DNA of 64,000 nucleotides from positions 93,667-157,666 of the forward strand of contig CANRDC010000001.1 of assembly GCA_947629245.1 (NCBI GenBank), given 5' to 3'. The DNA is from an uncultured Oscillospiraceae bacterium. GTDB taxonomy: Bacteria > Bacillota > Clostridia > Oscillospirales > Oscillospiraceae. Below, piece by piece: positions 1 through 64,000 of the stretch. Each line of letters opens with the position of its first letter. Position 1 is the stretch's first letter. The translations under genes were made by a program, and so were the position numbers. Below the pieces are notes generated by a model. That model searched no databases. It was not told the origin of the DNA and saw nothing but the letters and a program-made list of their open reading frames with translations.

Positions 1-28
1 CGGGAGCAGTAGCCGGCGCCCGGAACTT

Positions 29-328
29 GGGTGGCGTTTTCCGTTATCTCTTTTTACGCCACCCATCTTTATAATACTGGACTTCTAAATAAGCACATCT
101 GTTTATGGTGTGTTTCTTTAGGAGCCCATAAGCTACAGCCCGCTTGTGACTCCTTTCTCATGGCGCTACCTCCGTGCCGAAGGTCCTAATCTTTTAGGGC
201 CGCCCTCATGTGGAATGGAGCCGTCCTGGACAGCGGCTCCAGTCTCCTTTGTAAGGCCCACCTTGCGTTACGCAGGGTGGGCTCTACTTTGATATGATAC
301 TTCCTGATGCCTCCGCACTTCGCGGAGG
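29..328 (+). other. Cluster of GC-rich stem-loops in the non-coding leader (29-64, 217-240, 256-282, 310-328)
   Basis: Inverted repeats read directly: GGGTGGCG/CGCCACCC, GGAGCCG/CGGCTCC, GCCCACCTTGCG/CGCAGGGTGGGC (one G-U), CCTCCGC/GCGGAGG. No plausible ORF with an RBS in 1-412. Confidence 0.5.
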
Positions 329-412
329 TTTACCTTTCCCTGTTAGGATTTTGCTCAGATTGCAACCTGAGCATTATACAGAAATATATCATAAATCCTT
401 GGAGGAATTGCA

Positions 413-1027
413 ATGACACTTTCTACACAATCAATCCTTTTTGTTCAGTATTTTGAAGGTACTGACGATTACCTCGTTCACTACGACGGCGGAACCTCCG
501 AAACCTATCATGGGTGGGACAAGGTCAAAGGCACAGATATCGGTAAGTTTATTCGCGAGTGCGAAGAAGCCGGGTGCTATCGACGCAACACCATCTATCT
601 CAACACTGGGAGAGTTGAGGGCGATAAGAAGCTCCAGGTCAAGCAGATAACTTACAGCCGGCTTTTCCGGAATGTCGAGGAGAAATCCGGAAAGAAGCCG
701 AGCATCAACTGGGTGCTATGGTGCCCTCACGAGTGTGAGTGCACTATCAACACTGGCGTTCTTGGATATCAGAAAACTGTTCATGTGAACGCCATCGAGG
801 ACGCCGGGCAGGCTGTGCTGGACTTCATCACATACTGCATAAAGAACGGCGGAACAGCACTCGTTCGCAATGTCAATTCTACCATCAGTGATGGTGGAAA
901 GAAGAAGTTGAGCTCCTACTCTGAATATTATTTCAGTATGGGCTCAAAGATAGTTTACGGTTTTAAGACCGGTGGCGCCAGCACAATCACTGAGCATGAC
1001 ATCCGCGCCATCGGCGTGATTATATAG
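413..1027 (+). CDS. Hypothetical protein with two copies of the repeated ~55-aa module (paralog family member)
   Basis: ATG preceded by GGAGG. Contains ILFVQYFEGTDDYLVHYDGG...KFIRECEEAG and INWVLWCPHECECTINTG...DFITYCIKNG. Confidence 0.65.
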   Translation: MTLSTQSILFVQYFEGTDDYLVHYDGGTSETYHGWDKVKGTDIGKFIRECEEAGCYRRNTIYLNTGRVEGDKKLQVKQITYSRLFRNVEEKSGKKPSINWVLWCPHECECTINTGVLGYQKTVHVNAIEDAGQAVLDFITYCIKNGGTALVRNVNSTISDGGKKKLSSYSEYYFSMGSKIVYGFKTGGASTITEHDIRAIGVII

Positions 1028-1041
1028 GAGGAGTCACTCAT

Positions 1042-2436
1042 ATGAATAAGATGTCACTTGGAGAGACTCTTAAGTCTCAAGAAGGAACAAGCCACACAAT
1101 TGTGGAGTCGTTTGGTCCTGATGGAAAGACTGCCATGTCTCCAGTACCGCCATCTGGAGACATTGTGCATGTAGTACGCAACAATGAGGAACAGAAATAT
1201 TATGTTTATCGTAAGAGCGGTAAGTCAAGCGGTGTAAAGTTTAATGCACTTCCTGAGGACGCGAAGCAGTATGTAAACTACTGCAACGATAAGCACTACT
1301 ATGTAGAGCACACTGTCCCGTACTGGCATATGTCTGGCCCGCAGTATAACCCTTTTGGCACTACGACTATTTTAATCTTCTCTACAGCCTATGGAGAAAA
1401 TTCAGGAAACAGCGAAGGTTCTGAGGCTCCGGCTATGAACATGGCACTCGCTGGTGCTTTGAAGGTGCAGTCCCTGGGATTCTCCAGACCTAAAGATGAA
1501 CTGCTTTGGGCATTTTGGGCACCGGAGATTAACCATCTCGTTTTGAGTACGGTACAGTATCCGGAGCCTCGCTGTTTTAGGGTTAAAAACTTAGCTCTTG
1601 AAGTGCCAGATTTATACTATGTGTTGTGGGACTGCTCAAGGTGCGGTGCACGAAGTAGGGCAGAGATATCACGAGCTAAGGCGATAATTAGCTATAGCGT
1701 GTGCCATTACAGTGCCGCCGGCAGCGATATGAGAGAACTTGTCACTACTGACAAGCAATTTACTACGTATATCTATGTTAACCATCATCGTACTACAATA
1801 AGTGAAATCCCGCTTTCAAGCCCTCCTGAAGAACTGAGTTTTGAGGAAGCGCTACATGGTATCAGCACAGTTGTAACTCCAATCTTAGTGTCTGCAGCAG
1901 ATGTGTCATCTGTAAACGACATTAAGGGTTCCTTTATGGAAATGCGTGACGAGTACGATGTGTCTCATGCCATAGATTATATAATTGTGTACAAGGATAT
2001 CGGACTTCTTGTACTAATGCGCCACTCATGTGAGTATGAAGAAGTATTCGCCGATGATGACATATCTCACTATTCAGCGTATGTGTGCAACACTATAGAG
2101 AGGTATGTTCAGTACGGGCAGGCGTACAAGATTACAGGCGCTGGAGCAAAGGTAACACCACGTGAGGGTGGACAGGAGTGTATCAAACAATGTGACTGCC
2201 TGCTCTTAACACAGGGTATACTTCCTGCAAGCCTGCGTGAAGATGATGACCCATCGGTTCCTCTGCGTAGTCTTGAGTTATTAACATCTGAGGAAGCCGC
2301 GGATTTCTTGCGTAAAGTAAATCTGAACCCTAAGTTCGTATTTGCGGGTAAGCACGAATCTGGAGATAAACTTCAGGAGCTGTTTCCGTATACTGAAAAC
2401 TCGTTCTTTGACCGAAAGCCATATTATTTGGTCTGA
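1042..2436 (+). CDS. Hypothetical protein (464 aa) with one N-terminal copy of the paralog module
   Basis: AGGAGG ~10 nt upstream of the ATG. Contains IVHVVRNNEEQKYYVYRKSG...AKQYVNYCNDKH. The rest has no recognisable motif. Confidence 0.65.
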   Translation: MNKMSLGETLKSQEGTSHTIVESFGPDGKTAMSPVPPSGDIVHVVRNNEEQKYYVYRKSGKSSGVKFNALPEDAKQYVNYCNDKHYYVEHTVPYWHMSGPQYNPFGTTTILIFSTAYGENSGNSEGSEAPAMNMALAGALKVQSLGFSRPKDELLWAFWAPEINHLVLSTVQYPEPRCFRVKNLALEVPDLYYVLWDCSRCGARSRAEISRAKAIISYSVCHYSAAGSDMRELVTTDKQFTTYIYVNHHRTTISEIPLSSPPEELSFEEALHGISTVVTPILVSAADVSSVNDIKGSFMEMRDEYDVSHAIDYIIVYKDIGLLVLMRHSCEYEEVFADDDISHYSAYVCNTIERYVQYGQAYKITGAGAKVTPREGGQECIKQCDCLLLTQGILPASLREDDDPSVPLRSLELLTSEEAADFLRKVNLNPKFVFAGKHESGDKLQELFPYTENSFFDRKPYYLV

Positions 2437-2493
2437 TGAAAGTGAGTCAACTGAGCCGCCAGTCTTACGCACTGAAACCTTTAATATTGTAAT

Positions 2494-2519
2494 ACCTACC
2501 TCCGACTTATGAGGTAGGT
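2494..2519 (+). terminator. Stem-loop after ORF 1042-2436
   Basis: ACCTACCTC-cgacttat-GAGGTAGGT inverted repeat. No clear T-tract. Confidence 0.35.
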
Positions 2520-2566
2520 GTTACCTTTGCCGTATAGACACTTATTGTTTGAAGGAGTGAAAATCT

Positions 2567-3013
2567 GTGAAGAAGTTCGACTATGCTGTAAAGCTTCCAG
2601 TACATCACACTTTCATAAGCGATAGCGGCGACTATGTTCCGATGTTCACTACGACAGAGTATGACTACGCGGTCTACATGCCTCAGCTCAATGAGCTCGT
2701 CTACCGTGAGATTAGCGGCACAGTCTCGAAGCGATACTTCACTGACAGGCCTCTGCTTGCTCCTTGTGGGCTTGGGGAGTTTCTGAAGGAATGTGCAACG
2801 ACTGGCAAAGTCCTTGGGAAGAGAGAAACTTGTGAAGTGATCTTTGATAGCGGAAAGCACTCTATCACGCTTCTCGATATCTTCTTGTTCTCAGAAGACG
2901 CATACGTTGAATACTTCAATGGCGATGCTGAAGCTGTACTCCTTGATGACAGCACAGCACACAATCTACTACAGCCGGTTCCAGCGACAACTATGAAACG
3001 TGTAATCAAATAA
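2567..3013 (+). CDS. Hypothetical protein, paralog family member
   Basis: GTG start 9 nt after GAAGGAG. Contains YDYAVYMPQLNELVYREI...GEFLKECATTG. Confidence 0.5.
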   Translation: MKKFDYAVKLPVHHTFISDSGDYVPMFTTTEYDYAVYMPQLNELVYREISGTVSKRYFTDRPLLAPCGLGEFLKECATTGKVLGKRETCEVIFDSGKHSITLLDIFLFSEDAYVEYFNGDAEAVLLDDSTAHNLLQPVPATTMKRVIK

Positions 3014-3036
3014 ACTTTGAAAGGAGAAAAGAAAGC

Positions 3037-3507
3037 ATGAGCAGCCCTGAAATTGTGGGAATGAATTTGCAGGGCACGACTTCTAAAGTCGTGCAATTTG
3101 CAAACAGCTGGCACACAGTCAGCGACAGGAAGAAGAGGTTGAAGCGTGCAGACCTGTTTGACGACAGGTATCTGTATGTGACATATACACCGCTCGTCGG
3201 GCAGCTTTCGTGGCTGACAGTCGATGACGAAGAGGAAGTTTTCATCGACGTCGACAATCGCGACCAGATACCCAATGATATCGCCGAGTATATGGAAGCC
3301 TGCCTGGTGGACGGCGTTGTGATGAAGCATGACGAGTCGAGACTCTCCAGTATTGTTCGTACCTCTGACCCCGACATGCTTTACGACTATCTGTTCTCCC
3401 ACGACAGTGCGGAAGGGCTTTCGTTCCCTGACGAACAGACTACATTCGCCAGTAAGGAGACAGCCAGCAAAATTGTCACCATGTTCAAGAAGCGACACTT
3501 GAGGTGA
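3037..3507 (+). CDS. Hypothetical protein, paralog family member
   Basis: AAGGAG RBS. Contains YLYVTYTPLVGQLSWLTVDD...IAEYMEACLVDG. Confidence 0.6.
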   Translation: MSSPEIVGMNLQGTTSKVVQFANSWHTVSDRKKRLKRADLFDDRYLYVTYTPLVGQLSWLTVDDEEEVFIDVDNRDQIPNDIAEYMEACLVDGVVMKHDESRLSSIVRTSDPDMLYDYLFSHDSAEGLSFPDEQTTFASKETASKIVTMFKKRHLR

Positions 3508-3512
3508 TTTCT

Positions 3513-4211
3513 ATGAGTCGGATTGTAATGATAGAGTTCTTTCCGGAGTACGACGGATATATTGTCTTCCGCTCAGACGCCACGTTGGAGAAGCTTACTC
3601 CGGATAAGCTTACGAACGAGATGCGAGAGTATATGAGAACCTGTACCTCTCGTGGTGCCTACATCATGCAGAAGGTTCCTTATCATGACCCGACTTTCCG
3701 GTATGATGGTGAGACAGCTATGACCATCTATCTCGATACTATCCGTGAGGACGAGTACGTGGGCCACGACGGCGTTCAGAAGATGTCACTTGGTGAAACG
3801 AAGTCGAGCACCACCTCGACTGAGAAACGCAGGGAGCAAGCTGGGATACGCAAGGCGCGCGATAGTGGAGAGATGTTCGCCTATGTGGTTTACAACCCTT
3901 ACTTCGGGCACATCACCTATATGCGCACTGATGGGAGGAAGAAGGAAATCGAAGCCACTGACGGTGTACCTTCAGCCCTGGTTCCATACATGCACGGCTG
4001 CGCCGAAAATGGTCTGATAATGTGCCATGTGTCTCGTGGTCCTGCTGATGGAGATGGCTCAGCTGTCAGCAGCGATAGCTGCGATTATCTCTTCTCTAAA
4101 GGTTGTATTCCCGCAGAGTTTTATGATGGCGAGGCTCCATATAAAGTCGAGTGGGAGATAGCTAATAAGGCTATCGTCAACCTCCAAATGAGGAAGAGCG
4201 GTAACTACTAA
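3513..4211 (+). CDS. Hypothetical protein with two copies of the paralog module
   Basis: The ORF is open from 3504 (GTG). ATG 3513 sits 8 nt after GAGG. Contains IVMIEFFPEYDGYIVFRSD...REYMRTCTSRG and FAYVVYNPYFGHITYMRTDG...VPYMHGCAENG. Confidence 0.6.
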   Translation: MSRIVMIEFFPEYDGYIVFRSDATLEKLTPDKLTNEMREYMRTCTSRGAYIMQKVPYHDPTFRYDGETAMTIYLDTIREDEYVGHDGVQKMSLGETKSSTTSTEKRREQAGIRKARDSGEMFAYVVYNPYFGHITYMRTDGRKKEIEATDGVPSALVPYMHGCAENGLIMCHVSRGPADGDGSAVSSDSCDYLFSKGCIPAEFYDGEAPYKVEWEIANKAIVNLQMRKSGNY

Positions 4212-4239
4212 AAATTAAAGAAAGGATTGGTGCTTTGTA

Positions 4240-5253
4240 ATGGGCAGAGTAGGTGGCGGTTCATCTGGTGGTGGTCATTCTTCTGGCGGTGGTCACTCCT
4301 TTGGAAGCAGGTCTTCTGGGGGTCATTACGCCAGTCATTCAAGCGGAAGTTCGCATCGTGTGACAGGCTACTCGCACAGCAGTAGCCCTACTTATTCTCG
4401 CGGAGGCAGTTATGACTTTTACAGCTATCGCAGTCCTCGGCGATATTATGGCAACACCTATGTCTACGACTCTCGGCCTGGGTGCTTAACCTCAATCGCC
4501 GGTACAGCAGTGGTCGTTGTAATCTTCGTTGCTGTCGCCATTGCTATTATTGTTGCCTCTATTGCGAGGGGTGGCAATAGTAATGTTCCAGCAAGCACGG
4601 TCAACCGGGAGAAGTTGAACGATGGCAACGCCTATATCAACGACTGTATTATCGACGAGCTCGGCTGGTTTGATAATGTCTCTAAAGTCGAGCACACCTT
4701 GCGTGACAACTTCTGGGAAAAGACCGGTGTCCAGCCCTTCATCTACTTGAGGGACTATGACCCCAGTCTCTACAGTGAGAGTCAGAAACAGGATTGGGCT
4801 GAGAACTATTACGACACACATTTCAAGAATGAGAACATCTTCTTGTTTGTGTACTTCGCCGAGAGAGACACTGATAACGATGTTGGCTACATGTGCTATG
4901 TTAATGGCTATGGTGCATCAACTGTTATGGACTCTGAAGCTGTCGACATCTTCTGGACTTATATTGATAACTACTGGTACAGCGATTTGTCGACAGATAG
5001 CGTGTTCATCAACGTGTTTGATAAGACAGCTGACAGGATAATGCAGAAGACCACAACTAAGACCGACGTGTTCATGTGGATTGCTATCGCCGCGGTTATT
5101 GGCGTCGCCGGGTTTGTGATTATCAAAATCATGAAAACGAAGAGACAGCATGACGCCGAGAAAGCCGCAGAGACGGTCCGTATTCTGAACACACCGCTTG
5201 ACCAAACCTCTGATGAAGAGGAAGCGGAAGACCTGGCGGATAAGTGGAGTTAA
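4240..5253 (+). CDS. Membrane protein with a Gly/Ser/His-rich N-terminus, two TM helices and a TPM-like (TLP18.3/Psb32/MOLO-1-type) domain
   Basis: GGGSSGGGHSSGGGHSFGS low-complexity head. TM helices AGTAVVVVIFVAVAIAIIVASI and VFMWIAIAAVIGVAGFVIIKI. The region between them (IIDELGWFDNVSKVEHTLRDNFWEKTGVQPFIYLRDYD...IFLFVYFAERDTDNDVGYMCYVNGYG) follows the TPM domain pattern. Confidence 0.5.
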   Translation: MGRVGGGSSGGGHSSGGGHSFGSRSSGGHYASHSSGSSHRVTGYSHSSSPTYSRGGSYDFYSYRSPRRYYGNTYVYDSRPGCLTSIAGTAVVVVIFVAVAIAIIVASIARGGNSNVPASTVNREKLNDGNAYINDCIIDELGWFDNVSKVEHTLRDNFWEKTGVQPFIYLRDYDPSLYSESQKQDWAENYYDTHFKNENIFLFVYFAERDTDNDVGYMCYVNGYGASTVMDSEAVDIFWTYIDNYWYSDLSTDSVFINVFDKTADRIMQKTTTKTDVFMWIAIAAVIGVAGFVIIKIMKTKRQHDAEKAAETVRILNTPLDQTSDEEEAEDLADKWS

Positions 5254-5308
5254 AGCTGTAAGGCTCTAAGCCACATTTACATACAAATTATTTAAGGAGG
5301 AAACATCA

Positions 5309-5995
5309 ATGGCATCTATTCTTTCACGTTTCAAGGACATCATGTCTGCTAATGTGAACGCATGGCTCGACGGCAAGGAGGACCCGGAGAAGATGATTGA
5401 CCAGAGCCTTCGCAATCTCCGCGAGCAGCTGGCCGAGGTCAAGGAGCAGACCGCCGGCGTTATCGCTAATCAGAAGCGGGACGCCAGGGCTCTCAGTGAC
5501 GCCGAGGCGGAGGTCGCCAAGCTGAACACGGCCGCCAGAAATGCTGTGGCTGCCGGCGCCGATGACGACGCCAGGAAGTTGCTCCAGCGTAAAGCTGACA
5601 TCGAGGGCAATCTGCCCAACCTGCGGGTGAACGCTGACGCCAGCAAGAAGAACGCCGAGCAGATGCGCCAGATGTACGAGAAGCTCAGCTCCGACATTCA
5701 GACGCTGGAGACCCGGCGCAACACCGTGAAGGCCACCATGGCCAACGCTAAGGCGCAGGAAGCTGTCAACCGCGCTGTGAGTAATACGAAGGACTCCGGC
5801 AGTATCGAGGCCTTCGAGAAGTTCGAGCAGAAAGCGCAGGAGATGCTCGACAGGGCGCAGGCCGAGTCTGAGCTCGGCGGTATGCCTGGACTGAGCGACG
5901 TTGCCGTCCTCACTTCCAAGTGGTCCGGCACTGGTGCTACTGATAGCGCCGTGGAGGACGAGCTTGCTAAGCTCAAGGCTGAGCTCGGTAAGTAA
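5309..5995 (+). CDS. pspA: PspA/IM30/Vipp1 family (phage shock protein A-like, ESCRT-III fold) protein
   Basis: The N-terminus MASILSRFKDIMSANVNAWLDGKEDPEKMIDQSLRNLREQLAEVK aligns by eye to E. coli PspA [43 protein letters not shown]. All-helical coiled coil, with C-terminal ...DELAKLKAELGK like PspA ...EQLAQLKAKM. AAGGAGG RBS. Confidence 0.88.
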   Translation: MASILSRFKDIMSANVNAWLDGKEDPEKMIDQSLRNLREQLAEVKEQTAGVIANQKRDARALSDAEAEVAKLNTAARNAVAAGADDDARKLLQRKADIEGNLPNLRVNADASKKNAEQMRQMYEKLSSDIQTLETRRNTVKATMANAKAQEAVNRAVSNTKDSGSIEAFEKFEQKAQEMLDRAQAESELGGMPGLSDVAVLTSKWSGTGATDSAVEDELAKLKAELGK

Positions 5996-6016
5996 ACATC
6001 AGACTTCAAAATAAAA

Positions 6017-6046
6017 GGCACGAGGTAGATACTTCTACCTCGTGCC
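6017..6046 (+). terminator. Strong hairpin downstream of pspA
   Basis: GGCACGAGGTAGA-tact-TCTACCTCGTGCC, a perfect 13-bp stem 22 nt after the stop. No T-run follows. Confidence 0.5.
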
Positions 6047-6101
6047 ACGTTTGACCCTGTGAAGTTTCGCAGTAATCTAACTGAAGGAGAGAAACCAGAC
6101 T

Positions 6102-6770
6102 ATGAGTGAAATCGCCATGGTTCAGCGCTTTCCTGGGACCGAGAGTTACAATGTATTCTATATAGGTGGAGACTCGAAGCTCAACCTGCATGTCGATGAT
6201 GTTACAAATAATGACATAGGAGAATACATCGCGCAGTGTGAGGCTTCTGGTAACTTCCGCCAGCAGATGATAACGGTACCTAACCGTATGCTGACTGCTG
6301 GTGAGGACACTGTTCGCCAGGTTATCTACATGAAGGCGTTGCAGGTAGAAGCGCCACACGCGACGCAAGGTCAGGTGGCTAATGACGCCAGGCTTCCTGC
6401 TTCCGAAGAACAATCCTCTGAAGAGATAGCCGCCATGTACCGCTATATCAAGTGGATACCTGAGACCAACGAGATAATCACAGTGAGGCGACAGGCTTTG
6501 TTCCCGAAGACGCTGTGCACCGAGGACCCGCGAACCGCACCTAATCATATCTATGACTACATGATGTTCTGCATAGAGCATGGCGTCGTGAAGTCGAGAA
6601 CCTACACTCGCCCTGTGACTCATAATGGTATAACCAGAATGAAACATGTGTGCGAAGTGCTGTTTACACAGAACTTCGTGCCGTCTGAGTTTGTCAAGGA
6701 TTATACCGCACAGGACATGGGAAAGCAGACTGCATACAATTTGTTTAAGAGGAAAGCCACTGAGGAATAA
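6102..6770 (+). CDS. Hypothetical protein with two copies of the paralog module
   Basis: GAAGGAG RBS. Contains IAMVQRFPGTESYNVFYIGG...IGEYIAQCEASG and YRYIKWIPETNEIITVRR...IYDYMMFCIEHG. Confidence 0.62.
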   Translation: MSEIAMVQRFPGTESYNVFYIGGDSKLNLHVDDVTNNDIGEYIAQCEASGNFRQQMITVPNRMLTAGEDTVRQVIYMKALQVEAPHATQGQVANDARLPASEEQSSEEIAAMYRYIKWIPETNEIITVRRQALFPKTLCTEDPRTAPNHIYDYMMFCIEHGVVKSRTYTRPVTHNGITRMKHVCEVLFTQNFVPSEFVKDYTAQDMGKQTAYNLFKRKATEE

Positions 6771-6843
6771 TACGCTATGCGATTGAGGAAGGGCTGACCT
6801 CTAAGAAAGTCGCAGGCGTTAATAATAAAATGGAGGTATAACA

Positions 6844-9663
6844 ATGTTCAACTTTGTAAGGCTGACCACTGTGGACGGTGTCGACAGGAAACTGTTCATC
6901 GACTGCAGTGACAGCGGGTACTCCGCCAAGGATTTGCTCACCGTACCCGGTGCCTACGAGGAGCTGTTTGACGACGATGTGAACGCCGTCAAGTTCATGC
7001 AACTCGTGGGCAAGATTGGCGATTACACTACTGAGTGTTTCGCCATCGTTTTAGGTGACACTGTCACCGATGTCAACGACATCACAAGCGATGTCGTGCG
7101 CATACTCTCTATTCCTGAGACCGCGGCCAAGAGTCTGATGGCCAGCATGCCACCCGATAGGAAAGCAGTGGTAAGTGGCGCTCTGGATACCATCAGGTAC
7201 TACGAGTCGGTTAAGCTCACTACGAAGGTGTGCCTTCCTATCGAGACGCTTTCTGAGCTTCCTGCAGACGTTCGTGAGAAGATGGCTTCTGCGAGAAAGC
7301 ACTATGTGTTGAAGGCTGTCGATAACGTCGAGGTGTTCCAGAAGAGTTTCGATGCACCGTTCTGCATTCAGCTCCCGACTATAGAGGAGCTCCACCCGCC
7401 CGGCACTTATCGCTACAATGCACTTGACCTGCTTCGTGTCACGATGCCTTATCGACGTCCTGGCACCAATATGTACAATTCCGTCTATCATACGCCGTTC
7501 TACCGTTACGGTGTTCTCAACGGTAGCGTACCGAAGTATCTGTCATGGCTTGAAGGTTTTTCAGGCAACGACATGTTGGATATTCAGCCTAACGAGCGGA
7601 AGATGTTCAACAATCTGTACACACTCTACTGCGCGGACATCGAACGTTACACCGCCAGCATTGTGTCCGGCGTGTTCTTCTACACGAAGCTCGGCTCTCT
7701 GCTGATGAAGCTCGTACAGATTAATGACAGCGACGCCATCAACTCTCTGCTGAGCGATATCGCCATGGCTAACAGCGATAAGGCGTCGTGCCATCTGGGT
7801 GTTTCTCAGGTTGAGACACTCCAGCTCAACGGGTGGCAAACTTCCGAAGTCGCCATGGAAATTCAGAACAATGTCCAGATTGCTGACGGCTACATTGAGG
7901 AACTTCTCAACAGCCAGCTCAACTCTGCGCACATCGTGGACACCGACCGTGTGCCGTTCGTTCTCAACTTCGAGGATGCCGAGCTCCAGAAGTATGCCGA
8001 CATGCTTATCGCTAAAGGCTATATCACCTTCGCCATGCGTCGTCTGCTCAACCGCTTGTGCCAGTATGCCTATCAGGTGAACTGGGGACACACTGGTACA
8101 GCTAAGGCTATCCCCGACCTGATTATGGAGAGCAATGTCGCTCCCTTCGATACTCAGTGTGGTCTCTACCTTGCTGATGCTACTCGTGGTCAGGCTGAGC
8201 AGAAGCCGACGTATAATATGCTGTACGCCGGGAGCTACGGCGATGTCGAGGTCGAGGCTGAAACTGAGGAAAGCGAGAACCCCGTAGACGATGGTGACGT
8301 GGCGGCCTTCGAGTTCTATATCACGAAGGACACCTTCAATAAGATTAGGCTTGACGCCTTGTCTCCCAGCTTCTTCACTACTCACCTGACCGCCGCCGAC
8401 AGCCAGGAGGCCCACGTTATTGAACGCTGGCGTGATACGCCTGGTTGCAGTAACATAGTCAACTTCCTGCTGGACGCCTACAATACCACCAGTGACGTGA
8501 AGGTCTTTATTCAGGCTTTCATCAAGCTGATGCGCTGGGGCGACAGGCGTCCCAAGCTCCTTGTCCTCTCCGACCACCCTGAGGTTAGGACTGTGTTTGA
8601 CCTCGGTAATGGCGTAGCTACTGCTAACACTGTTATCGTCGACGAGAACGACCTTGTCAAGACTAATGGGTGCACCTACTCCTTCGCCGGGTTCCTGTGC
8701 TCCAACTCTAATGCCGAAGTTGAGGTCACTGATGTCATTGGTTTCATTCTGCAGAAGAACTACGGCACGGTGAAGCGCGACTATCTGGCATCGTGGACTG
8801 ACCTTGGAGAAATGGTCGCTAATGGCGCTGTCGACATCGGAGAGTTCAAGGCCATGACGCCAATGAACATCACCCCGGACAAGCTCGTTCCTATCGAGGA
8901 GTATGAGAAGAAAGCATACCAGCTCTATGAGAGCGATGCTAATATCTCAGCTGGTCTCCAGCTCAAAATCCCTGGTCGTGAGTTGTCAGAGCTTGTGCTT
9001 CTTACTCGCCCTGGTATCACGGGGACGACAGAGTATATGCGCTCCTTGAGAAATCAGACTATTGTGACTACGAGGGACCGCCAGTATGATATTCTTCGTC
9101 GCTATCTCGATAAGGTGTCTGAGTTTAACAAGGCGTATCGGAACGACATGCTTGCTGTTGGGAACAGCATCCAGCTTCTCGGCATCATTTCGGAGTACAA
9201 TGGCTTTAAGACTTCTTCACAGTCGAAGCCTGAGCATAACGACGTGATGTCCGGCAACGCCTTGGCTCAGATGGACATCGAGGCCGACGATGATAAAATC
9301 ATCTATGATAATGGGCCTCTCACTGGCAAGTTTATGTTGGTGTTCGATGATACCGGACGATATCCTATTGAGGGCATCCAGTTCACGAACCCGACGCTCC
9401 AGAACATTTCGAAGCAACTCCGCAATCGCATCGTATACCTGGTGTGCAACCGTGGTACTGAGTACATCATCTGCCGCAAGGATATCGACAGGTCTGAGCT
9501 CGCCCTGGTGAACACTAACCGCGAAGGCAGAGTTGTCGCCGTGCCTAACAACCGCAAACTGTTTAATTTCTTGCCGTGCATTGAACGGTTGAAGAAGGGG
9601 CAGTCTGCTACAATCAACAATATCCCTGTCAAGATACATGAGTCTTGTAGAGGATATATGTAA
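6844..9663 (+). CDS. Large hypothetical protein (939 aa), no recognisable catalytic motif
   Basis: GGAGG 7 nt upstream of the ATG and an uninterrupted 2.8-kb ORF. No Walker, polymerase or nuclease motifs seen. Confidence 0.7.
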   Translation: MFNFVRLTTVDGVDRKLFIDCSDSGYSAKDLLTVPGAYEELFDDDVNAVKFMQLVGKIGDYTTECFAIVLGDTVTDVNDITSDVVRILSIPETAAKSLMASMPPDRKAVVSGALDTIRYYESVKLTTKVCLPIETLSELPADVREKMASARKHYVLKAVDNVEVFQKSFDAPFCIQLPTIEELHPPGTYRYNALDLLRVTMPYRRPGTNMYNSVYHTPFYRYGVLNGSVPKYLSWLEGFSGNDMLDIQPNERKMFNNLYTLYCADIERYTASIVSGVFFYTKLGSLLMKLVQINDSDAINSLLSDIAMANSDKASCHLGVSQVETLQLNGWQTSEVAMEIQNNVQIADGYIEELLNSQLNSAHIVDTDRVPFVLNFEDAELQKYADMLIAKGYITFAMRRLLNRLCQYAYQVNWGHTGTAKAIPDLIMESNVAPFDTQCGLYLADATRGQAEQKPTYNMLYAGSYGDVEVEAETEESENPVDDGDVAAFEFYITKDTFNKIRLDALSPSFFTTHLTAADSQEAHVIERWRDTPGCSNIVNFLLDAYNTTSDVKVFIQAFIKLMRWGDRRPKLLVLSDHPEVRTVFDLGNGVATANTVIVDENDLVKTNGCTYSFAGFLCSNSNAEVEVTDVIGFILQKNYGTVKRDYLASWTDLGEMVANGAVDIGEFKAMTPMNITPDKLVPIEEYEKKAYQLYESDANISAGLQLKIPGRELSELVLLTRPGITGTTEYMRSLRNQTIVTTRDRQYDILRRYLDKVSEFNKAYRNDMLAVGNSIQLLGIISEYNGFKTSSQSKPEHNDVMSGNALAQMDIEADDDKIIYDNGPLTGKFMLVFDDTGRYPIEGIQFTNPTLQNISKQLRNRIVYLVCNRGTEYIICRKDIDRSELALVNTNREGRVVAVPNNRKLFNFLPCIERLKKGQSATINNIPVKIHESCRGYM

Positions 9664-9669
9664 GACTTT

Positions 9670-9704
9670 GAGGAGGTAGCTTCGGCTACCTCCTCTGATT
9701 TTGC
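9670..9704 (+). terminator. Rho-independent-type terminator
   Basis: GAGGAGGTAGC-ttcg-GCTACCTCCTC followed by TGATTTTG, 7 nt after the stop of the 939-aa ORF. Confidence 0.7.
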
Positions 9705-9800
9705 GTATTCAATTATGACGGCATTGAGGAATTAAATCCGTTCATGGGTCATGGACTGCGTAATCACTGTCCGAAGGACAATGTCGTACATGCTCAGACT

Positions 9801-9950
9801 TTATACACTATCATTACTTGAATTACTCAACACACATTCACAATTAACACTAAATCAACATAACTAATTAACAGTCTACACTGCCATGACACCATAAACT
9901 AACTTTCAATATAACATCGCATTAACTACTTACATTACATTTGTACTGAG
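9801..9950 (+). other. Strongly G-depleted A/C/T tract with short ATTAC/TAAC-type repeats
   Basis: I count about 8 G in 150 nt by eye. Repeated ATTAC, TAAC, ACAC and CATTA words. Lies between a terminator and the FtsK-like gene. Confidence 0.5.
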
Positions 9951-10003
9951 CTTTAATGTATGGCAGGTTCTACAATCTTTTAGAAAATGAGGTGTCATAT
10001 AAA

Positions 10004-10364
10004 ATGATTGAACTGCCATTCGCTGAGGCATCTGATGTTCTTGGCGACATCAAGGAGAGGCTTAAGGCTATGAAGCCTACGCCTGTCAACTTCTATCCGT
10101 ATCTCAAACGTGTTCTAAATGAACAGTATGAGAAATTGAAACCGCAGTATCCTAAGGATATCAAAATCCCTAAGGATACGGCGCATCTGCTCCGACAAGA
10201 CTTTGAGCCGGAGTACGTTATTCACTTGGAGGACGTTCCTCGCATGGAGGACGGAACTCCTATGTGGTTCGAGACATCTGAAGACCAGTGTTGGCTCCGT
10301 TTTGGGTACAATAATATGGATGCAAGGTTTATCTCGGACCAGAAATTGAGCATGGAGTACATAC
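10004..10364 (+). CDS. FtsK/SpoIIIE-type ATPase, exon 1 (N-terminal region, no TM helix)
   Basis: The ORF is open from 9956. ATG 10004 has GAGGTG 9 nt upstream. The frame runs into GTGCG at 10365 and stops at 10397-10399 if unspliced. Confidence 0.6.
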
Positions 10365-11036
10365 GTGCGACTTGTTCCACTATAAGTGCAGTAGCATGAA
10401 GTGTGGCATAGCTATACTATGAACTGATAATCCGAACAGTGAAGTGAATGGGTAACGCCATGAAGCACTGTGCATGATACTCCTGCATGCGACAATAAAT
10501 GTCGTGTGAAGCCAGGTAAAGTCGGCTAAACATCGCCTTGCATTTAGCATGAAACCTGTCACATGGCGGCGTGATGGATAAGCCGGTGCTCTATAAATCA
10601 TCTATGATGAGTATGTGATGTAATCACTGACGAACCTGAGAACTAAAGGGTCCAAGCTCCAATGCATAGAAATGTGCAGAACTCGTGCGGTAAAGTAAGA
10701 GGTGTGTATGGTATGAAATCCGCTGTAGTCGAAGCCGAAAGGTAGCGGGACTACATGTGCGAGTTGACCCACATCAGGCATCTAAGGGTGAATATGTACA
10801 GATAGGATTATCGGAACAAGGAAAGGTATCGAGCCGACAGGTAACTTGACGAAGAAAATAAGCAAGTGTGTCGATACTGAAAAGTAGAGGTCGAACCGGT
10901 GAAGCTTCTGTAATGAAAGTGGAGGAATGGCCTCAAGTCAGATGAAAGTCTGATGGAACGCCGTGTGCGGTGAAAGTCGCATGCACGGTGTGGAGCCGGG
11001 GAAAAGCTTGAGGTAAATTACTTAGAGCTTACCTAT
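10365..11036 (+). ncRNA. ORF-less group II intron (self-splicing ribozyme) interrupting the FtsK-like gene; boundaries approximate
   Basis: 5' GUGCG at 10365-10369. Domain V lies at 10959-10990: lower helix CGCCGUGU/GCACGGUG, 2-nt AU bulge, upper helix GCGGU/GUCGC, GAAA tetraloop, CGC catalytic triad. It is near-identical in layout to the consensus GAGCCGUAUGCGAUGAAAGUCGCACGUACGGUUC. A domain VI-like helix with bulged A follows at 10993-11030. The intron ends ...CUAU. Joining C10364 to G11037 restores the reading frame. Confidence 0.8.
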
Positions 11037-12802
11037 GGCTATACTCATTTTTAGGTGGCTCTTCCGGTCACGGAAAGTCCGTTACACTCAACTCTATGCT
11101 CGCCGCATTGTGCTATGAGTACGCTCCGTGGGAGCTGAATGTCGCCATGTCTGACGCCAAGATTATCGAGTTCAAGAAATATGGCGTCGGACATCTTATT
11201 CCGCACATAACTACCATCGCCGCAACTGCTGATGCTGACTTTGTGGTCTCCGTCTTGCAGAAGGCGTACGATGAAATGAACATGCGCGCCAAGATATTCG
11301 GTAACGTCGGTGCTTCTAACTTGAAGTCATTTAGAAAGAAGACCGGGCTCGCCATGCCTCGCTACCTAATCCTTATGGACGAGGTTGAGTCTACTTTCAA
11401 GATGGCTGGCAAGAAAGCGCAGAAAATCGCTGACCTTATCGACGGCTTCGCCAGGCTTGGCCGCGCCGCCGGTTTCCACATCTTCATGGCCACGCAGAAT
11501 ATGTCCTCTGATATACCGAAGAGCGCCATCGGTCAGATACGCAATCGTATGTGCCTTGGTGCTAACCCTTCGGTGTCCGAGGCTATCCTTGGCAACGGTG
11601 GCGCTTCTGAGAATGTCGGTCGTATTGGCCGCCTCATAGTCAACACTGAGGTCATGAACGGTGGCAATACATTCCCGCATAATATCAAGTATCAGACTCC
11701 CTACCTCTCGGACGATGACTTCGTAGTTGAGATGAAAGAGCTCGAAGCTATGGGCCAGAAGGTCGGGTACAAACCTTCGCTCTCCTTCTATGACGAGGAG
11801 GCCATCGACACTGTCGAGGAGTATCAGCCTATCATTGACAAGGCTCTTGCTCGTATGGCCAAGGTTGGTGAAATAGATGCGCATAACGTTCCGGTTTGCC
11901 TGGGACATCCGGCATTCGTTACGGAGGACCCTGACTCACTGCTGAAGATTAATTTCACTCATAAGGACGTGGAGAATGTTATCATCTGCTCAACGCAGTC
12001 GAGTCATGTTGCGGCACATCTTCATAACATCGCCTACTCTGTGCGTGGCTCGTTCACTGAGTTGCACTACTCAAGCGATGTCGACATGTTCCAGTACACC
12101 CATATGGCCGTCGCTAAAGAGGAAGCGCGTGATGCTTCTCAACCTCCGCTCATTAGTTTGGAAGCTCTCGTGCGTAAGAGGCTGTTTCTTACTTATGCCG
12201 ACAACTTGGCGAAGAATGAGGGCTCTATTTCTTACACCAGAGATAAGGTCGAGGAGATTTTCAAGAAAGACGGAATACCGCAGGAGGCTTGGGGTAACTC
12301 ACTGATGTGCAGAAGAGCCGTCGTGTTCTATGCAGTTCAGAAAGACCCAGCACATGCCTCTATGTGGAAACCTGTGTCCGCCATGTTTAGCAACTTCAAG
12401 GATTACTACGACGAGTGCGTGAAGTATAAGTCTGTTGTCGACCCCATCACCGTTGATAAGTTCGGCAAGGCGATGTACTTCCTCGGCGACCTGTCTAAGA
12501 TTATTGGATATGGTCGAGACTCGAGTAGCAAGATGGTCGGCAACCTAAAGAAGTTACTTCAGGACTGCAACAGGGCGGCTGTCGTCTTCGTCCTCTATAC
12601 GCGAAGCATGGAAGGATTGAACGACTTGCAGTCAGGGCTGCGTTACGCAATCTTTGACTCTCCGGACTCTAAGGACTGGGCTCGTCTCAGGACTGAAGCG
12701 CCGAGTTCGTTGCTGGACTCGCTCGCTGTACTCTATGACTCTCTGGACCCGATAAATCCCCAGAAGAAGTTCAAACGCACTTTGTTGCAACGCACTATCT
12801 AA
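11037..12802 (+). CDS. FtsK/SpoIIIE-type DNA translocase ATPase, exon 2 (P-loop onward, plus a ~370-aa uncharacterised C-terminal region)
   Basis: The frame upstream of the tracked Met reads LYSFLGGSSGHGKSVTLNSML (Walker A), open only back to 11012. Walker B is RYLILMDEVES. RAAGFHIFMATQNMSSDIPKSAIGQIRNRMCLG matches FtsK RAaGIHLilATQRPsvdVitg.IKaN.p.RiaF. Confidence 0.82.
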
Positions 12803-12810
12803 TATCTACA

Positions 12811-12847
12811 TACCGCCTTGGGCTTCTGCCTAAGGCGGTAGCTTTTG
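12811..12847 (+). terminator. Rho-independent-type terminator
   Basis: TACCGCCTTgGGC-ttct-GCCtAAGGCGGTA followed by GCTTTTG. Confidence 0.65.
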
Positions 12848-12879
12848 TCACCGAAACTTTCTAAGGCGGGTGGTTAAAA

Positions 12880-13719
12880 ATGAAATTGGTCTGTCGGTAC
12901 TTTACGAACAAGGTACGCCTCGCTAATGTCATTATGACTTACAGTGAGAGACCGAGCTTCCGTTTCTTTTGCATTAACGGAACTATATCCAAAAATAAAA
13001 GTCAGTACAGCATACTCACTCCGCGTGTGACTGTTGTTATCGCTTATGTCGGGTCTGATGGGAAGAATACTATGCAACTTCTTACTAATGACTCTGAGCT
13101 GAGCAAGTACGACGGGCGTCTCACTGACATTGAGAATATTAATCACGACTCTGTGTTCTACAACCTCTGCATACTTCTGAAAGAGAAGTGCGCCACGACC
13201 GGGAATCCTGCAACCATTGAGTTTAAGTCTGACAAAATGACCGTATCCATCGGAGTATCACCAGTATCTAATCCTGCGCTGGAGTGCACTGTTCGTGGTG
13301 TCGACGGGGACGTAAAAGTTAGTGGCGACGATGGGATAAAGGACGTCTTGGTCCAGTGCAAGTGTGTCTCCTCGTTTAGTTATCAGACTGATACTGAGGA
13401 TTGCCAGCGTGAGGTGACTGTAAGAAAGAGCCGTGGTGAAATCCTTAAGGAAGTCGCCAGGTATTTGAACCGCACCATCGTCATTGTCTCACTGCAGAAT
13501 GGCGAAGATATGTTGGAGCAATACATCAGCTCAACAGGTATGCTGGAAGTAACCACTCGCGCAGATGGAACTAAGGTCTACCATAAGGTAGTGGGTTCAC
13601 GGTTGCGTGATGCTGACCCCTTCTGCATCTATCAGTCTATGGCACGAATTGAGGACATCATTCGTGAGCAAGGACGCGCACTGGCGCCAAGCTTGAGAGG
13701 AAGTGCAAAGAATGCTTAG
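12880..13719 (+). CDS. Hypothetical protein (279 aa); start uncertain
   Basis: Long ORF directly upstream of and overlapping the polymerase gene. Weak RBS. No exonuclease motifs recognised. Confidence 0.5.
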   Translation: MKLVCRYFTNKVRLANVIMTYSERPSFRFFCINGTISKNKSQYSILTPRVTVVIAYVGSDGKNTMQLLTNDSELSKYDGRLTDIENINHDSVFYNLCILLKEKCATTGNPATIEFKSDKMTVSIGVSPVSNPALECTVRGVDGDVKVSGDDGIKDVLVQCKCVSSFSYQTDTEDCQREVTVRKSRGEILKEVARYLNRTIVIVSLQNGEDMLEQYISSTGMLEVTTRADGTKVYHKVVGSRLRDADPFCIYQSMARIEDIIREQGRALAPSLRGSAKNA

Positions 13720-15349
13720 AATAACTGGAGAGAGAACCATCGACGAGTACCTCGATGCGCTCAACACTTCCACAACAATCTATATAGACAAACAGCGCCT
13801 TGAGAACGCTGTAGTGCAGTGCCGCCATCTTAGTCGGGACTATGAGTGGTTGTGCCTGCTTGAGATGAACACAGACTGCCCCGGCTGTTACTCCCGTCTC
13901 TCTAAGGAGAACATTGTGGACTACTTAGAGAACATGGGCGTAACATTTGATAAGAGATATACGTCTCGTGGTGGCACACCCTCTCTCGACATGGCGAAAG
14001 TAATCGACCCACTCATTGAGAAGGGTAAAGCCGTTGAGATGCTGACAATCTATAAGCAGTACCGTTCAGTGTCATCATGGCTCAGCAATCTGAACTCTCT
14101 GCTTGACGCTGAGGACGACGTGTGTATGAATGAAGATGGCCGTCCAATCGCCATATATCATACGACACTCTCACAGCGCGATAACCTCCGCGTATACACC
14201 AGTAACATCAATGTTCAGGGTATCCCTCGTGAATACTCTAACATTGTGACCTCGCCGTCAACGGATTATCACCTTGCATGGTGCGACTACCCGCAGGCTG
14301 ACTGGCGTTTCGCATACAACTTGTTCATACGTGGCGACGATAACTTCGACATCATGCGTCGTTGCACTGACGCCTACGAAGGACTCGCCAGGCTTGTCGA
14401 GGGTGACTCATTTGACCCTGAGAAGTTTAAAGAGCGCCGGAAGGAATATAAGGTCAACTGTCTTAAGACCTTCTATGGTTCCAACGTGAACAAGCCAGTG
14501 CCAAACGCCATGCGTAAGTATTTCATGAGCCGCCCCAAGTACAAGCTGTTTGTGGATACACTCGACGAGTTGTGGCGTCTGCACATGCCTGTTCCTATAA
14601 CTTCTTACTTCGGCTACGAGCAGAGCTTACCCGAAGGTAAGTATCCATCGGCCTTTGTGAGTAAGGGGCTCAACACTCCTATTCAGACGTTGACCTCTCA
14701 CGTTGTCAATGAGACAGTGCTCACACTTCTTGAGAGGTTCTGGGAACGCGGCTACACGAAGGACGATATAAACATCTACTACACCAGGCATGATGAGGCT
14801 ATCTTTAGGTTTAAGGATACTATCCTGCCTGATGCGTGGATTTTCAAGGATTGTTCTCAAATCCATATCGACGGGTTCACTCCTATTGACCTTGAGTTCC
14901 ATTTCGGCAACTACTATAAAGAGGAGGACGAAGCTCTCACCACTACGATATCCGAGCTGATGAACGCACATGACGACATGCTTCACACCTATCCTGCTGG
15001 TGAGATACATGAGTACTTCCCGGTGCCAACAATCAAGCGAGTGTTCCTAAAGCTGTTCTCCTTTGAGGACAAGCCAGGATATCTCTACTATTGGTACGAC
15101 TATGAAACTGGTGAGTTCTATAAGGACTACGACCCAGACCCTGATGTGCGCGTAGGTATCGTCAATGTGCTTGAGCGCGGTATACTTAAGGCGATTGACG
15201 AGCCTGACGACGTACTCATTCAGACCGGTGACCATATCGAGTGGCTCGGAACAGCAACTGCTTCTGATGGCCGCCAGGTCTTGTTGAAAACCCATCTTAA
15301 AGATGACTCAGAATTGGTGGTGGCAATGCGTGGCAAAGAACAGGAATGA
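13712..15349 (+). CDS. Family A DNA polymerase (polymerase domain only)
   Basis: Motif A is LAWCDYPQADWRFAY (compare DYSQIELR). Motif B is RRKEYKVNCLKTFYGS (compare R..AK..NFG..YG). Motif C is YYTRHDEAIF (compare HDE). No 3'-5' or 5'-3' exonuclease motifs seen in this ORF. Confidence 0.8.
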   Translation: MLRITGERTIDEYLDALNTSTTIYIDKQRLENAVVQCRHLSRDYEWLCLLEMNTDCPGCYSRLSKENIVDYLENMGVTFDKRYTSRGGTPSLDMAKVIDPLIEKGKAVEMLTIYKQYRSVSSWLSNLNSLLDAEDDVCMNEDGRPIAIYHTTLSQRDNLRVYTSNINVQGIPREYSNIVTSPSTDYHLAWCDYPQADWRFAYNLFIRGDDNFDIMRRCTDAYEGLARLVEGDSFDPEKFKERRKEYKVNCLKTFYGSNVNKPVPNAMRKYFMSRPKYKLFVDTLDELWRLHMPVPITSYFGYEQSLPEGKYPSAFVSKGLNTPIQTLTSHVVNETVLTLLERFWERGYTKDDINIYYTRHDEAIFRFKDTILPDAWIFKDCSQIHIDGFTPIDLEFHFGNYYKEEDEALTTTISELMNAHDDMLHTYPAGEIHEYFPVPTIKRVFLKLFSFEDKPGYLYYWYDYETGEFYKDYDPDPDVRVGIVNVLERGILKAIDEPDDVLIQTGDHIEWLGTATASDGRQVLLKTHLKDDSELVVAMRGKEQE

Positions 15350-16049
15350 CTCTATCTTTGACTTAAAGCTCATGGACGTCTACGAGAAGTATGGCCTGGC
15401 TAAGTTCATAGACGTCTGCTCTGAGCTTCTCGATATGCGTGACACCACTGGAACCAAGAAGCCTCAGGTTAACGGAGAAGTTTGCGAGATAGTGTTACAT
15501 GTAATGACTGAGCACTATCTCGCAACTAAAGGCAAGAAGGGCCAGGTGTTCCACTCCCTTGTCCTTGGTAATCCTAATAATCCAAATTCCTCATTTAGAA
15601 CAGAGCTCGACGTTACACTTGTAACTCCTTACTTCTGCATAACTGGTGAGTGCAAGTCGTACGCCGGCGACGTCAGAGCAACTGGCGAAGGAAAGCTGAG
15701 ACATAACGGATACCCAGAGACTGATGTTGCTAAGCAGTCTAAGGTTCACGTTAACGCACTAATTCCTTACCTTAAGATGTACACAAAAGCGAAGGTCGGC
15801 GTGGCCTCACCGCCTGTCGGAATGTTTTGCTTTCTGTACTCTAATGGAACAATCACTGACAACAGGGTTGACAGCGCCAAAGATGAATTACCTATACTGA
15901 CGATTAAGAGCCTGTTCAGCTATTACGACAGGCTATTCTCTCAGTATAGGAAGGAGGTCTATGATGTCGAAAAAGCCGGCAAAGCGTTCCAAGCCATGGC
16001 GGACTCGAGAGTTCTACATATCCAGCACGCTAATTATCTTGGTTATTAG
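15303..16049 (+). CDS. Hypothetical protein, possible PD-(D/E)xK nuclease fold
   Basis: ELDVTLVTPYFCITGECKSY resembles D...(E)xK. Start uncertain: it overlaps the end of the polymerase gene, and ATG 15372 is an alternative. Confidence 0.35.
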   Translation: MTQNWWWQCVAKNRNDSIFDLKLMDVYEKYGLAKFIDVCSELLDMRDTTGTKKPQVNGEVCEIVLHVMTEHYLATKGKKGQVFHSLVLGNPNNPNSSFRTELDVTLVTPYFCITGECKSYAGDVRATGEGKLRHNGYPETDVAKQSKVHVNALIPYLKMYTKAKVGVASPPVGMFCFLYSNGTITDNRVDSAKDELPILTIKSLFSYYDRLFSQYRKEVYDVEKAGKAFQAMADSRVLHIQHANYLGY

Positions 16050-16509
16050 TATCGTGCTTTTCGGCACCCATCTTCTTACGCATCGAAAGGTAGACCCTAA
16101 TCACGTTAAGGTTGACTCTGCCTGGATGGAGCAATACATTTGGCTCGTGGAGTCTTATAAAAAGCTCGACGAGGATAAGTACGATGTGTTTCTCGTCGAG
16201 CAAGAACCTGCTTGGGAACCGACATGGGACGACCTCTTGTATACCTTTGAGGTTGCGCCGTACACCGCATTTAACTCATACCATATAATGGACGGTGTGA
16301 ATTGTCAGGGAATGACAATTCACATCGCTGACTGGTGCGCACGAAACGATGTTGAGTACCATGTGACTTGGACTACTAAGCACGTTTGGATTTATGTTCG
16401 CTATGGCGGACAGTGGTACAAGATGGACTTCGGCGCGGCAGACCGTGCAGTAACTGAAACAACTCCATATTATGTAACGGAAGGAATGGTAAAAGATGAC
16501 AATACTTGA
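15961..16509 (+). CDS. Membrane-anchored transglutaminase-like (papain-fold Cys-His-Asp) protein
   Basis: AGGAAGGAGG RBS. N-terminal TM helix STLIILVISIVLFGTHLL. VNCQGMTIHIADWCARN...HVWIYVRYGGQWYKMDFG fits the C...H...D transglutaminase-core spacing. Confidence 0.4.
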   Translation: MMSKKPAKRSKPWRTREFYISSTLIILVISIVLFGTHLLTHRKVDPNHVKVDSAWMEQYIWLVESYKKLDEDKYDVFLVEQEPAWEPTWDDLLYTFEVAPYTAFNSYHIMDGVNCQGMTIHIADWCARNDVEYHVTWTTKHVWIYVRYGGQWYKMDFGAADRAVTETTPYYVTEGMVKDDNT

Positions 16510-17083
16510 TAAAGTTTATGACCAGTTTGCTCACTTGGAAGAGAACTACTCTAAGTCGAAGCAGACACGCTCTGAGTTCGTCAAGGAGAAGTTTGGCGGC
16601 GACATCGCAACTGGCTCTGTAATAATCCTCGACGCCATTCATGCTGAGGGTCTCGACGAGGATCCAGCATACATCGAGAAGGCATCGTTCATCAAGGACA
16701 TCTTCGCCAAGCTGGTTAGCTGTGCTGACAACATCGACCAGCTCGGCTCATTCAACATCGAGGACCTGAGCACGTTCGACAGATTGATGCTTGTTCTGCA
16801 GAAGGCTTACAGCAGCGGGACAAAGCAGGAGGTCGTGAGCCAGAAGTCGATGTGGGCAAGCAAGGAGAAAGTTCTCCACTACACCAGCGGAGCCAATGGC
16901 ATCGCCTACTGCCCGGCGGATAATTGTAGTGTATTCAGGGCCTATAATGAGAGCATGATTGCTCTTATGACTTCTGCGTTCCACCCTGACTCCCAGGTTA
17001 CACTTGACGAGTTTTATCTTCGTAAAGCCGGCGACAGGTTACACCGTATTATGCAACCCGCCGTTGCCAAGAACCTCGTCTGA
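16496..17083 (+). CDS. Hypothetical protein (195 aa)
   Basis: ORF with a GGAAGGA RBS, sitting between the transglutaminase-like and primase genes. Confidence 0.5.
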   Translation: MTILDKVYDQFAHLEENYSKSKQTRSEFVKEKFGGDIATGSVIILDAIHAEGLDEDPAYIEKASFIKDIFAKLVSCADNIDQLGSFNIEDLSTFDRLMLVLQKAYSSGTKQEVVSQKSMWASKEKVLHYTSGANGIAYCPADNCSVFRAYNESMIALMTSAFHPDSQVTLDEFYLRKAGDRLHRIMQPAVAKNLV

Positions 17084-17088
17084 GCGCC

Positions 17089-17868
17089 ATGCCTGGCGAC
17101 ACATTGAACCAGCTCTACAATGAGCTGGTAGAGCAGGTCTACACCGACGATGAATACTCCCAGCGATACTACTTGTCTATGATTGAAGACCAGAGAAAGA
17201 TTGCTGTAGACTACTTGATGATGCGTAAGTGTATGTTTATACCCAATAATGACTACATCACACATTATTTAGGGGTCAGAGCACAGACATATTCTTGTGG
17301 GCTCTATGATGGCGATAACTGCATGTGGGCGCTCTTCATGGTGGCTCCCATTCTTGATTTGGTCGGAGACGTAGTCGGCATCGTAGGCTGGGACGCCGAG
17401 AATAAGCGTAAAGAGCTTGAAGAAGGCGAAAAGGGACTTCCCATGTATAAAGTCTCAAGCAAGTTCGTATTTCCGAGGGAGAGGTACTTTCTCTCGGATA
17501 TTGAACTCCTGCGACAGGAGTTTAGCAAACGAGTCATATTCATCGTTGACGGTGTCTTCGACTCTATCTCCTTAAACTATCATGGTATCCCAGCAGTTAG
17601 TCTGCTGGGTTCTTCCGTGTCCCCGGAAGTCTTGTACTTTCTCAGATGGTACAAATACATCTATGTAGTGCAGGACAATGATAGTGCAGGAATGTCACTC
17701 TATGCCAGATTGGCTAAGGCATTACCGAGGGTATATCGCGTAGTACAGAACAAGACAAAGGACATTGAGGAATTGCTCAGGACCGATGGGCTGAATGGTC
17801 CTGTGACAAAGCAGTTACTCGATACTTTGAACAACCCTGTCTGCGCTGATGTAAGAATAAAGATATAA
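17089..17868 (+). CDS. DnaG-type primase catalytic (Toprim) domain protein, no zinc-finger domain
   Basis: APILDLVGDVVGIVGW (compare PI.D..G.vvGF.GR). MYKVSS (compare KYlNS). IFIVDGVFDSISL (compare EG..D). YVVQDNDSAG (compare DgD.AG). Confidence 0.7.
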   Translation: MPGDTLNQLYNELVEQVYTDDEYSQRYYLSMIEDQRKIAVDYLMMRKCMFIPNNDYITHYLGVRAQTYSCGLYDGDNCMWALFMVAPILDLVGDVVGIVGWDAENKRKELEEGEKGLPMYKVSSKFVFPRERYFLSDIELLRQEFSKRVIFIVDGVFDSISLNYHGIPAVSLLGSSVSPEVLYFLRWYKYIYVVQDNDSAGMSLYARLAKALPRVYRVVQNKTKDIEELLRTDGLNGPVTKQLLDTLNNPVCADVRIKI

Positions 17869-17889
17869 CTTAATACGGAGGTAATCATC

Positions 17890-18762
17890 ATGACAAACAC
17901 TGCAAGAAAAATCGACATCACAGCTTATATTGACAGGCGTGACTCGTCTGCCGCTCGCCTCGCCTCTGAGCAGAAGCTCCAGAATGTGGCGGACGGAATT
18001 GGTCTTGCGCCTCAGCAGCACTCCACCTACGAGTTCGATACCGCGAAGGAGTTTGTGCCTGTCGGCTATGTTCAGAACGCTTTCGGCGTTCCCACAAGCT
18101 ACATCATGATGCGCGCCAACACGAAGGGCAACGCCATGCCTATGAGCGCCGGCGAGTTCGACGAGAAGGTCTCCGAAGGACGTGTCCAGTTCTTCGAGAC
18201 CTGCGATGATGGCCAGGTGGATTTCGTTCTGTCCAGAGAGGAAATCTACCACTACAACAAACTGCTGGACGCGCGGGGCATTGGCTCCAACGTGCGGCGC
18301 TCCGACTATTCCGACTATTTGAAGTACGGAATGGTCTTCAACGCTAAGGACATCGACAAGATGTACGGCGTCTATCAGAAGGTCGTTGACGGCCGACAGA
18401 GCATCACTGACATGCGTTTTGCCGCAAGTGTCATGAACGTCTATCGACGTAATCGTCGTTACATTGCCCAAGTTTATATACTTGGGCCTTGTCAGTTCCA
18501 TGACATTCAGCTGGAGACAATGCACCGCTGTGGCATCGACGCCGAGCGCATCTGCCCCAATCTGCTCTTTGCGGAAATCGACCTCACCCGTGTTGGTATC
18601 CACGGTATGCCTTACAAGTTCTATCTCAGCATGAACAAGAACCGCACAAGGCGCTATGGCATACCTCATACTCCGACCATCATCGCTGATGGTCTGGAGG
18701 AGGATACCGCCGCCGCGCGCAGGGCTTTGAAGAAATTCTGCAAGCTTTGCAAGAAGATATAA
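17890..18762 (+). CDS. Hypothetical protein (290 aa)
   Basis: GGAGG 8 nt upstream. GC3-rich codon usage that creates a long antisense shadow ORF. Confidence 0.6.
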   Translation: MTNTARKIDITAYIDRRDSSAARLASEQKLQNVADGIGLAPQQHSTYEFDTAKEFVPVGYVQNAFGVPTSYIMMRANTKGNAMPMSAGEFDEKVSEGRVQFFETCDDGQVDFVLSREEIYHYNKLLDARGIGSNVRRSDYSDYLKYGMVFNAKDIDKMYGVYQKVVDGRQSITDMRFAASVMNVYRRNRRYIAQVYILGPCQFHDIQLETMHRCGIDAERICPNLLFAEIDLTRVGIHGMPYKFYLSMNKNRTRRYGIPHTPTIIADGLEEDTAAARRALKKFCKLCKKI

Positions 18763-18775
18763 AGGAGGCACGAAG

Positions 18776-19858
18776 ATGCCTTTAACTCCTAAGGAGAAGA
18801 TGGGTTTCCCTGGTGTGTCAATCTCCCATGTGGAAGTTGCCTTGCAGGAATTGAGGCGCCCCGGCATGTTAAATGACTGGGGCCCTCACTTCCTCGAAGT
18901 CATTCGCCAGCATGATATTGAGCATATCAAGTTCGGAGACCCCAATGCAGAAATCCCGGCGGACAAGCTTTACTTCTTGAACGCCAGGCTTCTCGATGAC
19001 CTTATCGCCATCTTTAACGATGTCGAGTCCATACAGAATGTACCCGCCAGCGTGGAGGACCAGTCGGAGTATGTCATGTGCGTTAGACATGATGTGTCTG
19101 ACTTGCTTCGCGATATAGTCTCCATCATCTCGGAGTATCCGCAGGGATACGCTATACACCCGAACCAGTTCGCCAGTGCCTTGCTTGAGCATGCTTTGCC
19201 TGGCGAGCTTCAAGACCCTGATATAATACCTCAGGTAAATCTTGAGTTTGTTCACAAGCGTGGCTGGGAAATAGCAAAGTACAAGGACCCTGGTAGTAGC
19301 AGTTTCAGCACTCAGGTTCAATCTATGGTGCGAAGCGTCTGTCGTGGCGACACGTCTGTCTGGAGAAAGAACGATACACAGCGCGCCCTCCTCACGAACA
19401 TCTACGCACTGAATGGTTTGTGGGACGTACTGCAGACCTGTAAGACTATATTCACGCATGAACTCCAGTATAAGGACGGCCCTGTCTATGACATCGTCGG
19501 CCGCCATGTGAGCAAGACCTTGCAGGGTATACTCGCCCTGTCGTCTGACTGCGGTTGTCCTGACTCTACTGATGCTATTATCAGGGCAATTGACAAGTCG
19601 ATACGCTACTGCATGCCCGACATGCTTTTGCGCCACACTGACATGGTCGAGGTCTACGCACGGCTGGCCAGATACAATCATTCTGGCTTCTACCCGGCAC
19701 AGGTCTACCCTGACGAGTGGTTTGACCTGAAGACTCCGTATGAGTATGCGGTGAAGGTCGGGCTCTATGTGCCTCGCGGTCTCTGTAGCTTCAGCGCAGA
19801 CTCCACGGTTCAAGGGCATATGTGGTCCCTCAGCGATATAAAGAATTGGTGGAGGTAA
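18776..19858 (+). CDS. Hypothetical protein (360 aa)
   Basis: AGGAGG 7 nt upstream. No recognisable motif. Confidence 0.6.
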   Translation: MPLTPKEKMGFPGVSISHVEVALQELRRPGMLNDWGPHFLEVIRQHDIEHIKFGDPNAEIPADKLYFLNARLLDDLIAIFNDVESIQNVPASVEDQSEYVMCVRHDVSDLLRDIVSIISEYPQGYAIHPNQFASALLEHALPGELQDPDIIPQVNLEFVHKRGWEIAKYKDPGSSSFSTQVQSMVRSVCRGDTSVWRKNDTQRALLTNIYALNGLWDVLQTCKTIFTHELQYKDGPVYDIVGRHVSKTLQGILALSSDCGCPDSTDAIIRAIDKSIRYCMPDMLLRHTDMVEVYARLARYNHSGFYPAQVYPDEWFDLKTPYEYAVKVGLYVPRGLCSFSADSTVQGHMWSLSDIKNWWR

Positions 19859-19861
19859 CTT

Positions 19862-21013
19862 ATGGAACTTATAAAGAAAAGTGAACTTTCTAAGTTATCC
19901 TTCGTGTACACGCTCGATTTCAAGGACGACGCCAAGAGGGTTCCTTACTTCGTTCCAGTGAAGAACCAGAACATTTCGAGAAACTGGCTCTACTTCATTC
20001 GCCAGCCTGACGTGTTCAAGCGCAGTCGGACACAGTTCCTCCACGCTATCTATGTGATGCGTCACTCAATGAATATCGTTGAGTATGACGAGACTGAGAT
20101 GACGTGTAAGGACTGCTATGTCTACTCGTGTTTGAGCGATGTCGTATCCATTGCCGGTGCTGAGGGAAGCCTTGATGTCGTAGCTCTGAATGGCGCACTT
20201 GGTCGACTGCTGAATTCGCTTGAGCAGTACGACCACTTCAATCACACGAAGCGAATAACGCCGTGGCTCAACGATGAAGTCGAGGCGAACTTCAATCCGG
20301 ACCTGCGTAAATATGGCGAGGAGTACCCGGTAGTATTCTACACAAGCGCCATTCTCTCGAAGATGATTGACCCCCGCGTGAAGGGTCTTGCTAACGCAAT
20401 GACACTGAGTGAGCTCTTTCATCGGTGCTACTTCCTCTGGAGAATGGAGGGCGTATCACGCTCGACTCCGTGGACAATCTCCACAATGTGGGAGCAGCTC
20501 CAGTTCTACGCACTCACTGGCGTGGTTCCGTCCAGCGAGACCGCCAAGTATTTCATCGGCGTCTATGATGCCACGATGGGGACTTGGCTTCTGCTCAAGT
20601 ACATAAAAGCATTTTTGCGCCTCGATAACCCATCTAATGAGGCGATAGAAATCTGCGCCAAGTATATTACTGACGCAATTACGAGCATAGTCGATGTCGT
20701 CCGTAAGTTCAGCGGCTACGGGCTTACGAGAATTGTCGTCGTCAACATGCTCAATCAGGTGCTCGGACACCTGCTTCCTGAGTATCTTCTTGATGCTTTG
20801 GACTTAGATGCAATAGACAAGCTTCGCTCTCAGGTCAGTATGCCTGAGTTGAAATTCGAGGAGTACATACCTGTAGAGAAGCAGGCTCTAGCTTTTGCAT
20901 CAACACCTGAAAAGCTCGCCTCTATGAATGACATCGTGTTGCCTACGGAGTTAAATGGCTTCTCCACGGGTTGCGATAATTTCAGGGAGATGCTCAGGAG
21001 TAAACTGAACTAA
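19862..21013 (+). CDS. Hypothetical protein (383 aa), predicted mostly helical
   Basis: GGAGG 6 nt upstream. No recognisable motif. Confidence 0.6.
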   Translation: MELIKKSELSKLSFVYTLDFKDDAKRVPYFVPVKNQNISRNWLYFIRQPDVFKRSRTQFLHAIYVMRHSMNIVEYDETEMTCKDCYVYSCLSDVVSIAGAEGSLDVVALNGALGRLLNSLEQYDHFNHTKRITPWLNDEVEANFNPDLRKYGEEYPVVFYTSAILSKMIDPRVKGLANAMTLSELFHRCYFLWRMEGVSRSTPWTISTMWEQLQFYALTGVVPSSETAKYFIGVYDATMGTWLLLKYIKAFLRLDNPSNEAIEICAKYITDAITSIVDVVRKFSGYGLTRIVVVNMLNQVLGHLLPEYLLDALDLDAIDKLRSQVSMPELKFEEYIPVEKQALAFASTPEKLASMNDIVLPTELNGFSTGCDNFREMLRSKLN

Positions 21014-21037
21014 ATTTAATGTAAAGGAATAAATAAA

Positions 21038-22081
21038 ATGAAAGAGATAACTGCGAAAGAAACGCTCGAACGCTTCCTTTGGTGCGAGGACCTTGCAATC
21101 CAGATGCAGTCTGGAAATACTCTGGACCGCTACTACTCGTTCATTCTTCGCCAGCTGACGAAGACGAGACTTGGTCAGCCTCAGCAGGACATCATCGCCT
21201 CCAACGGCTATGATACCGACTTCTTCAGCTACACCATCAGCCTGATTTCTGCCGTGCAGAAGTATCAGGCCGGTGACCCGGAGTTCACGTTCGCGCGGAC
21301 AAAGGACTTTGTGAAGCGAGCTTTCACAAGCCTGTCGGAAATCTACGACAGCTATCCTGGAGATAACGGGAGACTTCCTATGCAGTTCGTCGTCGCTATT
21401 CTTAATGGGTTTGTCCCGAAGGAGCTTTATGACGATGACGCCATGGAGCTGTTCTGCAGTAAGGCGAGAACCGTGTGCGCCATGCAGAAAGCCAATGCCA
21501 TTCGTGGCTCTCGTCAGCCTATGACATGGCTCCTCGACCTCGACAGCCTGATGGACGCGGCCGCTCAGGGAAAGAAGTATGTCACTACAACTCTGAGCAG
21601 TTTCTACACTACCGGCTGGCACACCGTTCGCAACCTCTGGCTTTGTAAAAGAATTATGTCGACAGTCAAGTGCGCGCCTGCCTTAATGGACACAGAGATT
21701 AATGTCTATCGGGAGATGCTTGTCTACCTTCTCAACATGTCCATCTGGTTCGCTCGTATGGAGAACTCCGACTGCGAGCGAATGATTATCTATGCAGTCA
21801 GCGAGTTCCTCGCAGGCGGTGTTCCTGAGAAGCTCTATGAGAAGAAGGACTTCGCGAAGCTCAATAGGATACTCCGTGACGCCGGGCTTCCTGAGGTCCG
21901 TGTTGAACCCGTGCACGAGCCCAACGAGATACTCGACATGAATGACCCTGAGAAGCTGGGTGCTTATGTCGGCATCGTGCTCCCTAAGGAGATGTACGAT
22001 TTCACGGATTTGAACGACGGCCTCGATGATTTGGCCAAGAGATACCTCGAAAAGAAGAAGAACGCACGTAAGTCGCATTGA
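21038..22081 (+). CDS. Hypothetical protein (347 aa)
   Basis: ORF in the operon orientation with an AAAGGA RBS. No recognisable motif. Confidence 0.6.
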   Translation: MKEITAKETLERFLWCEDLAIQMQSGNTLDRYYSFILRQLTKTRLGQPQQDIIASNGYDTDFFSYTISLISAVQKYQAGDPEFTFARTKDFVKRAFTSLSEIYDSYPGDNGRLPMQFVVAILNGFVPKELYDDDAMELFCSKARTVCAMQKANAIRGSRQPMTWLLDLDSLMDAAAQGKKYVTTTLSSFYTTGWHTVRNLWLCKRIMSTVKCAPALMDTEINVYREMLVYLLNMSIWFARMENSDCERMIIYAVSEFLAGGVPEKLYEKKDFAKLNRILRDAGLPEVRVEPVHEPNEILDMNDPEKLGAYVGIVLPKEMYDFTDLNDGLDDLAKRYLEKKKNARKSH

Positions 22082-22229
22082 CGGCTTAAAATGCGCCTGA
22101 GGCCACATTCATAAATTCGGTCCCTATATTTGGTACATTACATATTAAACTGTACCTGAACTGGTGTACTTTAGTGCGCCATGCTTTTCGCCTGCACTGT
22201 TTTTAAGGGCGCATGCCCTTTGTGAAGCG

Positions 22230-22251
22230 CGCTCCCCAACTTCGGGGAGCG
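22230..22251 (+). terminator. Hairpins after ORF 21038-22081 (also 22205-22220)
   Basis: CGCTCCCC-aacttc-GGGGAGCG and AAGGGC-gcat-GCCCTT. Confidence 0.4.
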
Positions 22252-22328
22252 TAGCTTCGCCCTGACAAACTCACCTGCAATAGCAACTGCTATCCAAATA
22301 ACTTAATAAACTAAGGAGGAAAAGAACC

Positions 22329-23783
22329 ATGAATTTGCAGGACATTTTCAAGAAGATGAACAGCGGAGAGGTTTCCGCGCATTCCGAGCTGGGAACTCGG
22401 GATGAAGCAAAGCAAAATCGCAACTATGGCACCCGCTTCCGCAAGATGAAGACGGTGACCGGTATCAACGCCCGCGCTCTGGCGATGAAGGACGTTGTTA
22501 TCCCGTTCAACCCCTTCACCGGCAAGGCTGACGAGCACTACAGCAAGAAGACGCCCTTCCGGCCCATTCTCCTTGTCTCTCAGGTGCTCACCGGTATCAA
22601 CGAGGCCTGCGCCCAGAACCCGCAGATGCAGAAGTTCTGGGAGAACGAGCTTGGCATCGTGATGCCCAGCGGCGCAGCTACGATGGAGGAGTACCAAGCG
22701 TTCAAGCGCGCCGGCTTCATCAAGCCCCGTATCATGTCCTACAGCACCGTCGCCATCAACTTCGGCGGCATCATGGGCTTCCCCGACTTCCGGGTGAAGT
22801 ATACCGTGGACCCCAAGGAGCTCAACGAGCAGGGCACCTACGACTTCCAGTCCGCCCCCATCTGGCACAAGGCCGCCGTGTTCTTCAACGCCATGCTGAA
22901 GAAAGAGGCCGACGAGGTTGTCCACAATCTTGAGGCGAACGGCGCCAACAAGGAGACCATTCAGGCCCAGCGTCGGGCGGTGTACTCCAAGTCCCCCGTC
23001 GGCTTTGTTCAGCCGACCAATCTCATTCCCTACCTGTTCTTCCCGCTGAACGAAATCCCCAAGGACCTCGACGCCGAGCACCCCATGGAGCTTGAGGCGC
23101 ACATTCGGTTCTACTCCTTCGTCGACAAGTGGGTGGTCCCCCTCAAGGAGGCCATGTCCAACCCGCTCTATGACGAGGACATGGATTTCTTCGACTTCAC
23201 TATCAAGACACCGTCTTCCACCGACACCAAGAAGAACGGCCAGGTCTACACGGACGAGGACGCCAACGAGCTCTACGCCGCCATGACCATCACCAACACC
23301 GACGGGCGTCTTTCCTTGCACGGCGGCAAGACCTCTGACGGCACCAAGACCGTCAACAACGAGGACGCATTTGCCCCCGTGTTCGCCTGTGCCAAGGAGT
23401 ACTTCCTGTACAGTCAGGAGCAGTCCTCTATGGAGGGTGGCGAGTCCTTCGAGAAAATCATGGCCGCCAGCTCTCGCTTCCGTCCCATCACCCAGGCGCT
23501 CCAGAACTTTCTGCCGGCCTGCAACGACACGTTCACGTCTACCTTCGCCAACACGAAGTATTGCACGGACGATGTGCGTCGCGCCAACGCCGAGTTCTTC
23601 ACAGCCATGAACCCGAAGAACGCCATCGCTGTGGCCGCCGAGGACGACGAGGACCTGGAGGCTGCCGCCGCCGCTCAGCAGAACAGCATCGGTGACATCA
23701 TCGGCGAAGCTACCGGAAAGACCACCGCTCCTGACGACATGTTCGGCGTCACTCCCGATGCTGACCTCGATTTGGCTGAGTAA
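22329..23783 (+). CDS. Abundant (codon-optimised) protein with an acidic C-terminal tail; candidate ssDNA-binding protein, function unproven
   Basis: AAGGAGG RBS. Marked GC3-rich codon bias. The C-terminus AAEDDEDLEAAAAAQQ...APDDMFGVTPDADLDLAE resembles the acidic tails of phage and bacterial SSBs. Flanked by structured spacers and a terminator, and sits immediately upstream of Rad50/Mre11. Confidence 0.3.
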   Translation: MNLQDIFKKMNSGEVSAHSELGTRDEAKQNRNYGTRFRKMKTVTGINARALAMKDVVIPFNPFTGKADEHYSKKTPFRPILLVSQVLTGINEACAQNPQMQKFWENELGIVMPSGAATMEEYQAFKRAGFIKPRIMSYSTVAINFGGIMGFPDFRVKYTVDPKELNEQGTYDFQSAPIWHKAAVFFNAMLKKEADEVVHNLEANGANKETIQAQRRAVYSKSPVGFVQPTNLIPYLFFPLNEIPKDLDAEHPMELEAHIRFYSFVDKWVVPLKEAMSNPLYDEDMDFFDFTIKTPSSTDTKKNGQVYTDEDANELYAAMTITNTDGRLSLHGGKTSDGTKTVNNEDAFAPVFACAKEYFLYSQEQSSMEGGESFEKIMAASSRFRPITQALQNFLPACNDTFTSTFANTKYCTDDVRRANAEFFTAMNPKNAIAVAAEDDEDLEAAAAAQQNSIGDIIGEATGKTTAPDDMFGVTPDADLDLAE

Positions 23784-23823
23784 TCCATTAGGGTTGCTCT
23801 TCCAGATATACTCCCTTCCTTGT

Positions 23824-23858
23824 GGGCGACTCTCTTTCGAGGGTCGCCCATTATTTTT
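23824..23858 (+). terminator. Rho-independent terminator
   Basis: GGGCGAC-tctctttcgag-GTCGCCC followed by ATTATTTTTG. Confidence 0.75.
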
Positions 23859-23863
23859 GTATG

Positions 23864-23908
23864 TTGACACTTTCACAGGTGTACGTCTAAGTAACTGACG
23901 CACTTCTG
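23864..23908 (+). promoter_or_regulatory. Candidate promoter region: TTGACA box plus the recurrent CACTTCTG motif
   Basis: TTGACA at 23864-23869. GCACTTCTGTG at 23899-23909 lies ~27 nt upstream of the TTG start. No convincing -10 hexamer at 17 +/- 1 nt. Confidence 0.3.
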
Positions 23909-23934
23909 TGAAAATGCCATAAGGAGGTTCTAAC

Positions 23935-25092
23935 TTGAAAAGAGTAACGTTGGAGTTCTATAATCTCCAGAGCCATCAAAGCACTAAGTTCGAGTTAAGA
24001 CCTGGCTTGAACTTTATACTTGCTGACGATAACAATGTCGGCAAGTCAACCATCTTCAAGGTGATTATGTGCGCCATGCGTTTGCCGAAGGTCGACTCTA
24101 ATGAGTTGAATGAGATACTTCGCGGCGGTGCCAATAGTGGGTGTGCTACCTTCTCATTCGATGACTATGTCGCCAGAATGTGGATATTCCACGATAATGG
24201 ACGTGCTCCTCATGCTTTCTTTGAGACAACTTATCCTGATGGCCAGAAGCTTCGTAGCGAGGGCGCTCCTAAGGAATTAGTTGAAGCACTCGATATTGTC
24301 ACTGATAAGAGTGGCAACCTGCTTAACTTCAACGACGCAGACAGCGTACAACTCATTGTGCAGGACACACCTAAGAACGATGAGGTTCTCTCTCAGGTGT
24401 TAATTGACGATAGAGTAGAAAACATTAAGCAGAACATCAGTCGCCTTGTTCCTGAGTTGCAGGGAGATTATACAGTGTCTGCGGCCAGGCTTGAAGATGA
24501 TAAGCGCGTACTATCATCTATCAACTTTGTGGAAACTGTACCTCTTTTCAAGGACGAGTTCGCCATGCTTGAGGCTGGTAGTCGCGTAGCCGATGTATTT
24601 GAGTCTGCTAATTTCGACATACCTGAGCGTCAGATTGGTAGGGTAATTGGCGAGCTCGATGCAATGAGGTCTGCGCTCAATGCGTACACTGTTCTTGAAC
24701 CGCTTAAGTTCACTCCGAGTAAGCTGGCCGACATGCTTTCCACCGAGCAGATAGACAGCATGAAGTCACACATAAAAGTGCTCGAAGCTTTGCAGGAATG
24801 TAAGATTGCGGATACTAAGATACTTGACACTGTTAAGCCAGCATCACTGTCCAATGCATCAAGAGCAATTGAAGTTCTGCAACAGCTTACTAAAGCTGAT
24901 AGCGCCATGCATTTCGCCGACGCTCAGGATAAGACTATGAAGTCAAGCTGGAAGGAAATGCATGGCGTCTACGAGGAGTTGTCAAAGATAGCTCCAAAGG
25001 TTAACTGCCCCGTGAAAGGAGTTGTTTTCTACGGAGAAGAAGAATGTGTACCTGCTGGTGACCGACTTGCATTGCGACACGGAGAAGGCTAA
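23935..25092 (+). CDS. SbcC/Rad50-like ATPase, N-terminal half (Walker A head plus coiled coil)
   Basis: TTG start after AAGGAGG. VTLEFYNLQSHQSTKFELRPGLNFILADDNNVGKSTIFKVIMCAM matches the SMC/Rad50/RecF N-terminal head. The rest looks helical. No signature motif or Walker B in this ORF. Confidence 0.6.
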   Translation: MKRVTLEFYNLQSHQSTKFELRPGLNFILADDNNVGKSTIFKVIMCAMRLPKVDSNELNEILRGGANSGCATFSFDDYVARMWIFHDNGRAPHAFFETTYPDGQKLRSEGAPKELVEALDIVTDKSGNLLNFNDADSVQLIVQDTPKNDEVLSQVLIDDRVENIKQNISRLVPELQGDYTVSAARLEDDKRVLSSINFVETVPLFKDEFAMLEAGSRVADVFESANFDIPERQIGRVIGELDAMRSALNAYTVLEPLKFTPSKLADMLSTEQIDSMKSHIKVLEALQECKIADTKILDTVKPASLSNASRAIEVLQQLTKADSAMHFADAQDKTMKSSWKEMHGVYEELSKIAPKVNCPVKGVVFYGEEECVPAGDRLALRHGEG

Positions 25093-26092
25093 CAGGATTA
25101 ATTACTTTGGCGAAGTGGTTAATTCAATGCAGGACATAATCAATATCGCGGACTCCTATCGTAAGCAAGGCTATTCACCGAGACTGATTTTACTCGGAGA
25201 TGTATTCGATGGAGGAATTGCTAACCCCTCCGATGCCATGCAGTTGATGGAAGTATTCCACTACTTCTGTTCAATGTTTGATAAGACGTGGTCTGTCGTA
25301 GGTAATCACGAGCTGTCTTTTATAACGAACAACCCTTTCTGGTTCCTCGTCACAACCATCGAAGACGACGAGTTATCACGTGTGAAGAAGCTCATACAGC
25401 CTCATGGTCTGACACAGTGTATCACTGTTCCGTCTACTATTGTTGACGGCGATACCACATTCTACTTCAATCATTACGGAATACCACCACATGTGCCACA
25501 GGCGACAGGAACACGCATTGGGCTGTTTCATCAGAATGTCGGCTCTAATGACATTTGCAAAATGTGGGGTACTTTCGACAACGTAGAGGACGCCGCATAC
25601 ATTCAAGGTTACAATTATTCTTTCTTTGGTCATACGCACCTCGCCAAGGGAAGGTATTGGCTTAACAAGGAGCATACTTGCCAGGGTATCTGGCTCGGAA
25701 CCATTGGAAGAACAAAGGCTGATGAAGTAATCGACGACAGCCTGATGGTCGACATTCCTGCTATCATCATCGAAGATGAAAAGTTTCAGCGTATAGAGTA
25801 TCCTCAGATAAAGTTGCAGTCGAGGCTTGAGTGCATTGATGAACTCAAGCTCCAAGCAGCAAAACAAAGTAGGGCTGTTGTTGAAGAGCGTAAGCGCATA
25901 TCTGAGGTTAACTATACTGGTGAAGGGCTCTATGACTCGTTGCGCATATCACTGGCTGATGGACCTCTTGAGTTTATCCTGTCTTTCATGGACGCGTCAT
26001 GGGACGAGATAAGGTCACAGTATAAGGAAACACTCGAACACTTGCCGGAGGGAGACACGGAAAATGGCACAAACAGTAGCACAGTTGAGTAG
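25022..26092 (+). CDS. SbcD/Mre11-like metallophosphoesterase nuclease
   Basis: Calcineurin-fold motifs in order: LVTDLHCD, LLGDVFDGG, VVGNHE, LFHQN, FFGHTH. Start uncertain (TTG 25022 or GTG 25046). Confidence 0.75.
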   Translation: MFSTEKKNVYLLVTDLHCDTEKANRINYFGEVVNSMQDIINIADSYRKQGYSPRLILLGDVFDGGIANPSDAMQLMEVFHYFCSMFDKTWSVVGNHELSFITNNPFWFLVTTIEDDELSRVKKLIQPHGLTQCITVPSTIVDGDTTFYFNHYGIPPHVPQATGTRIGLFHQNVGSNDICKMWGTFDNVEDAAYIQGYNYSFFGHTHLAKGRYWLNKEHTCQGIWLGTIGRTKADEVIDDSLMVDIPAIIIEDEKFQRIEYPQIKLQSRLECIDELKLQAAKQSRAVVEERKRISEVNYTGEGLYDSLRISLADGPLEFILSFMDASWDEIRSQYKETLEHLPEGDTENGTNSSTVE

Positions 26093-26363
26093 CAGACTCA
26101 ACAAGCTTGAGATGGAATATAAGGTTGCCGAGCGCAGGCGCATTGAGGAGATTGACAAAGCCGTTACCGCGCTGGCATCTATAAAGCCTGAGGACGTGGA
26201 ACTCCTAAAGGGTGTCGTTCCTGAGCTCAGTGCAGTTGTGAAGTTCACGAAGCAGGATTTGATGGACGACATGAATGGAGAAGTCGCCATGCTTAGGAAG
26301 GTCACTACTGACTTGGAGTCCTACCTTGAAAGACGACTGACATTCTACGAGGAGCAGCTATGA
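26064..26363 (+). CDS. Small coiled-coil protein (99 aa)
   Basis: GGAGGGAG RBS. Heptad-like, charged helical sequence. Confidence 0.5.
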   Translation: MAQTVAQLSSRLNKLEMEYKVAERRRIEEIDKAVTALASIKPEDVELLKGVVPELSAVVKFTKQDLMDDMNGEVAMLRKVTTDLESYLERRLTFYEEQL

Positions 26364-27628
26364 TTGACCTGAAGTTGCTCGGTCGACTCCAATCCTCCGA
26401 CATGGTTACACTGGTCCTAAAGCAGGTGCACGCTGATGAACTAACGTACTACATTATAGCTAAGAGCATTAACTATACAGCAGTCACTTCTGGTAAGTGT
26501 CACGGAAATGTGCATGGCGATTTCGCCATGTTTAACATCTTGCTATCGAGTTTGCTTCCTATGTTGGATAGAGGTTATAAGTTCAACATTCAGTACGAGG
26601 GTGCTGAGCTGGAGTTTGTGACAGATGATGAAAAGATACATCTGCACCCATTGTGTGTTGAGTACAGTGACCCATCAGTAATGACAGTTGTGAATAAGGT
26701 GGCTAACTTTCTGACTGACATCAGCTCAGATGATACAGTAGACGAGCGTGTCAAAAAAGTCGAGTTCGAGCTAATGGGGTTGCGCGAGCGTCAGAAGCCA
26801 ATAAGCAAAATGGACCTTGAAGGCGCCATGATTTCGAGCAATCCTTTCTCGATGCCTGCTACAGTATTAGAGCCTGACGAGGAGACACAGGCAAAGATAA
26901 ATAAGCTCGAAGCTGACCTTGCTACGTTGAAGAAACGCCAAGGTAAAGTGAGGCCGGTAAACCTTGCACCTTTCAGATATTTGTGTGGTGCAGCCGCCAG
27001 GTCTCATGAACTTTTGAACTTCTGCGAAACTTACGCAGTCATGTCTTTAAAGAACACCTATATACTCCAGAAGGGTCCTTGCCCTATAATGTCCATGCAG
27101 TCAACACTTCTTAACCAGTTGATGATAGATGGCGAGGGCGAGAATTTCTACTGGTACCAGAATGGTCTCGCATACGTATCATATGGTGACTCAACAACTG
27201 TTGTGTTTATGGAGAAGTATCTTCCTAACACATCAATTGACAGTAGCATTGTCACCAGAGGTAAGGTCCTGGAGAAATATCAAATCAACACCCGTGGTGT
27301 GCTTGCAATCGCATCAGTTGTCGGGAGTAAGTTCCCAGTCATGAAGTTGGATATGAGCAGGGGCGTTCTTATTCTTGAGAACGATAAAGGCGAAGTCCTA
27401 CGCTCTGACCTTGGGGAGATTAAGGCCACTACTCCTGAGCTTGAGAAGATGATGCGTGGCGAAGAAACAACCGGTAAGATTGTGATGTCCACGTTGAACA
27501 TACCGCCTGAGGTTCAGCGTTTTCTTAGCTTGTTCCGCGAGCAGTTGAACATCTATGTGAAAGAGCGCAAGATTGTTTTTAATTCAGAGAAACTCTATCT
27601 TGTGTTTGGGAGGGAACGTAGTGTATAG
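26360..27628 (+). CDS. Hypothetical protein (422 aa) between the Mre11-like and Rad50 C-half genes
   Basis: GAGGAG RBS and ATGA overlap with the upstream gene. Has a central coiled-coil segment. No catalytic motif. Confidence 0.55.
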   Translation: MIDLKLLGRLQSSDMVTLVLKQVHADELTYYIIAKSINYTAVTSGKCHGNVHGDFAMFNILLSSLLPMLDRGYKFNIQYEGAELEFVTDDEKIHLHPLCVEYSDPSVMTVVNKVANFLTDISSDDTVDERVKKVEFELMGLRERQKPISKMDLEGAMISSNPFSMPATVLEPDEETQAKINKLEADLATLKKRQGKVRPVNLAPFRYLCGAAARSHELLNFCETYAVMSLKNTYILQKGPCPIMSMQSTLLNQLMIDGEGENFYWYQNGLAYVSYGDSTTVVFMEKYLPNTSIDSSIVTRGKVLEKYQINTRGVLAIASVVGSKFPVMKLDMSRGVLILENDKGEVLRSDLGEIKATTPELEKMMRGEETTGKIVMSTLNIPPEVQRFLSLFREQLNIYVKERKIVFNSEKLYLVFGRERSV

Positions 27629-28271
27629 TGCCAGACTTAGAACCCTGGAGAGGGCGTATAAGAACGCAGAGAAGAATAATAAACTTTACGCCGCTACACA
27701 GGAGAAACAACATCTGCACACCTACCAACTTCAGTTCATAAGTGGACTATTCGAGAACATCAAGGCACTTGACCTTGCAGTTACAAAGCATGAGAGTGAG
27801 TGGCGCCAGGCTGTCCTCTCTATGCTGGAGACAGAGATAATGAATGACCTGTCGTTTGTGTATCCGTCCGACGGGTATCAGGTGTCGCTGTCCTCTAAGG
27901 TTTCGCGTGGCAAGATACACATCAATGCAACCGTCACGTCTACATTCTCAAATGGGTTCCCAGGCAAGATAAAGGGTACGCAAGGAAGATTATTCCAGCA
28001 GCTTGTATCCTTTGCCGCTTTGATTGGCGTCATGTCGTTACTCGGCATTAAGACTGTCTACATTGATGAAGCCTTTTCAGGCGCATCGAAAAAGAATGTC
28101 CAGAAGTTAAATAAACTTCTGGACAGCATCAGAGAACGAGGTTTTAACCTCGTTATTATCGCGCAGGACACATCTATGGCAACGGAGCTCGAAGCTAACA
28201 GAATGTTCTTGGCGAGAACTTTGGATAACAAGACGATTGTACGGCAGGAGGATTACAATGGAGAACAATAA
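27621..28271 (+). CDS. SbcC/Rad50-like ATPase, C-terminal half (short coiled coil, signature-like motif, Walker B/D-loop)
   Basis: GTG 27621 sits 6 nt after GGGAGGG. KTVYIDEAFSGASKKNVQKLNKLL matches hhhhDE plus D-loop of SMC/ABC ATPases. GTQGRLFQQLVSFAAL lies upstream at the signature-motif position. There is no Walker A. Confidence 0.5.
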   Translation: MYSARLRTLERAYKNAEKNNKLYAATQEKQHLHTYQLQFISGLFENIKALDLAVTKHESEWRQAVLSMLETEIMNDLSFVYPSDGYQVSLSSKVSRGKIHINATVTSTFSNGFPGKIKGTQGRLFQQLVSFAALIGVMSLLGIKTVYIDEAFSGASKKNVQKLNKLLDSIRERGFNLVIIAQDTSMATELEANRMFLARTLDNKTIVRQEDYNGEQ

Positions 28272-30135
28272 CAATGTAACCATTCTGGACGTCGAAGAGA
28301 GCGACATTCCTCGCTTCTTTCTCGACAGGGATAAGAAGCGACTTTGCGAGAACATCATCGCAATGGTTCGTCACAATAAAGAACTTGAGAACCCACGCCT
28401 GCCTGTTGTCTTGAAGGCTGTTGGGTTTGAACCTGTGTTTGAAAAAGCACTTGCAAGCTACAATATTTATTGGCTTGTGCCTGGGTTTAAGCCAAAGCCT
28501 GATGCCGAGGTAAAGACAACAATCAGCATCAACTGGCTTGGTGCTGTCGTCACTGAGGCCATGCTTCCCCTTTATGAGGAAGACCTCGACGGGTCTAAGG
28601 AAGACCTCGGCATAATGCGTAAGATAAACGATTTCAAGATGAACTATGAGGTTGAAGATGTTGTAGTTCTTCTCTGTGGAAGCGACTCGACTCTCATAGA
28701 GAAAGCTTGGACATTGTTTAGAGATGACCCCGAGCTGTCACTCATTAGAGCATTTGCTCCAGAGAAAGTAATTCGTAAGACAAGCGTCGTCAGCGGGGGC
28801 CTTGACATCGGTGTCTATGCCCAGCGCATGTTTGAGTATCGTGACAGTGACGTGTACGATATTCATCTTCTACGCAGTGTGCTTAAGGATATCGACACCG
28901 AGATTACTCAGAATGGAAAGCACGTTTTACAGATAATCTCCTCAGACGGTTTGAAGGCAGAGCAAAAGTTGCTCATGCTCTATTGCGTCTTGAAGTATCG
29001 TTTGCCGCCTCCGCTCATACATACGTTCAAGAACGACTATGTCAACAACAGTTTGATATACCCACTTGGTAAACTGTCGCTCTATGAACGTATAATGTGG
29101 CTTAGGGACTTGCCGCAGATTGTCGGGTACATTGGCGAACATATGCATTACACATGCACCTGTCTCGTGGACGCCAAGATTTACCCCGGCATACACAACA
29201 TGTATGCTGTACGTATTGACCCAACCACTGGGGCGTTCAAGGCTTCTCGAATGAGTGAAATCGGTGTCGCAGACGGTCCCGTCAAAGCTTTCATCAGTAA
29301 GGGTCTTGAACCCTGGCTGTTCAAGGGAACGCTCCTTGACTATAAGATGCTGTTCAAAGGAACTGGTAATCCTATAACGAGTGAGCCTCAGACCGCTGGA
29401 CTTGTTATCAGCGGCGGCGATGCAATGGCCCATGACTATAACATGGACAATGCTCTCATTGACCTGTTCACGCAGATTGACGAGATGTCCGTTCAAGACA
29501 CTGGTGAACACCTGTATCTATCCATAAAGAACACAGTGCTATCTAAGTACACGAAGGATTGCTTTATCCTCATGTACTGTCCTGAGGCTTCGGCAGTCCA
29601 CTGCCAGATGACCTCCGAGTACATAGGCGTTGTTAGGAAAACACTCGACGAAGATAAGTTCCCATGCTTCATTGATAGCGGGCTTGAGCTCGCTATTGAG
29701 CAAGGCGAGAAAGCCGCCAGGCAAGAGGAGATTCTTCGTAGTGCGCAGACAACAACTGCGCTAACAGTGACTTCGCCTTATCAGTCTTTTAGTGGTGCTC
29801 TTGCAAGTACCGTCCAAACTTTGCGTCCAGCTATCGACCTTGAGGTCGCTCTGGCGATGAACCTGCTTAGTCCGTTTAAGTCCGGTCTTGGATATTACGA
29901 CATGTCCCTTAGGTGCATGAAGAACATCGTGCCTATTGTGACGACTCCTGACTCTCCGTTGTATGACGACCCAGAGCTCTTGAAGCATCTGTCATTAACG
30001 AACATCAGGAAGTCGAATAAGAAGATTTCCAAGGACACTACGATTAACAGCTTCGGGACGCTCGCTGCATCCGGGGATGAAAATCCCGGAATACCTGTTA
30101 CAATAGAGGCTTTCAAGGGGTGCAAGTTGCTATGA
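28258..30135 (+). CDS. Hypothetical protein (625 aa)
   Basis: AGGAGG 8 nt upstream of ATG 28258. No recognisable motif. Confidence 0.6.
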   Translation: MENNNNVTILDVEESDIPRFFLDRDKKRLCENIIAMVRHNKELENPRLPVVLKAVGFEPVFEKALASYNIYWLVPGFKPKPDAEVKTTISINWLGAVVTEAMLPLYEEDLDGSKEDLGIMRKINDFKMNYEVEDVVVLLCGSDSTLIEKAWTLFRDDPELSLIRAFAPEKVIRKTSVVSGGLDIGVYAQRMFEYRDSDVYDIHLLRSVLKDIDTEITQNGKHVLQIISSDGLKAEQKLLMLYCVLKYRLPPPLIHTFKNDYVNNSLIYPLGKLSLYERIMWLRDLPQIVGYIGEHMHYTCTCLVDAKIYPGIHNMYAVRIDPTTGAFKASRMSEIGVADGPVKAFISKGLEPWLFKGTLLDYKMLFKGTGNPITSEPQTAGLVISGGDAMAHDYNMDNALIDLFTQIDEMSVQDTGEHLYLSIKNTVLSKYTKDCFILMYCPEASAVHCQMTSEYIGVVRKTLDEDKFPCFIDSGLELAIEQGEKAARQEEILRSAQTTTALTVTSPYQSFSGALASTVQTLRPAIDLEVALAMNLLSPFKSGLGYYDMSLRCMKNIVPIVTTPDSPLYDDPELLKHLSLTNIRKSNKKISKDTTINSFGTLAASGDENPGIPVTIEAFKGCKLL

Positions 30136-32513
30136 CAAACGACATCAATCTCATGTCCCTCGCTAATGCGGGGGACAACCCTTTGCCGAAGGAAGAGGAA
30201 GTAGTCCTTGACCTTGGTGGAGGAGACACGCCGCCATGGGACGAGGGTCCTACGACTTCTGGCGAAGCGACAGACTTTGAAGAAGAAACGCTGGAAATAT
30301 ACAAGAAGGCTGAGAGGTTTAAGAAGCTGAAGCTTCTCTCAGGTAACACAATACCTGGCGACCTTGAGGACTATGTTGACAAGACTTACGGAAAGCTTGG
30401 TCGCCAGCGTCTGCTCCTTGCTAAATACGTCATGCGGGTTATGCGATACAACACTTCGCCTGACGTGATGTTGATGCTTGCATCAACTAAAAGGGCGAAG
30501 GTCGTGATTGCCACTGCAGGTGCAGGTAAAACCACTTCGTTACAGGTTCAGATACTGATTGACAAAATGCTCGATAAAGCACTTGGTACCAATGAACTCG
30601 TTCCGGAGCTTGTCGAGGGTACAGCTGTAACCATGCCGCGTATCCTATATCTCAACTACAATAAGCACAACGTCAAGCCTATCGAGGACCGGCATACAGC
30701 TGTCGTGGCGGCACTCAATAAAACATTGAAGCCTGCCGATAGGATTGATGACTCTATCGAGTCTTCGACTGTTCACGCCTTTTGTCATAAGTGGCTGACC
30801 GCTTTCTCTCACGACATTGAGTTGCCTGAGCTTCAAGTAATCTCAGACGAGGATAAGACTAAAGTCTGGACAGCTATTATTACCCCACGATGGAAGAAGT
30901 TCTATGGGGACAATCAGGTGTGCAACGTCGAGTACACCGTACTCGATGAACTTTATACCTATAAGGTTGAGTCAATGCTGGACTGGGACGAATTCTTCAA
31001 CACAGCTAAGTTCATCGACTCTGAGCTTAAGGAAGAGTTCGTGAAGTCATGCATTAAGAAGTACGACTCCATGAAGCGCCAGATGAAGTTGATGGACTTC
31101 ACCGACTATCTCGTCTGGACCATTGAGACCCTGCAAAAGTATCCTGAGTTTAAGAGGAAACTGCAGGAGCGCTATCGCCTGATAATTGCAGACGAGAACC
31201 AGGACTTCACTCGACTGATGAACGAGCTTCTTCTTGAGCTCTACGACCCTGATGTCAATCGCCTTGTTGTCGTGGGTGACCCAGACCAGACGCTCTACGA
31301 GTTCAAGGGTGTGTCGCCTGATAATGTGGTCAATCTAATGGAGAGACTGCGTGAGGCCGAGCTCCTCGGTCTTGATACGAACTATCGCTGCCCTGATAAA
31401 ATTGTCGAAGGTGCCAAGAAGATATTGGACCTCAACGTCCTGCGCTTCGAGAAACCTATCAACACTGTTAGGACTGGTGGGGAGTTCATATGTCACCCGC
31501 TGGCTATTTCGTCCTCCGAGGAGCAAAGTCGCCAGGTTATCCAGCTCCTCAAGAGAATGGGTTCATCGGAGTGGTCGCACACCGTCATTGCCTATCGGAA
31601 CAATCAATCGTCAGTATTCATTGGCGAGGAGTTGTTCTATGAGGGTATCCCGTTTAAGATACTCGATGATAGACGACCGTTCAACAACAATGTGTTCCGC
31701 CAGCTCAATCAGGCCATTAAGGCTCTAAAAGAGAAAGATAACTTCGAGCTGAATAAGCTATTGTATCGGTTCATGCCTGTGACCCGCGGTGACTGGGAGA
31801 AAGTCTTGGAGCTGAATAGACAGGCAAGGCGCAACCACTTGCACGACCTGCTCATACCCTACAGTGAACTTCCGAAAGGCACTGCGGAGGCGATGCGCTC
31901 GCTTATCCGTATCTCCGAGGTTGTTGACTCAGCAGCTGTCTGTGACTACATCGGGCGCCTTGTGGAACTATACCGTCTTTACTACTTCAACTTCATGTTG
32001 CAGTCAGCGAACCCCATTGCACCTGAGAAGTCTATGGACGCCATGTATCTTGAGCGCGCCTTGAAGTTCTTCAACCGTCAGCTCACTTGGGATTACATGC
32101 AGAAGGAGCTTGTCGAGAGAAATGTGGACTCCGAGTTCGGCGTTACACTCTCTACGTTCCATGGGCTGAAAGGGCTGGAGTTCGACCATGTAATCGCCAT
32201 TGACTTCTCTGAGTCACTGTTCCCGAACTTCGCCAGCATTGAGCAGAAGTACAAACCCAATACTGCAATTGCTGAGAAAGAAGCGGAGAACAGGCTGTGC
32301 TATGTCCTCGTGACACGTGCCATAAAGAACATGCACATGTTCTATCCAGAGTCCGACCCATCAATCTATGTATCCATTCTGACGAAGGATAACGCCGTGT
32401 CGAAGCCGAGTTCAGATATATCCAATCTGGACCTCGGAGCGGCAACTTCGCCATCAACTGTAATGACGTCTAAGGCTGACTTCTTGAGTAAACTTCTGAA
32501 CGGTAGGAGGTAA
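30132..32513 (+). CDS. UvrD/Rep/PcrA-type SF1 DNA helicase
   Basis: Motif I VIATAGAGKTTS. Motif II LIIADENQDF. Motif III VVVGDPDQTLYEFKG. Motif IV LDTNYRCP. Motif V LSTFHGLKGLEFDHV. Motif VI RLCYVLVTRAIK. Confidence 0.85.
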   Translation: MTNDINLMSLANAGDNPLPKEEEVVLDLGGGDTPPWDEGPTTSGEATDFEEETLEIYKKAERFKKLKLLSGNTIPGDLEDYVDKTYGKLGRQRLLLAKYVMRVMRYNTSPDVMLMLASTKRAKVVIATAGAGKTTSLQVQILIDKMLDKALGTNELVPELVEGTAVTMPRILYLNYNKHNVKPIEDRHTAVVAALNKTLKPADRIDDSIESSTVHAFCHKWLTAFSHDIELPELQVISDEDKTKVWTAIITPRWKKFYGDNQVCNVEYTVLDELYTYKVESMLDWDEFFNTAKFIDSELKEEFVKSCIKKYDSMKRQMKLMDFTDYLVWTIETLQKYPEFKRKLQERYRLIIADENQDFTRLMNELLLELYDPDVNRLVVVGDPDQTLYEFKGVSPDNVVNLMERLREAELLGLDTNYRCPDKIVEGAKKILDLNVLRFEKPINTVRTGGEFICHPLAISSSEEQSRQVIQLLKRMGSSEWSHTVIAYRNNQSSVFIGEELFYEGIPFKILDDRRPFNNNVFRQLNQAIKALKEKDNFELNKLLYRFMPVTRGDWEKVLELNRQARRNHLHDLLIPYSELPKGTAEAMRSLIRISEVVDSAAVCDYIGRLVELYRLYYFNFMLQSANPIAPEKSMDAMYLERALKFFNRQLTWDYMQKELVERNVDSEFGVTLSTFHGLKGLEFDHVIAIDFSESLFPNFASIEQKYKPNTAIAEKEAENRLCYVLVTRAIKNMHMFYPESDPSIYVSILTKDNAVSKPSSDISNLDLGAATSPSTVMTSKADFLSKLLNGRR

Positions 32514-32518
32514 CAACA

Positions 32519-34012
32519 ATGACTGTCATGGAGTATATAAACTCTGACATGTTTACGCCTGTCTACCAGAATAAGTTGCCGGAGGCCAAGTCGGCGTCAA
32601 TAAGCGCAATATGTAAGGAGCTCTACTACACCATCAAAGCCGGAGAGAAAATCTTCATCTATGGCGATTACGACATGGACGGCTTCTGCTGTAACATGGT
32701 GTGGGACGAAGTTCTATCTACCCTCTACTCTGTCGTTCCGGAGCATTTTCAGTACGGCAGACGCCAGCACACTGTCGACAGTGATATTGTCGAACAGGTG
32801 AGAAAGTCTTCTGCCAGAGTCGTAATCATCTGCGACTCTGGCTCTGGACGAGAAGACAAGACAGTAATCGACAGGCTTCGCATGATGGGCAAAACTCCGA
32901 TTGTAATTGACCATCATGTGTACGCCGGAGATTATGTAAAAGACTTGGACCATTACCTGATGTACAATGCCTATGAAGAACGTGGGATACTTGGCGGGCA
33001 TGAGATTTCCGGAGCCTATGCTTGTCTCCTCGTAGCATCTAATCTATGCGAGCAATATTTTCATCGCACAGTTTCATATAATGCGATGGTCTACGCGCTT
33101 GGCTCTATGTACTCGGACGTAGTCGACATGTCTTCGCCAGTTGGTAGAGCACTCTATAATGCAGTCACTCTCGGCAATATGCCTGGACCTAACTTGTTCA
33201 GAGCACTGAATAAGTGGAACTATCAGTTCACTCGCAGGTTCTTCTCTTACATAATAGGACCAAAGATAAATGCGTGCTTCAGAACTGAGACATATAGATT
33301 GCTCAATCGAGCCATGGCGACGCGGGATAGATACACACTTAACAATCTTTCATCTGAGTTCGATAGTGTTCACGGAGAGTCAAAGAATATCGTGAGCTAC
33401 ACTATTGGATTGTTTGATGTTGAGAAGTATGGCGATATCACTTTCGCCGTGCATGAAATGAACAGCGAAACGGCCGCCCTTCACGTGAGAAACTTTAGCG
33501 GACTTATTGCCAATCAGATTGCCAAGGAAAATAAGTGCGTTGCCGTTGTTACAATCAAAGTCGGAGACATATACTACGGCTCATTTAGGGACTTCTACAA
33601 TCGTAAAATGCTGAACACCTTCAGGGCTTTCTGCAAGGCTGAGGGGCACGACCAAGCGTTTGGCATACAGTTCACTAACATCACGGAGTTTCGTCGCTAT
33701 CTTAGAATACTATCAACACAGCTCGAAACTGGGAGTGCGCGTGATTACACTGTTCTCGCCGGTAGCATGATAAAGGACAAGGACGACGTGGAGACACTCG
33801 CCATGTATAATGAGTACATGAATGTTCAGCCGAGAGTTGACATCACCTATCGTTGTCCATACGCCAGGCTTGTAAAGTCCACATCGTATCGAAAGTTCTA
33901 CGATGTCGGACTTCCATATCAAATCCAATCGACTAACCCTGTAATCGCAGGCTCAAATGTTCTGCTTGAACCCTGTATTTGTAGTGCAGTAGAACTGCGC
34001 TGCGTTGACTGA
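32519..34012 (+). CDS. RecJ-like DHH-family ssDNA exonuclease/phosphoesterase
   Basis: IFIYGDYDMDGFCC (DxDxDG), VVIICDSGSG (D.G) and PIVIDHHV (DHH) occur in the canonical order. Confidence 0.7.
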   Translation: MTVMEYINSDMFTPVYQNKLPEAKSASISAICKELYYTIKAGEKIFIYGDYDMDGFCCNMVWDEVLSTLYSVVPEHFQYGRRQHTVDSDIVEQVRKSSARVVIICDSGSGREDKTVIDRLRMMGKTPIVIDHHVYAGDYVKDLDHYLMYNAYEERGILGGHEISGAYACLLVASNLCEQYFHRTVSYNAMVYALGSMYSDVVDMSSPVGRALYNAVTLGNMPGPNLFRALNKWNYQFTRRFFSYIIGPKINACFRTETYRLLNRAMATRDRYTLNNLSSEFDSVHGESKNIVSYTIGLFDVEKYGDITFAVHEMNSETAALHVRNFSGLIANQIAKENKCVAVVTIKVGDIYYGSFRDFYNRKMLNTFRAFCKAEGHDQAFGIQFTNITEFRRYLRILSTQLETGSARDYTVLAGSMIKDKDDVETLAMYNEYMNVQPRVDITYRCPYARLVKSTSYRKFYDVGLPYQIQSTNPVIAGSNVLLEPCICSAVELRCVD

Positions 34013-34026
34013 ATGGTGGTGAGCTA

Positions 34027-34653
34027 ATGAAGATTGTTCATATCTATGCGAAGAACATAAAGATGTTCGTCGATGCAGTCGAGGATACTGACTGCCGATT
34101 GAACGCTTCGACAGACTTGAACTACTTGATTAGCTCACTACAACGCTATAATGTGCGCGACGTGCTTGGACTTATAATCTTCTCCAATCCAATGACGAAG
34201 AAGTGTTTAAAACTAATGCACGCGTTCGACGACTTGTTCGTCTTTAAGAGGTTGCCTATAATTATCATTTCCGATGATGCTGACGAGCTCAAAGAGGCTG
34301 GGTACTTTAAGGTGAATAACTCAGACCTCTACACTGTTAACTCTGAAGATAATAGCATATCGGATATTGATATCAATAATATATTTACAACGCTTATTGC
34401 ATCGAGTGATGAAGTGTACGACCTCAGCGCCATTCCTGCAGAGAAGAAGCTGAGAGACTACGCGAGAACACATGGCGAAAAGACTGAGCGCCAGATGTCA
34501 CAACAGCTGGTAGAATTATTAAAGTACCTTGGAAGGAGTGAGATAGATGAACATAACAGTTCTGGACAACAGCGCGAGTTCTCAGAAAACTACTCAGGCC
34601 CCTCAGCGGAAGACCTCGCGAAATTCTCGGAGCGCGGGGTTCAAACCCAGTAG
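34027..34653 (+). CDS. Hypothetical protein, possible flavodoxin/receiver-like alpha-beta fold
   Basis: MKIVHIYAK...LGLIIFSN...LPIIIISDD shows an alternating strand-helix pattern. The last 107 nt overlap the next ORF. Confidence 0.4.
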   Translation: MKIVHIYAKNIKMFVDAVEDTDCRLNASTDLNYLISSLQRYNVRDVLGLIIFSNPMTKKCLKLMHAFDDLFVFKRLPIIIISDDADELKEAGYFKVNNSDLYTVNSEDNSISDIDINNIFTTLIASSDEVYDLSAIPAEKKLRDYARTHGEKTERQMSQQLVELLKYLGRSEIDEHNSSGQQREFSENYSGPSAEDLAKFSERGVQTQ

Positions 34654-35425
34654 AACGACAGCCCCGAGTAGTCAGGCCGCCAGGCGTCCTGCTCCTACCA
34701 AGCCTGCTACTGAGGAGACTACGGCAGCTGAGTCTAAGCCGTTGCAGTCTGCTGACGAACTTCTCGAAGCAATGGACACCGCTTCGGGTGTCGCTACACA
34801 AATGGATACAGAGCTGAACGGAGCTCACGAAGATGCTGATAGTGGTATGACCTCGTCTACGACTGAGGACGATGAAGCTACGGAGGCAGAGGAAGCGGCT
34901 CCTGTGCATGCACCTCGTGCGAAGATATCTACGTCTGGACGTCGCAGTGTTAGTGACATTGTAGATGATGGGCCTGACGATGATGAAGACGATGACGATT
35001 TCGAGGACGAAGATGATGACGATGATGATTTTCGTCCTGGAAAAACTATCGGTCGTCGCTCTAATATCCAGCCACCCAAGTCAAGACAGAAGAAAGTTGA
35101 ACCTGCACCGTCTGCTAAGAAGAGACAGCCTGAGCAGAAACCTGCGCAGAAGAAGCAACCTGCACCGCCTCAGAAGAGACAGCCTGCGCCTAAAGCACAG
35201 CCGCCTAAACGTAGGCCTGTAACTGTTGAAGATGAGGACGAAGACGACATGCTTGTCAGCCGTCCTGCAAACGATAAGCCTGGGCGCCCTCAGGTCATTG
35301 TGAAGCAGGAGTCGTTCCTTTCGCAGTTTGTAGTAGTTATTGAGGTTATTGTCGGAGCAGGCCTCGCCTTCTTTGGCGGTACTCAAATCGCTAACATTTT
35401 AATTCAGCGACTTATGAATGGCTGA
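34547..35425 (+). CDS. Disordered Pro/Lys/Gln-rich and poly-acidic protein with a C-terminal TM anchor
   Basis: GGAAGGAG RBS. Contains DDGPDDDEDDDDFEDEDDDDDDF and KKRQPEQKPAQKKQPAPPQKRQPAPKAQPPKRRP. C-terminal TM helix FVVVIEVIVGAGLAFFGG. Confidence 0.55.
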   Translation: MNITVLDNSASSQKTTQAPQRKTSRNSRSAGFKPSRTTAPSSQAARRPAPTKPATEETTAAESKPLQSADELLEAMDTASGVATQMDTELNGAHEDADSGMTSSTTEDDEATEAEEAAPVHAPRAKISTSGRRSVSDIVDDGPDDDEDDDDFEDEDDDDDDFRPGKTIGRRSNIQPPKSRQKKVEPAPSAKKRQPEQKPAQKKQPAPPQKRQPAPKAQPPKRRPVTVEDEDEDDMLVSRPANDKPGRPQVIVKQESFLSQFVVVIEVIVGAGLAFFGGTQIANILIQRLMNG

Positions 35426-35445
35426 CAGGAGGAGGTTAAAGAAAG

Positions 35446-37041
35446 ATGATTTCCCCTGTTGACTTTAAGGTTGCGGACTTCACAGCTAACCTCAGTCCTC
35501 AGATGGCGGCCTCTCTTACGATGGAGGACCTGCATGGTTCAGAGCTGATAGACAATCTGATACTCTTGAAGTTCGTGGACCCTGCGGATATTCAGAGCAT
35601 CTTGCGGACTAAGTACAGTCTTCCCTTCACGATGCTGAAGATAGACCCAACACCTGAGGACTTAAGGCAGTTCGCCGATAAGTATAAAGTCCTGCTTCAG
35701 CGTAATAGGGACACCCTTGTGTGCTATCTCCCTCTTGGACTTCAGCTTGACAACGCCGCACTTGAGGTTGATATCCCGAACTACCGTATAAGGTATATCT
35801 ACATTCCTGACTCGGATTACAACCTCATAAAGACTGGTTTGTCCAGTGATACCATTTCGAGACGAATTGCGGATTTCCGTCCGCTCCTCGTGTTTCGTCG
35901 CTTAGTCATTGACTGCCTGATGCGCGGCGGGACTGACTTACATATGCAGTCACGCTATGTGAATAAGCTTCCTGCGCATTTCATCTTCTACCGCATCAAG
36001 CGTGAAATGACTGCGTCGAACTTTCATATTGACTACGACATGATGCAGAGGGTTGTCAAAGACGCGGTCGGAAAACTCTCTACTGCATCTGCCGCAGATA
36101 TCGACTCGCAGTACGGTGTCACTACTCAGATACCCGACCTGTTCAAAGATGGTACAACTGATGTGCGTTTCCAGTGCATTAGAAATAATGCCGGCCTCAT
36201 GGCGGAGTGCGCCATTCAGAGCATCACGACTACGAATATGAAAGTAGACGAACTCGGCTTTCCTAAGAGTGACGTGGAGCTCATCCGTACTATCTCCAAA
36301 CGTCGCACTGGTTTGACCCTTGTTACTGGTGAGATGCGTTCCGGTAAGAACACCACAATCATGGCGATGGTCAATGAGATTAAGGACGACCCTATCAACA
36401 TCGTGGAGTATTCAAACCCTGTCGAGGTTCGTATGAGCCACAGCCAGCTTGATTATCGTGGTGACATCGACTTGCTTCTGAACCACATGAAGATGGCGAA
36501 GAAGTTCGACATCGACATCGCTATACTCAACGAGATACCTAACTCTGAAGTCGCTTTCGCCGTGCGTGACTTGGTTAACTCCGCCATTGGTGTAACGACC
36601 ACTACGCACATCGACCGCTTGTGGCACGCACCGAATAAGCTGAACGAGTTCTTCGAGAAGGACTATAAGACCATAATCTCTCAGCTTAACGCTATCATCA
36701 ATCATAAGATGTTTAGGCGTTGGTCTGGTCCTGACCTCGTGAAACGTATGCTTTCACCGGAGCAGGGAGACTTCGAGAAGTTCGCGTACAAGGCCGGAGT
36801 GCGCCAGTACTTCGTGCCTAAGGACGCATCTAAGATGAAGTACAGTCTTCAGCCGCTTGTCGAGATACTCGTTATCACCGACGAGATGAAAACCGCCATG
36901 CTTAACTATGATGAGCTTTGGCGTGCTGAGCAGATGCTTCGTTCGCACCTTGAGAGAGCTCACGCTACTATCGAGAATAAGCTCGCAGAGTATATAAATA
37001 GTGGCTTGTGCTCACTCGACGAAATGCGTCTAATCTATTAA
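35446..37041 (+). CDS. GspE/PilB/VirB11-superfamily secretion (traffic) ATPase with a GspE_N-like N-domain and a deviant Walker A
   Basis: LTLVTGEMRSGKNTTIMAMV versus GspE LvTGPTGSGKSTTLya. IVEYSNPVEV versus iEdPvE. FDIDIAILNEIPNSEVAFAVRDLVNSAIGVTTTTH versus dPDvimvGEiRD.ET......AalTGHlVlsTLH. GGAGGAGG RBS. Confidence 0.75.
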   Translation: MISPVDFKVADFTANLSPQMAASLTMEDLHGSELIDNLILLKFVDPADIQSILRTKYSLPFTMLKIDPTPEDLRQFADKYKVLLQRNRDTLVCYLPLGLQLDNAALEVDIPNYRIRYIYIPDSDYNLIKTGLSSDTISRRIADFRPLLVFRRLVIDCLMRGGTDLHMQSRYVNKLPAHFIFYRIKREMTASNFHIDYDMMQRVVKDAVGKLSTASAADIDSQYGVTTQIPDLFKDGTTDVRFQCIRNNAGLMAECAIQSITTTNMKVDELGFPKSDVELIRTISKRRTGLTLVTGEMRSGKNTTIMAMVNEIKDDPINIVEYSNPVEVRMSHSQLDYRGDIDLLLNHMKMAKKFDIDIAILNEIPNSEVAFAVRDLVNSAIGVTTTTHIDRLWHAPNKLNEFFEKDYKTIISQLNAIINHKMFRRWSGPDLVKRMLSPEQGDFEKFAYKAGVRQYFVPKDASKMKYSLQPLVEILVITDEMKTAMLNYDELWRAEQMLRSHLERAHATIENKLAEYINSGLCSLDEMRLIY

Positions 37042-37056
37042 GGAGGTTGTTGTAAA

Positions 37057-37413
37057 GTGCCAAACATAGGTAATAAGAGGCCGCCCACTGCCGTATCAAC
37101 GAAGGGCAAACATACTCCTGAGGCTCAGAGAAGACGCCGCGAGACAGACGACGATGCACCTATCCGCGCCAGCGATATGAGGCGTCAGCAACAGCAACGT
37201 CCTCCTAAACCCACCGTGCCTAAGGCCGACCCGTTCTCCGATGGTATTGTGTCCATTAGATTAAAGGACGCCACGGTTGTTCCTCGTGTCGGTGGAGACG
37301 AAGTAACGCTCCTTCGTGAGTTCCTGCAATACTATACGGAGGAAAATGTCCATGTAACTAACATCATGACGAGGAATTCCTTCATGAAGAAGGCGGGAGG
37401 TAGACTATTATGA
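37057..37413 (+). CDS. Small protein with a highly basic, disordered N-terminus (118 aa)
   Basis: GTG start after AAGGAGG. Contains KRPPTAVSTKGKHTPEAQRRRRE...RRQQQQRPPKP. Confidence 0.45.
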   Translation: MPNIGNKRPPTAVSTKGKHTPEAQRRRRETDDDAPIRASDMRRQQQQRPPKPTVPKADPFSDGIVSIRLKDATVVPRVGGDEVTLLREFLQYYTEENVHVTNIMTRNSFMKKAGGRLL

Positions 37414-37910
37414 TAAAGAAGCTTATCCTCCTCGTACTCGCCATCGGTGCGGCTTATGGCGCCTTGCTTTCTCCGTACAGCTACAAGGCGAACGAGAATG
37501 TCCCACAGGAAATCAAACAGGTGCAGATGGAGCTCAATGACGCTGAGGTTAACTCAGTTAAAGCTCGTGAGGAGATGCATAACGCTAAAGCGACGTTTGA
37601 TAACAACCACAGTTTTGACGTTGCGTACAATGACCTCTCTAAGCTCTCTAAGCTCTTGAGCATAACAGCTGGTATCTCGGTGTCTGGCATGTCTGCATAC
37701 GACCCTGTGAGTCAGATGGAGATAGGGCCCTGTGACCCTGAGAGTGGTGCTGAGCTTCCTGCGGCTATCCTCATGAAGTTGGTTGTTGACGATATCAACG
37801 GCGGGCTTCGTGTGGTTAATCGACTTGAGCTTCCGGTAATTTCCCTCACAGTGAATGAGCCCGGCAACATTGATGTTATCTTCTTGACTGGAGGTGACAT
37901 CGATGCCTAA
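37410..37910 (+). CDS. Bitopic membrane protein, PilO/PilN-like topology (N-terminal TM, coiled coil, small globular domain)
   Basis: TM helix KKLILLVLAIGAAYGALL, then coiled coil QVQMELNDAEVNSVKAREEMHNAKATF. GGGAGG RBS. Sits next to the GspE-like ATPase. Confidence 0.35.
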   Translation: MIKKLILLVLAIGAAYGALLSPYSYKANENVPQEIKQVQMELNDAEVNSVKAREEMHNAKATFDNNHSFDVAYNDLSKLSKLLSITAGISVSGMSAYDPVSQMEIGPCDPESGAELPAAILMKLVVDDINGGLRVVNRLELPVISLTVNEPGNIDVIFLTGGDIDA

Positions 37911-39126
37911 TGCTCTGTTTGTCGACGTCTCTAATCTGAACACACTGTTTAAGGTTGGAGACAGGTTTGTGCTTGGGACCAGTTACCTCTCCTGCCCTGA
38001 CCGTATCGCCATTGATGCGCAGGCACTTGGGGCTTCTTACGATATTTATTTGTCGATGCTTCCGAGGCCGAAGGGTGAGGGCGACGGTGTCATATCCGCC
38101 TTGTCTATCGGCGGTGTTCCGTTCACCGTTCTTAAGGAGGAAGTCGATAAAGTTATCAAACTTGTCGAGAATACTCCTGGCGTCGGTACTGTATACATTT
38201 GCAATGCCCTCGCTAACTTCGCCATCAACGCACGTGTGCCGAAGTTTGAGTCCGTCATAAACTATGGTAGTCGAGTCGCCCTGTTCTCGGTCAAAGATAA
38301 AATGCTGGAGACGCTGAAGGTCTATGACTCTCAGTCCGCGCTCTTTGAGGATAAAGGCGAGGAGTTTACTTGCTATGGCGACATCGACCTTCTCGACGTT
38401 GACGCCATGAAGTCCCAGTACAGCGAACTCTCCGAGTGCAGTAAGTCTGCACTTGTTGCACTGGCTCCGCTGATTGCCTCATATCACTCTCCGTACAATG
38501 TTGATATCGAGACTGTCAAAGCGCAGCTTGGGCTTGGAGAGTACGCCGGAACTGTTAAGGAAAAGCCTGAGCCTGAAGAAGAAAGAAGACCCGCACCTGT
38601 CTACACGCCGCCTGTTGATGAAGAAGAGGACGACGATGATGATTTCGAGGAGCGTGAAGCGCCCCGTAGGGTTGTTGTACGTAAGGCGAGACTTAGTGTC
38701 GTCAATGTACTTCTGACTATAATCATTATCGCTGGGTGCGCCTGGACTGGCATCGGCTACGGACTGAGTAAACATGCTGGAGACGCCGACGCTATCCGAG
38801 CTGAGCTTACACCCTATCAGACTCAGACACATCACGATAACGTCGTGGCTGAGATGTGGACAAATGCTTACGGGTTCACGCAGGAAGTGCTCGACCTCGT
38901 TGACGTGGTGAATGGCTCTGAACTCGGCGCTCACATCTATGCAATCAGCGCTACAACTGACAGCATAGTTATCGAGTGCAATGCTGCTAACTCAGATATA
39001 ATGACACAGCTTGTCGGAGTAATTACTGGGAACGGCTACTCTAATCCAACTCTGAATGAGCTTGATGCTGTTCAGTCCGCTGACGGAACGACCAGCTACA
39101 ATTATCGCCTGACAGTGGCGAAATAA
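37903..39126 (+). CDS. Bitopic membrane protein: cytoplasmic domain, acidic linker, TM, PilN/PilO-like C-terminal domain
   Basis: GGAGG RBS before ATG 37903. Linker VDEEEDDDDDFEEREAPRR, then TM helix LSVVNVLLTIIIIAGCAWTGIGYGL. The C-terminus AHIYAISATTDSIVIECNAANSDIMTQLVGVITGNGYSNPTLNEL...YNYRLTV fits the PilN/PilO ferredoxin-like pattern. Confidence 0.35.
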   Translation: MPNALFVDVSNLNTLFKVGDRFVLGTSYLSCPDRIAIDAQALGASYDIYLSMLPRPKGEGDGVISALSIGGVPFTVLKEEVDKVIKLVENTPGVGTVYICNALANFAINARVPKFESVINYGSRVALFSVKDKMLETLKVYDSQSALFEDKGEEFTCYGDIDLLDVDAMKSQYSELSECSKSALVALAPLIASYHSPYNVDIETVKAQLGLGEYAGTVKEKPEPEEERRPAPVYTPPVDEEEDDDDDFEEREAPRRVVVRKARLSVVNVLLTIIIIAGCAWTGIGYGLSKHAGDADAIRAELTPYQTQTHHDNVVAEMWTNAYGFTQEVLDLVDVVNGSELGAHIYAISATTDSIVIECNAANSDIMTQLVGVITGNGYSNPTLNELDAVQSADGTTSYNYRLTVAK

Positions 39127-39148
39127 ATATATAAAAGGAGATAAAGAC

Positions 39149-39895
39149 ATGAGCGAAGAAATCATCAACGGAAAGGTGAAACCTATTTCGATGGACAGTG
39201 CAAATGCAAAGTTTGTGAAGTTCAATCGGGATATGGTCACCGACTACAACACCCTGTGCTCCTACATCAACAGCCTCATTTTTGGACGCGAGGCTGTTGG
39301 TGGCGACAGCCTGACTGTTCACGGCTACACCACTCATAAGGTGGTGTACGCTGAGGTCTCCGGCTACACTCCTGAGACTGTGGCCGAAGTCGTGAAGAGC
39401 TATGAGGCCGCCGGGTTCAGCACGGTTCAGTTCGGCATCGATGCGGACTCTGAGTCCAACATCCACTTCCTCGGCGTCATGTGGGACGAGAACATCAAGG
39501 TATCAACCACCGAGCTCGACACCCTGATAAAGTTCTTCGAGGACGAAGCGGAAGGCGACGACGCCTTGGCGGATACTGCCGAGACGATGGACGGCATCGC
39601 TGAGGTCGACTCTACGGAGAAGCCTGACCTCATGGAGCATATGGTCGCTGGGACCACGGAGGAGTTCCTCACCAGGCGTGCGGGCGAAGGTGACATTCAC
39701 CCTGAGCCCGCCATGCATTCCGACTTCGAGACGGATAATATGGAGCCCGTGGTAACTGGCTTCAAGCCTGCTGAGGTCGCGATGCTTGATATACCTGGTG
39801 ATGACTTCGACCCCGACATGCCGTCCGGCGTGCCCGACTTCGGGAGTATGACAGCTGAAATCCCTACCCGCAGCGACGAGGCTTACCTCGGCTAA
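39149..39895 (+). CDS. Acidic hypothetical protein (248 aa), codon-optimised
   Basis: AAGGAG RBS. The C-terminal half is very D/E-rich (EDEAEGDDALADTAETMDG...DDFDPDMPSGVPDF). Confidence 0.55.
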   Translation: MSEEIINGKVKPISMDSANAKFVKFNRDMVTDYNTLCSYINSLIFGREAVGGDSLTVHGYTTHKVVYAEVSGYTPETVAEVVKSYEAAGFSTVQFGIDADSESNIHFLGVMWDENIKVSTTELDTLIKFFEDEAEGDDALADTAETMDGIAEVDSTEKPDLMEHMVAGTTEEFLTRRAGEGDIHPEPAMHSDFETDNMEPVVTGFKPAEVAMLDIPGDDFDPDMPSGVPDFGSMTAEIPTRSDEAYLG

Positions 39896-40166
39896 TCCTT
39901 GAAGCTTGGATTTCACTGAGGCGTAAACGATGTCTGTGAACGCTTTAACCACTCGGTACTGGGTCTGTTTGAAGCGGTCAGGTCCTCCCAAAATCTAACG
40001 AGAGATTGAGCTGTGGGATAGACACTCGTTGACTCCGACTGCATTATTGAATTGTCGATATGCTGTCGCTTGGCGTCATGCAGTGCGCCTTTTCAATCTA
40101 CGCCATCGTTGACGGTGGTGAGACACTACTGGTGGCGTAGCCATTGACAAACCGTATAAATATAGA

Positions 40167-40191
40167 GGGGTGGATAGTTATTATCCACCCC
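40167..40191 (+). other. Perfect 10-bp hairpin in the 5' region of ORF 40222
   Basis: GGGGTGGATA-gttat-TATCCACCCC, 30 nt upstream of the ATG. A TTGACA box lies at 40144-40149. Confidence 0.4.
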
Positions 40192-40221
40192 TTCGTCGTC
40201 TGATACAAAAGGAGATTTAGA

Positions 40222-40683
40222 ATGGATAACCCTATACTCGCTAAAGCAACCATTTCCGCATATGGTATGAGTTTCAGCGGTGATCTCGATATCCCATGCG
40301 AAGATATCCTCCTCAGACATCCGAGAGATGTACATACTTGGCATCAGTCAGACTTTCTTAATATAGCACTCGCATGTGCTTCCTTTGTACTTAATGTGCA
40401 AAGCGACCCAGAGCTTGCTGTAAATGCGCGCCCTATTGTAGTTACCATCGACTACACAGAAGAAGTCAATGATGCCGCGTTTGAGAAGTTTATTATCAAT
40501 GCTGTTGGTTCTGGTATCGACGTGCGTTCTATTGACTTCGTTACGCATACCGTCGCTATCAACATCGGTCTCAAGACCATGAGCGATAATACCTTAACTT
40601 CTGTGATAAACCGCAGTCTCTCACGCTTCGCAGACAAATATGAGGGAAATAAGACTATTCCGGAGACAATAACAATCAGGTAA
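40222..40683 (+). CDS. Hypothetical protein (153 aa)
   Basis: AAGGAG 7 nt upstream. No motif recognised. Confidence 0.55.
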   Translation: MDNPILAKATISAYGMSFSGDLDIPCEDILLRHPRDVHTWHQSDFLNIALACASFVLNVQSDPELAVNARPIVVTIDYTEEVNDAAFEKFIINAVGSGIDVRSIDFVTHTVAINIGLKTMSDNTLTSVINRSLSRFADKYEGNKTIPETITIR

Positions 40684-40708
40684 GAAGATAAGAAAGAGGT
40701 ACAGAGAT

Positions 40709-41269
40709 ATGTCAGCTCCACTTTTAGCGACGAAGCGCTTTGACCTTATGCCCTTGCTCGTCAGAAACGCTCCTCAGATGTATTCCAGATGGTTAACCGA
40801 TAAGGAGGTCGCCAGGTTTTGTACCTGGACCCCAAATCGCAGTATGGAGCAGGCAGTCTCCTATGTTGAGTCAGAAGTCGAAAGAGACAAACGTGACGAC
40901 TACTTCGCATGGGGAATGTACTTTGACTCATATAAGAAGAACTCCTACCACCCGCAAATCTTTGGGCAGATTACACTCGCCGTGAACACAAAGACTTCAA
41001 CTGGTTCTGTCGAGTTTGTAGTCATGCGCCCTGAGTGGAACAAGGGCTACGCAACCGAGGCTGTTGCTAAGGTTGTTGAGTTTGCTCTGCATAATCTCGC
41101 ACTCCGACGTGTCATTGCGACATGCAATGTGGAGTGCATAGCGGCACAGCATGTGCTTGAGAACGTTGGCATGAAGAGACTCTACGAGTTTCACATGCCT
41201 TGGAAGACAAAAGAAGGGTGCAACATGGTGCGCTATCAGGTTACGCGCGAGCAGTATTTTGGCGAATAG
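40709..41269 (+). CDS. GNAT-family N-acetyltransferase (RimJ/RimL-like)
   Basis: VVMRPEWNKGYATEAVAKVVEFALHNL is the typical GNAT motif A of this subfamily (..GkGyatEA......a). The length of 186 aa fits. Confidence 0.75.
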   Translation: MSAPLLATKRFDLMPLLVRNAPQMYSRWLTDKEVARFCTWTPNRSMEQAVSYVESEVERDKRDDYFAWGMYFDSYKKNSYHPQIFGQITLAVNTKTSTGSVEFVVMRPEWNKGYATEAVAKVVEFALHNLALRRVIATCNVECIAAQHVLENVGMKRLYEFHMPWKTKEGCNMVRYQVTREQYFGE

Positions 41270-41288
41270 TGCAGGTTGAAAATACCTC

Positions 41289-41297
41289 TGCTATAAT
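41289..41297 (+). promoter_or_regulatory. Extended -10 promoter element TGcTATAAT upstream of the actin-like gene
   Basis: TGCTATAAT read directly, 26 nt upstream of ATG 41324. No good -35, which extended -10 promoters tolerate. Confidence 0.45.
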
Positions 41298-41323
41298 ACT
41301 ACTGAAAGGATGAAGTAAGAACC

Positions 41324-42610
41324 ATGTTAGGAGAAAGCAGGATTAAGAAGGGGTCCGGCATCGTTATCAAGGAGGGTAACTCACTGTCCAGCAGTGTTAA
41401 CCTCATTGCTGGTATCGACGCTGGTTCCACCGAGACTCGCGTATGCTTGGCTGACGCTACCGACGCCGAGCTCTTTGCGAACGAGTCGAGAGTGAAGGAG
41501 GCCCTGCAGGCTTTGGGGAAAGTCTACACCATTCCTTCCACCTATGCAACTACAATGGACAACAGAGAGATAATCCCTGCGAGTCAGAATATCGAGGACA
41601 ACTATGACAGTACCATCATGATGGTGCGTGTGTCTGCTGAGCACCCTATGGTCACGCGGCACCGTGTTCTCCGTGGGAAGAAGATGCGCGACGCGACTGG
41701 TCTGGTCGCCAGGTATCTCGACAGCAGTACAAACAAATCGGATAACCCGATTTTCTACATAAACATTATCGACGCCCTTGGCTATGCCATCATGCATAAG
41801 TACAACGGTGCCATTCCGAGAACGGTCAACGTTCAGATGGTCTTGTCAGTCAGGCCGAAGGAGCAGACCTCTATCTGCCGTGACCGCATGATTGAAAACA
41901 TCATCGGTCAGTTCATCTTCTCGTGGAAGAACACAAGCATCACGCTAAACATTCAGAGCATCGACTTCACAACGGAGCCGGAGGCACAGGTGTTCGGCAC
42001 TACAACTATCTGCGACCTGAAATACACGGAGAACCCCGACACCGGCGAAAGCTTCAAGGAGCTGGCCGACAGGCTTTCCAACTCTCGTACATACATTCAC
42101 ATCGAGGGTGGTGGCTCCTCTATCGGCGTCGAGGTGGTTCGTGACGGTCAGCTGGTCGACAGCTGTTCGAGCACGTTCCAGCTCGGCGGGAACTACCTCT
42201 GCCAGATTTTCATCGACAGGGTTCGTGAAAGCATCGGAAGGACGGTGTCTGTCGACGCCGCGAATGAAGCCCTCGTTACTACGCTCCTGCGTGATGGGCG
42301 TGATACCATTGATGTCAACGGCATCGTGGCGGACTGCAAGAACCAGTTGGCTCTCGACATTGTCGAGCGCCTGCGCCACAATGTGATTGACCTCAATCAC
42401 TGGCTGTCCTTGCAGGACGTTGAGTTCATAACACTCGGCGGAAGGCTGTTCCGTCAGGATAAGAGAGGCAACACAATCAGCACCTATCTGAGGGAGTATA
42501 TACAGCAGATTTCTCCTAACACCGACGTAATCGTCTTGACGGAGAACTGCATACCTCAGGGCAACCTCGTTATTGGTTTGAACGCCGATAACGAGAGTGC
42601 CACAGCGTAA
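41324..42610 (+). CDS. Actin-like ATPase (ParM/Alp-type segregation protein; a PilM/FtsA-like role is not excluded)
   Basis: Phosphate-1 LIAGIDAGSTETRV, phosphate-2 YIHIEGGGSSIGVEV and adenosine motif FITLGGRLF occur in the order typical of the ASKHA/actin fold. Confidence 0.65.
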   Translation: MLGESRIKKGSGIVIKEGNSLSSSVNLIAGIDAGSTETRVCLADATDAELFANESRVKEALQALGKVYTIPSTYATTMDNREIIPASQNIEDNYDSTIMMVRVSAEHPMVTRHRVLRGKKMRDATGLVARYLDSSTNKSDNPIFYINIIDALGYAIMHKYNGAIPRTVNVQMVLSVRPKEQTSICRDRMIENIIGQFIFSWKNTSITLNIQSIDFTTEPEAQVFGTTTICDLKYTENPDTGESFKELADRLSNSRTYIHIEGGGSSIGVEVVRDGQLVDSCSSTFQLGGNYLCQIFIDRVRESIGRTVSVDAANEALVTTLLRDGRDTIDVNGIVADCKNQLALDIVERLRHNVIDLNHWLSLQDVEFITLGGRLFRQDKRGNTISTYLREYIQQISPNTDVIVLTENCIPQGNLVIGLNADNESATA

Positions 42611-42625
42611 GTTCAGCGAAATCTT

Positions 42626-42656
42626 TGCACCCTGGGCGCCATGTGTTCAGGGTGCA
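42626..42656 (+). terminator. Hairpin after the actin-like gene
   Basis: TGCACCCTG-ggcgccatgtgtt-CAGGGTGCA. No T-tract. Confidence 0.35.
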
Positions 42657-42676
42657 TATAAAGTGGAGGAATACCT

Positions 42677-42970
42677 ATGCCAATCTATGGAAGGTTTGAA
42701 CTCAACGTGACAGTCGCTACACAAGAGGAACTCGATAAGATTGCTGAAGCGGTGTACAGCGGTCTCGCAGAAGCTTGTATCAAAGATGTCGTTCTTTGGG
42801 ATGGCGCCTTGCAAGGTAAGCGTGATGCTGTACGCTCAGAAAGCAATGTCGAGCTCAAACGCATAGATACTGGCGCGGAGTTAGGAACTTCACTGACACC
42901 CATCGTAGAAAAGAAAGAAAGAGTCACCGGCGTGATGGGCCGGGGAAGAATGGGGAGGCGACCTGGATGA
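42677..42970 (+). CDS. Small protein with an N-terminal ribbon-helix-helix-like segment and an Arg/Gly-rich tail; candidate ParR-like adaptor
   Basis: GGAGG RBS. RFELNVTVATQEELDKIAEAVYSGL reads as a strand followed by a helix. C-terminal GVMGRGRMGRRPG. Sits directly downstream of the ParM-like gene. Confidence 0.35.
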   Translation: MPIYGRFELNVTVATQEELDKIAEAVYSGLAEACIKDVVLWDGALQGKRDAVRSESNVELKRIDTGAELGTSLTPIVEKKERVTGVMGRGRMGRRPG

Positions 42971-43773
42971 TAACACCGCTTATGCACATTCTCAGCTGTC
43001 TCGATAAGGACTATTCGATGGTCTCACCGTTGAGTATCCTCTACCTGAATAAGGTCGATAGGGACGTAATAATCTCCGAAGCTAAGAGAATGTGCGACAT
43101 GCTTTTCGATGGCGACATAATTGCCATCGACGACCAGCCGAGCCTCGATGGAAGGTATCTGGTGAGCAGAGACCAAGTTGTCAACGACTCGTATAGAACT
43201 ATCAATGTCTATACTCAGCTCCTGCTTACACGGATACGTGACTGTGCGAGAAAGTACGTTGCAGACGTGAACAACGTGGCTAAGCAAGAGGACGATGAGG
43301 ACCTAAGCGCCGAGTCAACCGTTCTCAACATGGAAGGCAACCCGGAGTATGTATACAAGTTTGTGTACACTACGATGCGAGGCGCCACCCAGTCGAACTT
43401 TGGCAGCAAGATTGAGAAGTTGCAGGAAATCTATTCTGTACTCATTTCGCATACCGATGTCCAAGAGGGCGACGATAAGGCTATGCTCGACAGGCTTGGC
43501 GCTCAGGCTCAAATGAACTATTGGCGTACACTTCTAATGCGCGATTACATGCAGGCGTTTCGCACACTCCCTCCTGAGTTCAATGCAACTACGGTGGAGG
43601 AAATCAGAGAGGACTTACAGAGTCTTGGCTTCTATGGCTTTGTCAATCCTCTTGAGATGTATAATGCCTTTTCACGTTCCCGCATTGGAAGAAAGTCCAA
43701 TGTCGTCGTTGAGCCTACGTCCATAGAGTTCCTTCGTGACGCAATACTTGCTGGTGGAGGTAAGGTAGAGTGA
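42967..43773 (+). CDS. Hypothetical protein (268 aa)
   Basis: GGGAGG RBS and ATGA overlap with the upstream gene. Confidence 0.55.
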   Translation: MITPLMHILSCLDKDYSMVSPLSILYLNKVDRDVIISEAKRMCDMLFDGDIIAIDDQPSLDGRYLVSRDQVVNDSYRTINVYTQLLLTRIRDCARKYVADVNNVAKQEDDEDLSAESTVLNMEGNPEYVYKFVYTTMRGATQSNFGSKIEKLQEIYSVLISHTDVQEGDDKAMLDRLGAQAQMNYWRTLLMRDYMQAFRTLPPEFNATTVEEIREDLQSLGFYGFVNPLEMYNAFSRSRIGRKSNVVVEPTSIEFLRDAILAGGGKVE

Positions 43774-44876
43774 AGAGTATCATCGACGTTTCGTCAGTGG
43801 TTTATGCTGGCCACGCCGGCAGACCCGACATGCAGTTTCAGGGATTTCCTATCGGTGGACTGAATAAAATACTGCGCCTTATCTACTCTGAGTTGTTTAA
43901 TGGGAGCGTCGCCTTGTGTTTCGATGGCGGTAATATCCTTAAGAAGGAGCTACTTCCGACGTATAAGGCAGAGCGTATTCCTGACTACTCAGTTATGGCG
44001 CAGATTGACGTCCTCAAGGAAATACTGACTGGGTGTAACATTCCGTTCTACTTCGACCCGAAGTACGAGGCCGATGACTTCGTGTACAGTGTTGTCAATC
44101 AGTGCACTTGTCTCGGCGATAAGTCGGAGATTAGGGTTTACTCCGACGACAGGGATATCTCTTGCTGTGTCAAGCCCAACTGTTCCGTCTATCCTGTCTC
44201 GTCTCATGGCACTATCATCAACATGTCGAACTACTCAGAGCATGTGGTTCGCGACAGGAGTATTCCGTACAACAGTATCTTGCTGTGGAAGATTTTCCAT
44301 GGCGACGCATCAGATAAATATAAGGGGATTACAATCCCCGGCGTGAACTTCGATACTTTTGCCCATGACTATATCGCGGAGGTTTCACCATTCATTGAGA
44401 ACGGCAGCTTCCCTGATACCTACTATGCAGAATATGAGGTCCTTGAAGCTTTTGTCAGCTCTTACAACGGGTTGTCCAGCGAGGGCGCAAAGAAGACATT
44501 TCTTGAGCAGGGGCGCATTGTGTTCCCCTACAAGTTGGAAACCTTGACATCAAGCATGGACGATGTCGTCGCCGACTTGCAAAAGGGTATGACTGTTCTG
44601 CAAGCTGAGCAGAAGCATATGAAGTTCTTTGACAGCAGTTCGATAGATGGTGCTCGCTTTGAGTTCGTTACTTCGATGCTTAACCATCGTGGTAAGCTTA
44701 TGCGGCGGCATCACAAATATAACGAGGACGATGCTGAGGGCGACGAGGTTCGTAAGTTCTTTAGCCTAAGAGCTAAGGACTTGTCGTCCGGTGTGTTCGC
44801 CGCTGAGCGGTATAAAAATCGCCAGGCCATAATGCCCCAGACTGAAGTCCTCAAGAATATGGACTTGCCTATATGA
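43770..44876 (+). CDS. Flap endonuclease / 5'-3' exonuclease (PIN-like plus H3TH, Pol I 5'-exo family)
   Basis: ALCFDGG, LLPTYKAERI (compare YKA.R), KYEADDFV (compare EADD), VYSDDRDISCCV (compare DkDl.QL) and HGDASDKYKGI (compare GD.sDNiPGv). Confidence 0.8.
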   Translation: MKSIIDVSSVVYAGHAGRPDMQFQGFPIGGLNKILRLIYSELFNGSVALCFDGGNILKKELLPTYKAERIPDYSVMAQIDVLKEILTGCNIPFYFDPKYEADDFVYSVVNQCTCLGDKSEIRVYSDDRDISCCVKPNCSVYPVSSHGTIINMSNYSEHVVRDRSIPYNSILLWKIFHGDASDKYKGITIPGVNFDTFAHDYIAEVSPFIENGSFPDTYYAEYEVLEAFVSSYNGLSSEGAKKTFLEQGRIVFPYKLETLTSSMDDVVADLQKGMTVLQAEQKHMKFFDSSSIDGARFEFVTSMLNHRGKLMRRHHKYNEDDAEGDEVRKFFSLRAKDLSSGVFAAERYKNRQAIMPQTEVLKNMDLPI

Positions 44877-45493
44877 TAAGAGGGGTGATTACAGTGGGGC
44901 ATGACCGCGTATACGACCTGTATTTCCGTGTGAGGACTTCTCAGTTGGAAAACGGAACTTACAGCCTGGAGTTCTTGAATTGGATAAAAGCTGGCGTGGC
45001 GTACAATATTCGTGGCGTCGAGGTCAGCTCAAGAAAGATTTCCTATTTTGCTGAGCTCTATGGTAAAGTAATGTCGGGTGAAGATATGCACCCCTATACA
45101 CGGGAATTGCGCGTCGCACTGTCTCGCTTCTACGAGGACTTATATAGGCTTTACCACGACCATGTAACCGCGGCGCGAAACGCTGCTGGTAAGAAGGGAA
45201 ACGGTTCTATACCGTTGATAACTAATCTGCTCTTAGTTCCTGCTTTTGAGCAGACTCCGTTTATGAGGGACCTGTTCCCAACGAGGGAAGTAATTATTGA
45301 TGATTATGTACCTCAACACCCACTGGAGATGAACAGAGAGCAGGATACCATTCACCTTGAGTCAAAGGACGTCTGGTACAAAGCAATGGCGCTCTACTAC
45401 GACTGTGGGGTTAAAACCTCTATCAAGGCAAACAGTGGCGCCAGCAATTCTGAGGAAAGTGCTTTCCTGTTGGAGGTAACAAAATGCCAGTGA
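44873..45493 (+). CDS. Hypothetical protein (206 aa)
   Basis: ATGA overlap with the FEN gene. No motif recognised. Confidence 0.5.
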   Translation: MIRGVITVGHDRVYDLYFRVRTSQLENGTYSLEFLNWIKAGVAYNIRGVEVSSRKISYFAELYGKVMSGEDMHPYTRELRVALSRFYEDLYRLYHDHVTAARNAAGKKGNGSIPLITNLLLVPAFEQTPFMRDLFPTREVIIDDYVPQHPLEMNREQDTIHLESKDVWYKAMALYYDCGVKTSIKANSGASNSEESAFLLEVTKCQ

Positions 45494-46077
45494 CAGATAC
45501 TGAGCGGATTACTATGAGGGTGCCCCTTAATATGGGGCACCTGATTGGCAACACGCTGAGACAATACGCCATGCGTGGCAGCCACACATGGCAGATAGCC
45601 GCGTATAATGTCGGGCCCAGAGCTGGTAGCTATGGCTTTGCAAACGAGCTTAGTTTTAGCTGTCTTGACCTTCTTAAGGGTGTGCTCATATGTAATGATA
45701 AGCCCGAACCTGGGAAGGAAAAGAAGTGCGTGTTCCAGCTAAAAGGCAACGAATACGTATGCGGCGACATGAAAATCGTCAACCTTGGCAATCTCGGAAT
45801 AACATCTATGAACGTGTGTTTGGTCTGCGCAAGTGGAACACGCACGGCGGAGCAAAATTTTGAGGTTGCGAAAAGGCTGTGTCCTGCGGAACAATCGGAC
45901 TTTGTCGCCGTGCCGAGCCGACATACAAGGGCCATAAAATTCCGCTACGAAGTAACACCGTACGATTTAACCACAGAGATACTGGATATTGAGGCGACAG
46001 CTGGAGTGGTCAACTTCGCCCGTAGCGCCGCTATTCAGTCTCTCCAAGAGCTCTCCATGCAGGTTCAGCCCGCATAA
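45484..46077 (+). CDS. RNA polymerase alpha-subunit N-terminal-domain-like protein (no linker or CTD); tentative
   Basis: GGAGG RBS. By-eye collinear match to E. coli RpoA 1-235: [34 protein letters not shown] versus [46 protein letters not shown] versus [28 protein letters not shown] versus [44 protein letters not shown] versus [30 protein letters not shown]. Confidence 0.45.
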   Translation: [197 protein letters not shown]

Positions 46078-46082
46078 CGAAT

Positions 46083-46460
46083 ATGGGCACTAAATCTGAG
46101 TATGCCCCTGTATTCGGGTTGTATCTAAACCCTGCTGACCTACGCATTTTGTATGATAATACTGCGTTGAGCACAGTCCCAGCGTCTCAGTATTTTGAAA
46201 TGCAAGCGCGTGGAGAAGGCATCGGAGAGTATCTTCCTATCCCTGATGGCACAACGCATTGGAAGTCCGCCTGGTATAAGAACTTCTTAGTTAATGCCAG
46301 CGTAGAGGGCGAGGACCTCTATGTACTGGCTAATGACGCGAGGTTTGGACTGACGTACTTTCATTATGTGTTTGCTAAAGATAAAAGACTCTATAGGTAT
46401 TGCAATGATATGCCTTATAGGGTCGTAATACTCGAAAGGAGAAAAATACCATGCCCGTAA
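46083..46460 (+). CDS. Hypothetical protein (125 aa)
   Basis: ORF in the operon that overlaps the next gene by 10 nt. No obvious RBS. Confidence 0.45.
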   Translation: MGTKSEYAPVFGLYLNPADLRILYDNTALSTVPASQYFEMQARGEGIGEYLPIPDGTTHWKSAWYKNFLVNASVEGEDLYVLANDARFGLTYFHYVFAKDKRLYRYCNDMPYRVVILERRKIPCP

Positions 46461-47827
46461 CCTCTAATCTCGCGAACGTTGCCAACAATGCCAGAATGGT
46501 TGCTCCTATGGACCTCGGCGGCAGCGCTCCCAGCATCCCCGGTGACTTCACCGGTGGCATCACCACCGCGACCGGCGACCTCTCCGCCCGTATTCAGAAG
46601 GCTGTTCAGAAGTACGGCTATCTGTACGGCTATATCATGAGGTACGCTCCCCGCATCGAGTTCGCCATGCTCAAGAAGAAGAAGGACAAGGGTACCGCTG
46701 AGTACGAAATCGGCGTCCGTCAGACCCGTCCCTCCAGCATCGAGCGCGTCCTCGTGACCCTGCCCGCCATGGCTATTTGCAACGGCGAGCACACCATCGC
46801 CTCCCCTGAGGAAATCCAGCAGTGCGCCGTTGACTACAACAGGCCCGTGACTGACGTCGTGAACCTGGTGTGGGAGAAGGACGTTGCTTGCGCCTACCTG
46901 CTGGCCCTCGGCGGCATCATTCCGGAGTACAAGCCCAACGTGGTCGAGGGCGCCAGCGAGCAGTGGCCCGCTCAGCTCCTTGAGTCCGGTTCTCCCGATG
47001 TCTCCTATGTGAAGGTCACGGCTCGCAAGAAGCCCAACGCCGCCACCGGCATCACCATGAACCTGAAGTGCACCACTCGGCGTACCCTCCTCACTCAGCA
47101 CAACTTCGTCGCCCTCCGCGCCTATGAGCACATTCCTCTGAAGCCCAAGGCCGACGCCGCCTTCATGTATGAGCTGAACGAGTCTGCTTTCGGCACCTGG
47201 AGGAACCGCCGTCTCAACCGTGAGAGCACTGTCTCCATGCTTGAGGACGCCATCAACCAGTGCCCGAGCCAGATTGCTCGTACCACCTACACCTTCACCG
47301 ACAAGAACGGCGAGACTGTCGAGAAGAACGACGGCATCATGTCCTGCTTCACTCTCGACAAGAACGCGAAGGACAATGCCCTGAAGCTCTCCGGCGCTCA
47401 TGCTGAGATGGTCCAGGCCATGACCGCGACCTCCGCGAAGTTCGTGCCCTGGTACACCGCCGCTACTCAGAAGAAGGACGAGAAGACCTCCTATGAGAGC
47501 GCGACCCGCATCGTCAAGCGCGAGTATCGTGAGACCAAGAGCGGCGACAAGAAGCTCCGCACCATTCCTCTGAACTGGCGTGACAACAAGAACGCCGAGG
47601 AGTTCGCTCCTTACGTCTCCTTCGCCGCCAACGCTCAGAGCGCGGGCTATGTGACCGCGGCTCAGCTCGACTCCCTGGCCACCGCCTCCAACCGCGGCAG
47701 CAAGCAGAAGACCAACCTGCTCGCTGACAAGGATATCAAGGCCGGCTTCACCGCCATGCTCCGCGACGACACCTTCAAGAGCCGTCTGGACGAGGCCCGT
47801 CGGGAGTTCGCCGTTCAGGGTGTGTAA
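46451..47827 (+). CDS. Highly expressed (codon-optimised) protein of unknown function (458 aa); possibly the main structural or DNA-associated protein of the element
   Basis: AAGGAG RBS. Very strong GC3 codon bias that produces a full-length antisense shadow ORF. Followed by two strong hairpins. Confidence 0.6.
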   Translation: MPVTSNLANVANNARMVAPMDLGGSAPSIPGDFTGGITTATGDLSARIQKAVQKYGYLYGYIMRYAPRIEFAMLKKKKDKGTAEYEIGVRQTRPSSIERVLVTLPAMAICNGEHTIASPEEIQQCAVDYNRPVTDVVNLVWEKDVACAYLLALGGIIPEYKPNVVEGASEQWPAQLLESGSPDVSYVKVTARKKPNAATGITMNLKCTTRRTLLTQHNFVALRAYEHIPLKPKADAAFMYELNESAFGTWRNRRLNRESTVSMLEDAINQCPSQIARTTYTFTDKNGETVEKNDGIMSCFTLDKNAKDNALKLSGAHAEMVQAMTATSAKFVPWYTAATQKKDEKTSYESATRIVKREYRETKSGDKKLRTIPLNWRDNKNAEEFAPYVSFAANAQSAGYVTAAQLDSLATASNRGSKQKTNLLADKDIKAGFTAMLRDDTFKSRLDEARREFAVQGV

Positions 47828-47829
47828 TC

Positions 47830-47840
47830 CACACTTCTGC
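47830..47840 (+). repeat. Direct repeat copy 1: CACACTTCTGC
   Basis: Exact 11-mer starting 3 nt after the stop codon of ORF 46451-47827. It recurs exactly 400 nt downstream. Confidence 0.8.
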
Positions 47841-47862
47841 GGCTTACCGGCAGCATAAGAAA

Positions 47863-47893
47863 GTGGGTAAGGTCGAAATGCGGCCTTACCCAC
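47863..47893 (+). terminator. Strong hairpin after the codon-optimised gene
   Basis: GTGGGTAAGG-tcgaaatgcgg-CCTTACCCAC. Confidence 0.5.
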
Positions 47894-48166
47894 ACTACTG
47901 CATTGGCGCCGCCTAATGGGTGGCGGTGACCTGCGAAAATGAGAGATTGTGACGTCCTTGCCGGCTTGTAGGTTAGGCAGATTTTATCAGTACGAGGTTC
48001 TCGTCTAACTGAAAATCGCCGCCATAAGACCCTGCTTGGCTTGCCATGGTGCCCTTGTTACGGTTAGTTTTTCCGTTTGGCGCCGCGTAATGTAGCATTT
48101 AAGCCTGAGTGAATCGGGCATCGGATTAGCTCTATAAAAACTAAAGACTTAAGTGCTCCCAGAAAC

Positions 48167-48209
48167 GAAGCCCCCGAAGTTAGGAATAGTTCCTGACTTC
48201 GGGGGCTTT
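48167..48209 (+). terminator. Long GC-rich hairpin (terminator-like)
   Basis: GAAGCCCCCGAAGT-TAGGAAtagTTCCTG-ACTTCGGGGGCTT followed by TG. Confidence 0.6.
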
Positions 48210-48229
48210 GCCGTCTCCCTGCAAGATTT

Positions 48230-48240
48230 CACACTTCTGC
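48230..48240 (+). repeat. Direct repeat copy 2: CACACTTCTGC
   Basis: Exact 11-mer located 36 nt upstream of ATG 48276. Confidence 0.8.
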
Positions 48241-48275
48241 ACCAACACTGAAATATATCCTAAGGGGTGGTCGCC

Positions 48276-49376
48276 ATGTTAACTATCAACAGTCTCGACG
48301 ACGTTCGTGGGAATAACGTTGTCATTTATTCAATCAAGAAACTCCTCGCCAACCGCACATATCCTACATTCTCGATAATGTCTGGTAATATGGGCGTTGG
48401 CAAATCGACAGTCGCCAGGCTTGTCGCTGAAGCGTTAAACATGTCTGAGGCTCCTGTTCATATCTATAACTTCGGCATGGATATCAACATGAAGGAGCTT
48501 GAGGAAACTGTTTTCAAGATGAACCCTTCTGAGCCAAGGGCTTTCGTCTTTGAGGAGCTTCATGGATTGGACAAAAGTCAACAGACTGCATTGCTTACCA
48601 TGCTCGACTCGCAACCCTCTAACGTTTATATAATATGTACGACTACCGAAATCTACAAAGTTCTAAGGACTATTCGTAGCCGCGCACACGTTTGGGAGTT
48701 CCGCTTGCTTGGTGAACGCCAGCTTGCTCAGCTTCTTGATGACTATCTCGAAGCCGAAGGAATAACCAATTTCTCTAAAACCGCCAAGTCCGTTCTTCTT
48801 AAGTCGGCTCGTGGTGTACCTCGTGACCTTCTAAAGAATACAGATATTGCAATCGCCGGCGAGTTTAACAGTGAGAATTTGAACCAATTATTAGGTCAAG
48901 TTTCGGAAGACCTGATTTTCGCGCTCTTTTGCTCATTAAAAACACAGTCGGTTGAGTTCACGAGCAACATATCCCAGTTGATGGATGAAGGCAGTGAGCA
49001 CAAGTTAGCTCAACTGCGTGATTTCTGGACGCGTTATCTTCTCGAACAACGCGGCATTGATAACCCGACAATCTCTAAAGATAAGTTGGAGCAGCTCTCA
49101 TTGTTGTTCTCGGTTGACGAGGCTATTAAAGTCGCCAGGACTTTAATCCGTGCCACAGAGGACACTCTGATGCTGGAACTGGTCGCCTTGAATATGGAGC
49201 TCACTAAAACCTCAGCTGGTTATCAGGTTGGTCAGCAAAAGGATAAGAGAGCACAGGGCACAGCGCAGGGTATTGTTACTGCTCCCTCTGAGGCTGTCGC
49301 GCGAAGGAAAGAAAACGCCAGGATTTCACCCATCAGCTTAGATGGCTATCAATTGAATTCATCGAAGGAGAAGTGA
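48276..49376 (+). CDS. Clamp-loader AAA+ ATPase (DnaX/HolB, RFC-like)
   Basis: Walker A SGNMGVGKST. Walker B AFVFEELHGL. Sensor/SRC-type motif KVLRTIRSRAHVWEF (compare tI.SRC..f.f). Confidence 0.75.
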   Translation: MLTINSLDDVRGNNVVIYSIKKLLANRTYPTFSIMSGNMGVGKSTVARLVAEALNMSEAPVHIYNFGMDINMKELEETVFKMNPSEPRAFVFEELHGLDKSQQTALLTMLDSQPSNVYIICTTTEIYKVLRTIRSRAHVWEFRLLGERQLAQLLDDYLEAEGITNFSKTAKSVLLKSARGVPRDLLKNTDIAIAGEFNSENLNQLLGQVSEDLIFALFCSLKTQSVEFTSNISQLMDEGSEHKLAQLRDFWTRYLLEQRGIDNPTISKDKLEQLSLLFSVDEAIKVARTLIRATEDTLMLELVALNMELTKTSAGYQVGQQKDKRAQGTAQGIVTAPSEAVARRKENARISPISLDGYQLNSSKEK

Positions 49377-49380
49377 TGCC

Positions 49381-49812
49381 ATGCGTATTAAGGTTGGTAG
49401 ATTAGTTGATGTTGAAAAGGACGTCAACTTAGCTGACCTCTCTCCGCTTGACAGAGTTATCGCCGCCGCTACAAATGCGTATCGTAATACGAAAATGTAT
49501 AAACGCCGTTACGCTGAGACGGAGGAGAAACGCGAGGCTCAAAGACGTAAGGTCCGAGAGGCACTAACTGACTCTATACTGGCGGCGATACACCCGGAGC
49601 TTGACTTAAACAAGACCCTAAAAGATAAGGGAGATACTTGTATTGGAGTCTTGCTTAAGATACCGGCAAGGTACCACGTGTTCCTCCACGATGTGCTTGA
49701 AGCACATGAATTCGATGCATATAGCACAATGATTATACCACCATCTAAGTCATTGTGTAAGTTTAGTAATCCACCGTATCTTTTATATGTCGAGAATAGA
49801 GGAGGTGTCTAA
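49381..49812 (+). CDS. Hypothetical protein (143 aa)
   Basis: GAAGGAG RBS. No motif recognised. Confidence 0.5.
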   Translation: MRIKVGRLVDVEKDVNLADLSPLDRVIAAATNAYRNTKMYKRRYAETEEKREAQRRKVREALTDSILAAIHPELDLNKTLKDKGDTCIGVLLKIPARYHVFLHDVLEAHEFDAYSTMIIPPSKSLCKFSNPPYLLYVENRGGV

Positions 49813-49815
49813 GAA

Positions 49816-52800
49816 ATGCGTAAGCGTTTTAAAGGCATAATCGTACGTGTGTCTGCCTTTATGCTGGTCTTGGTTATGACCATGACTGAAGCGTTGGCTG
49901 TGAACAAAGAAGTCAAAGTGTTCGGCGCCAAGTCTATTAACGACATGGGTGGGAGCGACCATCGCGTTACGATGGACGAACTCTATGATGATTACTCTGA
50001 CTTTGTTCAGGTTGACACACTTCGCGAGTATTTCCATAAAGACCAACCATCTCCTGCTAAGGCCGACCTCGGCACTGAGCTGAGTTGGTTGATTGACAAC
50101 AACATCATATCACGCGATAGTGTGATAATTGTCTCCAATGTTGGTGACAACACTATTCCTGAAGTCAACATTGAAAAGATGGATATTTCCCAGATAAACG
50201 TACAGAGCGTAACGAGGACCGACCTTATTATGCATCTGTATAAGGCTGTGTTCGGTCCCATCAATGCCAGGAGTATTGGCGTTGAAACTGCTAACGTTCG
50301 CGTTGATGACGGCGAGTACATAACACTCGAAGACCTTATGAAGAAGAGTGGGTTCTCTGAAGGTGTTAGCACACCTGTTGTTCCGCCGTATGATATAACC
50401 ACTGAGGGCGCCAGCGGAGGAGCTGGTGGTAGTGGTGGAGCCGGAGCTGTCAGCGGTCAGGGTGGCGAAGGCGGCGAAGGTGGCAAAACCTCTACTGGCG
50501 GAAATATGACACAGCAGGCAAATAACGACTCTTCTAACTGGAGGTACCAGCCACAGGGTGATTTGTGGGAAAGTATCTTTGGTGACACTAACATCTTCAT
50601 CAGCCAGAACGAGTTCACGCAGACGCAGACCGGCGGTACCGGCGGTAATGGCGGCGGAGGCGGTAACGGAGGAGAAGGCGGAGATGCTGATAAGGGCGGC
50701 GATGGCGGTGACGGTGGTGACGCTTCCGGCGGAGGCATCGACGACGACGGCAATACCATAGAGGGAACTCCTGGTGGCGACGGGGGCGATGGTGGTGACT
50801 CACTTGGTGGCGGCGGAGGCGGCGGCGGCTCCGGTGGAACTGGCGGGCAGGCCGTTACCGGTCCGAACCAGATTGACTACGAGACTGACTACAAGCAAAT
50901 CTACTTCATTCCTGGCGCCGACATCCTGTTCTACAACACTAACGATGTACCTGAGCCTTACATTCGTGAAGCCTTGGCGAAGGGACTTCTCACAGGTGAT
51001 AAAGAACTGAGGACTGAGGAGTTCAATAAGACATTCATTGACTTCTACTCTAACGATAACACCATTCGTGCATCGTGGGAGGGAAGCGTTCCGGCGTATG
51101 TTGTCAACCGCTCAATCAATAAGTTGAAGACTTATGCGAACGTCGATAATGTCGCCATGCAGTTTGTCCTTGGCTCTTGCTGGAATGTGTCTTACTCTAA
51201 CGGCACTATGACTATCGAAAGACTCAACCCCTTCGAGGCTAAGTCTGGTTACTTCTCCTCCGAGTATGTAACGAAGATGGAAATGTACCGCTACATTTAT
51301 GAGTTCCTGTACGCAAACGAGAAGGTCCTCTCGGACCTCGAACGTGATATCGTGAACTATAAGTATGGTACTCAGCTTGAGGGCATTGTGAACGGTGAAG
51401 ATGCTGAAATCATTGAGTATCTGATTGCAAAGGGAATTATCAACTATGATATCTCCACGGAATTTATGAACCTTGGTAACCCTGTGCACTGGTGCGATTT
51501 GATTAGTATGCTCTATCGCCTGGCGAATAAGAACGCTCGCTATGACTTCTCCGTCATTCAGCTGACTGACTCTGAAGCTGCTTGGAAGGCTCGCGGCTTT
51601 GGTCCTCGTACGCTAACTGCTGTGCCTTCGTCTTCGACTGGTACTATTAGGTTGGCGGACGAGAATGCTCCGGACTTTAATGGAGACAATGTTCTTATAT
51701 CCGAAGAAGTCGGCGAGTCATTTGAGGCAGTTGCAACATCTAAGGTAGACGACGGTTATAACTTTGTTAACTTCGGAGACCCAACTGACAACACGATAGC
51801 TACCGCGAGCACATCTGATATGTACAGCTATCGGTACACTTTCACAACAACTGGTCTTGCGCTGACTCTTAATGATGCTACTTCAACTCTATCAAGTGTG
51901 CTAAATAGAGAAGTAGATTACAATGCGATTGGACTCGCTGGACAACCGCAGACTGCAGCTGGTAGATATGTTGCAGTAATGCTGTACGACATGTTCACTA
52001 ACAAAAGCGGGTATACAAAGAAGAACGGGTACAACTCAACTGATGCATATCAGGCTGATGTACTCGACTGGCCTACGACTTGTACTGGTGATGACCCAGC
52101 TGGAAGAATACTTGCTGATGTCCTTTGTAATATGTGGGTCATAGGGACATGGCAGAAAAATCCTCAGGACCGTTCGAGGAACGAGGTCGCACATATACTT
52201 ACTGATGTTATGGCGTACATGAAGGAGAAAGAGGAAAAGCATAAAGCTAATCCTGATAATCCGCTCTATCCTGCACGTACGGCTGAGGAGAACCTTGCAT
52301 ATAATGCACTTATATCGTTGGACCAGCGATATCATGAGAGCTATAAAGAAGACAGTGGCCCTCAGAACATCAGCTTCGTGTTCTTGAATAAAGGCGCGGC
52401 TGATGGAGCAACTAAGTTCCAGAAACTCACTACTCCGGGAGCGTACTCTCAGAGCTTTGGCGATTGCTTTAATGGGCTCGCAGGCTGTACATATAATATT
52501 AAGGTTGACGGTGTCACTAAGAACTACGTTGCACAATTTGCTTCATTGCCCTCTGTAAATACTCAACGTGTTGTCAATGGTGACCCTCTGATACTGGAGA
52601 TTGCCGGTAACTGCCAGCTCAACGTTGTTACCGCTACGGAGGATAACGACCTTGCCAAAGCAGTTAAGGCTGCTGGTAATAGCTCTGGTAGTCTCGGCGC
52701 ATTTGATGCTGCGAGTATGACAGTTGGCATTACTACGCAGGTTTCTAATTCCGGCTCAGAGGGCTTTGTGTCTCGTAGCCAGATTGAGCAATATAATACA

Positions 52801-55575
52801 AGTTGCACCAATCAGGACGACATGCTGCCACTCACTTTTATAAGTGACTTTATAATTCTTAACACTCAGACCAACACGAGAGCTTATTTCTACAATGACA
52901 ATACAGACGCTAATAAATCCATTGCGCTTGTAGGTAATGAAGTGGTGACTGGCGACAGCCAGCTTGGCGTTGTGTTCAGAAGCGGTGAAGGTGAGTCAGC
53001 AGACATCTACTATCACATTAATGCAATTAGACTGCTTGTCGACTCGAAGCAGGAAGCCTCTATACTCGGTGGAGTATGTCCGTTGCCACTTGCTGACGTT
53101 GTCGTTACTGAGAACCTTAAAGAGGTTGTAGTCGATAATGGCTCGGGGACTAATACTATAACAGTACCAGGCCTGTGGGTCCTTATGAGTAAGGACGATG
53201 AGACTACATCTAAGTCGCTCCCAACTGACTCGGTGTACTTCAGTAGCCCAGCGTTTTATAATATGCGATGGGGTGAATTCATTGGACTATCTCAGTCCAA
53301 TAGAATGGCGAATGCAGTCGCCAGGCAGTACACCTATGAATATAACGGCGCGACACAGGCAGTCTACATGGTTCTTATGTTTGAACCGCTGTCCGTGCAG
53401 GCTATGGGTTCTGAAACTGTTACAAGTGAGATGTCTATGGAGGACCTGCTTGACGGCATAACTCAGCCACCTGCAGATAGTGTAGCAAAGCAAATTTGGA
53501 CTACGAATAAAGAGCGGGCAAACGCCTTCGCTAACTGGATTTACCAGACCACTGGTGTGAATTATGTTAACACTGGCTACCTGGAGCCACACGCATACAT
53601 CTACAGCACTGATGGTCAGGCGAGTAGCCATGTCCCAGCATCTTTCTGGTCAGCACTTGATGCAGTCGCAGGGCTTCGCGGTAATGTCACCGAGGTTCAG
53701 CTGATGAATGTGAGTGATGGTGCTCTTGCTCCTCCGGGTTCTGGTAAGCCAACTATCTCTAATACGAGTTATATCAGTAGTCCGCAGCATAAGGCGAATT
53801 ACCTGCTATCAGCAGACTACAAAGTAGCCGTTGTAGGAAACCGTGTTTATGTGAATGTTGGCTGCTTCCCGAATATAGAGCAAGGCGGCAGCGATTCTAA
53901 CTTCAGATATCGTACCAGTGGCGTTGGACGAAATCTCGCTACATTTACTGTTGGCAGTGTAATCAAGTTAGATAAGATTAAAGGCATCGTGTTCGACGGG
54001 GTCAAGGTTCCAAAGCTTACTGTTACTAAAACAGCAAGTGATGGAACTATTACGTGCCAGTTTGGCCCTATTGTAGGGCCGTCGTTCAAGGTTGGCAGCT
54101 CAACTGTTGTGCTTCGTGAAAATGTAGTTGATGGCGAAAAGACATTGACTCTTAACGATGCTCAATCAGGAGCCATAAATCGTATCAGATACATCTATGA
54201 ACAGGTGTTTAGAGACTCACTTGGTATACCCTGGGAAAACTTCTCTGTTGCTGAAAACCCGGCTCTTGATGTTGATACGACACGCACCCTTGTAAACACC
54301 GGTGCCAAGACGTGGGTAATGAACGGGAATGGAAATAGTAAGACTGGCGAAGTAGACACACTAAAGTACGATGGCGAGAGCGCCATCGAGACAGAGCTAA
54401 ATGCCTGGGTGAGCGCTAATAGTGGTAAGCTGTCACGTGAGGCAGCTAGCAATACTGAGACTTTTCTTACTGTAAAGTTTAGTGCCCTCGAATACCGTGT
54501 GGAGAATGGAACATTGATTAAGGGTCCCTCTCGTGTGAGTGATTTTGTGTCGCCTGAACTTTTCACTTCGCTTAACGACTTGATTATCGATAAGATGATA
54601 AGTGAAGATACTGGCGCCATCCCTCTCGAAGAGGTTCCGGACGGTTCGCTTGTCTTGATGGGTAGCGACTACTATGCCGCATCTGGTGGTTCAGCAGCTG
54701 ATAAAAAGTTTATCGGTTACTCGGCGCTTAACGGTACTGGGACTATCGAGCAATCGTATGCGACAGAGCAGGACGCGGCGAAATCCTTTGCGTCACATTT
54801 CATTTATGTTGGCAATCAGCCAATGAACATTACGCACTTCTTTACCGAGTTCTGGGTCATTACGTCGTTTACGGAAGAGCAGAAAACTGCGCTCCAGATA
54901 TGCGCCGATAATTTACAGTCTGGGCTGTATAGCCGTAAAGCTCTTGGACGCTTGCCAGGTAGTGTTACGACTACGATAGTTGATAAGGGGTATGGCGCAG
55001 ACACTCGTTTCTATGCACCAGTGCAGATTAAAGTACAGCCTGGGACACTTCTTGCTTATGAGACTTCGTCTCCGAATGACGCTGTTAAGAAGTATGAAAT
55101 TATTCCTACTGCTGATAGCGCCATGAGTGGCGCGCTTGATAATCTACCATTCTTCAATGACAGCGTGCTTAGTGGAACTGCTCGAAGCGTCACCACTGAC
55201 GTTATTCAGGGTGGGTTCAAGAAGTATGAGGGTGCGAAGTCCATTCTCGAAGACGTGGAAACTGAGTACGAGTATGGGTTCGCCAGCGATTTGTTCACCC
55301 TTGCACGCATGTTAGTCTTCATCGTTTTGGTATGGTTGGTGTGTGCAAGCTGGCTGTGCTTCGGTTGTTATTATGGTGGACTTATGCCGGTGCTTGAGTC
55401 CATCAGATACCCCACTAATAATAGAGAGGGAAAGGGCATCGATTTGTTCAAAATAGTCTCTCTCGGCTCCATTTCGATGGAGACTGATTTTAAGGTGGGG
55501 CGTTTCATTCAGTACAATCTCGTTCTTGCTGTACTGCTCGTGGTGGTTTGGCTGAGCGGGAACATCACATTCTAA
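49816..55575 (+). CDS. Giant secreted/envelope protein (1919 aa): signal peptide, Gly-rich low-complexity region, SLH-like motifs, two C-terminal TM helices
   Basis: Signal peptide MRKRFKGIIVRVSAFMLVLVMTMTEALA. Gly-rich run GGAGGSGGAG...GGDGGDGGDS. SLH-like IIEYLIAKGIINYD...VHWCDLISMLYRLA and SVTRTDLIMHLYKAV. C-terminal TM helices LVFIVLVWLVCASWLCFGCYYGG and LVLAVLLVVVWLSG. Confidence 0.65.
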   Translation: MRKRFKGIIVRVSAFMLVLVMTMTEALAVNKEVKVFGAKSINDMGGSDHRVTMDELYDDYSDFVQVDTLREYFHKDQPSPAKADLGTELSWLIDNNIISRDSVIIVSNVGDNTIPEVNIEKMDISQINVQSVTRTDLIMHLYKAVFGPINARSIGVETANVRVDDGEYITLEDLMKKSGFSEGVSTPVVPPYDITTEGASGGAGGSGGAGAVSGQGGEGGEGGKTSTGGNMTQQANNDSSNWRYQPQGDLWESIFGDTNIFISQNEFTQTQTGGTGGNGGGGGNGGEGGDADKGGDGGDGGDASGGGIDDDGNTIEGTPGGDGGDGGDSLGGGGGGGGSGGTGGQAVTGPNQIDYETDYKQIYFIPGADILFYNTNDVPEPYIREALAKGLLTGDKELRTEEFNKTFIDFYSNDNTIRASWEGSVPAYVVNRSINKLKTYANVDNVAMQFVLGSCWNVSYSNGTMTIERLNPFEAKSGYFSSEYVTKMEMYRYIYEFLYANEKVLSDLERDIVNYKYGTQLEGIVNGEDAEIIEYLIAKGIINYDISTEFMNLGNPVHWCDLISMLYRLANKNARYDFSVIQLTDSEAAWKARGFGPRTLTAVPSSSTGTIRLADENAPDFNGDNVLISEEVGESFEAVATSKVDDGYNFVNFGDPTDNTIATASTSDMYSYRYTFTTTGLALTLNDATSTLSSVLNREVDYNAIGLAGQPQTAAGRYVAVMLYDMFTNKSGYTKKNGYNSTDAYQADVLDWPTTCTGDDPAGRILADVLCNMWVIGTWQKNPQDRSRNEVAHILTDVMAYMKEKEEKHKANPDNPLYPARTAEENLAYNALISLDQRYHESYKEDSGPQNISFVFLNKGAADGATKFQKLTTPGAYSQSFGDCFNGLAGCTYNIKVDGVTKNYVAQFASLPSVNTQRVVNGDPLILEIAGNCQLNVVTATEDNDLAKAVKAAGNSSGSLGAFDAASMTVGITTQVSNSGSEGFVSRSQIEQYNTSCTNQDDMLPLTFISDFIILNTQTNTRAYFYNDNTDANKSIALVGNEVVTGDSQLGVVFRSGEGESADIYYHINAIRLLVDSKQEASILGGVCPLPLADVVVTENLKEVVVDNGSGTNTITVPGLWVLMSKDDETTSKSLPTDSVYFSSPAFYNMRWGEFIGLSQSNRMANAVARQYTYEYNGATQAVYMVLMFEPLSVQAMGSETVTSEMSMEDLLDGITQPPADSVAKQIWTTNKERANAFANWIYQTTGVNYVNTGYLEPHAYIYSTDGQASSHVPASFWSALDAVAGLRGNVTEVQLMNVSDGALAPPGSGKPTISNTSYISSPQHKANYLLSADYKVAVVGNRVYVNVGCFPNIEQGGSDSNFRYRTSGVGRNLATFTVGSVIKLDKIKGIVFDGVKVPKLTVTKTASDGTITCQFGPIVGPSFKVGSSTVVLRENVVDGEKTLTLNDAQSGAINRIRYIYEQVFRDSLGIPWENFSVAENPALDVDTTRTLVNTGAKTWVMNGNGNSKTGEVDTLKYDGESAIETELNAWVSANSGKLSREAASNTETFLTVKFSALEYRVENGTLIKGPSRVSDFVSPELFTSLNDLIIDKMISEDTGAIPLEEVPDGSLVLMGSDYYAASGGSAADKKFIGYSALNGTGTIEQSYATEQDAAKSFASHFIYVGNQPMNITHFFTEFWVITSFTEEQKTALQICADNLQSGLYSRKALGRLPGSVTTTIVDKGYGADTRFYAPVQIKVQPGTLLAYETSSPNDAVKKYEIIPTADSAMSGALDNLPFFNDSVLSGTARSVTTDVIQGGFKKYEGAKSILEDVETEYEYGFASDLFTLARMLVFIVLVWLVCASWLCFGCYYGGLMPVLESIRYPTNNREGKGIDLFKIVSLGSISMETDFKVGRFIQYNLVLAVLLVVVWLSGNITF
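50401..50850 (+). repeat. Coding low-complexity GGN-rich region (Gly/Asp/Glu/Ser repeats)
   Basis: Reiterated GGCGGTGAC, GGCGAAGGC and GGTGGC units read directly. Encodes GGxGG repeats. Confidence 0.7.
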
Positions 55576-55590
55576 AGGAGGAAACTCACA

Positions 55591-56721
55591 ATGACTTCTA
55601 CTGCAAAGTCTAAGTCGAGAGTATCTGCCTGGCTTCCTGGGTTTATCACGGTTCTTGCCGTGATTGTTATCGCAGGTGCCGCCACGTTTGCGAGCGTTGG
55701 TGCAAGGGCCGATAACTTCACCGACATCTTCTATACGAACAGCTTCCGCGGCGCCTTCAGCTGGATTGCAAAGCTGAACTGGGTCGGCACTATTGTGCAG
55801 GCTGTTATCTCAATCTTCTCCCTGCTCGGCGTCGCCTTGCTGACTATTCGTATTATGACCTCACTCCTCTACCTTTCCGCTAAGGGGATGTGGGAGGAAG
55901 TGCATGACCTTAAGAGCCAGGGCTCCCAGCAGGAGAAAGACTTCCTCGGACTGATGGGCATGGCTAAGACCTGGGCCTCCGGCTCTAAGGGTACTGGTCT
56001 TGATGCCATTATTGTCGCCGTGCTTATGCTCCTTCCCGATGTTAAGAGCTACTCTGACTTCAGTGATAAGGCTGGCGATAAATTCTCCAATGATATTTCT
56101 GCGTCGCAGTATATCTTGAAGATTGCTCTACCTACTGTTATGACGGTGTTCTTCTTCGCCATGGGTTTCAACGGTACCTTGTTCCAGGCTCTCGCTATTA
56201 CGGTCGATGCTCTCGGCACTGTGGCTGATAAGGTTATCTCTATTAACTACTCTGGCATCATTGAGGACCTTGTTAACACTGGTACTGGTTATAAGTTCGT
56301 CTACGATATCGACGGCACTGAACTTGGACAGTTGAAACAGTCAATTGCCGTTGATGTCTATGGTCAGGTCATTCGCCAGATTAAAGATGCTGATGCAAAT
56401 CAGCTCTATGATATGGGTCAGAAGGTCCAGACCTTCGTTGACCAGATAGACTACAGTACGCTAAGGGATGCAGCCGGTACATCTGCGCAGATGAAGACCA
56501 ATCTCGACGGTGAGGACCAAGATGAATTTGTTCAGTACTTCGGATATGAAGTTGTTGTATCTGGAACTGATATGGGTGATAAGGCTACCCTCAGCTGGGC
56601 GATGTCTGAGTTCATGCCAGAGACAGGTGTCGGAGCAGTTAACACGGATAGAACATTCTATCTTGGTGTTACACTCAAACAGAATAAGGAGTACAACGGT
56701 GGCTTTGTAAGCCGCCGGTGA
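55591..56721 (+). CDS. Polytopic membrane protein (376 aa) with a soluble C-terminal domain
   Basis: AAGGAGG RBS. At least four hydrophobic helices (FITVLAVIVIAGAATFA, VGTIVQAVISIFSLLGVALLTI, LDAIIVAVLMLL, LPTVMTVFFFAMGF). Confidence 0.6.
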   Translation: MTSTAKSKSRVSAWLPGFITVLAVIVIAGAATFASVGARADNFTDIFYTNSFRGAFSWIAKLNWVGTIVQAVISIFSLLGVALLTIRIMTSLLYLSAKGMWEEVHDLKSQGSQQEKDFLGLMGMAKTWASGSKGTGLDAIIVAVLMLLPDVKSYSDFSDKAGDKFSNDISASQYILKIALPTVMTVFFFAMGFNGTLFQALAITVDALGTVADKVISINYSGIIEDLVNTGTGYKFVYDIDGTELGQLKQSIAVDVYGQVIRQIKDADANQLYDMGQKVQTFVDQIDYSTLRDAAGTSAQMKTNLDGEDQDEFVQYFGYEVVVSGTDMGDKATLSWAMSEFMPETGVGAVNTDRTFYLGVTLKQNKEYNGGFVSRR

Positions 56722-56741
56722 AACTCAGAGTAATAATGTTG

Positions 56742-56780
56742 GCCGGTGTAGGTGTGAAAGCCTACACCGGCTTTTCTTTT
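56742..56780 (+). terminator. Rho-independent terminator
   Basis: GCCGGTGTAGG-tgtgaaag-CCTACACCGGC followed by TTTTCTTTT. Confidence 0.8.
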
Positions 56781-56870
56781 GTGGTGCAAGACTTCTGCTA
56801 ATGATACTTTAGCTAACATCATTGGTGGAAGTGTTGAACTTCAACACATTAAAGAAAGGAGCCAACTGTG

Positions 56871-57128
56871 ATGAAACAGAAACTAATTTATATCGTTGGC
56901 ATTATCTTAGTGGCTGCTATTGTCATTTATTCGCCATTTGAGAGAAAAAACTCAGAAATAGGCGACATACTCAACGACTGGGGTGAACATCAGCAGGAAA
57001 TGTCTGATAAGTTCACTGACCAAGTAGTATCAGGTGCAGAGGGCTCCTGGGTCGGCGAGCATCAAGTCGACGGCTCTAACTGGAGTATTCCTAATATTCT
57101 TCGTCATATCCTGGGGGTAGACAGATGA
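56871..57128 (+). CDS. Small single-pass membrane protein (85 aa)
   Basis: AAGGAG RBS. TM helix LIYIVGIILVAAIVIY. ATGA overlap with the next gene. Confidence 0.5.
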   Translation: MKQKLIYIVGIILVAAIVIYSPFERKNSEIGDILNDWGEHQQEMSDKFTDQVVSGAEGSWVGEHQVDGSNWSIPNILRHILGVDR

Positions 57129-60100
57129 AACAGATTTTCAAAAGAGTGACATGCATTTGCCTCGTCGCTTTAATGCTCTCAACATTGGCCGTTAATGCCT
57201 TCGCAGCGTCGACGCTGTGGAAGTGGGATAAGCAGGGTAAGAATGTAACTGGTTCAGGTATCCAGACAATGTTTATGCACGGTAACTGGATTGATGTGAC
57301 AACCGCAGGCAAGCAGACTGTCGACTATGCTAAATACGCTGATGTTCTATTGGGACAGATGAACTCATTTAAGGCGACAATAGACTCTTCAACAGATGAA
57401 GAACAACTGGTGACGGCGTATCTGAAGTATCTAGTTGCTTTATGCTGGTTAGACTTTAATATACTTTCGCCGCTCGACGGAGCTAATGCAAGTTCAGGTG
57501 AAGATGCTACGGGCAATTATTTTCTAAGTGCATCGGGTAACTCACTACCAGAGAGTGGTGTTCCAATCGCAACCTACAAAGATGTAAATGATACTATGGC
57601 TACGGCTATTCAGCAGTATAATGAGATATGTAATACTTTGAAGGGGAAGAAATGGTCTGACACTACTGACTATATGGCCGGAACTTATAGTCTTAAGGAG
57701 TACTTCAGCAAAGACAACACAATCGAGGTGGAGAACTGGACTACAGATGAAGTCACAGGTGAGGCCTACTATGATACAACCCCTCGTCGTACAGCATACA
57801 TTAGGGCGAATAACCTTCTTAATGCTTATGTGCGTAATGGTTCAGCAGTAGCTCTCGCTAAAACTATTCCGCTTGGGGACCAGACTGAGGCCGGACTTGC
57901 TGCTCTACTTGGTGGTGCATTAACTCCGAGTAATGTTCTTGATTGGCTGGAAGAGGATTTAAAGAGTAAAGCGAAGGAGAACGGCGAAAAACCAACCTCT
58001 GATGTGATTACCAACTCAGACTCGTATATAGTTGGCGATATGCCAATCTTCGACATGGCGATGAACAACTACTGGACCAATCTTTCGGACATAATAAAGG
58101 AAATTCATGGGTCTGATACTGCGTCACAGACCAATTATGAAGTAGGTGATATTGGGGATAAACACTTTGAATATGTAGATAGTGAGACAAATGGAACGCT
58201 TACGTGGAACGAGTGGAATGCCAATCAGTATATTAGCTTGGAAGTGCCAGTGTCTGGGGAGAGCCCTGGCTTGTATGGCACTATACAGGGACCAAGCTAT
58301 GATGGTCATAAAGATGGTGACACGTGGGCTGTTACAACTGCAATGAAAAATGCTGCTAAGGCTATACACGAGGCTGACGAGAAAGATGGCGTTACTAATC
58401 GTGTGCATAATATATACATCATGTTTGGTAACTCTCAGTTTTTTAGATATTTTAATGATACTGGTGAAGGTACCTTATTTAATGGTATTGGTAATACCGA
58501 ATTTTCAGTTAGTGAGGCAAATGAAAAATACCTCGAGAACATAGAAAGTTATGCCAGGCATTTGTTTTCAGCAATAAGTTCAATTATAGACGAGTTTGAG
58601 GGTGAGAATTGCCGTATCTATGTGTGCTCTTTGTTGCCCGGTATAACAGACGAGACAGAGTACACTGTTGGAATAAATAAAATAAAGGTAAGTGGTAAGC
58701 GTACTATATCAATTACTGTAGACTCAAGTGATACGGAAGACTTTACGAAAACGCACGCAGAGGCTGTTGCAGATTTAAATGCGGAGCTCGAAGAGCTGAT
58801 AGGTTATGCATCTGGCTGGGCTAATGTGACATGGTTTCCAATGGATAAGCTTGTTGTTACTAATGGTCAACAGAAACAGGAAGTGAGTTCTCCGCTGGTT
58901 GCAGGAAGTAGTAATGAGCTTAATACAACCTTACTAAATCCGTTACGGGAGATAGGGAGTGAGGGTGTCTACACTGCAATAAATGACCTCCCGTTTAATA
59001 ATTCGGCAAGCCACTGGTATGATAACTACGTACATTCATTGTCCCTTAATAAGTCTGGTACTGATGCTATCATTGAGATGCTCGGTATAAATAAGAAGAT
59101 AGACTGGGACCTCAATGGTAGTATGAATGGGTTTAACAACAGTGACTTGCAAGACTTATATAATGCGAGCAAGGATAAACTTTTACCAAGATTACGTGCG
59201 TATTCCAATGTCAGGACATACTACGAGCAACTGTTTATGAATGGTTATGCATCAGTTAAAAACAGTGACGGACAGGAATGGCGAGCGTATCAGTTCTACG
59301 ACCCTGAGATGTATAATCTTTTCAACATGGGTGACCTTGTCAACTCGCTCTATGATATAACCTTCGGGCAACACAGTGATATGGCCAATGGTAGCCTTCT
59401 ATCGAGTGGCGCGAATGACTTTACTTCAAATCTGCCGCAAGACCTTAATAAGAGTGTGCTTGAGATAATAGCCAACGCCAAGCTTGATAAGGGTGATATC
59501 GTGTGGGACGAGGGCGAGCACTCTATGACGGAGCTCGGATATATATTCCTCTGCGCTGGGGTGTGCTATGACCCGTTCAACTCAACTGCTGGTAATGAGA
59601 CATATCTTAACCTGGTACTTGATAGGTTTAGCGGACAGAATGGTAGTGAAGAACAGAACGAAAAAGTAAAGGCGTTACTACAGGAGGCAATTCAAAAGAA
59701 GAAGCCACTCTATGTAACAGAAGGTTCTAAGAGTTCGTGGACTAACGAAGAAGATTTATTTGAGATACCAGTTGCTAACTATCGTATTGCTTTCTTGTCT
59801 GATGTATTTCAGGAGAAGTCGTCTACCGTGAAAGCGTATGCAGTGGTATCCGGTGAGATGAACCCCTCAGCAGTTGACTCCTCGACTTGGGAGTATAAAA
59901 GCGGCGGAGCTGAGGCCAGTACTACTGGCTCTGCTACAGGGACGACAGACACAACAGGGGCTACTGCGGACACTCCTACTATTCAGAACAACAGTTCCTC
60001 CGCAGCACAGGGCTCTAATGTGGTTGCTGGTACTCAGTTGACTGCGGCCGGGGCAGAAATGTCACGTCCAGTGCTCTTAACAGCTGGTGCGAAGGAAGGC

Positions 60101-63100
60101 TGGATGAAGGGAAACTGGGGCGCCATGCAGGAGGGCTATGCCGCAAACGTTGGTGGTTTGACTGAAATCATTTTGCATAACGCCAGGCAGGACGCAAAGA
60201 ATAATAAACACCTTCAATCTGCGGATAGTGAGATGCTCTTCCTAAATGGACTTGGAGATATCATCCTTTCAGACAATACTATTGTGCTTCCGGCCATAGC
60301 GAACCCTATAATCTATGAGTATAGTGGCATCCAATATGATACTTATAACTCTGCCATACGCTTTTACACTCCAGAGACTGATTATCAGTCAGTCTCTGTA
60401 CTCGGTGGTAGTGGCAGCGGAAACCCCATCGTACAGGGGCCAAACGATAGCTTGTTCACAGCTGAAGATGAGGCATCTAAGATTTATGATGACACTAAAG
60501 GGTACTACCCATACTCAGCGGCGTTCATGAACCACTATCCATCTGCCATTATAAATATGGAAGGCGACTTGGCTCTGTCAAATAAGAACGACGAAGGTAA
60601 GTATGTCATCACGATTAATACTCGTGGGGCTGTACTCGCCAGGCGTATTCAGTCTGTTAGTAATCGCTCCGTTGCCACACTATACTATCGGGGTGGAGGT
60701 GTGACTGTCCCTAACATTCAGGCGTTGTCATTCTGTGTTGCGGATAACATCGATTACCTTGGTAACGTTATACCCTTCCGTAGTGGTTCCGATAAGGGTG
60801 ACAATTGGACGAACGCAGCTGAGTCTACGATGTACATGACGAAGGACACTCCGTTCAATAGTAACGAACAGCCATTCTTTCCACTCATTGAGCCAGATGC
60901 CGAGCAGATGGAGGATTTCATCATGCTCGCTTCGCCACTTATGACATCGGCTTACCGCTTCTTGACTGGTCGTACAGTTGAGACTGCGAATAAGGCGAGA
61001 GATACATTCAACATGGAGCACTATGTTGAGATGTGTGGCGAAGGGCTCCTCGGAACTCAGTATGCGGACACACTCATTAAGAACTATAAGGTCTCCTACG
61101 ATGATATGGTAGACGACACGCAGGGGCGCTTTACTCGTTGGCTTACTCAGCTGACTACTTCCACTGTCGATACCATCGGGAAAATTGACGGTGTACTCGC
61201 CATTAAGAACGGTTACGAGAATACCTTCTTCAATCTGATTGTGCAATTCATTCAGGAGTTCTACCTGCTGATTGTGATTGTACTTTTAATCATCGTCGCC
61301 ATTAAGTTTTTGCGTGGACACTACAACCTAATCTATGTGTGCTTCATCGGACTTCTCTGCTTGTGTGGCTTCGAGGTCTATGCTAACTGGATGCCAACTA
61401 TTGTGCCTGGTGCGTATAACTTCGCGGTCAACGATGCAGTGGAGCAAATCGCCTGGAATACTGTTGCATATAACGCCGAGTCTTACACTGAAACCTATAA
61501 AGACTCGGATAGAAAAGATGCAACAACTGGCGCGCTGAAGCCGTACACTGCGACCATCACACTGTATAAGATGTCGCAGGACGACATGGAGACTGTGGCC
61601 GCCAGGATTGGCACCACCTATGAAAGTATCAAGAAAGGCGAGGTTTACTACCTTGATGAAGCCGCCGGCGTCTTTGTGCAAGGCGATTGCATTAAGATGT
61701 CGGTGGATAAGTTGCTCGTTAACAACTCTATCAGGGGAATGTATTATAGCCAGTGGAAAGCGCAAGGAACCAACATCACTGGCTCGTCTGAGTTCATTCA
61801 GCCAGCAGTAGCGACGTACACTGACAACCCGTATCTGCTCGAGCTGGAGGAACCCTACGTCTCACTTGAGGCGTATTACATTCCTTTCAATGAGTTCGAG
61901 AGAGCGTTCCTCGCTAACTTGAATACTTTCACACAGTTCTTCCGCCTTGAGCGAAATCAGTTTTCCTACGACCGCGGACTCTATAAAGACGCCTTCGTGT
62001 TTAACTGTTTCACTAACTCAGGTATCTTTACGGCACCTGGGGACAGGCGTGTCTTGCTCCAGAACCTTGCTGTTGGAACGCTTGATACAAGCCGAATTCA
62101 GGACACTGACATGTTCCTTGATGAAATTGAGGAATACTTCATGCCTGAGGCTGACTGGCTAAATCTCGACATGGTGTTCGAGCATCCGTCAGTTAATATG
62201 CAGGACTCTCTATGGGGTAAGACATTGCAGGATAGAGGCTGGTACGACGCTGACTGGAACATCACGGTCAACGGACGTAAGGAGCTTGGTGAACTAATCG
62301 GCTATATCAATAATATGACGAAGCAGTTCATCATTGATAACCTTGACCAGTTGAACTTCTGCTCGGATGAAAATGCTATAAAGTTGACCACGCTTTATGC
62401 GACGACATGCTTTACGCATTATGTGTCTGAGTTCGGAAACTGGCTCTATCCTAACTATCTCAACGCGGCAGACATGGAATTGAAGGACGTTATGTACGGT
62501 TCCATGACTACGCTGAGGGATAGGAACTTCGCCTATGATGGAACTGTTGTAAACACAGTCGCCTTGAACCTTGGGTTCTTCGGCGTCTTGTTCATCTTCT
62601 TCATCACCATCTTTGCGACAGTCTTTGTGTTCGTCATGACCTATCTCGTTCCTATCCTGTACGCCATGTTTGGCGCCATCATTGTTCTCAAGCTTGTTCT
62701 TAGTAAAGACGGGTTTGGTATGGTACAGGGGTATATTAAGGTGACATTAGTCACCGCGATACTCTACTTCATCTTCTCACTATCGCTGAGACTGGTTGAG
62801 GTTGGTGGCTACGCCTGGTATGGATACCTCGGCTGTGCACTCATTATATTCCTCTGTGATTACATGATGTTCTGGGTGTGTCTCTCTGTCGTGCAGAACG
62901 CCGGTGAGATGGGTAACGATGTGCTTGGTCGTAACCTACTTCATGGACTGGATAAGCTGACGCATGGCGCCGTGTCCAAGCTTGGCGTCGACAGAATGTT
63001 TGCTAACAGACAGTCGGCGAAATATGGGAACGGTGGCGCCATGCCTGTGCCATATCAGTATGGGCGGCACTATAATGTCGACCACTATGACCCCAGCCGT

Positions 63101-63361
63101 TCTTCTCGTCGTGGTTTGTTCGGGCGCGGTCGTTCTCGTACTGAGGACGCTTACTCTGCTTATGGTCATGGAATGTCCTATGACGAAGCTGCTTCTTATC
63201 GTGATAGCGACAGCCATATGCCTAACTTCTTGCGTCGCGCAACTCCGGAAGAACGTGCCGCCAGGCGTGAAGAGCGCCGTGTTCAGCATGAAACTAATCG
63301 ACGTAGAAATCGTGCAGCTCGTAATGTTGAATACGGAGACTACGATAGTCAGGACCTTTGA
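57125..63361 (+). CDS. Giant envelope protein (2078 aa): signal peptide, large extracytoplasmic region with an SGNH-like segment, VirB6/TcpH/ConG-like polytopic C-terminal region, basic tail
   Basis: Signal peptide MKQIFKRVTCICLVALMLSTLAVNAFA. Two TM helices around FYLLIVIVLLIIVAI/LIYVCFIGLLCLCGF. A ~380-aa loop, then at least four TM helices (FFGVLFIFFITIFATVFVFVMTYLVPILYAMFGAIIVL ... LGCALIIFLCDYMMFWVCLSV). Arg-rich C-terminus. Confidence 0.6.
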   Translation: MKQIFKRVTCICLVALMLSTLAVNAFAASTLWKWDKQGKNVTGSGIQTMFMHGNWIDVTTAGKQTVDYAKYADVLLGQMNSFKATIDSSTDEEQLVTAYLKYLVALCWLDFNILSPLDGANASSGEDATGNYFLSASGNSLPESGVPIATYKDVNDTMATAIQQYNEICNTLKGKKWSDTTDYMAGTYSLKEYFSKDNTIEVENWTTDEVTGEAYYDTTPRRTAYIRANNLLNAYVRNGSAVALAKTIPLGDQTEAGLAALLGGALTPSNVLDWLEEDLKSKAKENGEKPTSDVITNSDSYIVGDMPIFDMAMNNYWTNLSDIIKEIHGSDTASQTNYEVGDIGDKHFEYVDSETNGTLTWNEWNANQYISLEVPVSGESPGLYGTIQGPSYDGHKDGDTWAVTTAMKNAAKAIHEADEKDGVTNRVHNIYIMFGNSQFFRYFNDTGEGTLFNGIGNTEFSVSEANEKYLENIESYARHLFSAISSIIDEFEGENCRIYVCSLLPGITDETEYTVGINKIKVSGKRTISITVDSSDTEDFTKTHAEAVADLNAELEELIGYASGWANVTWFPMDKLVVTNGQQKQEVSSPLVAGSSNELNTTLLNPLREIGSEGVYTAINDLPFNNSASHWYDNYVHSLSLNKSGTDAIIEMLGINKKIDWDLNGSMNGFNNSDLQDLYNASKDKLLPRLRAYSNVRTYYEQLFMNGYASVKNSDGQEWRAYQFYDPEMYNLFNMGDLVNSLYDITFGQHSDMANGSLLSSGANDFTSNLPQDLNKSVLEIIANAKLDKGDIVWDEGEHSMTELGYIFLCAGVCYDPFNSTAGNETYLNLVLDRFSGQNGSEEQNEKVKALLQEAIQKKKPLYVTEGSKSSWTNEEDLFEIPVANYRIAFLSDVFQEKSSTVKAYAVVSGEMNPSAVDSSTWEYKSGGAEASTTGSATGTTDTTGATADTPTIQNNSSSAAQGSNVVAGTQLTAAGAEMSRPVLLTAGAKEGWMKGNWGAMQEGYAANVGGLTEIILHNARQDAKNNKHLQSADSEMLFLNGLGDIILSDNTIVLPAIANPIIYEYSGIQYDTYNSAIRFYTPETDYQSVSVLGGSGSGNPIVQGPNDSLFTAEDEASKIYDDTKGYYPYSAAFMNHYPSAIINMEGDLALSNKNDEGKYVITINTRGAVLARRIQSVSNRSVATLYYRGGGVTVPNIQALSFCVADNIDYLGNVIPFRSGSDKGDNWTNAAESTMYMTKDTPFNSNEQPFFPLIEPDAEQMEDFIMLASPLMTSAYRFLTGRTVETANKARDTFNMEHYVEMCGEGLLGTQYADTLIKNYKVSYDDMVDDTQGRFTRWLTQLTTSTVDTIGKIDGVLAIKNGYENTFFNLIVQFIQEFYLLIVIVLLIIVAIKFLRGHYNLIYVCFIGLLCLCGFEVYANWMPTIVPGAYNFAVNDAVEQIAWNTVAYNAESYTETYKDSDRKDATTGALKPYTATITLYKMSQDDMETVAARIGTTYESIKKGEVYYLDEAAGVFVQGDCIKMSVDKLLVNNSIRGMYYSQWKAQGTNITGSSEFIQPAVATYTDNPYLLELEEPYVSLEAYYIPFNEFERAFLANLNTFTQFFRLERNQFSYDRGLYKDAFVFNCFTNSGIFTAPGDRRVLLQNLAVGTLDTSRIQDTDMFLDEIEEYFMPEADWLNLDMVFEHPSVNMQDSLWGKTLQDRGWYDADWNITVNGRKELGELIGYINNMTKQFIIDNLDQLNFCSDENAIKLTTLYATTCFTHYVSEFGNWLYPNYLNAADMELKDVMYGSMTTLRDRNFAYDGTVVNTVALNLGFFGVLFIFFITIFATVFVFVMTYLVPILYAMFGAIIVLKLVLSKDGFGMVQGYIKVTLVTAILYFIFSLSLRLVEVGGYAWYGYLGCALIIFLCDYMMFWVCLSVVQNAGEMGNDVLGRNLLHGLDKLTHGAVSKLGVDRMFANRQSAKYGNGGAMPVPYQYGRHYNVDHYDPSRSSRRGLFGRGRSRTEDAYSAYGHGMSYDEAASYRDSDSHMPNFLRRATPEERAARREERRVQHETNRRRNRAARNVEYGDYDSQDL

Positions 63362-63429
63362 TACTGCGTTTTAGGCAGGCGGCATTAAAACTCGCATCGT
63401 AGTTCAGAAGGCGAATTAAGACTCGATTT

Positions 63430-63470
63430 GGGCCACTCAGCTTTCATTGCTGAGTGGCCCTTTTCTTTCT
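63430..63470 (+). terminator. Rho-independent terminator
   Basis: GGGCCACTCAG-ctttcattg-CTGAGTGGCCC followed by TTTTCTTTCT. Confidence 0.8.
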
Positions 63471-63504
63471 CTTGCAAAACTATTCAAGGAGTGAGGTGAG
63501 CCAG

Positions 63505-64000
63505 ATGCCTAATATGTACAGTGACTCCGATGACATTTCCTATACCCCATCGACGGAACCTGAAGATGAACGAATGGAAACTCTCGTGTTTCCGCTTAAT
63601 GTTCATGAGTCTATTAAGGCTTCTGGTGGCCTCAAGAAGTCTGAGAAGACAGGTATCATAATATCTTTCTGGATATTCGGATGCGCCATTCTCGCTTACT
63701 TCATGATTAGTTGGCTTAGACCTGTCGTGCCTGGCCACTATATTCTAATAACTGTAGTTGTCGAAATTCTACTTCAGCTGACTGTCGGCATGTACCTGCT
63801 TCGTTTCCTACTCGACGAAAAGTCTATGATGAACGAGGTAGGAAATAAGGAGACAAGCTTCGCAGAGTTTTTCAGAATTTACAAGGAGCGCCTTGCTGCC
63901 GAGGGAACGTATCCATTCGACTTACTTGAGATGAATGACGGCAGTTACGCCGTGTTCATTGAATGTCGCCTCGGTCACAATACTAACACCCGGTCGGAGA
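63505..64000 (+). CDS. Membrane protein, 5' partial (runs off the window): TM hairpin then a soluble region; possible VirB3-VirB4-type T4SS component
   Basis: ATG 63505 follows GGAGTGAGGTGAG and the frame is open to the window end. TM helices IIISFWIFGCAILAYFMISWL and ILITVVVEILLQLTVGMYLL. Then ...DLLEMNDGSYAVFIECRLGHNT, which resembles VirB4 N-terminal regions. This ORF is not in the supplied track because it has no stop. Confidence 0.4.
   Translation, partial: MPNMYSDSDDISYTPSTEPEDERMETLVFPLNVHESIKASGGLKKSEKTGIIISFWIFGCAILAYFMISWLRPVVPGHYILITVVVEILLQLTVGMYLLRFLLDEKSMMNEVGNKETSFAEFFRIYKERLAAEGTYPFDLLEMNDGSYAVFIECRLGHNTNTRSE

What the first reader, a model, noticed from the sequence alone, without database searches (positions are those of the whole stretch)
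49816..64000. Envelope-spanning module: two giant signal-peptide/TM proteins, polytopic partners and a VirB3/VirB4-like start
About 14 kb is devoted to these components:
- a 1919-aa protein with a signal peptide, a Gly-rich spacer, SLH-like motifs and two C-terminal TM helices
- a 376-aa polytopic protein
- an 85-aa single-pass protein
- a 2078-aa protein with a signal peptide, a huge extracytoplasmic region and a VirB6/TcpH/ConG-like cluster of six or more TM helices with an Arg-rich cytoplasmic tail
- after a terminator, a gene beginning with a TM hairpin followed by a VirB4-N-like segment, cut off by the window edge

This resembles a Gram-positive-type conjugative type IV secretion system, but with channel and surface components several-fold larger than usual. 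It sits in an element that also has phage-like replication and recombination genes and a separate GspE-type ATPase. It could be a novel DNA or protein transfer apparatus.
Basis: partly seen in the sequence, partly recalled or inferred. Interest (0 to 1): 0.65.

Follow-up and report, generated by a model that had tools for sequence, protein, structure and literature searches.

The report
Divergent type IV secretion module with giant subunits
This stretch of a large (at least 229 kb), unclassified gut-bacterial mobile element encodes two ~2,000-residue envelope proteins and small membrane partners, sitting just upstream of a highly divergent VirB4-type motor ATPase; it is most likely the cell-envelope part of an undescribed branch of the DNA-transfer (type IV secretion) machines of Gram-positive bacteria.

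Summary
The ORFs exist as described: 1919 aa, 376 aa, 85 aa, 2078 aa, then a gene cut by the window edge. Signal peptides, the Gly-rich spacer, TM anchors and two strong terminators are confirmed. SLH motifs are not.

A 99%-identical contig extends the sequence. The cut gene is a complete 349-aa TM-hairpin protein, not VirB4. Three genes further lies a 658-aa ATPase. Its AlphaFold model (pLDDT 87) matches full-length TrwK/VirB4 of R388 best (Foldseek E 2.5e-16).

The order 376 / giant / 349 / ~410 / ~406 / VirB4 / bitopic protein is kept in relatives. They lie mostly on 100-470 kb contigs; those with named hosts are mainly Clostridia. The bitopic protein carries a peptidoglycan M23 peptidase in some relatives.

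The membrane domain of the 2078-aa protein defines a closed family: 183 clusters, mostly 1300-2450 aa. Its confident model has VirB6-like topology but no fold match in PDB or BFVD.

No relaxase was found. A candidate coupling ATPase (FtsK-like, split by a group II intron) lies 37 kb upstream.

Verdict: a real, strongly divergent T4SS-like module. It is probably conjugative, but that is unproven. It counts as a new variant of a known kind. Giant Bacillota elements with cryptic VirB6 (Hodors, Inocles) were described recently.

The parts
49816..55575 (+). g1919: 1919-aa envelope protein. It has a signal peptide (aa 1-28), a Gly-rich low-complexity spacer (aa ~176-350, nt ~50341-50865), a ~1450-aa ectodomain without known domains, and a C-terminal TM hairpin (aa 1833-1851 and 1901-1919).
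   Evidence: ORF; hydropathy; Gly content. No Pfam, NCBIfam, PHROGs or PDB-sequence hit. A full-length homologue (42% id, 1868 aa) occupies the same position in L018. The C-terminal ~100-160 aa are conserved in more distant loci.
55591..56721 (+). g376: polytopic membrane protein. It has a signal-anchor plus ~3 hydrophobic segments in aa 8-205, then a ~170-aa soluble C-terminal part. It is a second candidate for the VirB6-like role.
   Evidence: Conserved at 24-54% identity directly upstream of the giant polytopic gene in 8 related loci. No family or PDB hit.
56741..56772 (+). Intrinsic-terminator-like hairpin (13 bp stem followed by a T-run) after g376.
56871..57128 (+). g85: 85-aa single-pass membrane protein whose gene overlaps the start of g2078.
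   Evidence: A small gene of 66-91 aa occupies the same position in L003, L017 and L018.
57125..63361 (+). g2078: 2078-aa protein. Its parts are:
- signal peptide (aa 1-27);
- fast-evolving ectodomain (aa ~30-1340);
- conserved membrane domain (aa 1320-1970, nt 61082-63034) with TM helices at about aa 1367-1396, 1402-1438, 1818-1859, 1864-1893 and 1898-1924, and a 380-aa alpha/beta loop between TM2 and TM3;
- Arg-rich, disordered cytoplasmic tail.

It is the proposed channel or stalk subunit (a VirB6 analogue).
   Evidence: The AlphaFold model has pLDDT 81.4 and pTM 0.78. The family comprises 183 clusters, almost all 1300-2450 aa. Identity to the closest relative is 64-70% in the membrane domain but ~20% in the first 800 aa. 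There is no fold match in PDB or BFVD.
63430..63460 (+). Intrinsic-terminator-like hairpin (12 bp stem with 9 GC pairs, followed by a T-run) after g2078.
63505..64000 (+). 5' part (165 of 349 codons) of g349. The protein has an N-in/C-in TM hairpin (aa 50-98) followed by a ~250-aa cytoplasmic domain. Its topology is VirB3-like; it is not VirB4. Beyond the window (L001/L006, window-equivalent ~64576-~70160) follow g409, g406, the 658-aa VirB4-like ATPase, g615 and g340.
   Evidence: Family alignment. The VirB4 fold of the 658-aa ATPase is shown.
9956..12802 (+). FtsK/SpoIIIE-like ATPase gene (723 aa after splicing), interrupted by an ORF-less group II intron at 10365-11042. It is the candidate coupling or DNA-pumping ATPase of the element. 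It lies outside the finding's coordinates.
   Evidence: Pfam FtsK_SpoIIIE at 2.4e-10. NCBIfam gives weak EssC/FtsK hits. Rfam RF02004 scores 129 bits and RF00029 scores 55 bits. Splice junction read.

Best explanation
The 14 kb encode the envelope-spanning, surface-exposed half of a strongly divergent, VirB4-powered type IV secretion (mating-pair-formation) machine. It belongs to a large (>=229 kb), unclassified, plasmid-like element of a gut Clostridia-type host.

**Shown**
- A conserved gene block reads: g1919 / g376 / g85 / g2078 | g349 / g409 / g406 / VirB4-fold ATPase / bitopic wall-associated protein.
- The ATPase has the complete two-domain VirB4 fold.
- The membrane domain of g2078 is the conserved core of a closed family of giant proteins.
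- The outer ~800 aa of g2078 evolve several-fold faster than its membrane domain.
- Close relatives carry a peptidoglycan M23 peptidase directly after VirB4.

**Inferred**
- A VirB4 hexamer docks at the membrane through the VirB3-like hairpin protein g349.
- g2078 (N-out, five TM helices, large TM2-TM3 loop, C-in, which is the VirB6 topology) forms the translocation channel. Its fused >1300-aa ectodomain may form a stalk through the thick wall or S-layer. g376 may participate.
- g1919 is held by a conserved C-terminal TM hairpin and extended by a flexible Gly-rich spacer. It acts as the surface adhesin or wall-spanning partner that contacts recipient cells.
- g615 and its M23-bearing homologues open the peptidoglycan locally.
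- g409 (SIMIBI/ParA-like P-loop, degenerate in this copy) and g406 position or assemble the complex.
- The intron-split FtsK-like ATPase feeds DNA to the machine.
For: - **Downstream extension and gene order:**
- **VirB4:** the model has pLDDT 87.3. Foldseek hits in the PDB are 8rtd/7o43 TrwK at E 2.5e-16 to 1e-14 over ~650 columns and 4ag6 VirB4 at 5e-12, ahead of DndH, HerA and TrwB. NCBIfam gives VirB4_plasma at 4.9e-11 and TraC-F at 2.4e-7. Walker A (G292, G294, K295) and E530/E531 are invariant in 111 homologues.
- **Synteny:** it is kept in 10 related loci with 29-47% GC. Those with named hosts come from Lachnospiraceae, Clostridium paraputrificum, Wujia and an uncultured Clostridium MAG.
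- **Hydrolase:** Peptidase_M23 lies after VirB4 in L017 and L018. g615 is homologous to the N-terminal ~570 aa of that protein (1e-79).
- **g2078:** topology and confident model; family of 183 clusters; gradient of conservation.
- **Published comparison:** the review PMC12857230 describes 'extended VirB6' proteins with 5 or more hydrophobic helices plus large hydrophilic domains, and 700-900-aa VirB6 in MPF_FA systems.
- **g409:** its profile hits Get3/MinD/BY-kinase-type P-loops (best 2e-4).
- **Candidate coupling ATPase:**
- **No phage signal:**
Against: - No relaxase, VirB8-like or VirD4-type protein was recognised in the 79 kb examined.
- g2078 and g376 match no VirB6/TrbL profile and no solved VirB6 (TrwI is in 8rtb/8rtd). 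The best Foldseek E is 1.3.
- VirB4 sequence scores are far below curated cut-offs (41 vs 590 bits; Pfam P-loop_TraG 16 vs 25.8).
- The FtsK-like ATPase has no TM segment and lies 37 kb away.
- This element's own g615 lacks the M23 domain.
- Roles of g1919, g349, g409 and g406 rest on topology, position and weak profile hits only.
- No expression data were found.
Confidence: 0.62

Rival explanations
1. The module is a VirB4-powered machine that does not transfer the element's DNA. It could instead be a protein or effector secretion system, a contact-dependent competition system, or a device that assembles or exports the two giant surface proteins (an adhesion or S-layer-like coat) for the host cell.
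For: - No relaxase or canonical VirD4 was found near the module.
- The giants dominate the locus, and their exposed parts evolve fast, as for surface antigens or adhesins.
- Non-conjugative T4SSs in monoderms exist (review PMC12857230).
- A relative inserts a 1348-aa SLH protein inside the block.
Against: - Both giants carry Sec-type signal peptides, so they do not need a dedicated exporter.
- The module travels with huge mobile-element-like contigs of very different GC content across Clostridia. This fits self-transfer.
- VirB4 is ancestrally and most commonly conjugative (PMC4027160, listed; my knowledge of its content).
- An FtsK-like DNA translocase is present in the element.
Confidence: 0.22
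2. The element is a giant phage or phage-plasmid. The giants would be tail, fibre or injection proteins, and the 658-aa ATPase a HerA/FtsK-type genome-packaging motor.
For: - The window carries phage-like replication and recombination genes.
- There is a weak, P-loop-only PHROG 'terminase large subunit' hit (1e-4).
- HerA structures appear among the lower Foldseek hits (3e-10).
- Comparable megaplasmids were first binned as huge phages (PMC12934698).
Against: - There are no PHROG structural hits for 19 large proteins.
- The g2078 domain has no BFVD fold match.
- The ATPase family is absent from INPHARED and IMG/VR.
- VirB4 outranks HerA by six orders of magnitude and aligns over both domains.
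- The giants are integral membrane proteins with N-out/C-in topology, unlike virion proteins.
Confidence: 0.05
3. The module is a type VII (Ess/Yue-like) or other FtsK-ATPase-driven secretion system. In this reading g2078 plays an EsaA/YueB-like role (large ectodomain plus C-terminal TM bundle).
For: - The FtsK-like ATPase's best NCBIfam hit is EssC (7e-9).
- The EsaA/YueB architecture (big ectodomain plus TM bundle) is superficially similar (my knowledge).
Against: - The EssC score is 34 bits against a cut-off of 778.
- The FtsK-like gene is 37 kb away from the module.
- The ATPase embedded in the module has the VirB4 fold.
- No WXG100, EssB or EsaA profiles hit.
- No PDB fold match for g2078.
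Confidence: 0.03

Closest known systems
Gram-positive (monoderm) conjugative T4SSs of the MPF_FA/MPF_FATA types: ICEBs1 ConB-ConG/CwlT, pCF10 PrgH-L, pCW3 Tcp, Tn916 Orf13-16
   Same: - A VirB4-fold ATPase is the conserved motor.
- A small TM-hairpin protein lies upstream, with VirB3-like topology.
- There is a large polytopic protein with a big extracellular loop, the topology of VirB6/ConG/TcpH.
- In relatives, a bitopic peptidoglycan hydrolase follows VirB4 directly.
- An FtsK-like ATPase is a possible coupling protein, as with TcpA.
- All genes are co-oriented.
   Different: - VirB4 is too divergent for curated profiles (41 vs 590 bits).
- The polytopic protein has 1300-2450 aa, against 700-900 aa for MPF_FA VirB6 (PMC12857230). 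It has an N-terminal signal peptide and a fused >1300-aa ectodomain, and shows no sequence or fold similarity to VirB6.
- A second ~1900-aa protein is anchored by a TM hairpin rather than by LPXTG.
- Two extra conserved soluble proteins (~410 and ~406 aa, one ParA/MinD-like) sit between the hairpin protein and VirB4.
- No VirB8-like protein or relaxase was recognised.
'Hodor' conjugative megaplasmids of human-gut Bacillota (bioRxiv 2026, PMC12934698)
   Same: - Elements of hundreds of kb in Bacillota with about 47% GC (group G1).
- They are missed by plasmid databases.
- VirB4 is present, and VirB6 is recognisable only by structure and TM analysis.
- There is no canonical relaxase.
- They carry giant signal-peptide surface proteins.
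   Different: - Hodors are reported only from human gut or wastewater. This window is from rabbit gut.
- The Hodor hallmarks were not seen in the 79 kb around this VirB4: Rep_3, ParA/ParB next to the T4SS genes, sortases, SecYEG, and giants of 7300 and 2640 aa with S-layer/MBG domains.
- Many Hodors were found in viral databases. This ATPase family is absent from IMG/VR.
- Relatives here span 29-47% GC.
- A direct sequence comparison was not possible because no supplement is held.
'Inocle' giant extrachromosomal elements of oral Streptococcus (Nat Commun 2025, PMC12340149)
   Same: Giant (245-350 kb) plasmid-like elements of Bacillota with mostly unknown genes, carrying VirB4 and VirD4.
   Different: - Their host is Streptococcus and their GC content is 24-32%.
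- The genome-collection scan with this ATPase profile found no Streptococcus locus.
- No sequence comparison was possible.
Extended-VirB6 proteins (e.g. rickettsial RvhB6; ConG, TcpH, PrgH)
   Same: Five or more hydrophobic helices plus large hydrophilic domains. The N-out/C-in topology and the large loop after TM2 match what is described for A. tumefaciens VirB6 (my knowledge; review text).
   Different: - The extension here is N-terminal, extracytoplasmic and much larger.
- No homology is detectable by Pfam, NCBIfam, PDB profile search or Foldseek.

Membership tests
Type IV secretion system (VirB4-based mating-pair-formation machine) | A VirB4-family ATPase, the only ubiquitous T4SS protein. 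| tested here: met
   The AlphaFold model (pLDDT 87.3) best matches full-length TrwK/VirB4 (E 2.5e-16, 653 columns) and Thermoanaerobacter VirB4. NCBIfam gives VirB4_plasma at 4.9e-11 and TraC at 2.4e-7. This is fold-level and weak sequence-level support only; scores are below curated cut-offs. The gene lies ~3 kb beyond the window end.
Type IV secretion system (VirB4-based mating-pair-formation machine) | A VirB6-family polytopic channel subunit. | tested here: inconclusive
   g2078 has the VirB6 topology: N-out, 5 TM helices, a large TM2-TM3 loop and C-in. It has no Pfam/NCBIfam hit, no PDB profile hit and no Foldseek match to TrwI or anything else (best E 1.3). g376 is an untested alternative candidate.
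Type IV secretion system (VirB4-based mating-pair-formation machine) | A VirB3-like TM-hairpin partner of VirB4. | tested here: inconclusive
   g349 has a conserved TM hairpin with an invariant R/E-rich segment after it. There is no profile or PDB hit.
Type IV secretion system (VirB4-based mating-pair-formation machine) | A cell-wall hydrolase (VirB1 equivalent) in monoderm systems. | tested here: inconclusive
   Relatives L017 and L018 carry Peptidase_M23 in the protein directly after VirB4. This element's g615 shares the first ~570 aa (1e-79) but lacks the M23 domain and has no family hit. Cys/His motifs that look NlpC/P60-like are my reading only.
Conjugative element (self-transmissible) | A relaxase plus oriT. 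| tested here: not met
   Pfam scans of the main ORFs (about 118 aa and longer) of the 64-kb window, with NCBIfam on a subset, and of the first six genes (~6.7 kb) downstream of the window found no relaxase family; Pfam annotations precomputed for the genes further downstream show none either. The remaining ~150 kb of the source contig could not be read.
Conjugative element (self-transmissible) | A type IV coupling protein (VirD4 or TcpA/FtsK-like). | tested here: inconclusive
   A 723-aa FtsK_SpoIIIE-domain ATPase lies at 9956-12802 (Pfam 2.4e-10). Its Walker A motif is restored by group II intron splicing. It has no TM helix, is 37 kb from the module, and has no VirD4/TraG profile hit.
MPF_FA / MPF_FATA T4SS classes of Firmicutes | The VirB4 and accessory proteins score above the class-specific profiles. 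| tested here: not met
   VirB4_plasma scores 41 bits against a cut-off of 590, and P-loop_TraG 16.2 against 25.8. No accessory protein hits any profile. CONJScan models were not available.
Hodor megaplasmids (PMC12934698) | Rep_3, ParA/ParB/ParM and a MOBH-like HD relaxase plus helicase clustered with VirB4, VirD4 and VirB6; sortases; SecYEG; giants of 7300 and 2640 aa; human gut origin. | tested here: inconclusive
   In the scanned window plus ~6.7 kb downstream there are no Rep_3, ParA/ParB, sortase or SecY hits, and the precomputed annotations further downstream show none. The only possible matches are a weak 'partition protein' PHROG and a UvrD helicase. The source is rabbit gut. The rest of the contig is unread, and no Hodor sequences are held.
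   PHROGs gives no hits for g1919, g2078 or their neighbours. BFVD Foldseek gives no hit for the g2078 membrane domain. There is no LPXTG motif and no Pfam domain.

The most novel reading that the evidence does not exclude
The block defines a new mating-pair-formation (T4SS) class that is specific to a previously unrecognised, widespread lineage of 100-470 kb extrachromosomal elements of Clostridia. In this class the membrane channel subunit has a fold unrelated to VirB6 and is fused to a >1300-aa wall-spanning ectodomain. A second ~1900-aa hairpin-anchored protein and two pseudo-ATPase scaffolds replace the usual VirB8 and adhesin components.
Probability: 0.45. Interest if true: 0.72.

Novelty: new variant of a known kind. 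Interest (0 to 1): 0.6.

Why it matters
Conjugation machines of Gram-positive bacteria are poorly understood. In particular, it is unclear how DNA crosses the thick wall.

This module offers a conserved variant in which the presumed channel protein carries its own huge extracellular extension. It is found in 183 protein clusters. It is paired with a VirB4 so divergent that standard tools (Pfam, NCBIfam cut-offs, PLSDB, IMG/VR) miss it.

The module also marks a large, essentially unannotated family of 100-470 kb elements in gut Clostridia of animals and humans. Their mobility, host range and cargo are unknown.

Two cultured carriers exist: C. paraputrificum LFYP93 and Lachnospiraceae bacterium 47-T17. 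The hypothesis is therefore directly testable.

Tried and rejected
1. **DNA and protein searches of annotated collections.** Megablast of the 14 kb found no match in PLSDB or INPHARED. tblastn of the ATPase found none either.
2. **Word-indexed homology searches.** Searching with g2078 and with a profile of its membrane domain returned only itself and one fragment. The index is swamped by hydrophobic words. The exhaustive HMMER search was needed.
3. **The gene at 63505 as VirB4.** Rejected: it is 349 aa, complete, and unrelated to the ATPase.
4. **SLH motifs in g1919.** Rejected. SLH occurs only in an extra 1348-aa protein of one distant relative.
5. **Paralogy among g349, g409, g406, VirB4 and g615.** hhalign found none. 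The only weak signal is a P-loop-region similarity between g409 and VirB4 (10% probability).
6. **Internal repeats in the giants, or similarity between them.** None found.
7. **PDB sequence searches.** Profile or single-sequence searches for g1919, the g2078 ectodomain, the g2078 membrane domain, g376, g349 and g406 gave nothing significant.
8. **Phage identity.** No structural PHROGs and no hits in IMG/VR.
9. **Type VII secretion reading.** Rejected on scores and on the VirB4 fold.
10. **Same family as Hodor groups G1/G2.** The ~50% identity between this VirB4 and that of L011 recalled the 48% between G1 and G2. However, L011 has 29% GC, not 44.6%, so that mapping fails.
12. **RNA runs.** None are available.


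Full report
**1. Observation**

The region contains four complete, co-oriented ORFs:
- 49816-55575, 1919 aa (g1919)
- 55591-56721, 376 aa (g376)
- 56868/56871-57128, 86/85 aa (g85)
- 57125-63361, 2078 aa (g2078)

A fifth gene starts at ATG 63505 and runs off the window.

Hydropathy and direct reading confirm the membrane features:
- Both giants have Sec-type signal peptides (..EALA|VN and ..NAFA|AS).
- g1919 has a Gly-rich spacer at about aa 176-350, reaching 52% Gly per 50 aa.
- g1919 has a C-terminal TM hairpin (aa 1833-1851 and 1901-1919).
- g85 has one TM helix.
- g376 has about four hydrophobic segments.
- The fifth gene has a TM hairpin at aa 50-98.

Two strong terminator-like hairpins follow g376 (56741-56772) and g2078 (63430-63460). 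They split the block into at least three transcription units.

'SLH-like motifs' could not be confirmed. g1919 has no Pfam hit even at E<=10.

None of the proteins hits Pfam, NCBIfam or PHROGs.

**2. Extension beyond the window**

An exact-protein look-up found contigs from other samples of the same study. One of them, L001, is 99.2% identical to window 50526-64000. In that overlap, 105 of the 106 differences lie in the Gly-rich coding stretch.

L001 and L006 extend the sequence about 15 kb downstream.
- The gene at 63505 is a complete 349-aa protein (g349).
- It is followed by soluble proteins of 409 aa (g409) and 406 aa (g406).
- Next comes a 658-aa P-loop ATPase.
- Then follow a 615-aa bitopic protein (g615) and a 340-aa bitopic protein (g340).
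- Further on are NERD and GreA-N-domain genes.

A profile-profile comparison of g349 with the ATPase gives 0.8% probability.

**3. The ATPase is a VirB4 homologue**
- Single-sequence profile hits are weak but specific: NCBIfam VirB4_plasma at 4.9e-11, TraC-F-type at 2.4e-7, Pfam P-loop_TraG at 0.004. All are far below curated cut-offs.
- A database search found 116 homologues at 30-74% identity. None carries a functional name; the few names given by sources read 'hypothetical protein'. They lie mostly on contigs of 100-470 kb.
- An AlphaFold model built from 111 of them is confident (pLDDT 87.3).
- Its best PDB matches are full-length TrwK/VirB4 in the R388 T4SS (8rtd, 7o43; E 2.5e-16 to 1e-14; about 650 aligned columns). 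Next comes Thermoanaerobacter VirB4 (4ag6, 5e-12).
- DndH-C, HerA and TrwB rank lower.
- Walker A and the acidic Walker B pair are invariant.

**4. Conserved module**

Ten related loci were recovered from metagenomes, MAGs and two isolates. The isolates are Clostridium paraputrificum LFYP93 and Lachnospiraceae bacterium 47-T17. The MAGs include Lachnospiraceae, Clostridia, Clostridium and Wujia, plus a short Anaeroplasmataceae contig. GC content ranges from 29% to 47%.

All ten keep the same order: g376-like, giant polytopic protein, g349-like, ~410-440 aa, ~405-430 aa, VirB4, then a bitopic protein of 470-875 aa. The C-terminal anchor of a g1919-like giant lies upstream wherever the flank reaches.

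The closest relative with complete flanks, L018, repeats the whole window arrangement: AAA-143-1868-383-86-1966-353-417-407-657-766-342. Its 1868-aa protein is 42% identical to g1919 over the full length.

In L017 and L018 the protein after VirB4 ends in a Peptidase_M23 domain. In L003 a separate 3D-domain protein follows. g615 of this element is homologous to the first ~570 aa of the L018 protein (1e-79) but lacks the M23 domain.

**5. The giant polytopic protein**

An exhaustive HMMER search of 1.84 billion representatives with g2078 aa 1320-2078 found 183 clusters.
- 170 of them have E<=1e-10, so the edge of the family is sharp.
- Almost all are 1300-2450 aa long and carry the domain at the C-terminus.

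The model of this domain, built from a 60-sequence alignment, is confident (pLDDT 81.4, pTM 0.78).
- It has two long TM helices, then a 380-aa alpha/beta domain, then three long TM helices.
- Two amphipathic helices and a disordered Arg-rich tail follow.
- With the cleaved signal peptide, this gives N-out, five TM helices, a large extracytoplasmic TM2-TM3 loop and C-in.

As far as I know, that is the topology established for A. tumefaciens VirB6. It also fits the 'extended VirB6' description in the review PMC12857230.

However, Foldseek finds nothing in the PDB, which contains TrwI/VirB6 (best E 1.3). It also finds nothing in BFVD, and profile searches find nothing. The VirB6 assignment is therefore by position and topology only. 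g376 is an alternative candidate.

The first ~800 aa of g2078 are only ~20% identical to the closest relative, against 64-70% in the membrane domain. This pattern is expected for a surface-exposed part involved in recognition.

**6. Other parts**
- The g409 family profile weakly matches SIMIBI-class P-loops: Rv3679/Get3-like at 2e-4, and BY-kinases, SRP54 and MinD at 0.02-0.9. The window element's own copy has a degenerate P-loop (direct reading).
- g406 and g349 have no detectable relatives of known structure.
- There is no LPXTG motif.
- There are no internal repeats, and no similarity between the two giants.

**7. The element**
- The whole window is co-oriented on one strand and mostly unannotatable.
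- Recognisable genes are PspA, FtsK_SpoIIIE, NERD, Toprim, Metallophos, UvrD, DHH, a T2SSE ATPase, GNAT, a 5'-3' exonuclease and a clamp-loader-like AAA protein.
- There are no phage structural PHROGs and no tRNA genes.
- The ATPase family is absent from PLSDB, INPHARED and IMG/VR.
- The source is rabbit gut, and the source contig is 228,842 bp long.
- The FtsK-like gene is split by an ORF-less group II intron. Rfam RF02004 scores 129 bits and RF00029 scores 55 bits. Splicing 10364|11043 restores a 723-aa ORF with its Walker A motif. This is the only candidate coupling or DNA-pump ATPase.
- No relaxase was recognised.

**8. Interpretation**

The best-supported reading is a highly divergent monoderm T4SS (confidence ~0.62 for the machine and its proposed roles taken as a whole). 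It is probably conjugative (~0.55).

Its channel subunit and adhesin are several times larger than in ICEBs1, pCF10, pCW3 or Tn916. It also has extra conserved soluble components.

Rival readings are:
- a non-conjugative VirB4 machine or surface-coat assembly system (0.22);
- a phage device (0.05);
- a T7SS-like system (0.03).

**9. Comparison with known systems and novelty**

Giant Bacillota elements with VirB4 and a cryptic VirB6 were described recently: Hodors (PMC12934698) and Inocles (PMC12340149). Membership in either could not be tested by sequence. The Hodor hallmarks were not seen in the 79 kb available, and the sample origin differs.

I therefore rate this a new variant of a known kind rather than categorically new. 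Its interest is moderate to high, for three reasons:
- the module is widespread;
- it is invisible to standard annotation;
- it is testable in two cultured carriers.

Noticed in passing
window 9956-12802 (intron 10365-11042): An ORF-less group II intron (678 nt, 5' GUGCG, 3' AU) interrupts the FtsK/SpoIIIE-like ATPase gene just upstream of its Walker A motif. Rfam RF02004 scores 129 bits and RF00029 scores 55 bits. Splicing gives a continuous 723-aa ORF (..MEYIH|SFLGGSSGHGKS..).
   Followed up: yes
window 50341-50865 (g1919 aa ~176-350): The Gly-rich coding stretch is the only place where the window and the 99%-identical contig L001 differ (105 of 106 ungapped differences). It is also where the L001 assembly breaks. 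It is probably length-variable or hard to assemble. The gene caller truncated the L001 copy to 1533 aa.
   Followed up: partly
window 35446-39895: A GspE/PilB/ComGA-like T2SSE ATPase (531 aa) lies 14 kb upstream of the T4SS-like block. It is followed by a 118-aa Arg/Pro-rich protein, a 166-aa protein with an N-terminal hydrophobic segment (pilin- or anchor-like), a 410-aa bitopic protein and an acidic 248-aa protein. This may be a second, filament- or pilus-type membrane module. The review states that Gram-positive T4SSs lack VirB11 homologues.
   Followed up: partly
window 5309-5995, 22329-23783, 46451-47827: Three genes have 59-61% GC, against 48.7% for the window. Each has a long antisense ORF as a composition artefact. 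One is a PspA/IM30 homologue (7.7e-40). The other two (484 and 458 aa, Ala/Thr-rich) have no Pfam or PHROG hit. Codon bias from high expression is one possibility.
   Followed up: partly
L001 14051-16508 (just beyond the window end): Two conserved soluble proteins (409 and 406 aa) sit between the TM-hairpin protein and VirB4 in every relative. The first family has a ParA/MinD/BY-kinase-like P-loop that is degenerate in this element's copy. The second has a central coiled-coil-like segment and a ParA-like beta-strand/helix pattern without a P-loop.
   Followed up: partly
L020 1-1900 (upstream of window position 1): About 1.9 kb without convincing ORFs precedes the first window gene. Contigs from three samples all end 0.9-1.9 kb upstream of that gene. 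This suggests a repeat, an origin region or an element terminus. Only short imperfect inverted repeats were found.
   Followed up: partly
L005 3095-7141: In one distant relative (JGI 3300042616, 212-kb contig), a 1348-aa SLH-domain protein is inserted between the g349-like and g409-like genes. This indicates a host with an S-layer and shows that the block accepts extra wall-associated giants.
   Followed up: no
window 1-64000: Every credible gene in the window, and in the 15 kb downstream, is on the + strand. Cumulative GC skew rises monotonically across the window.
   Followed up: no
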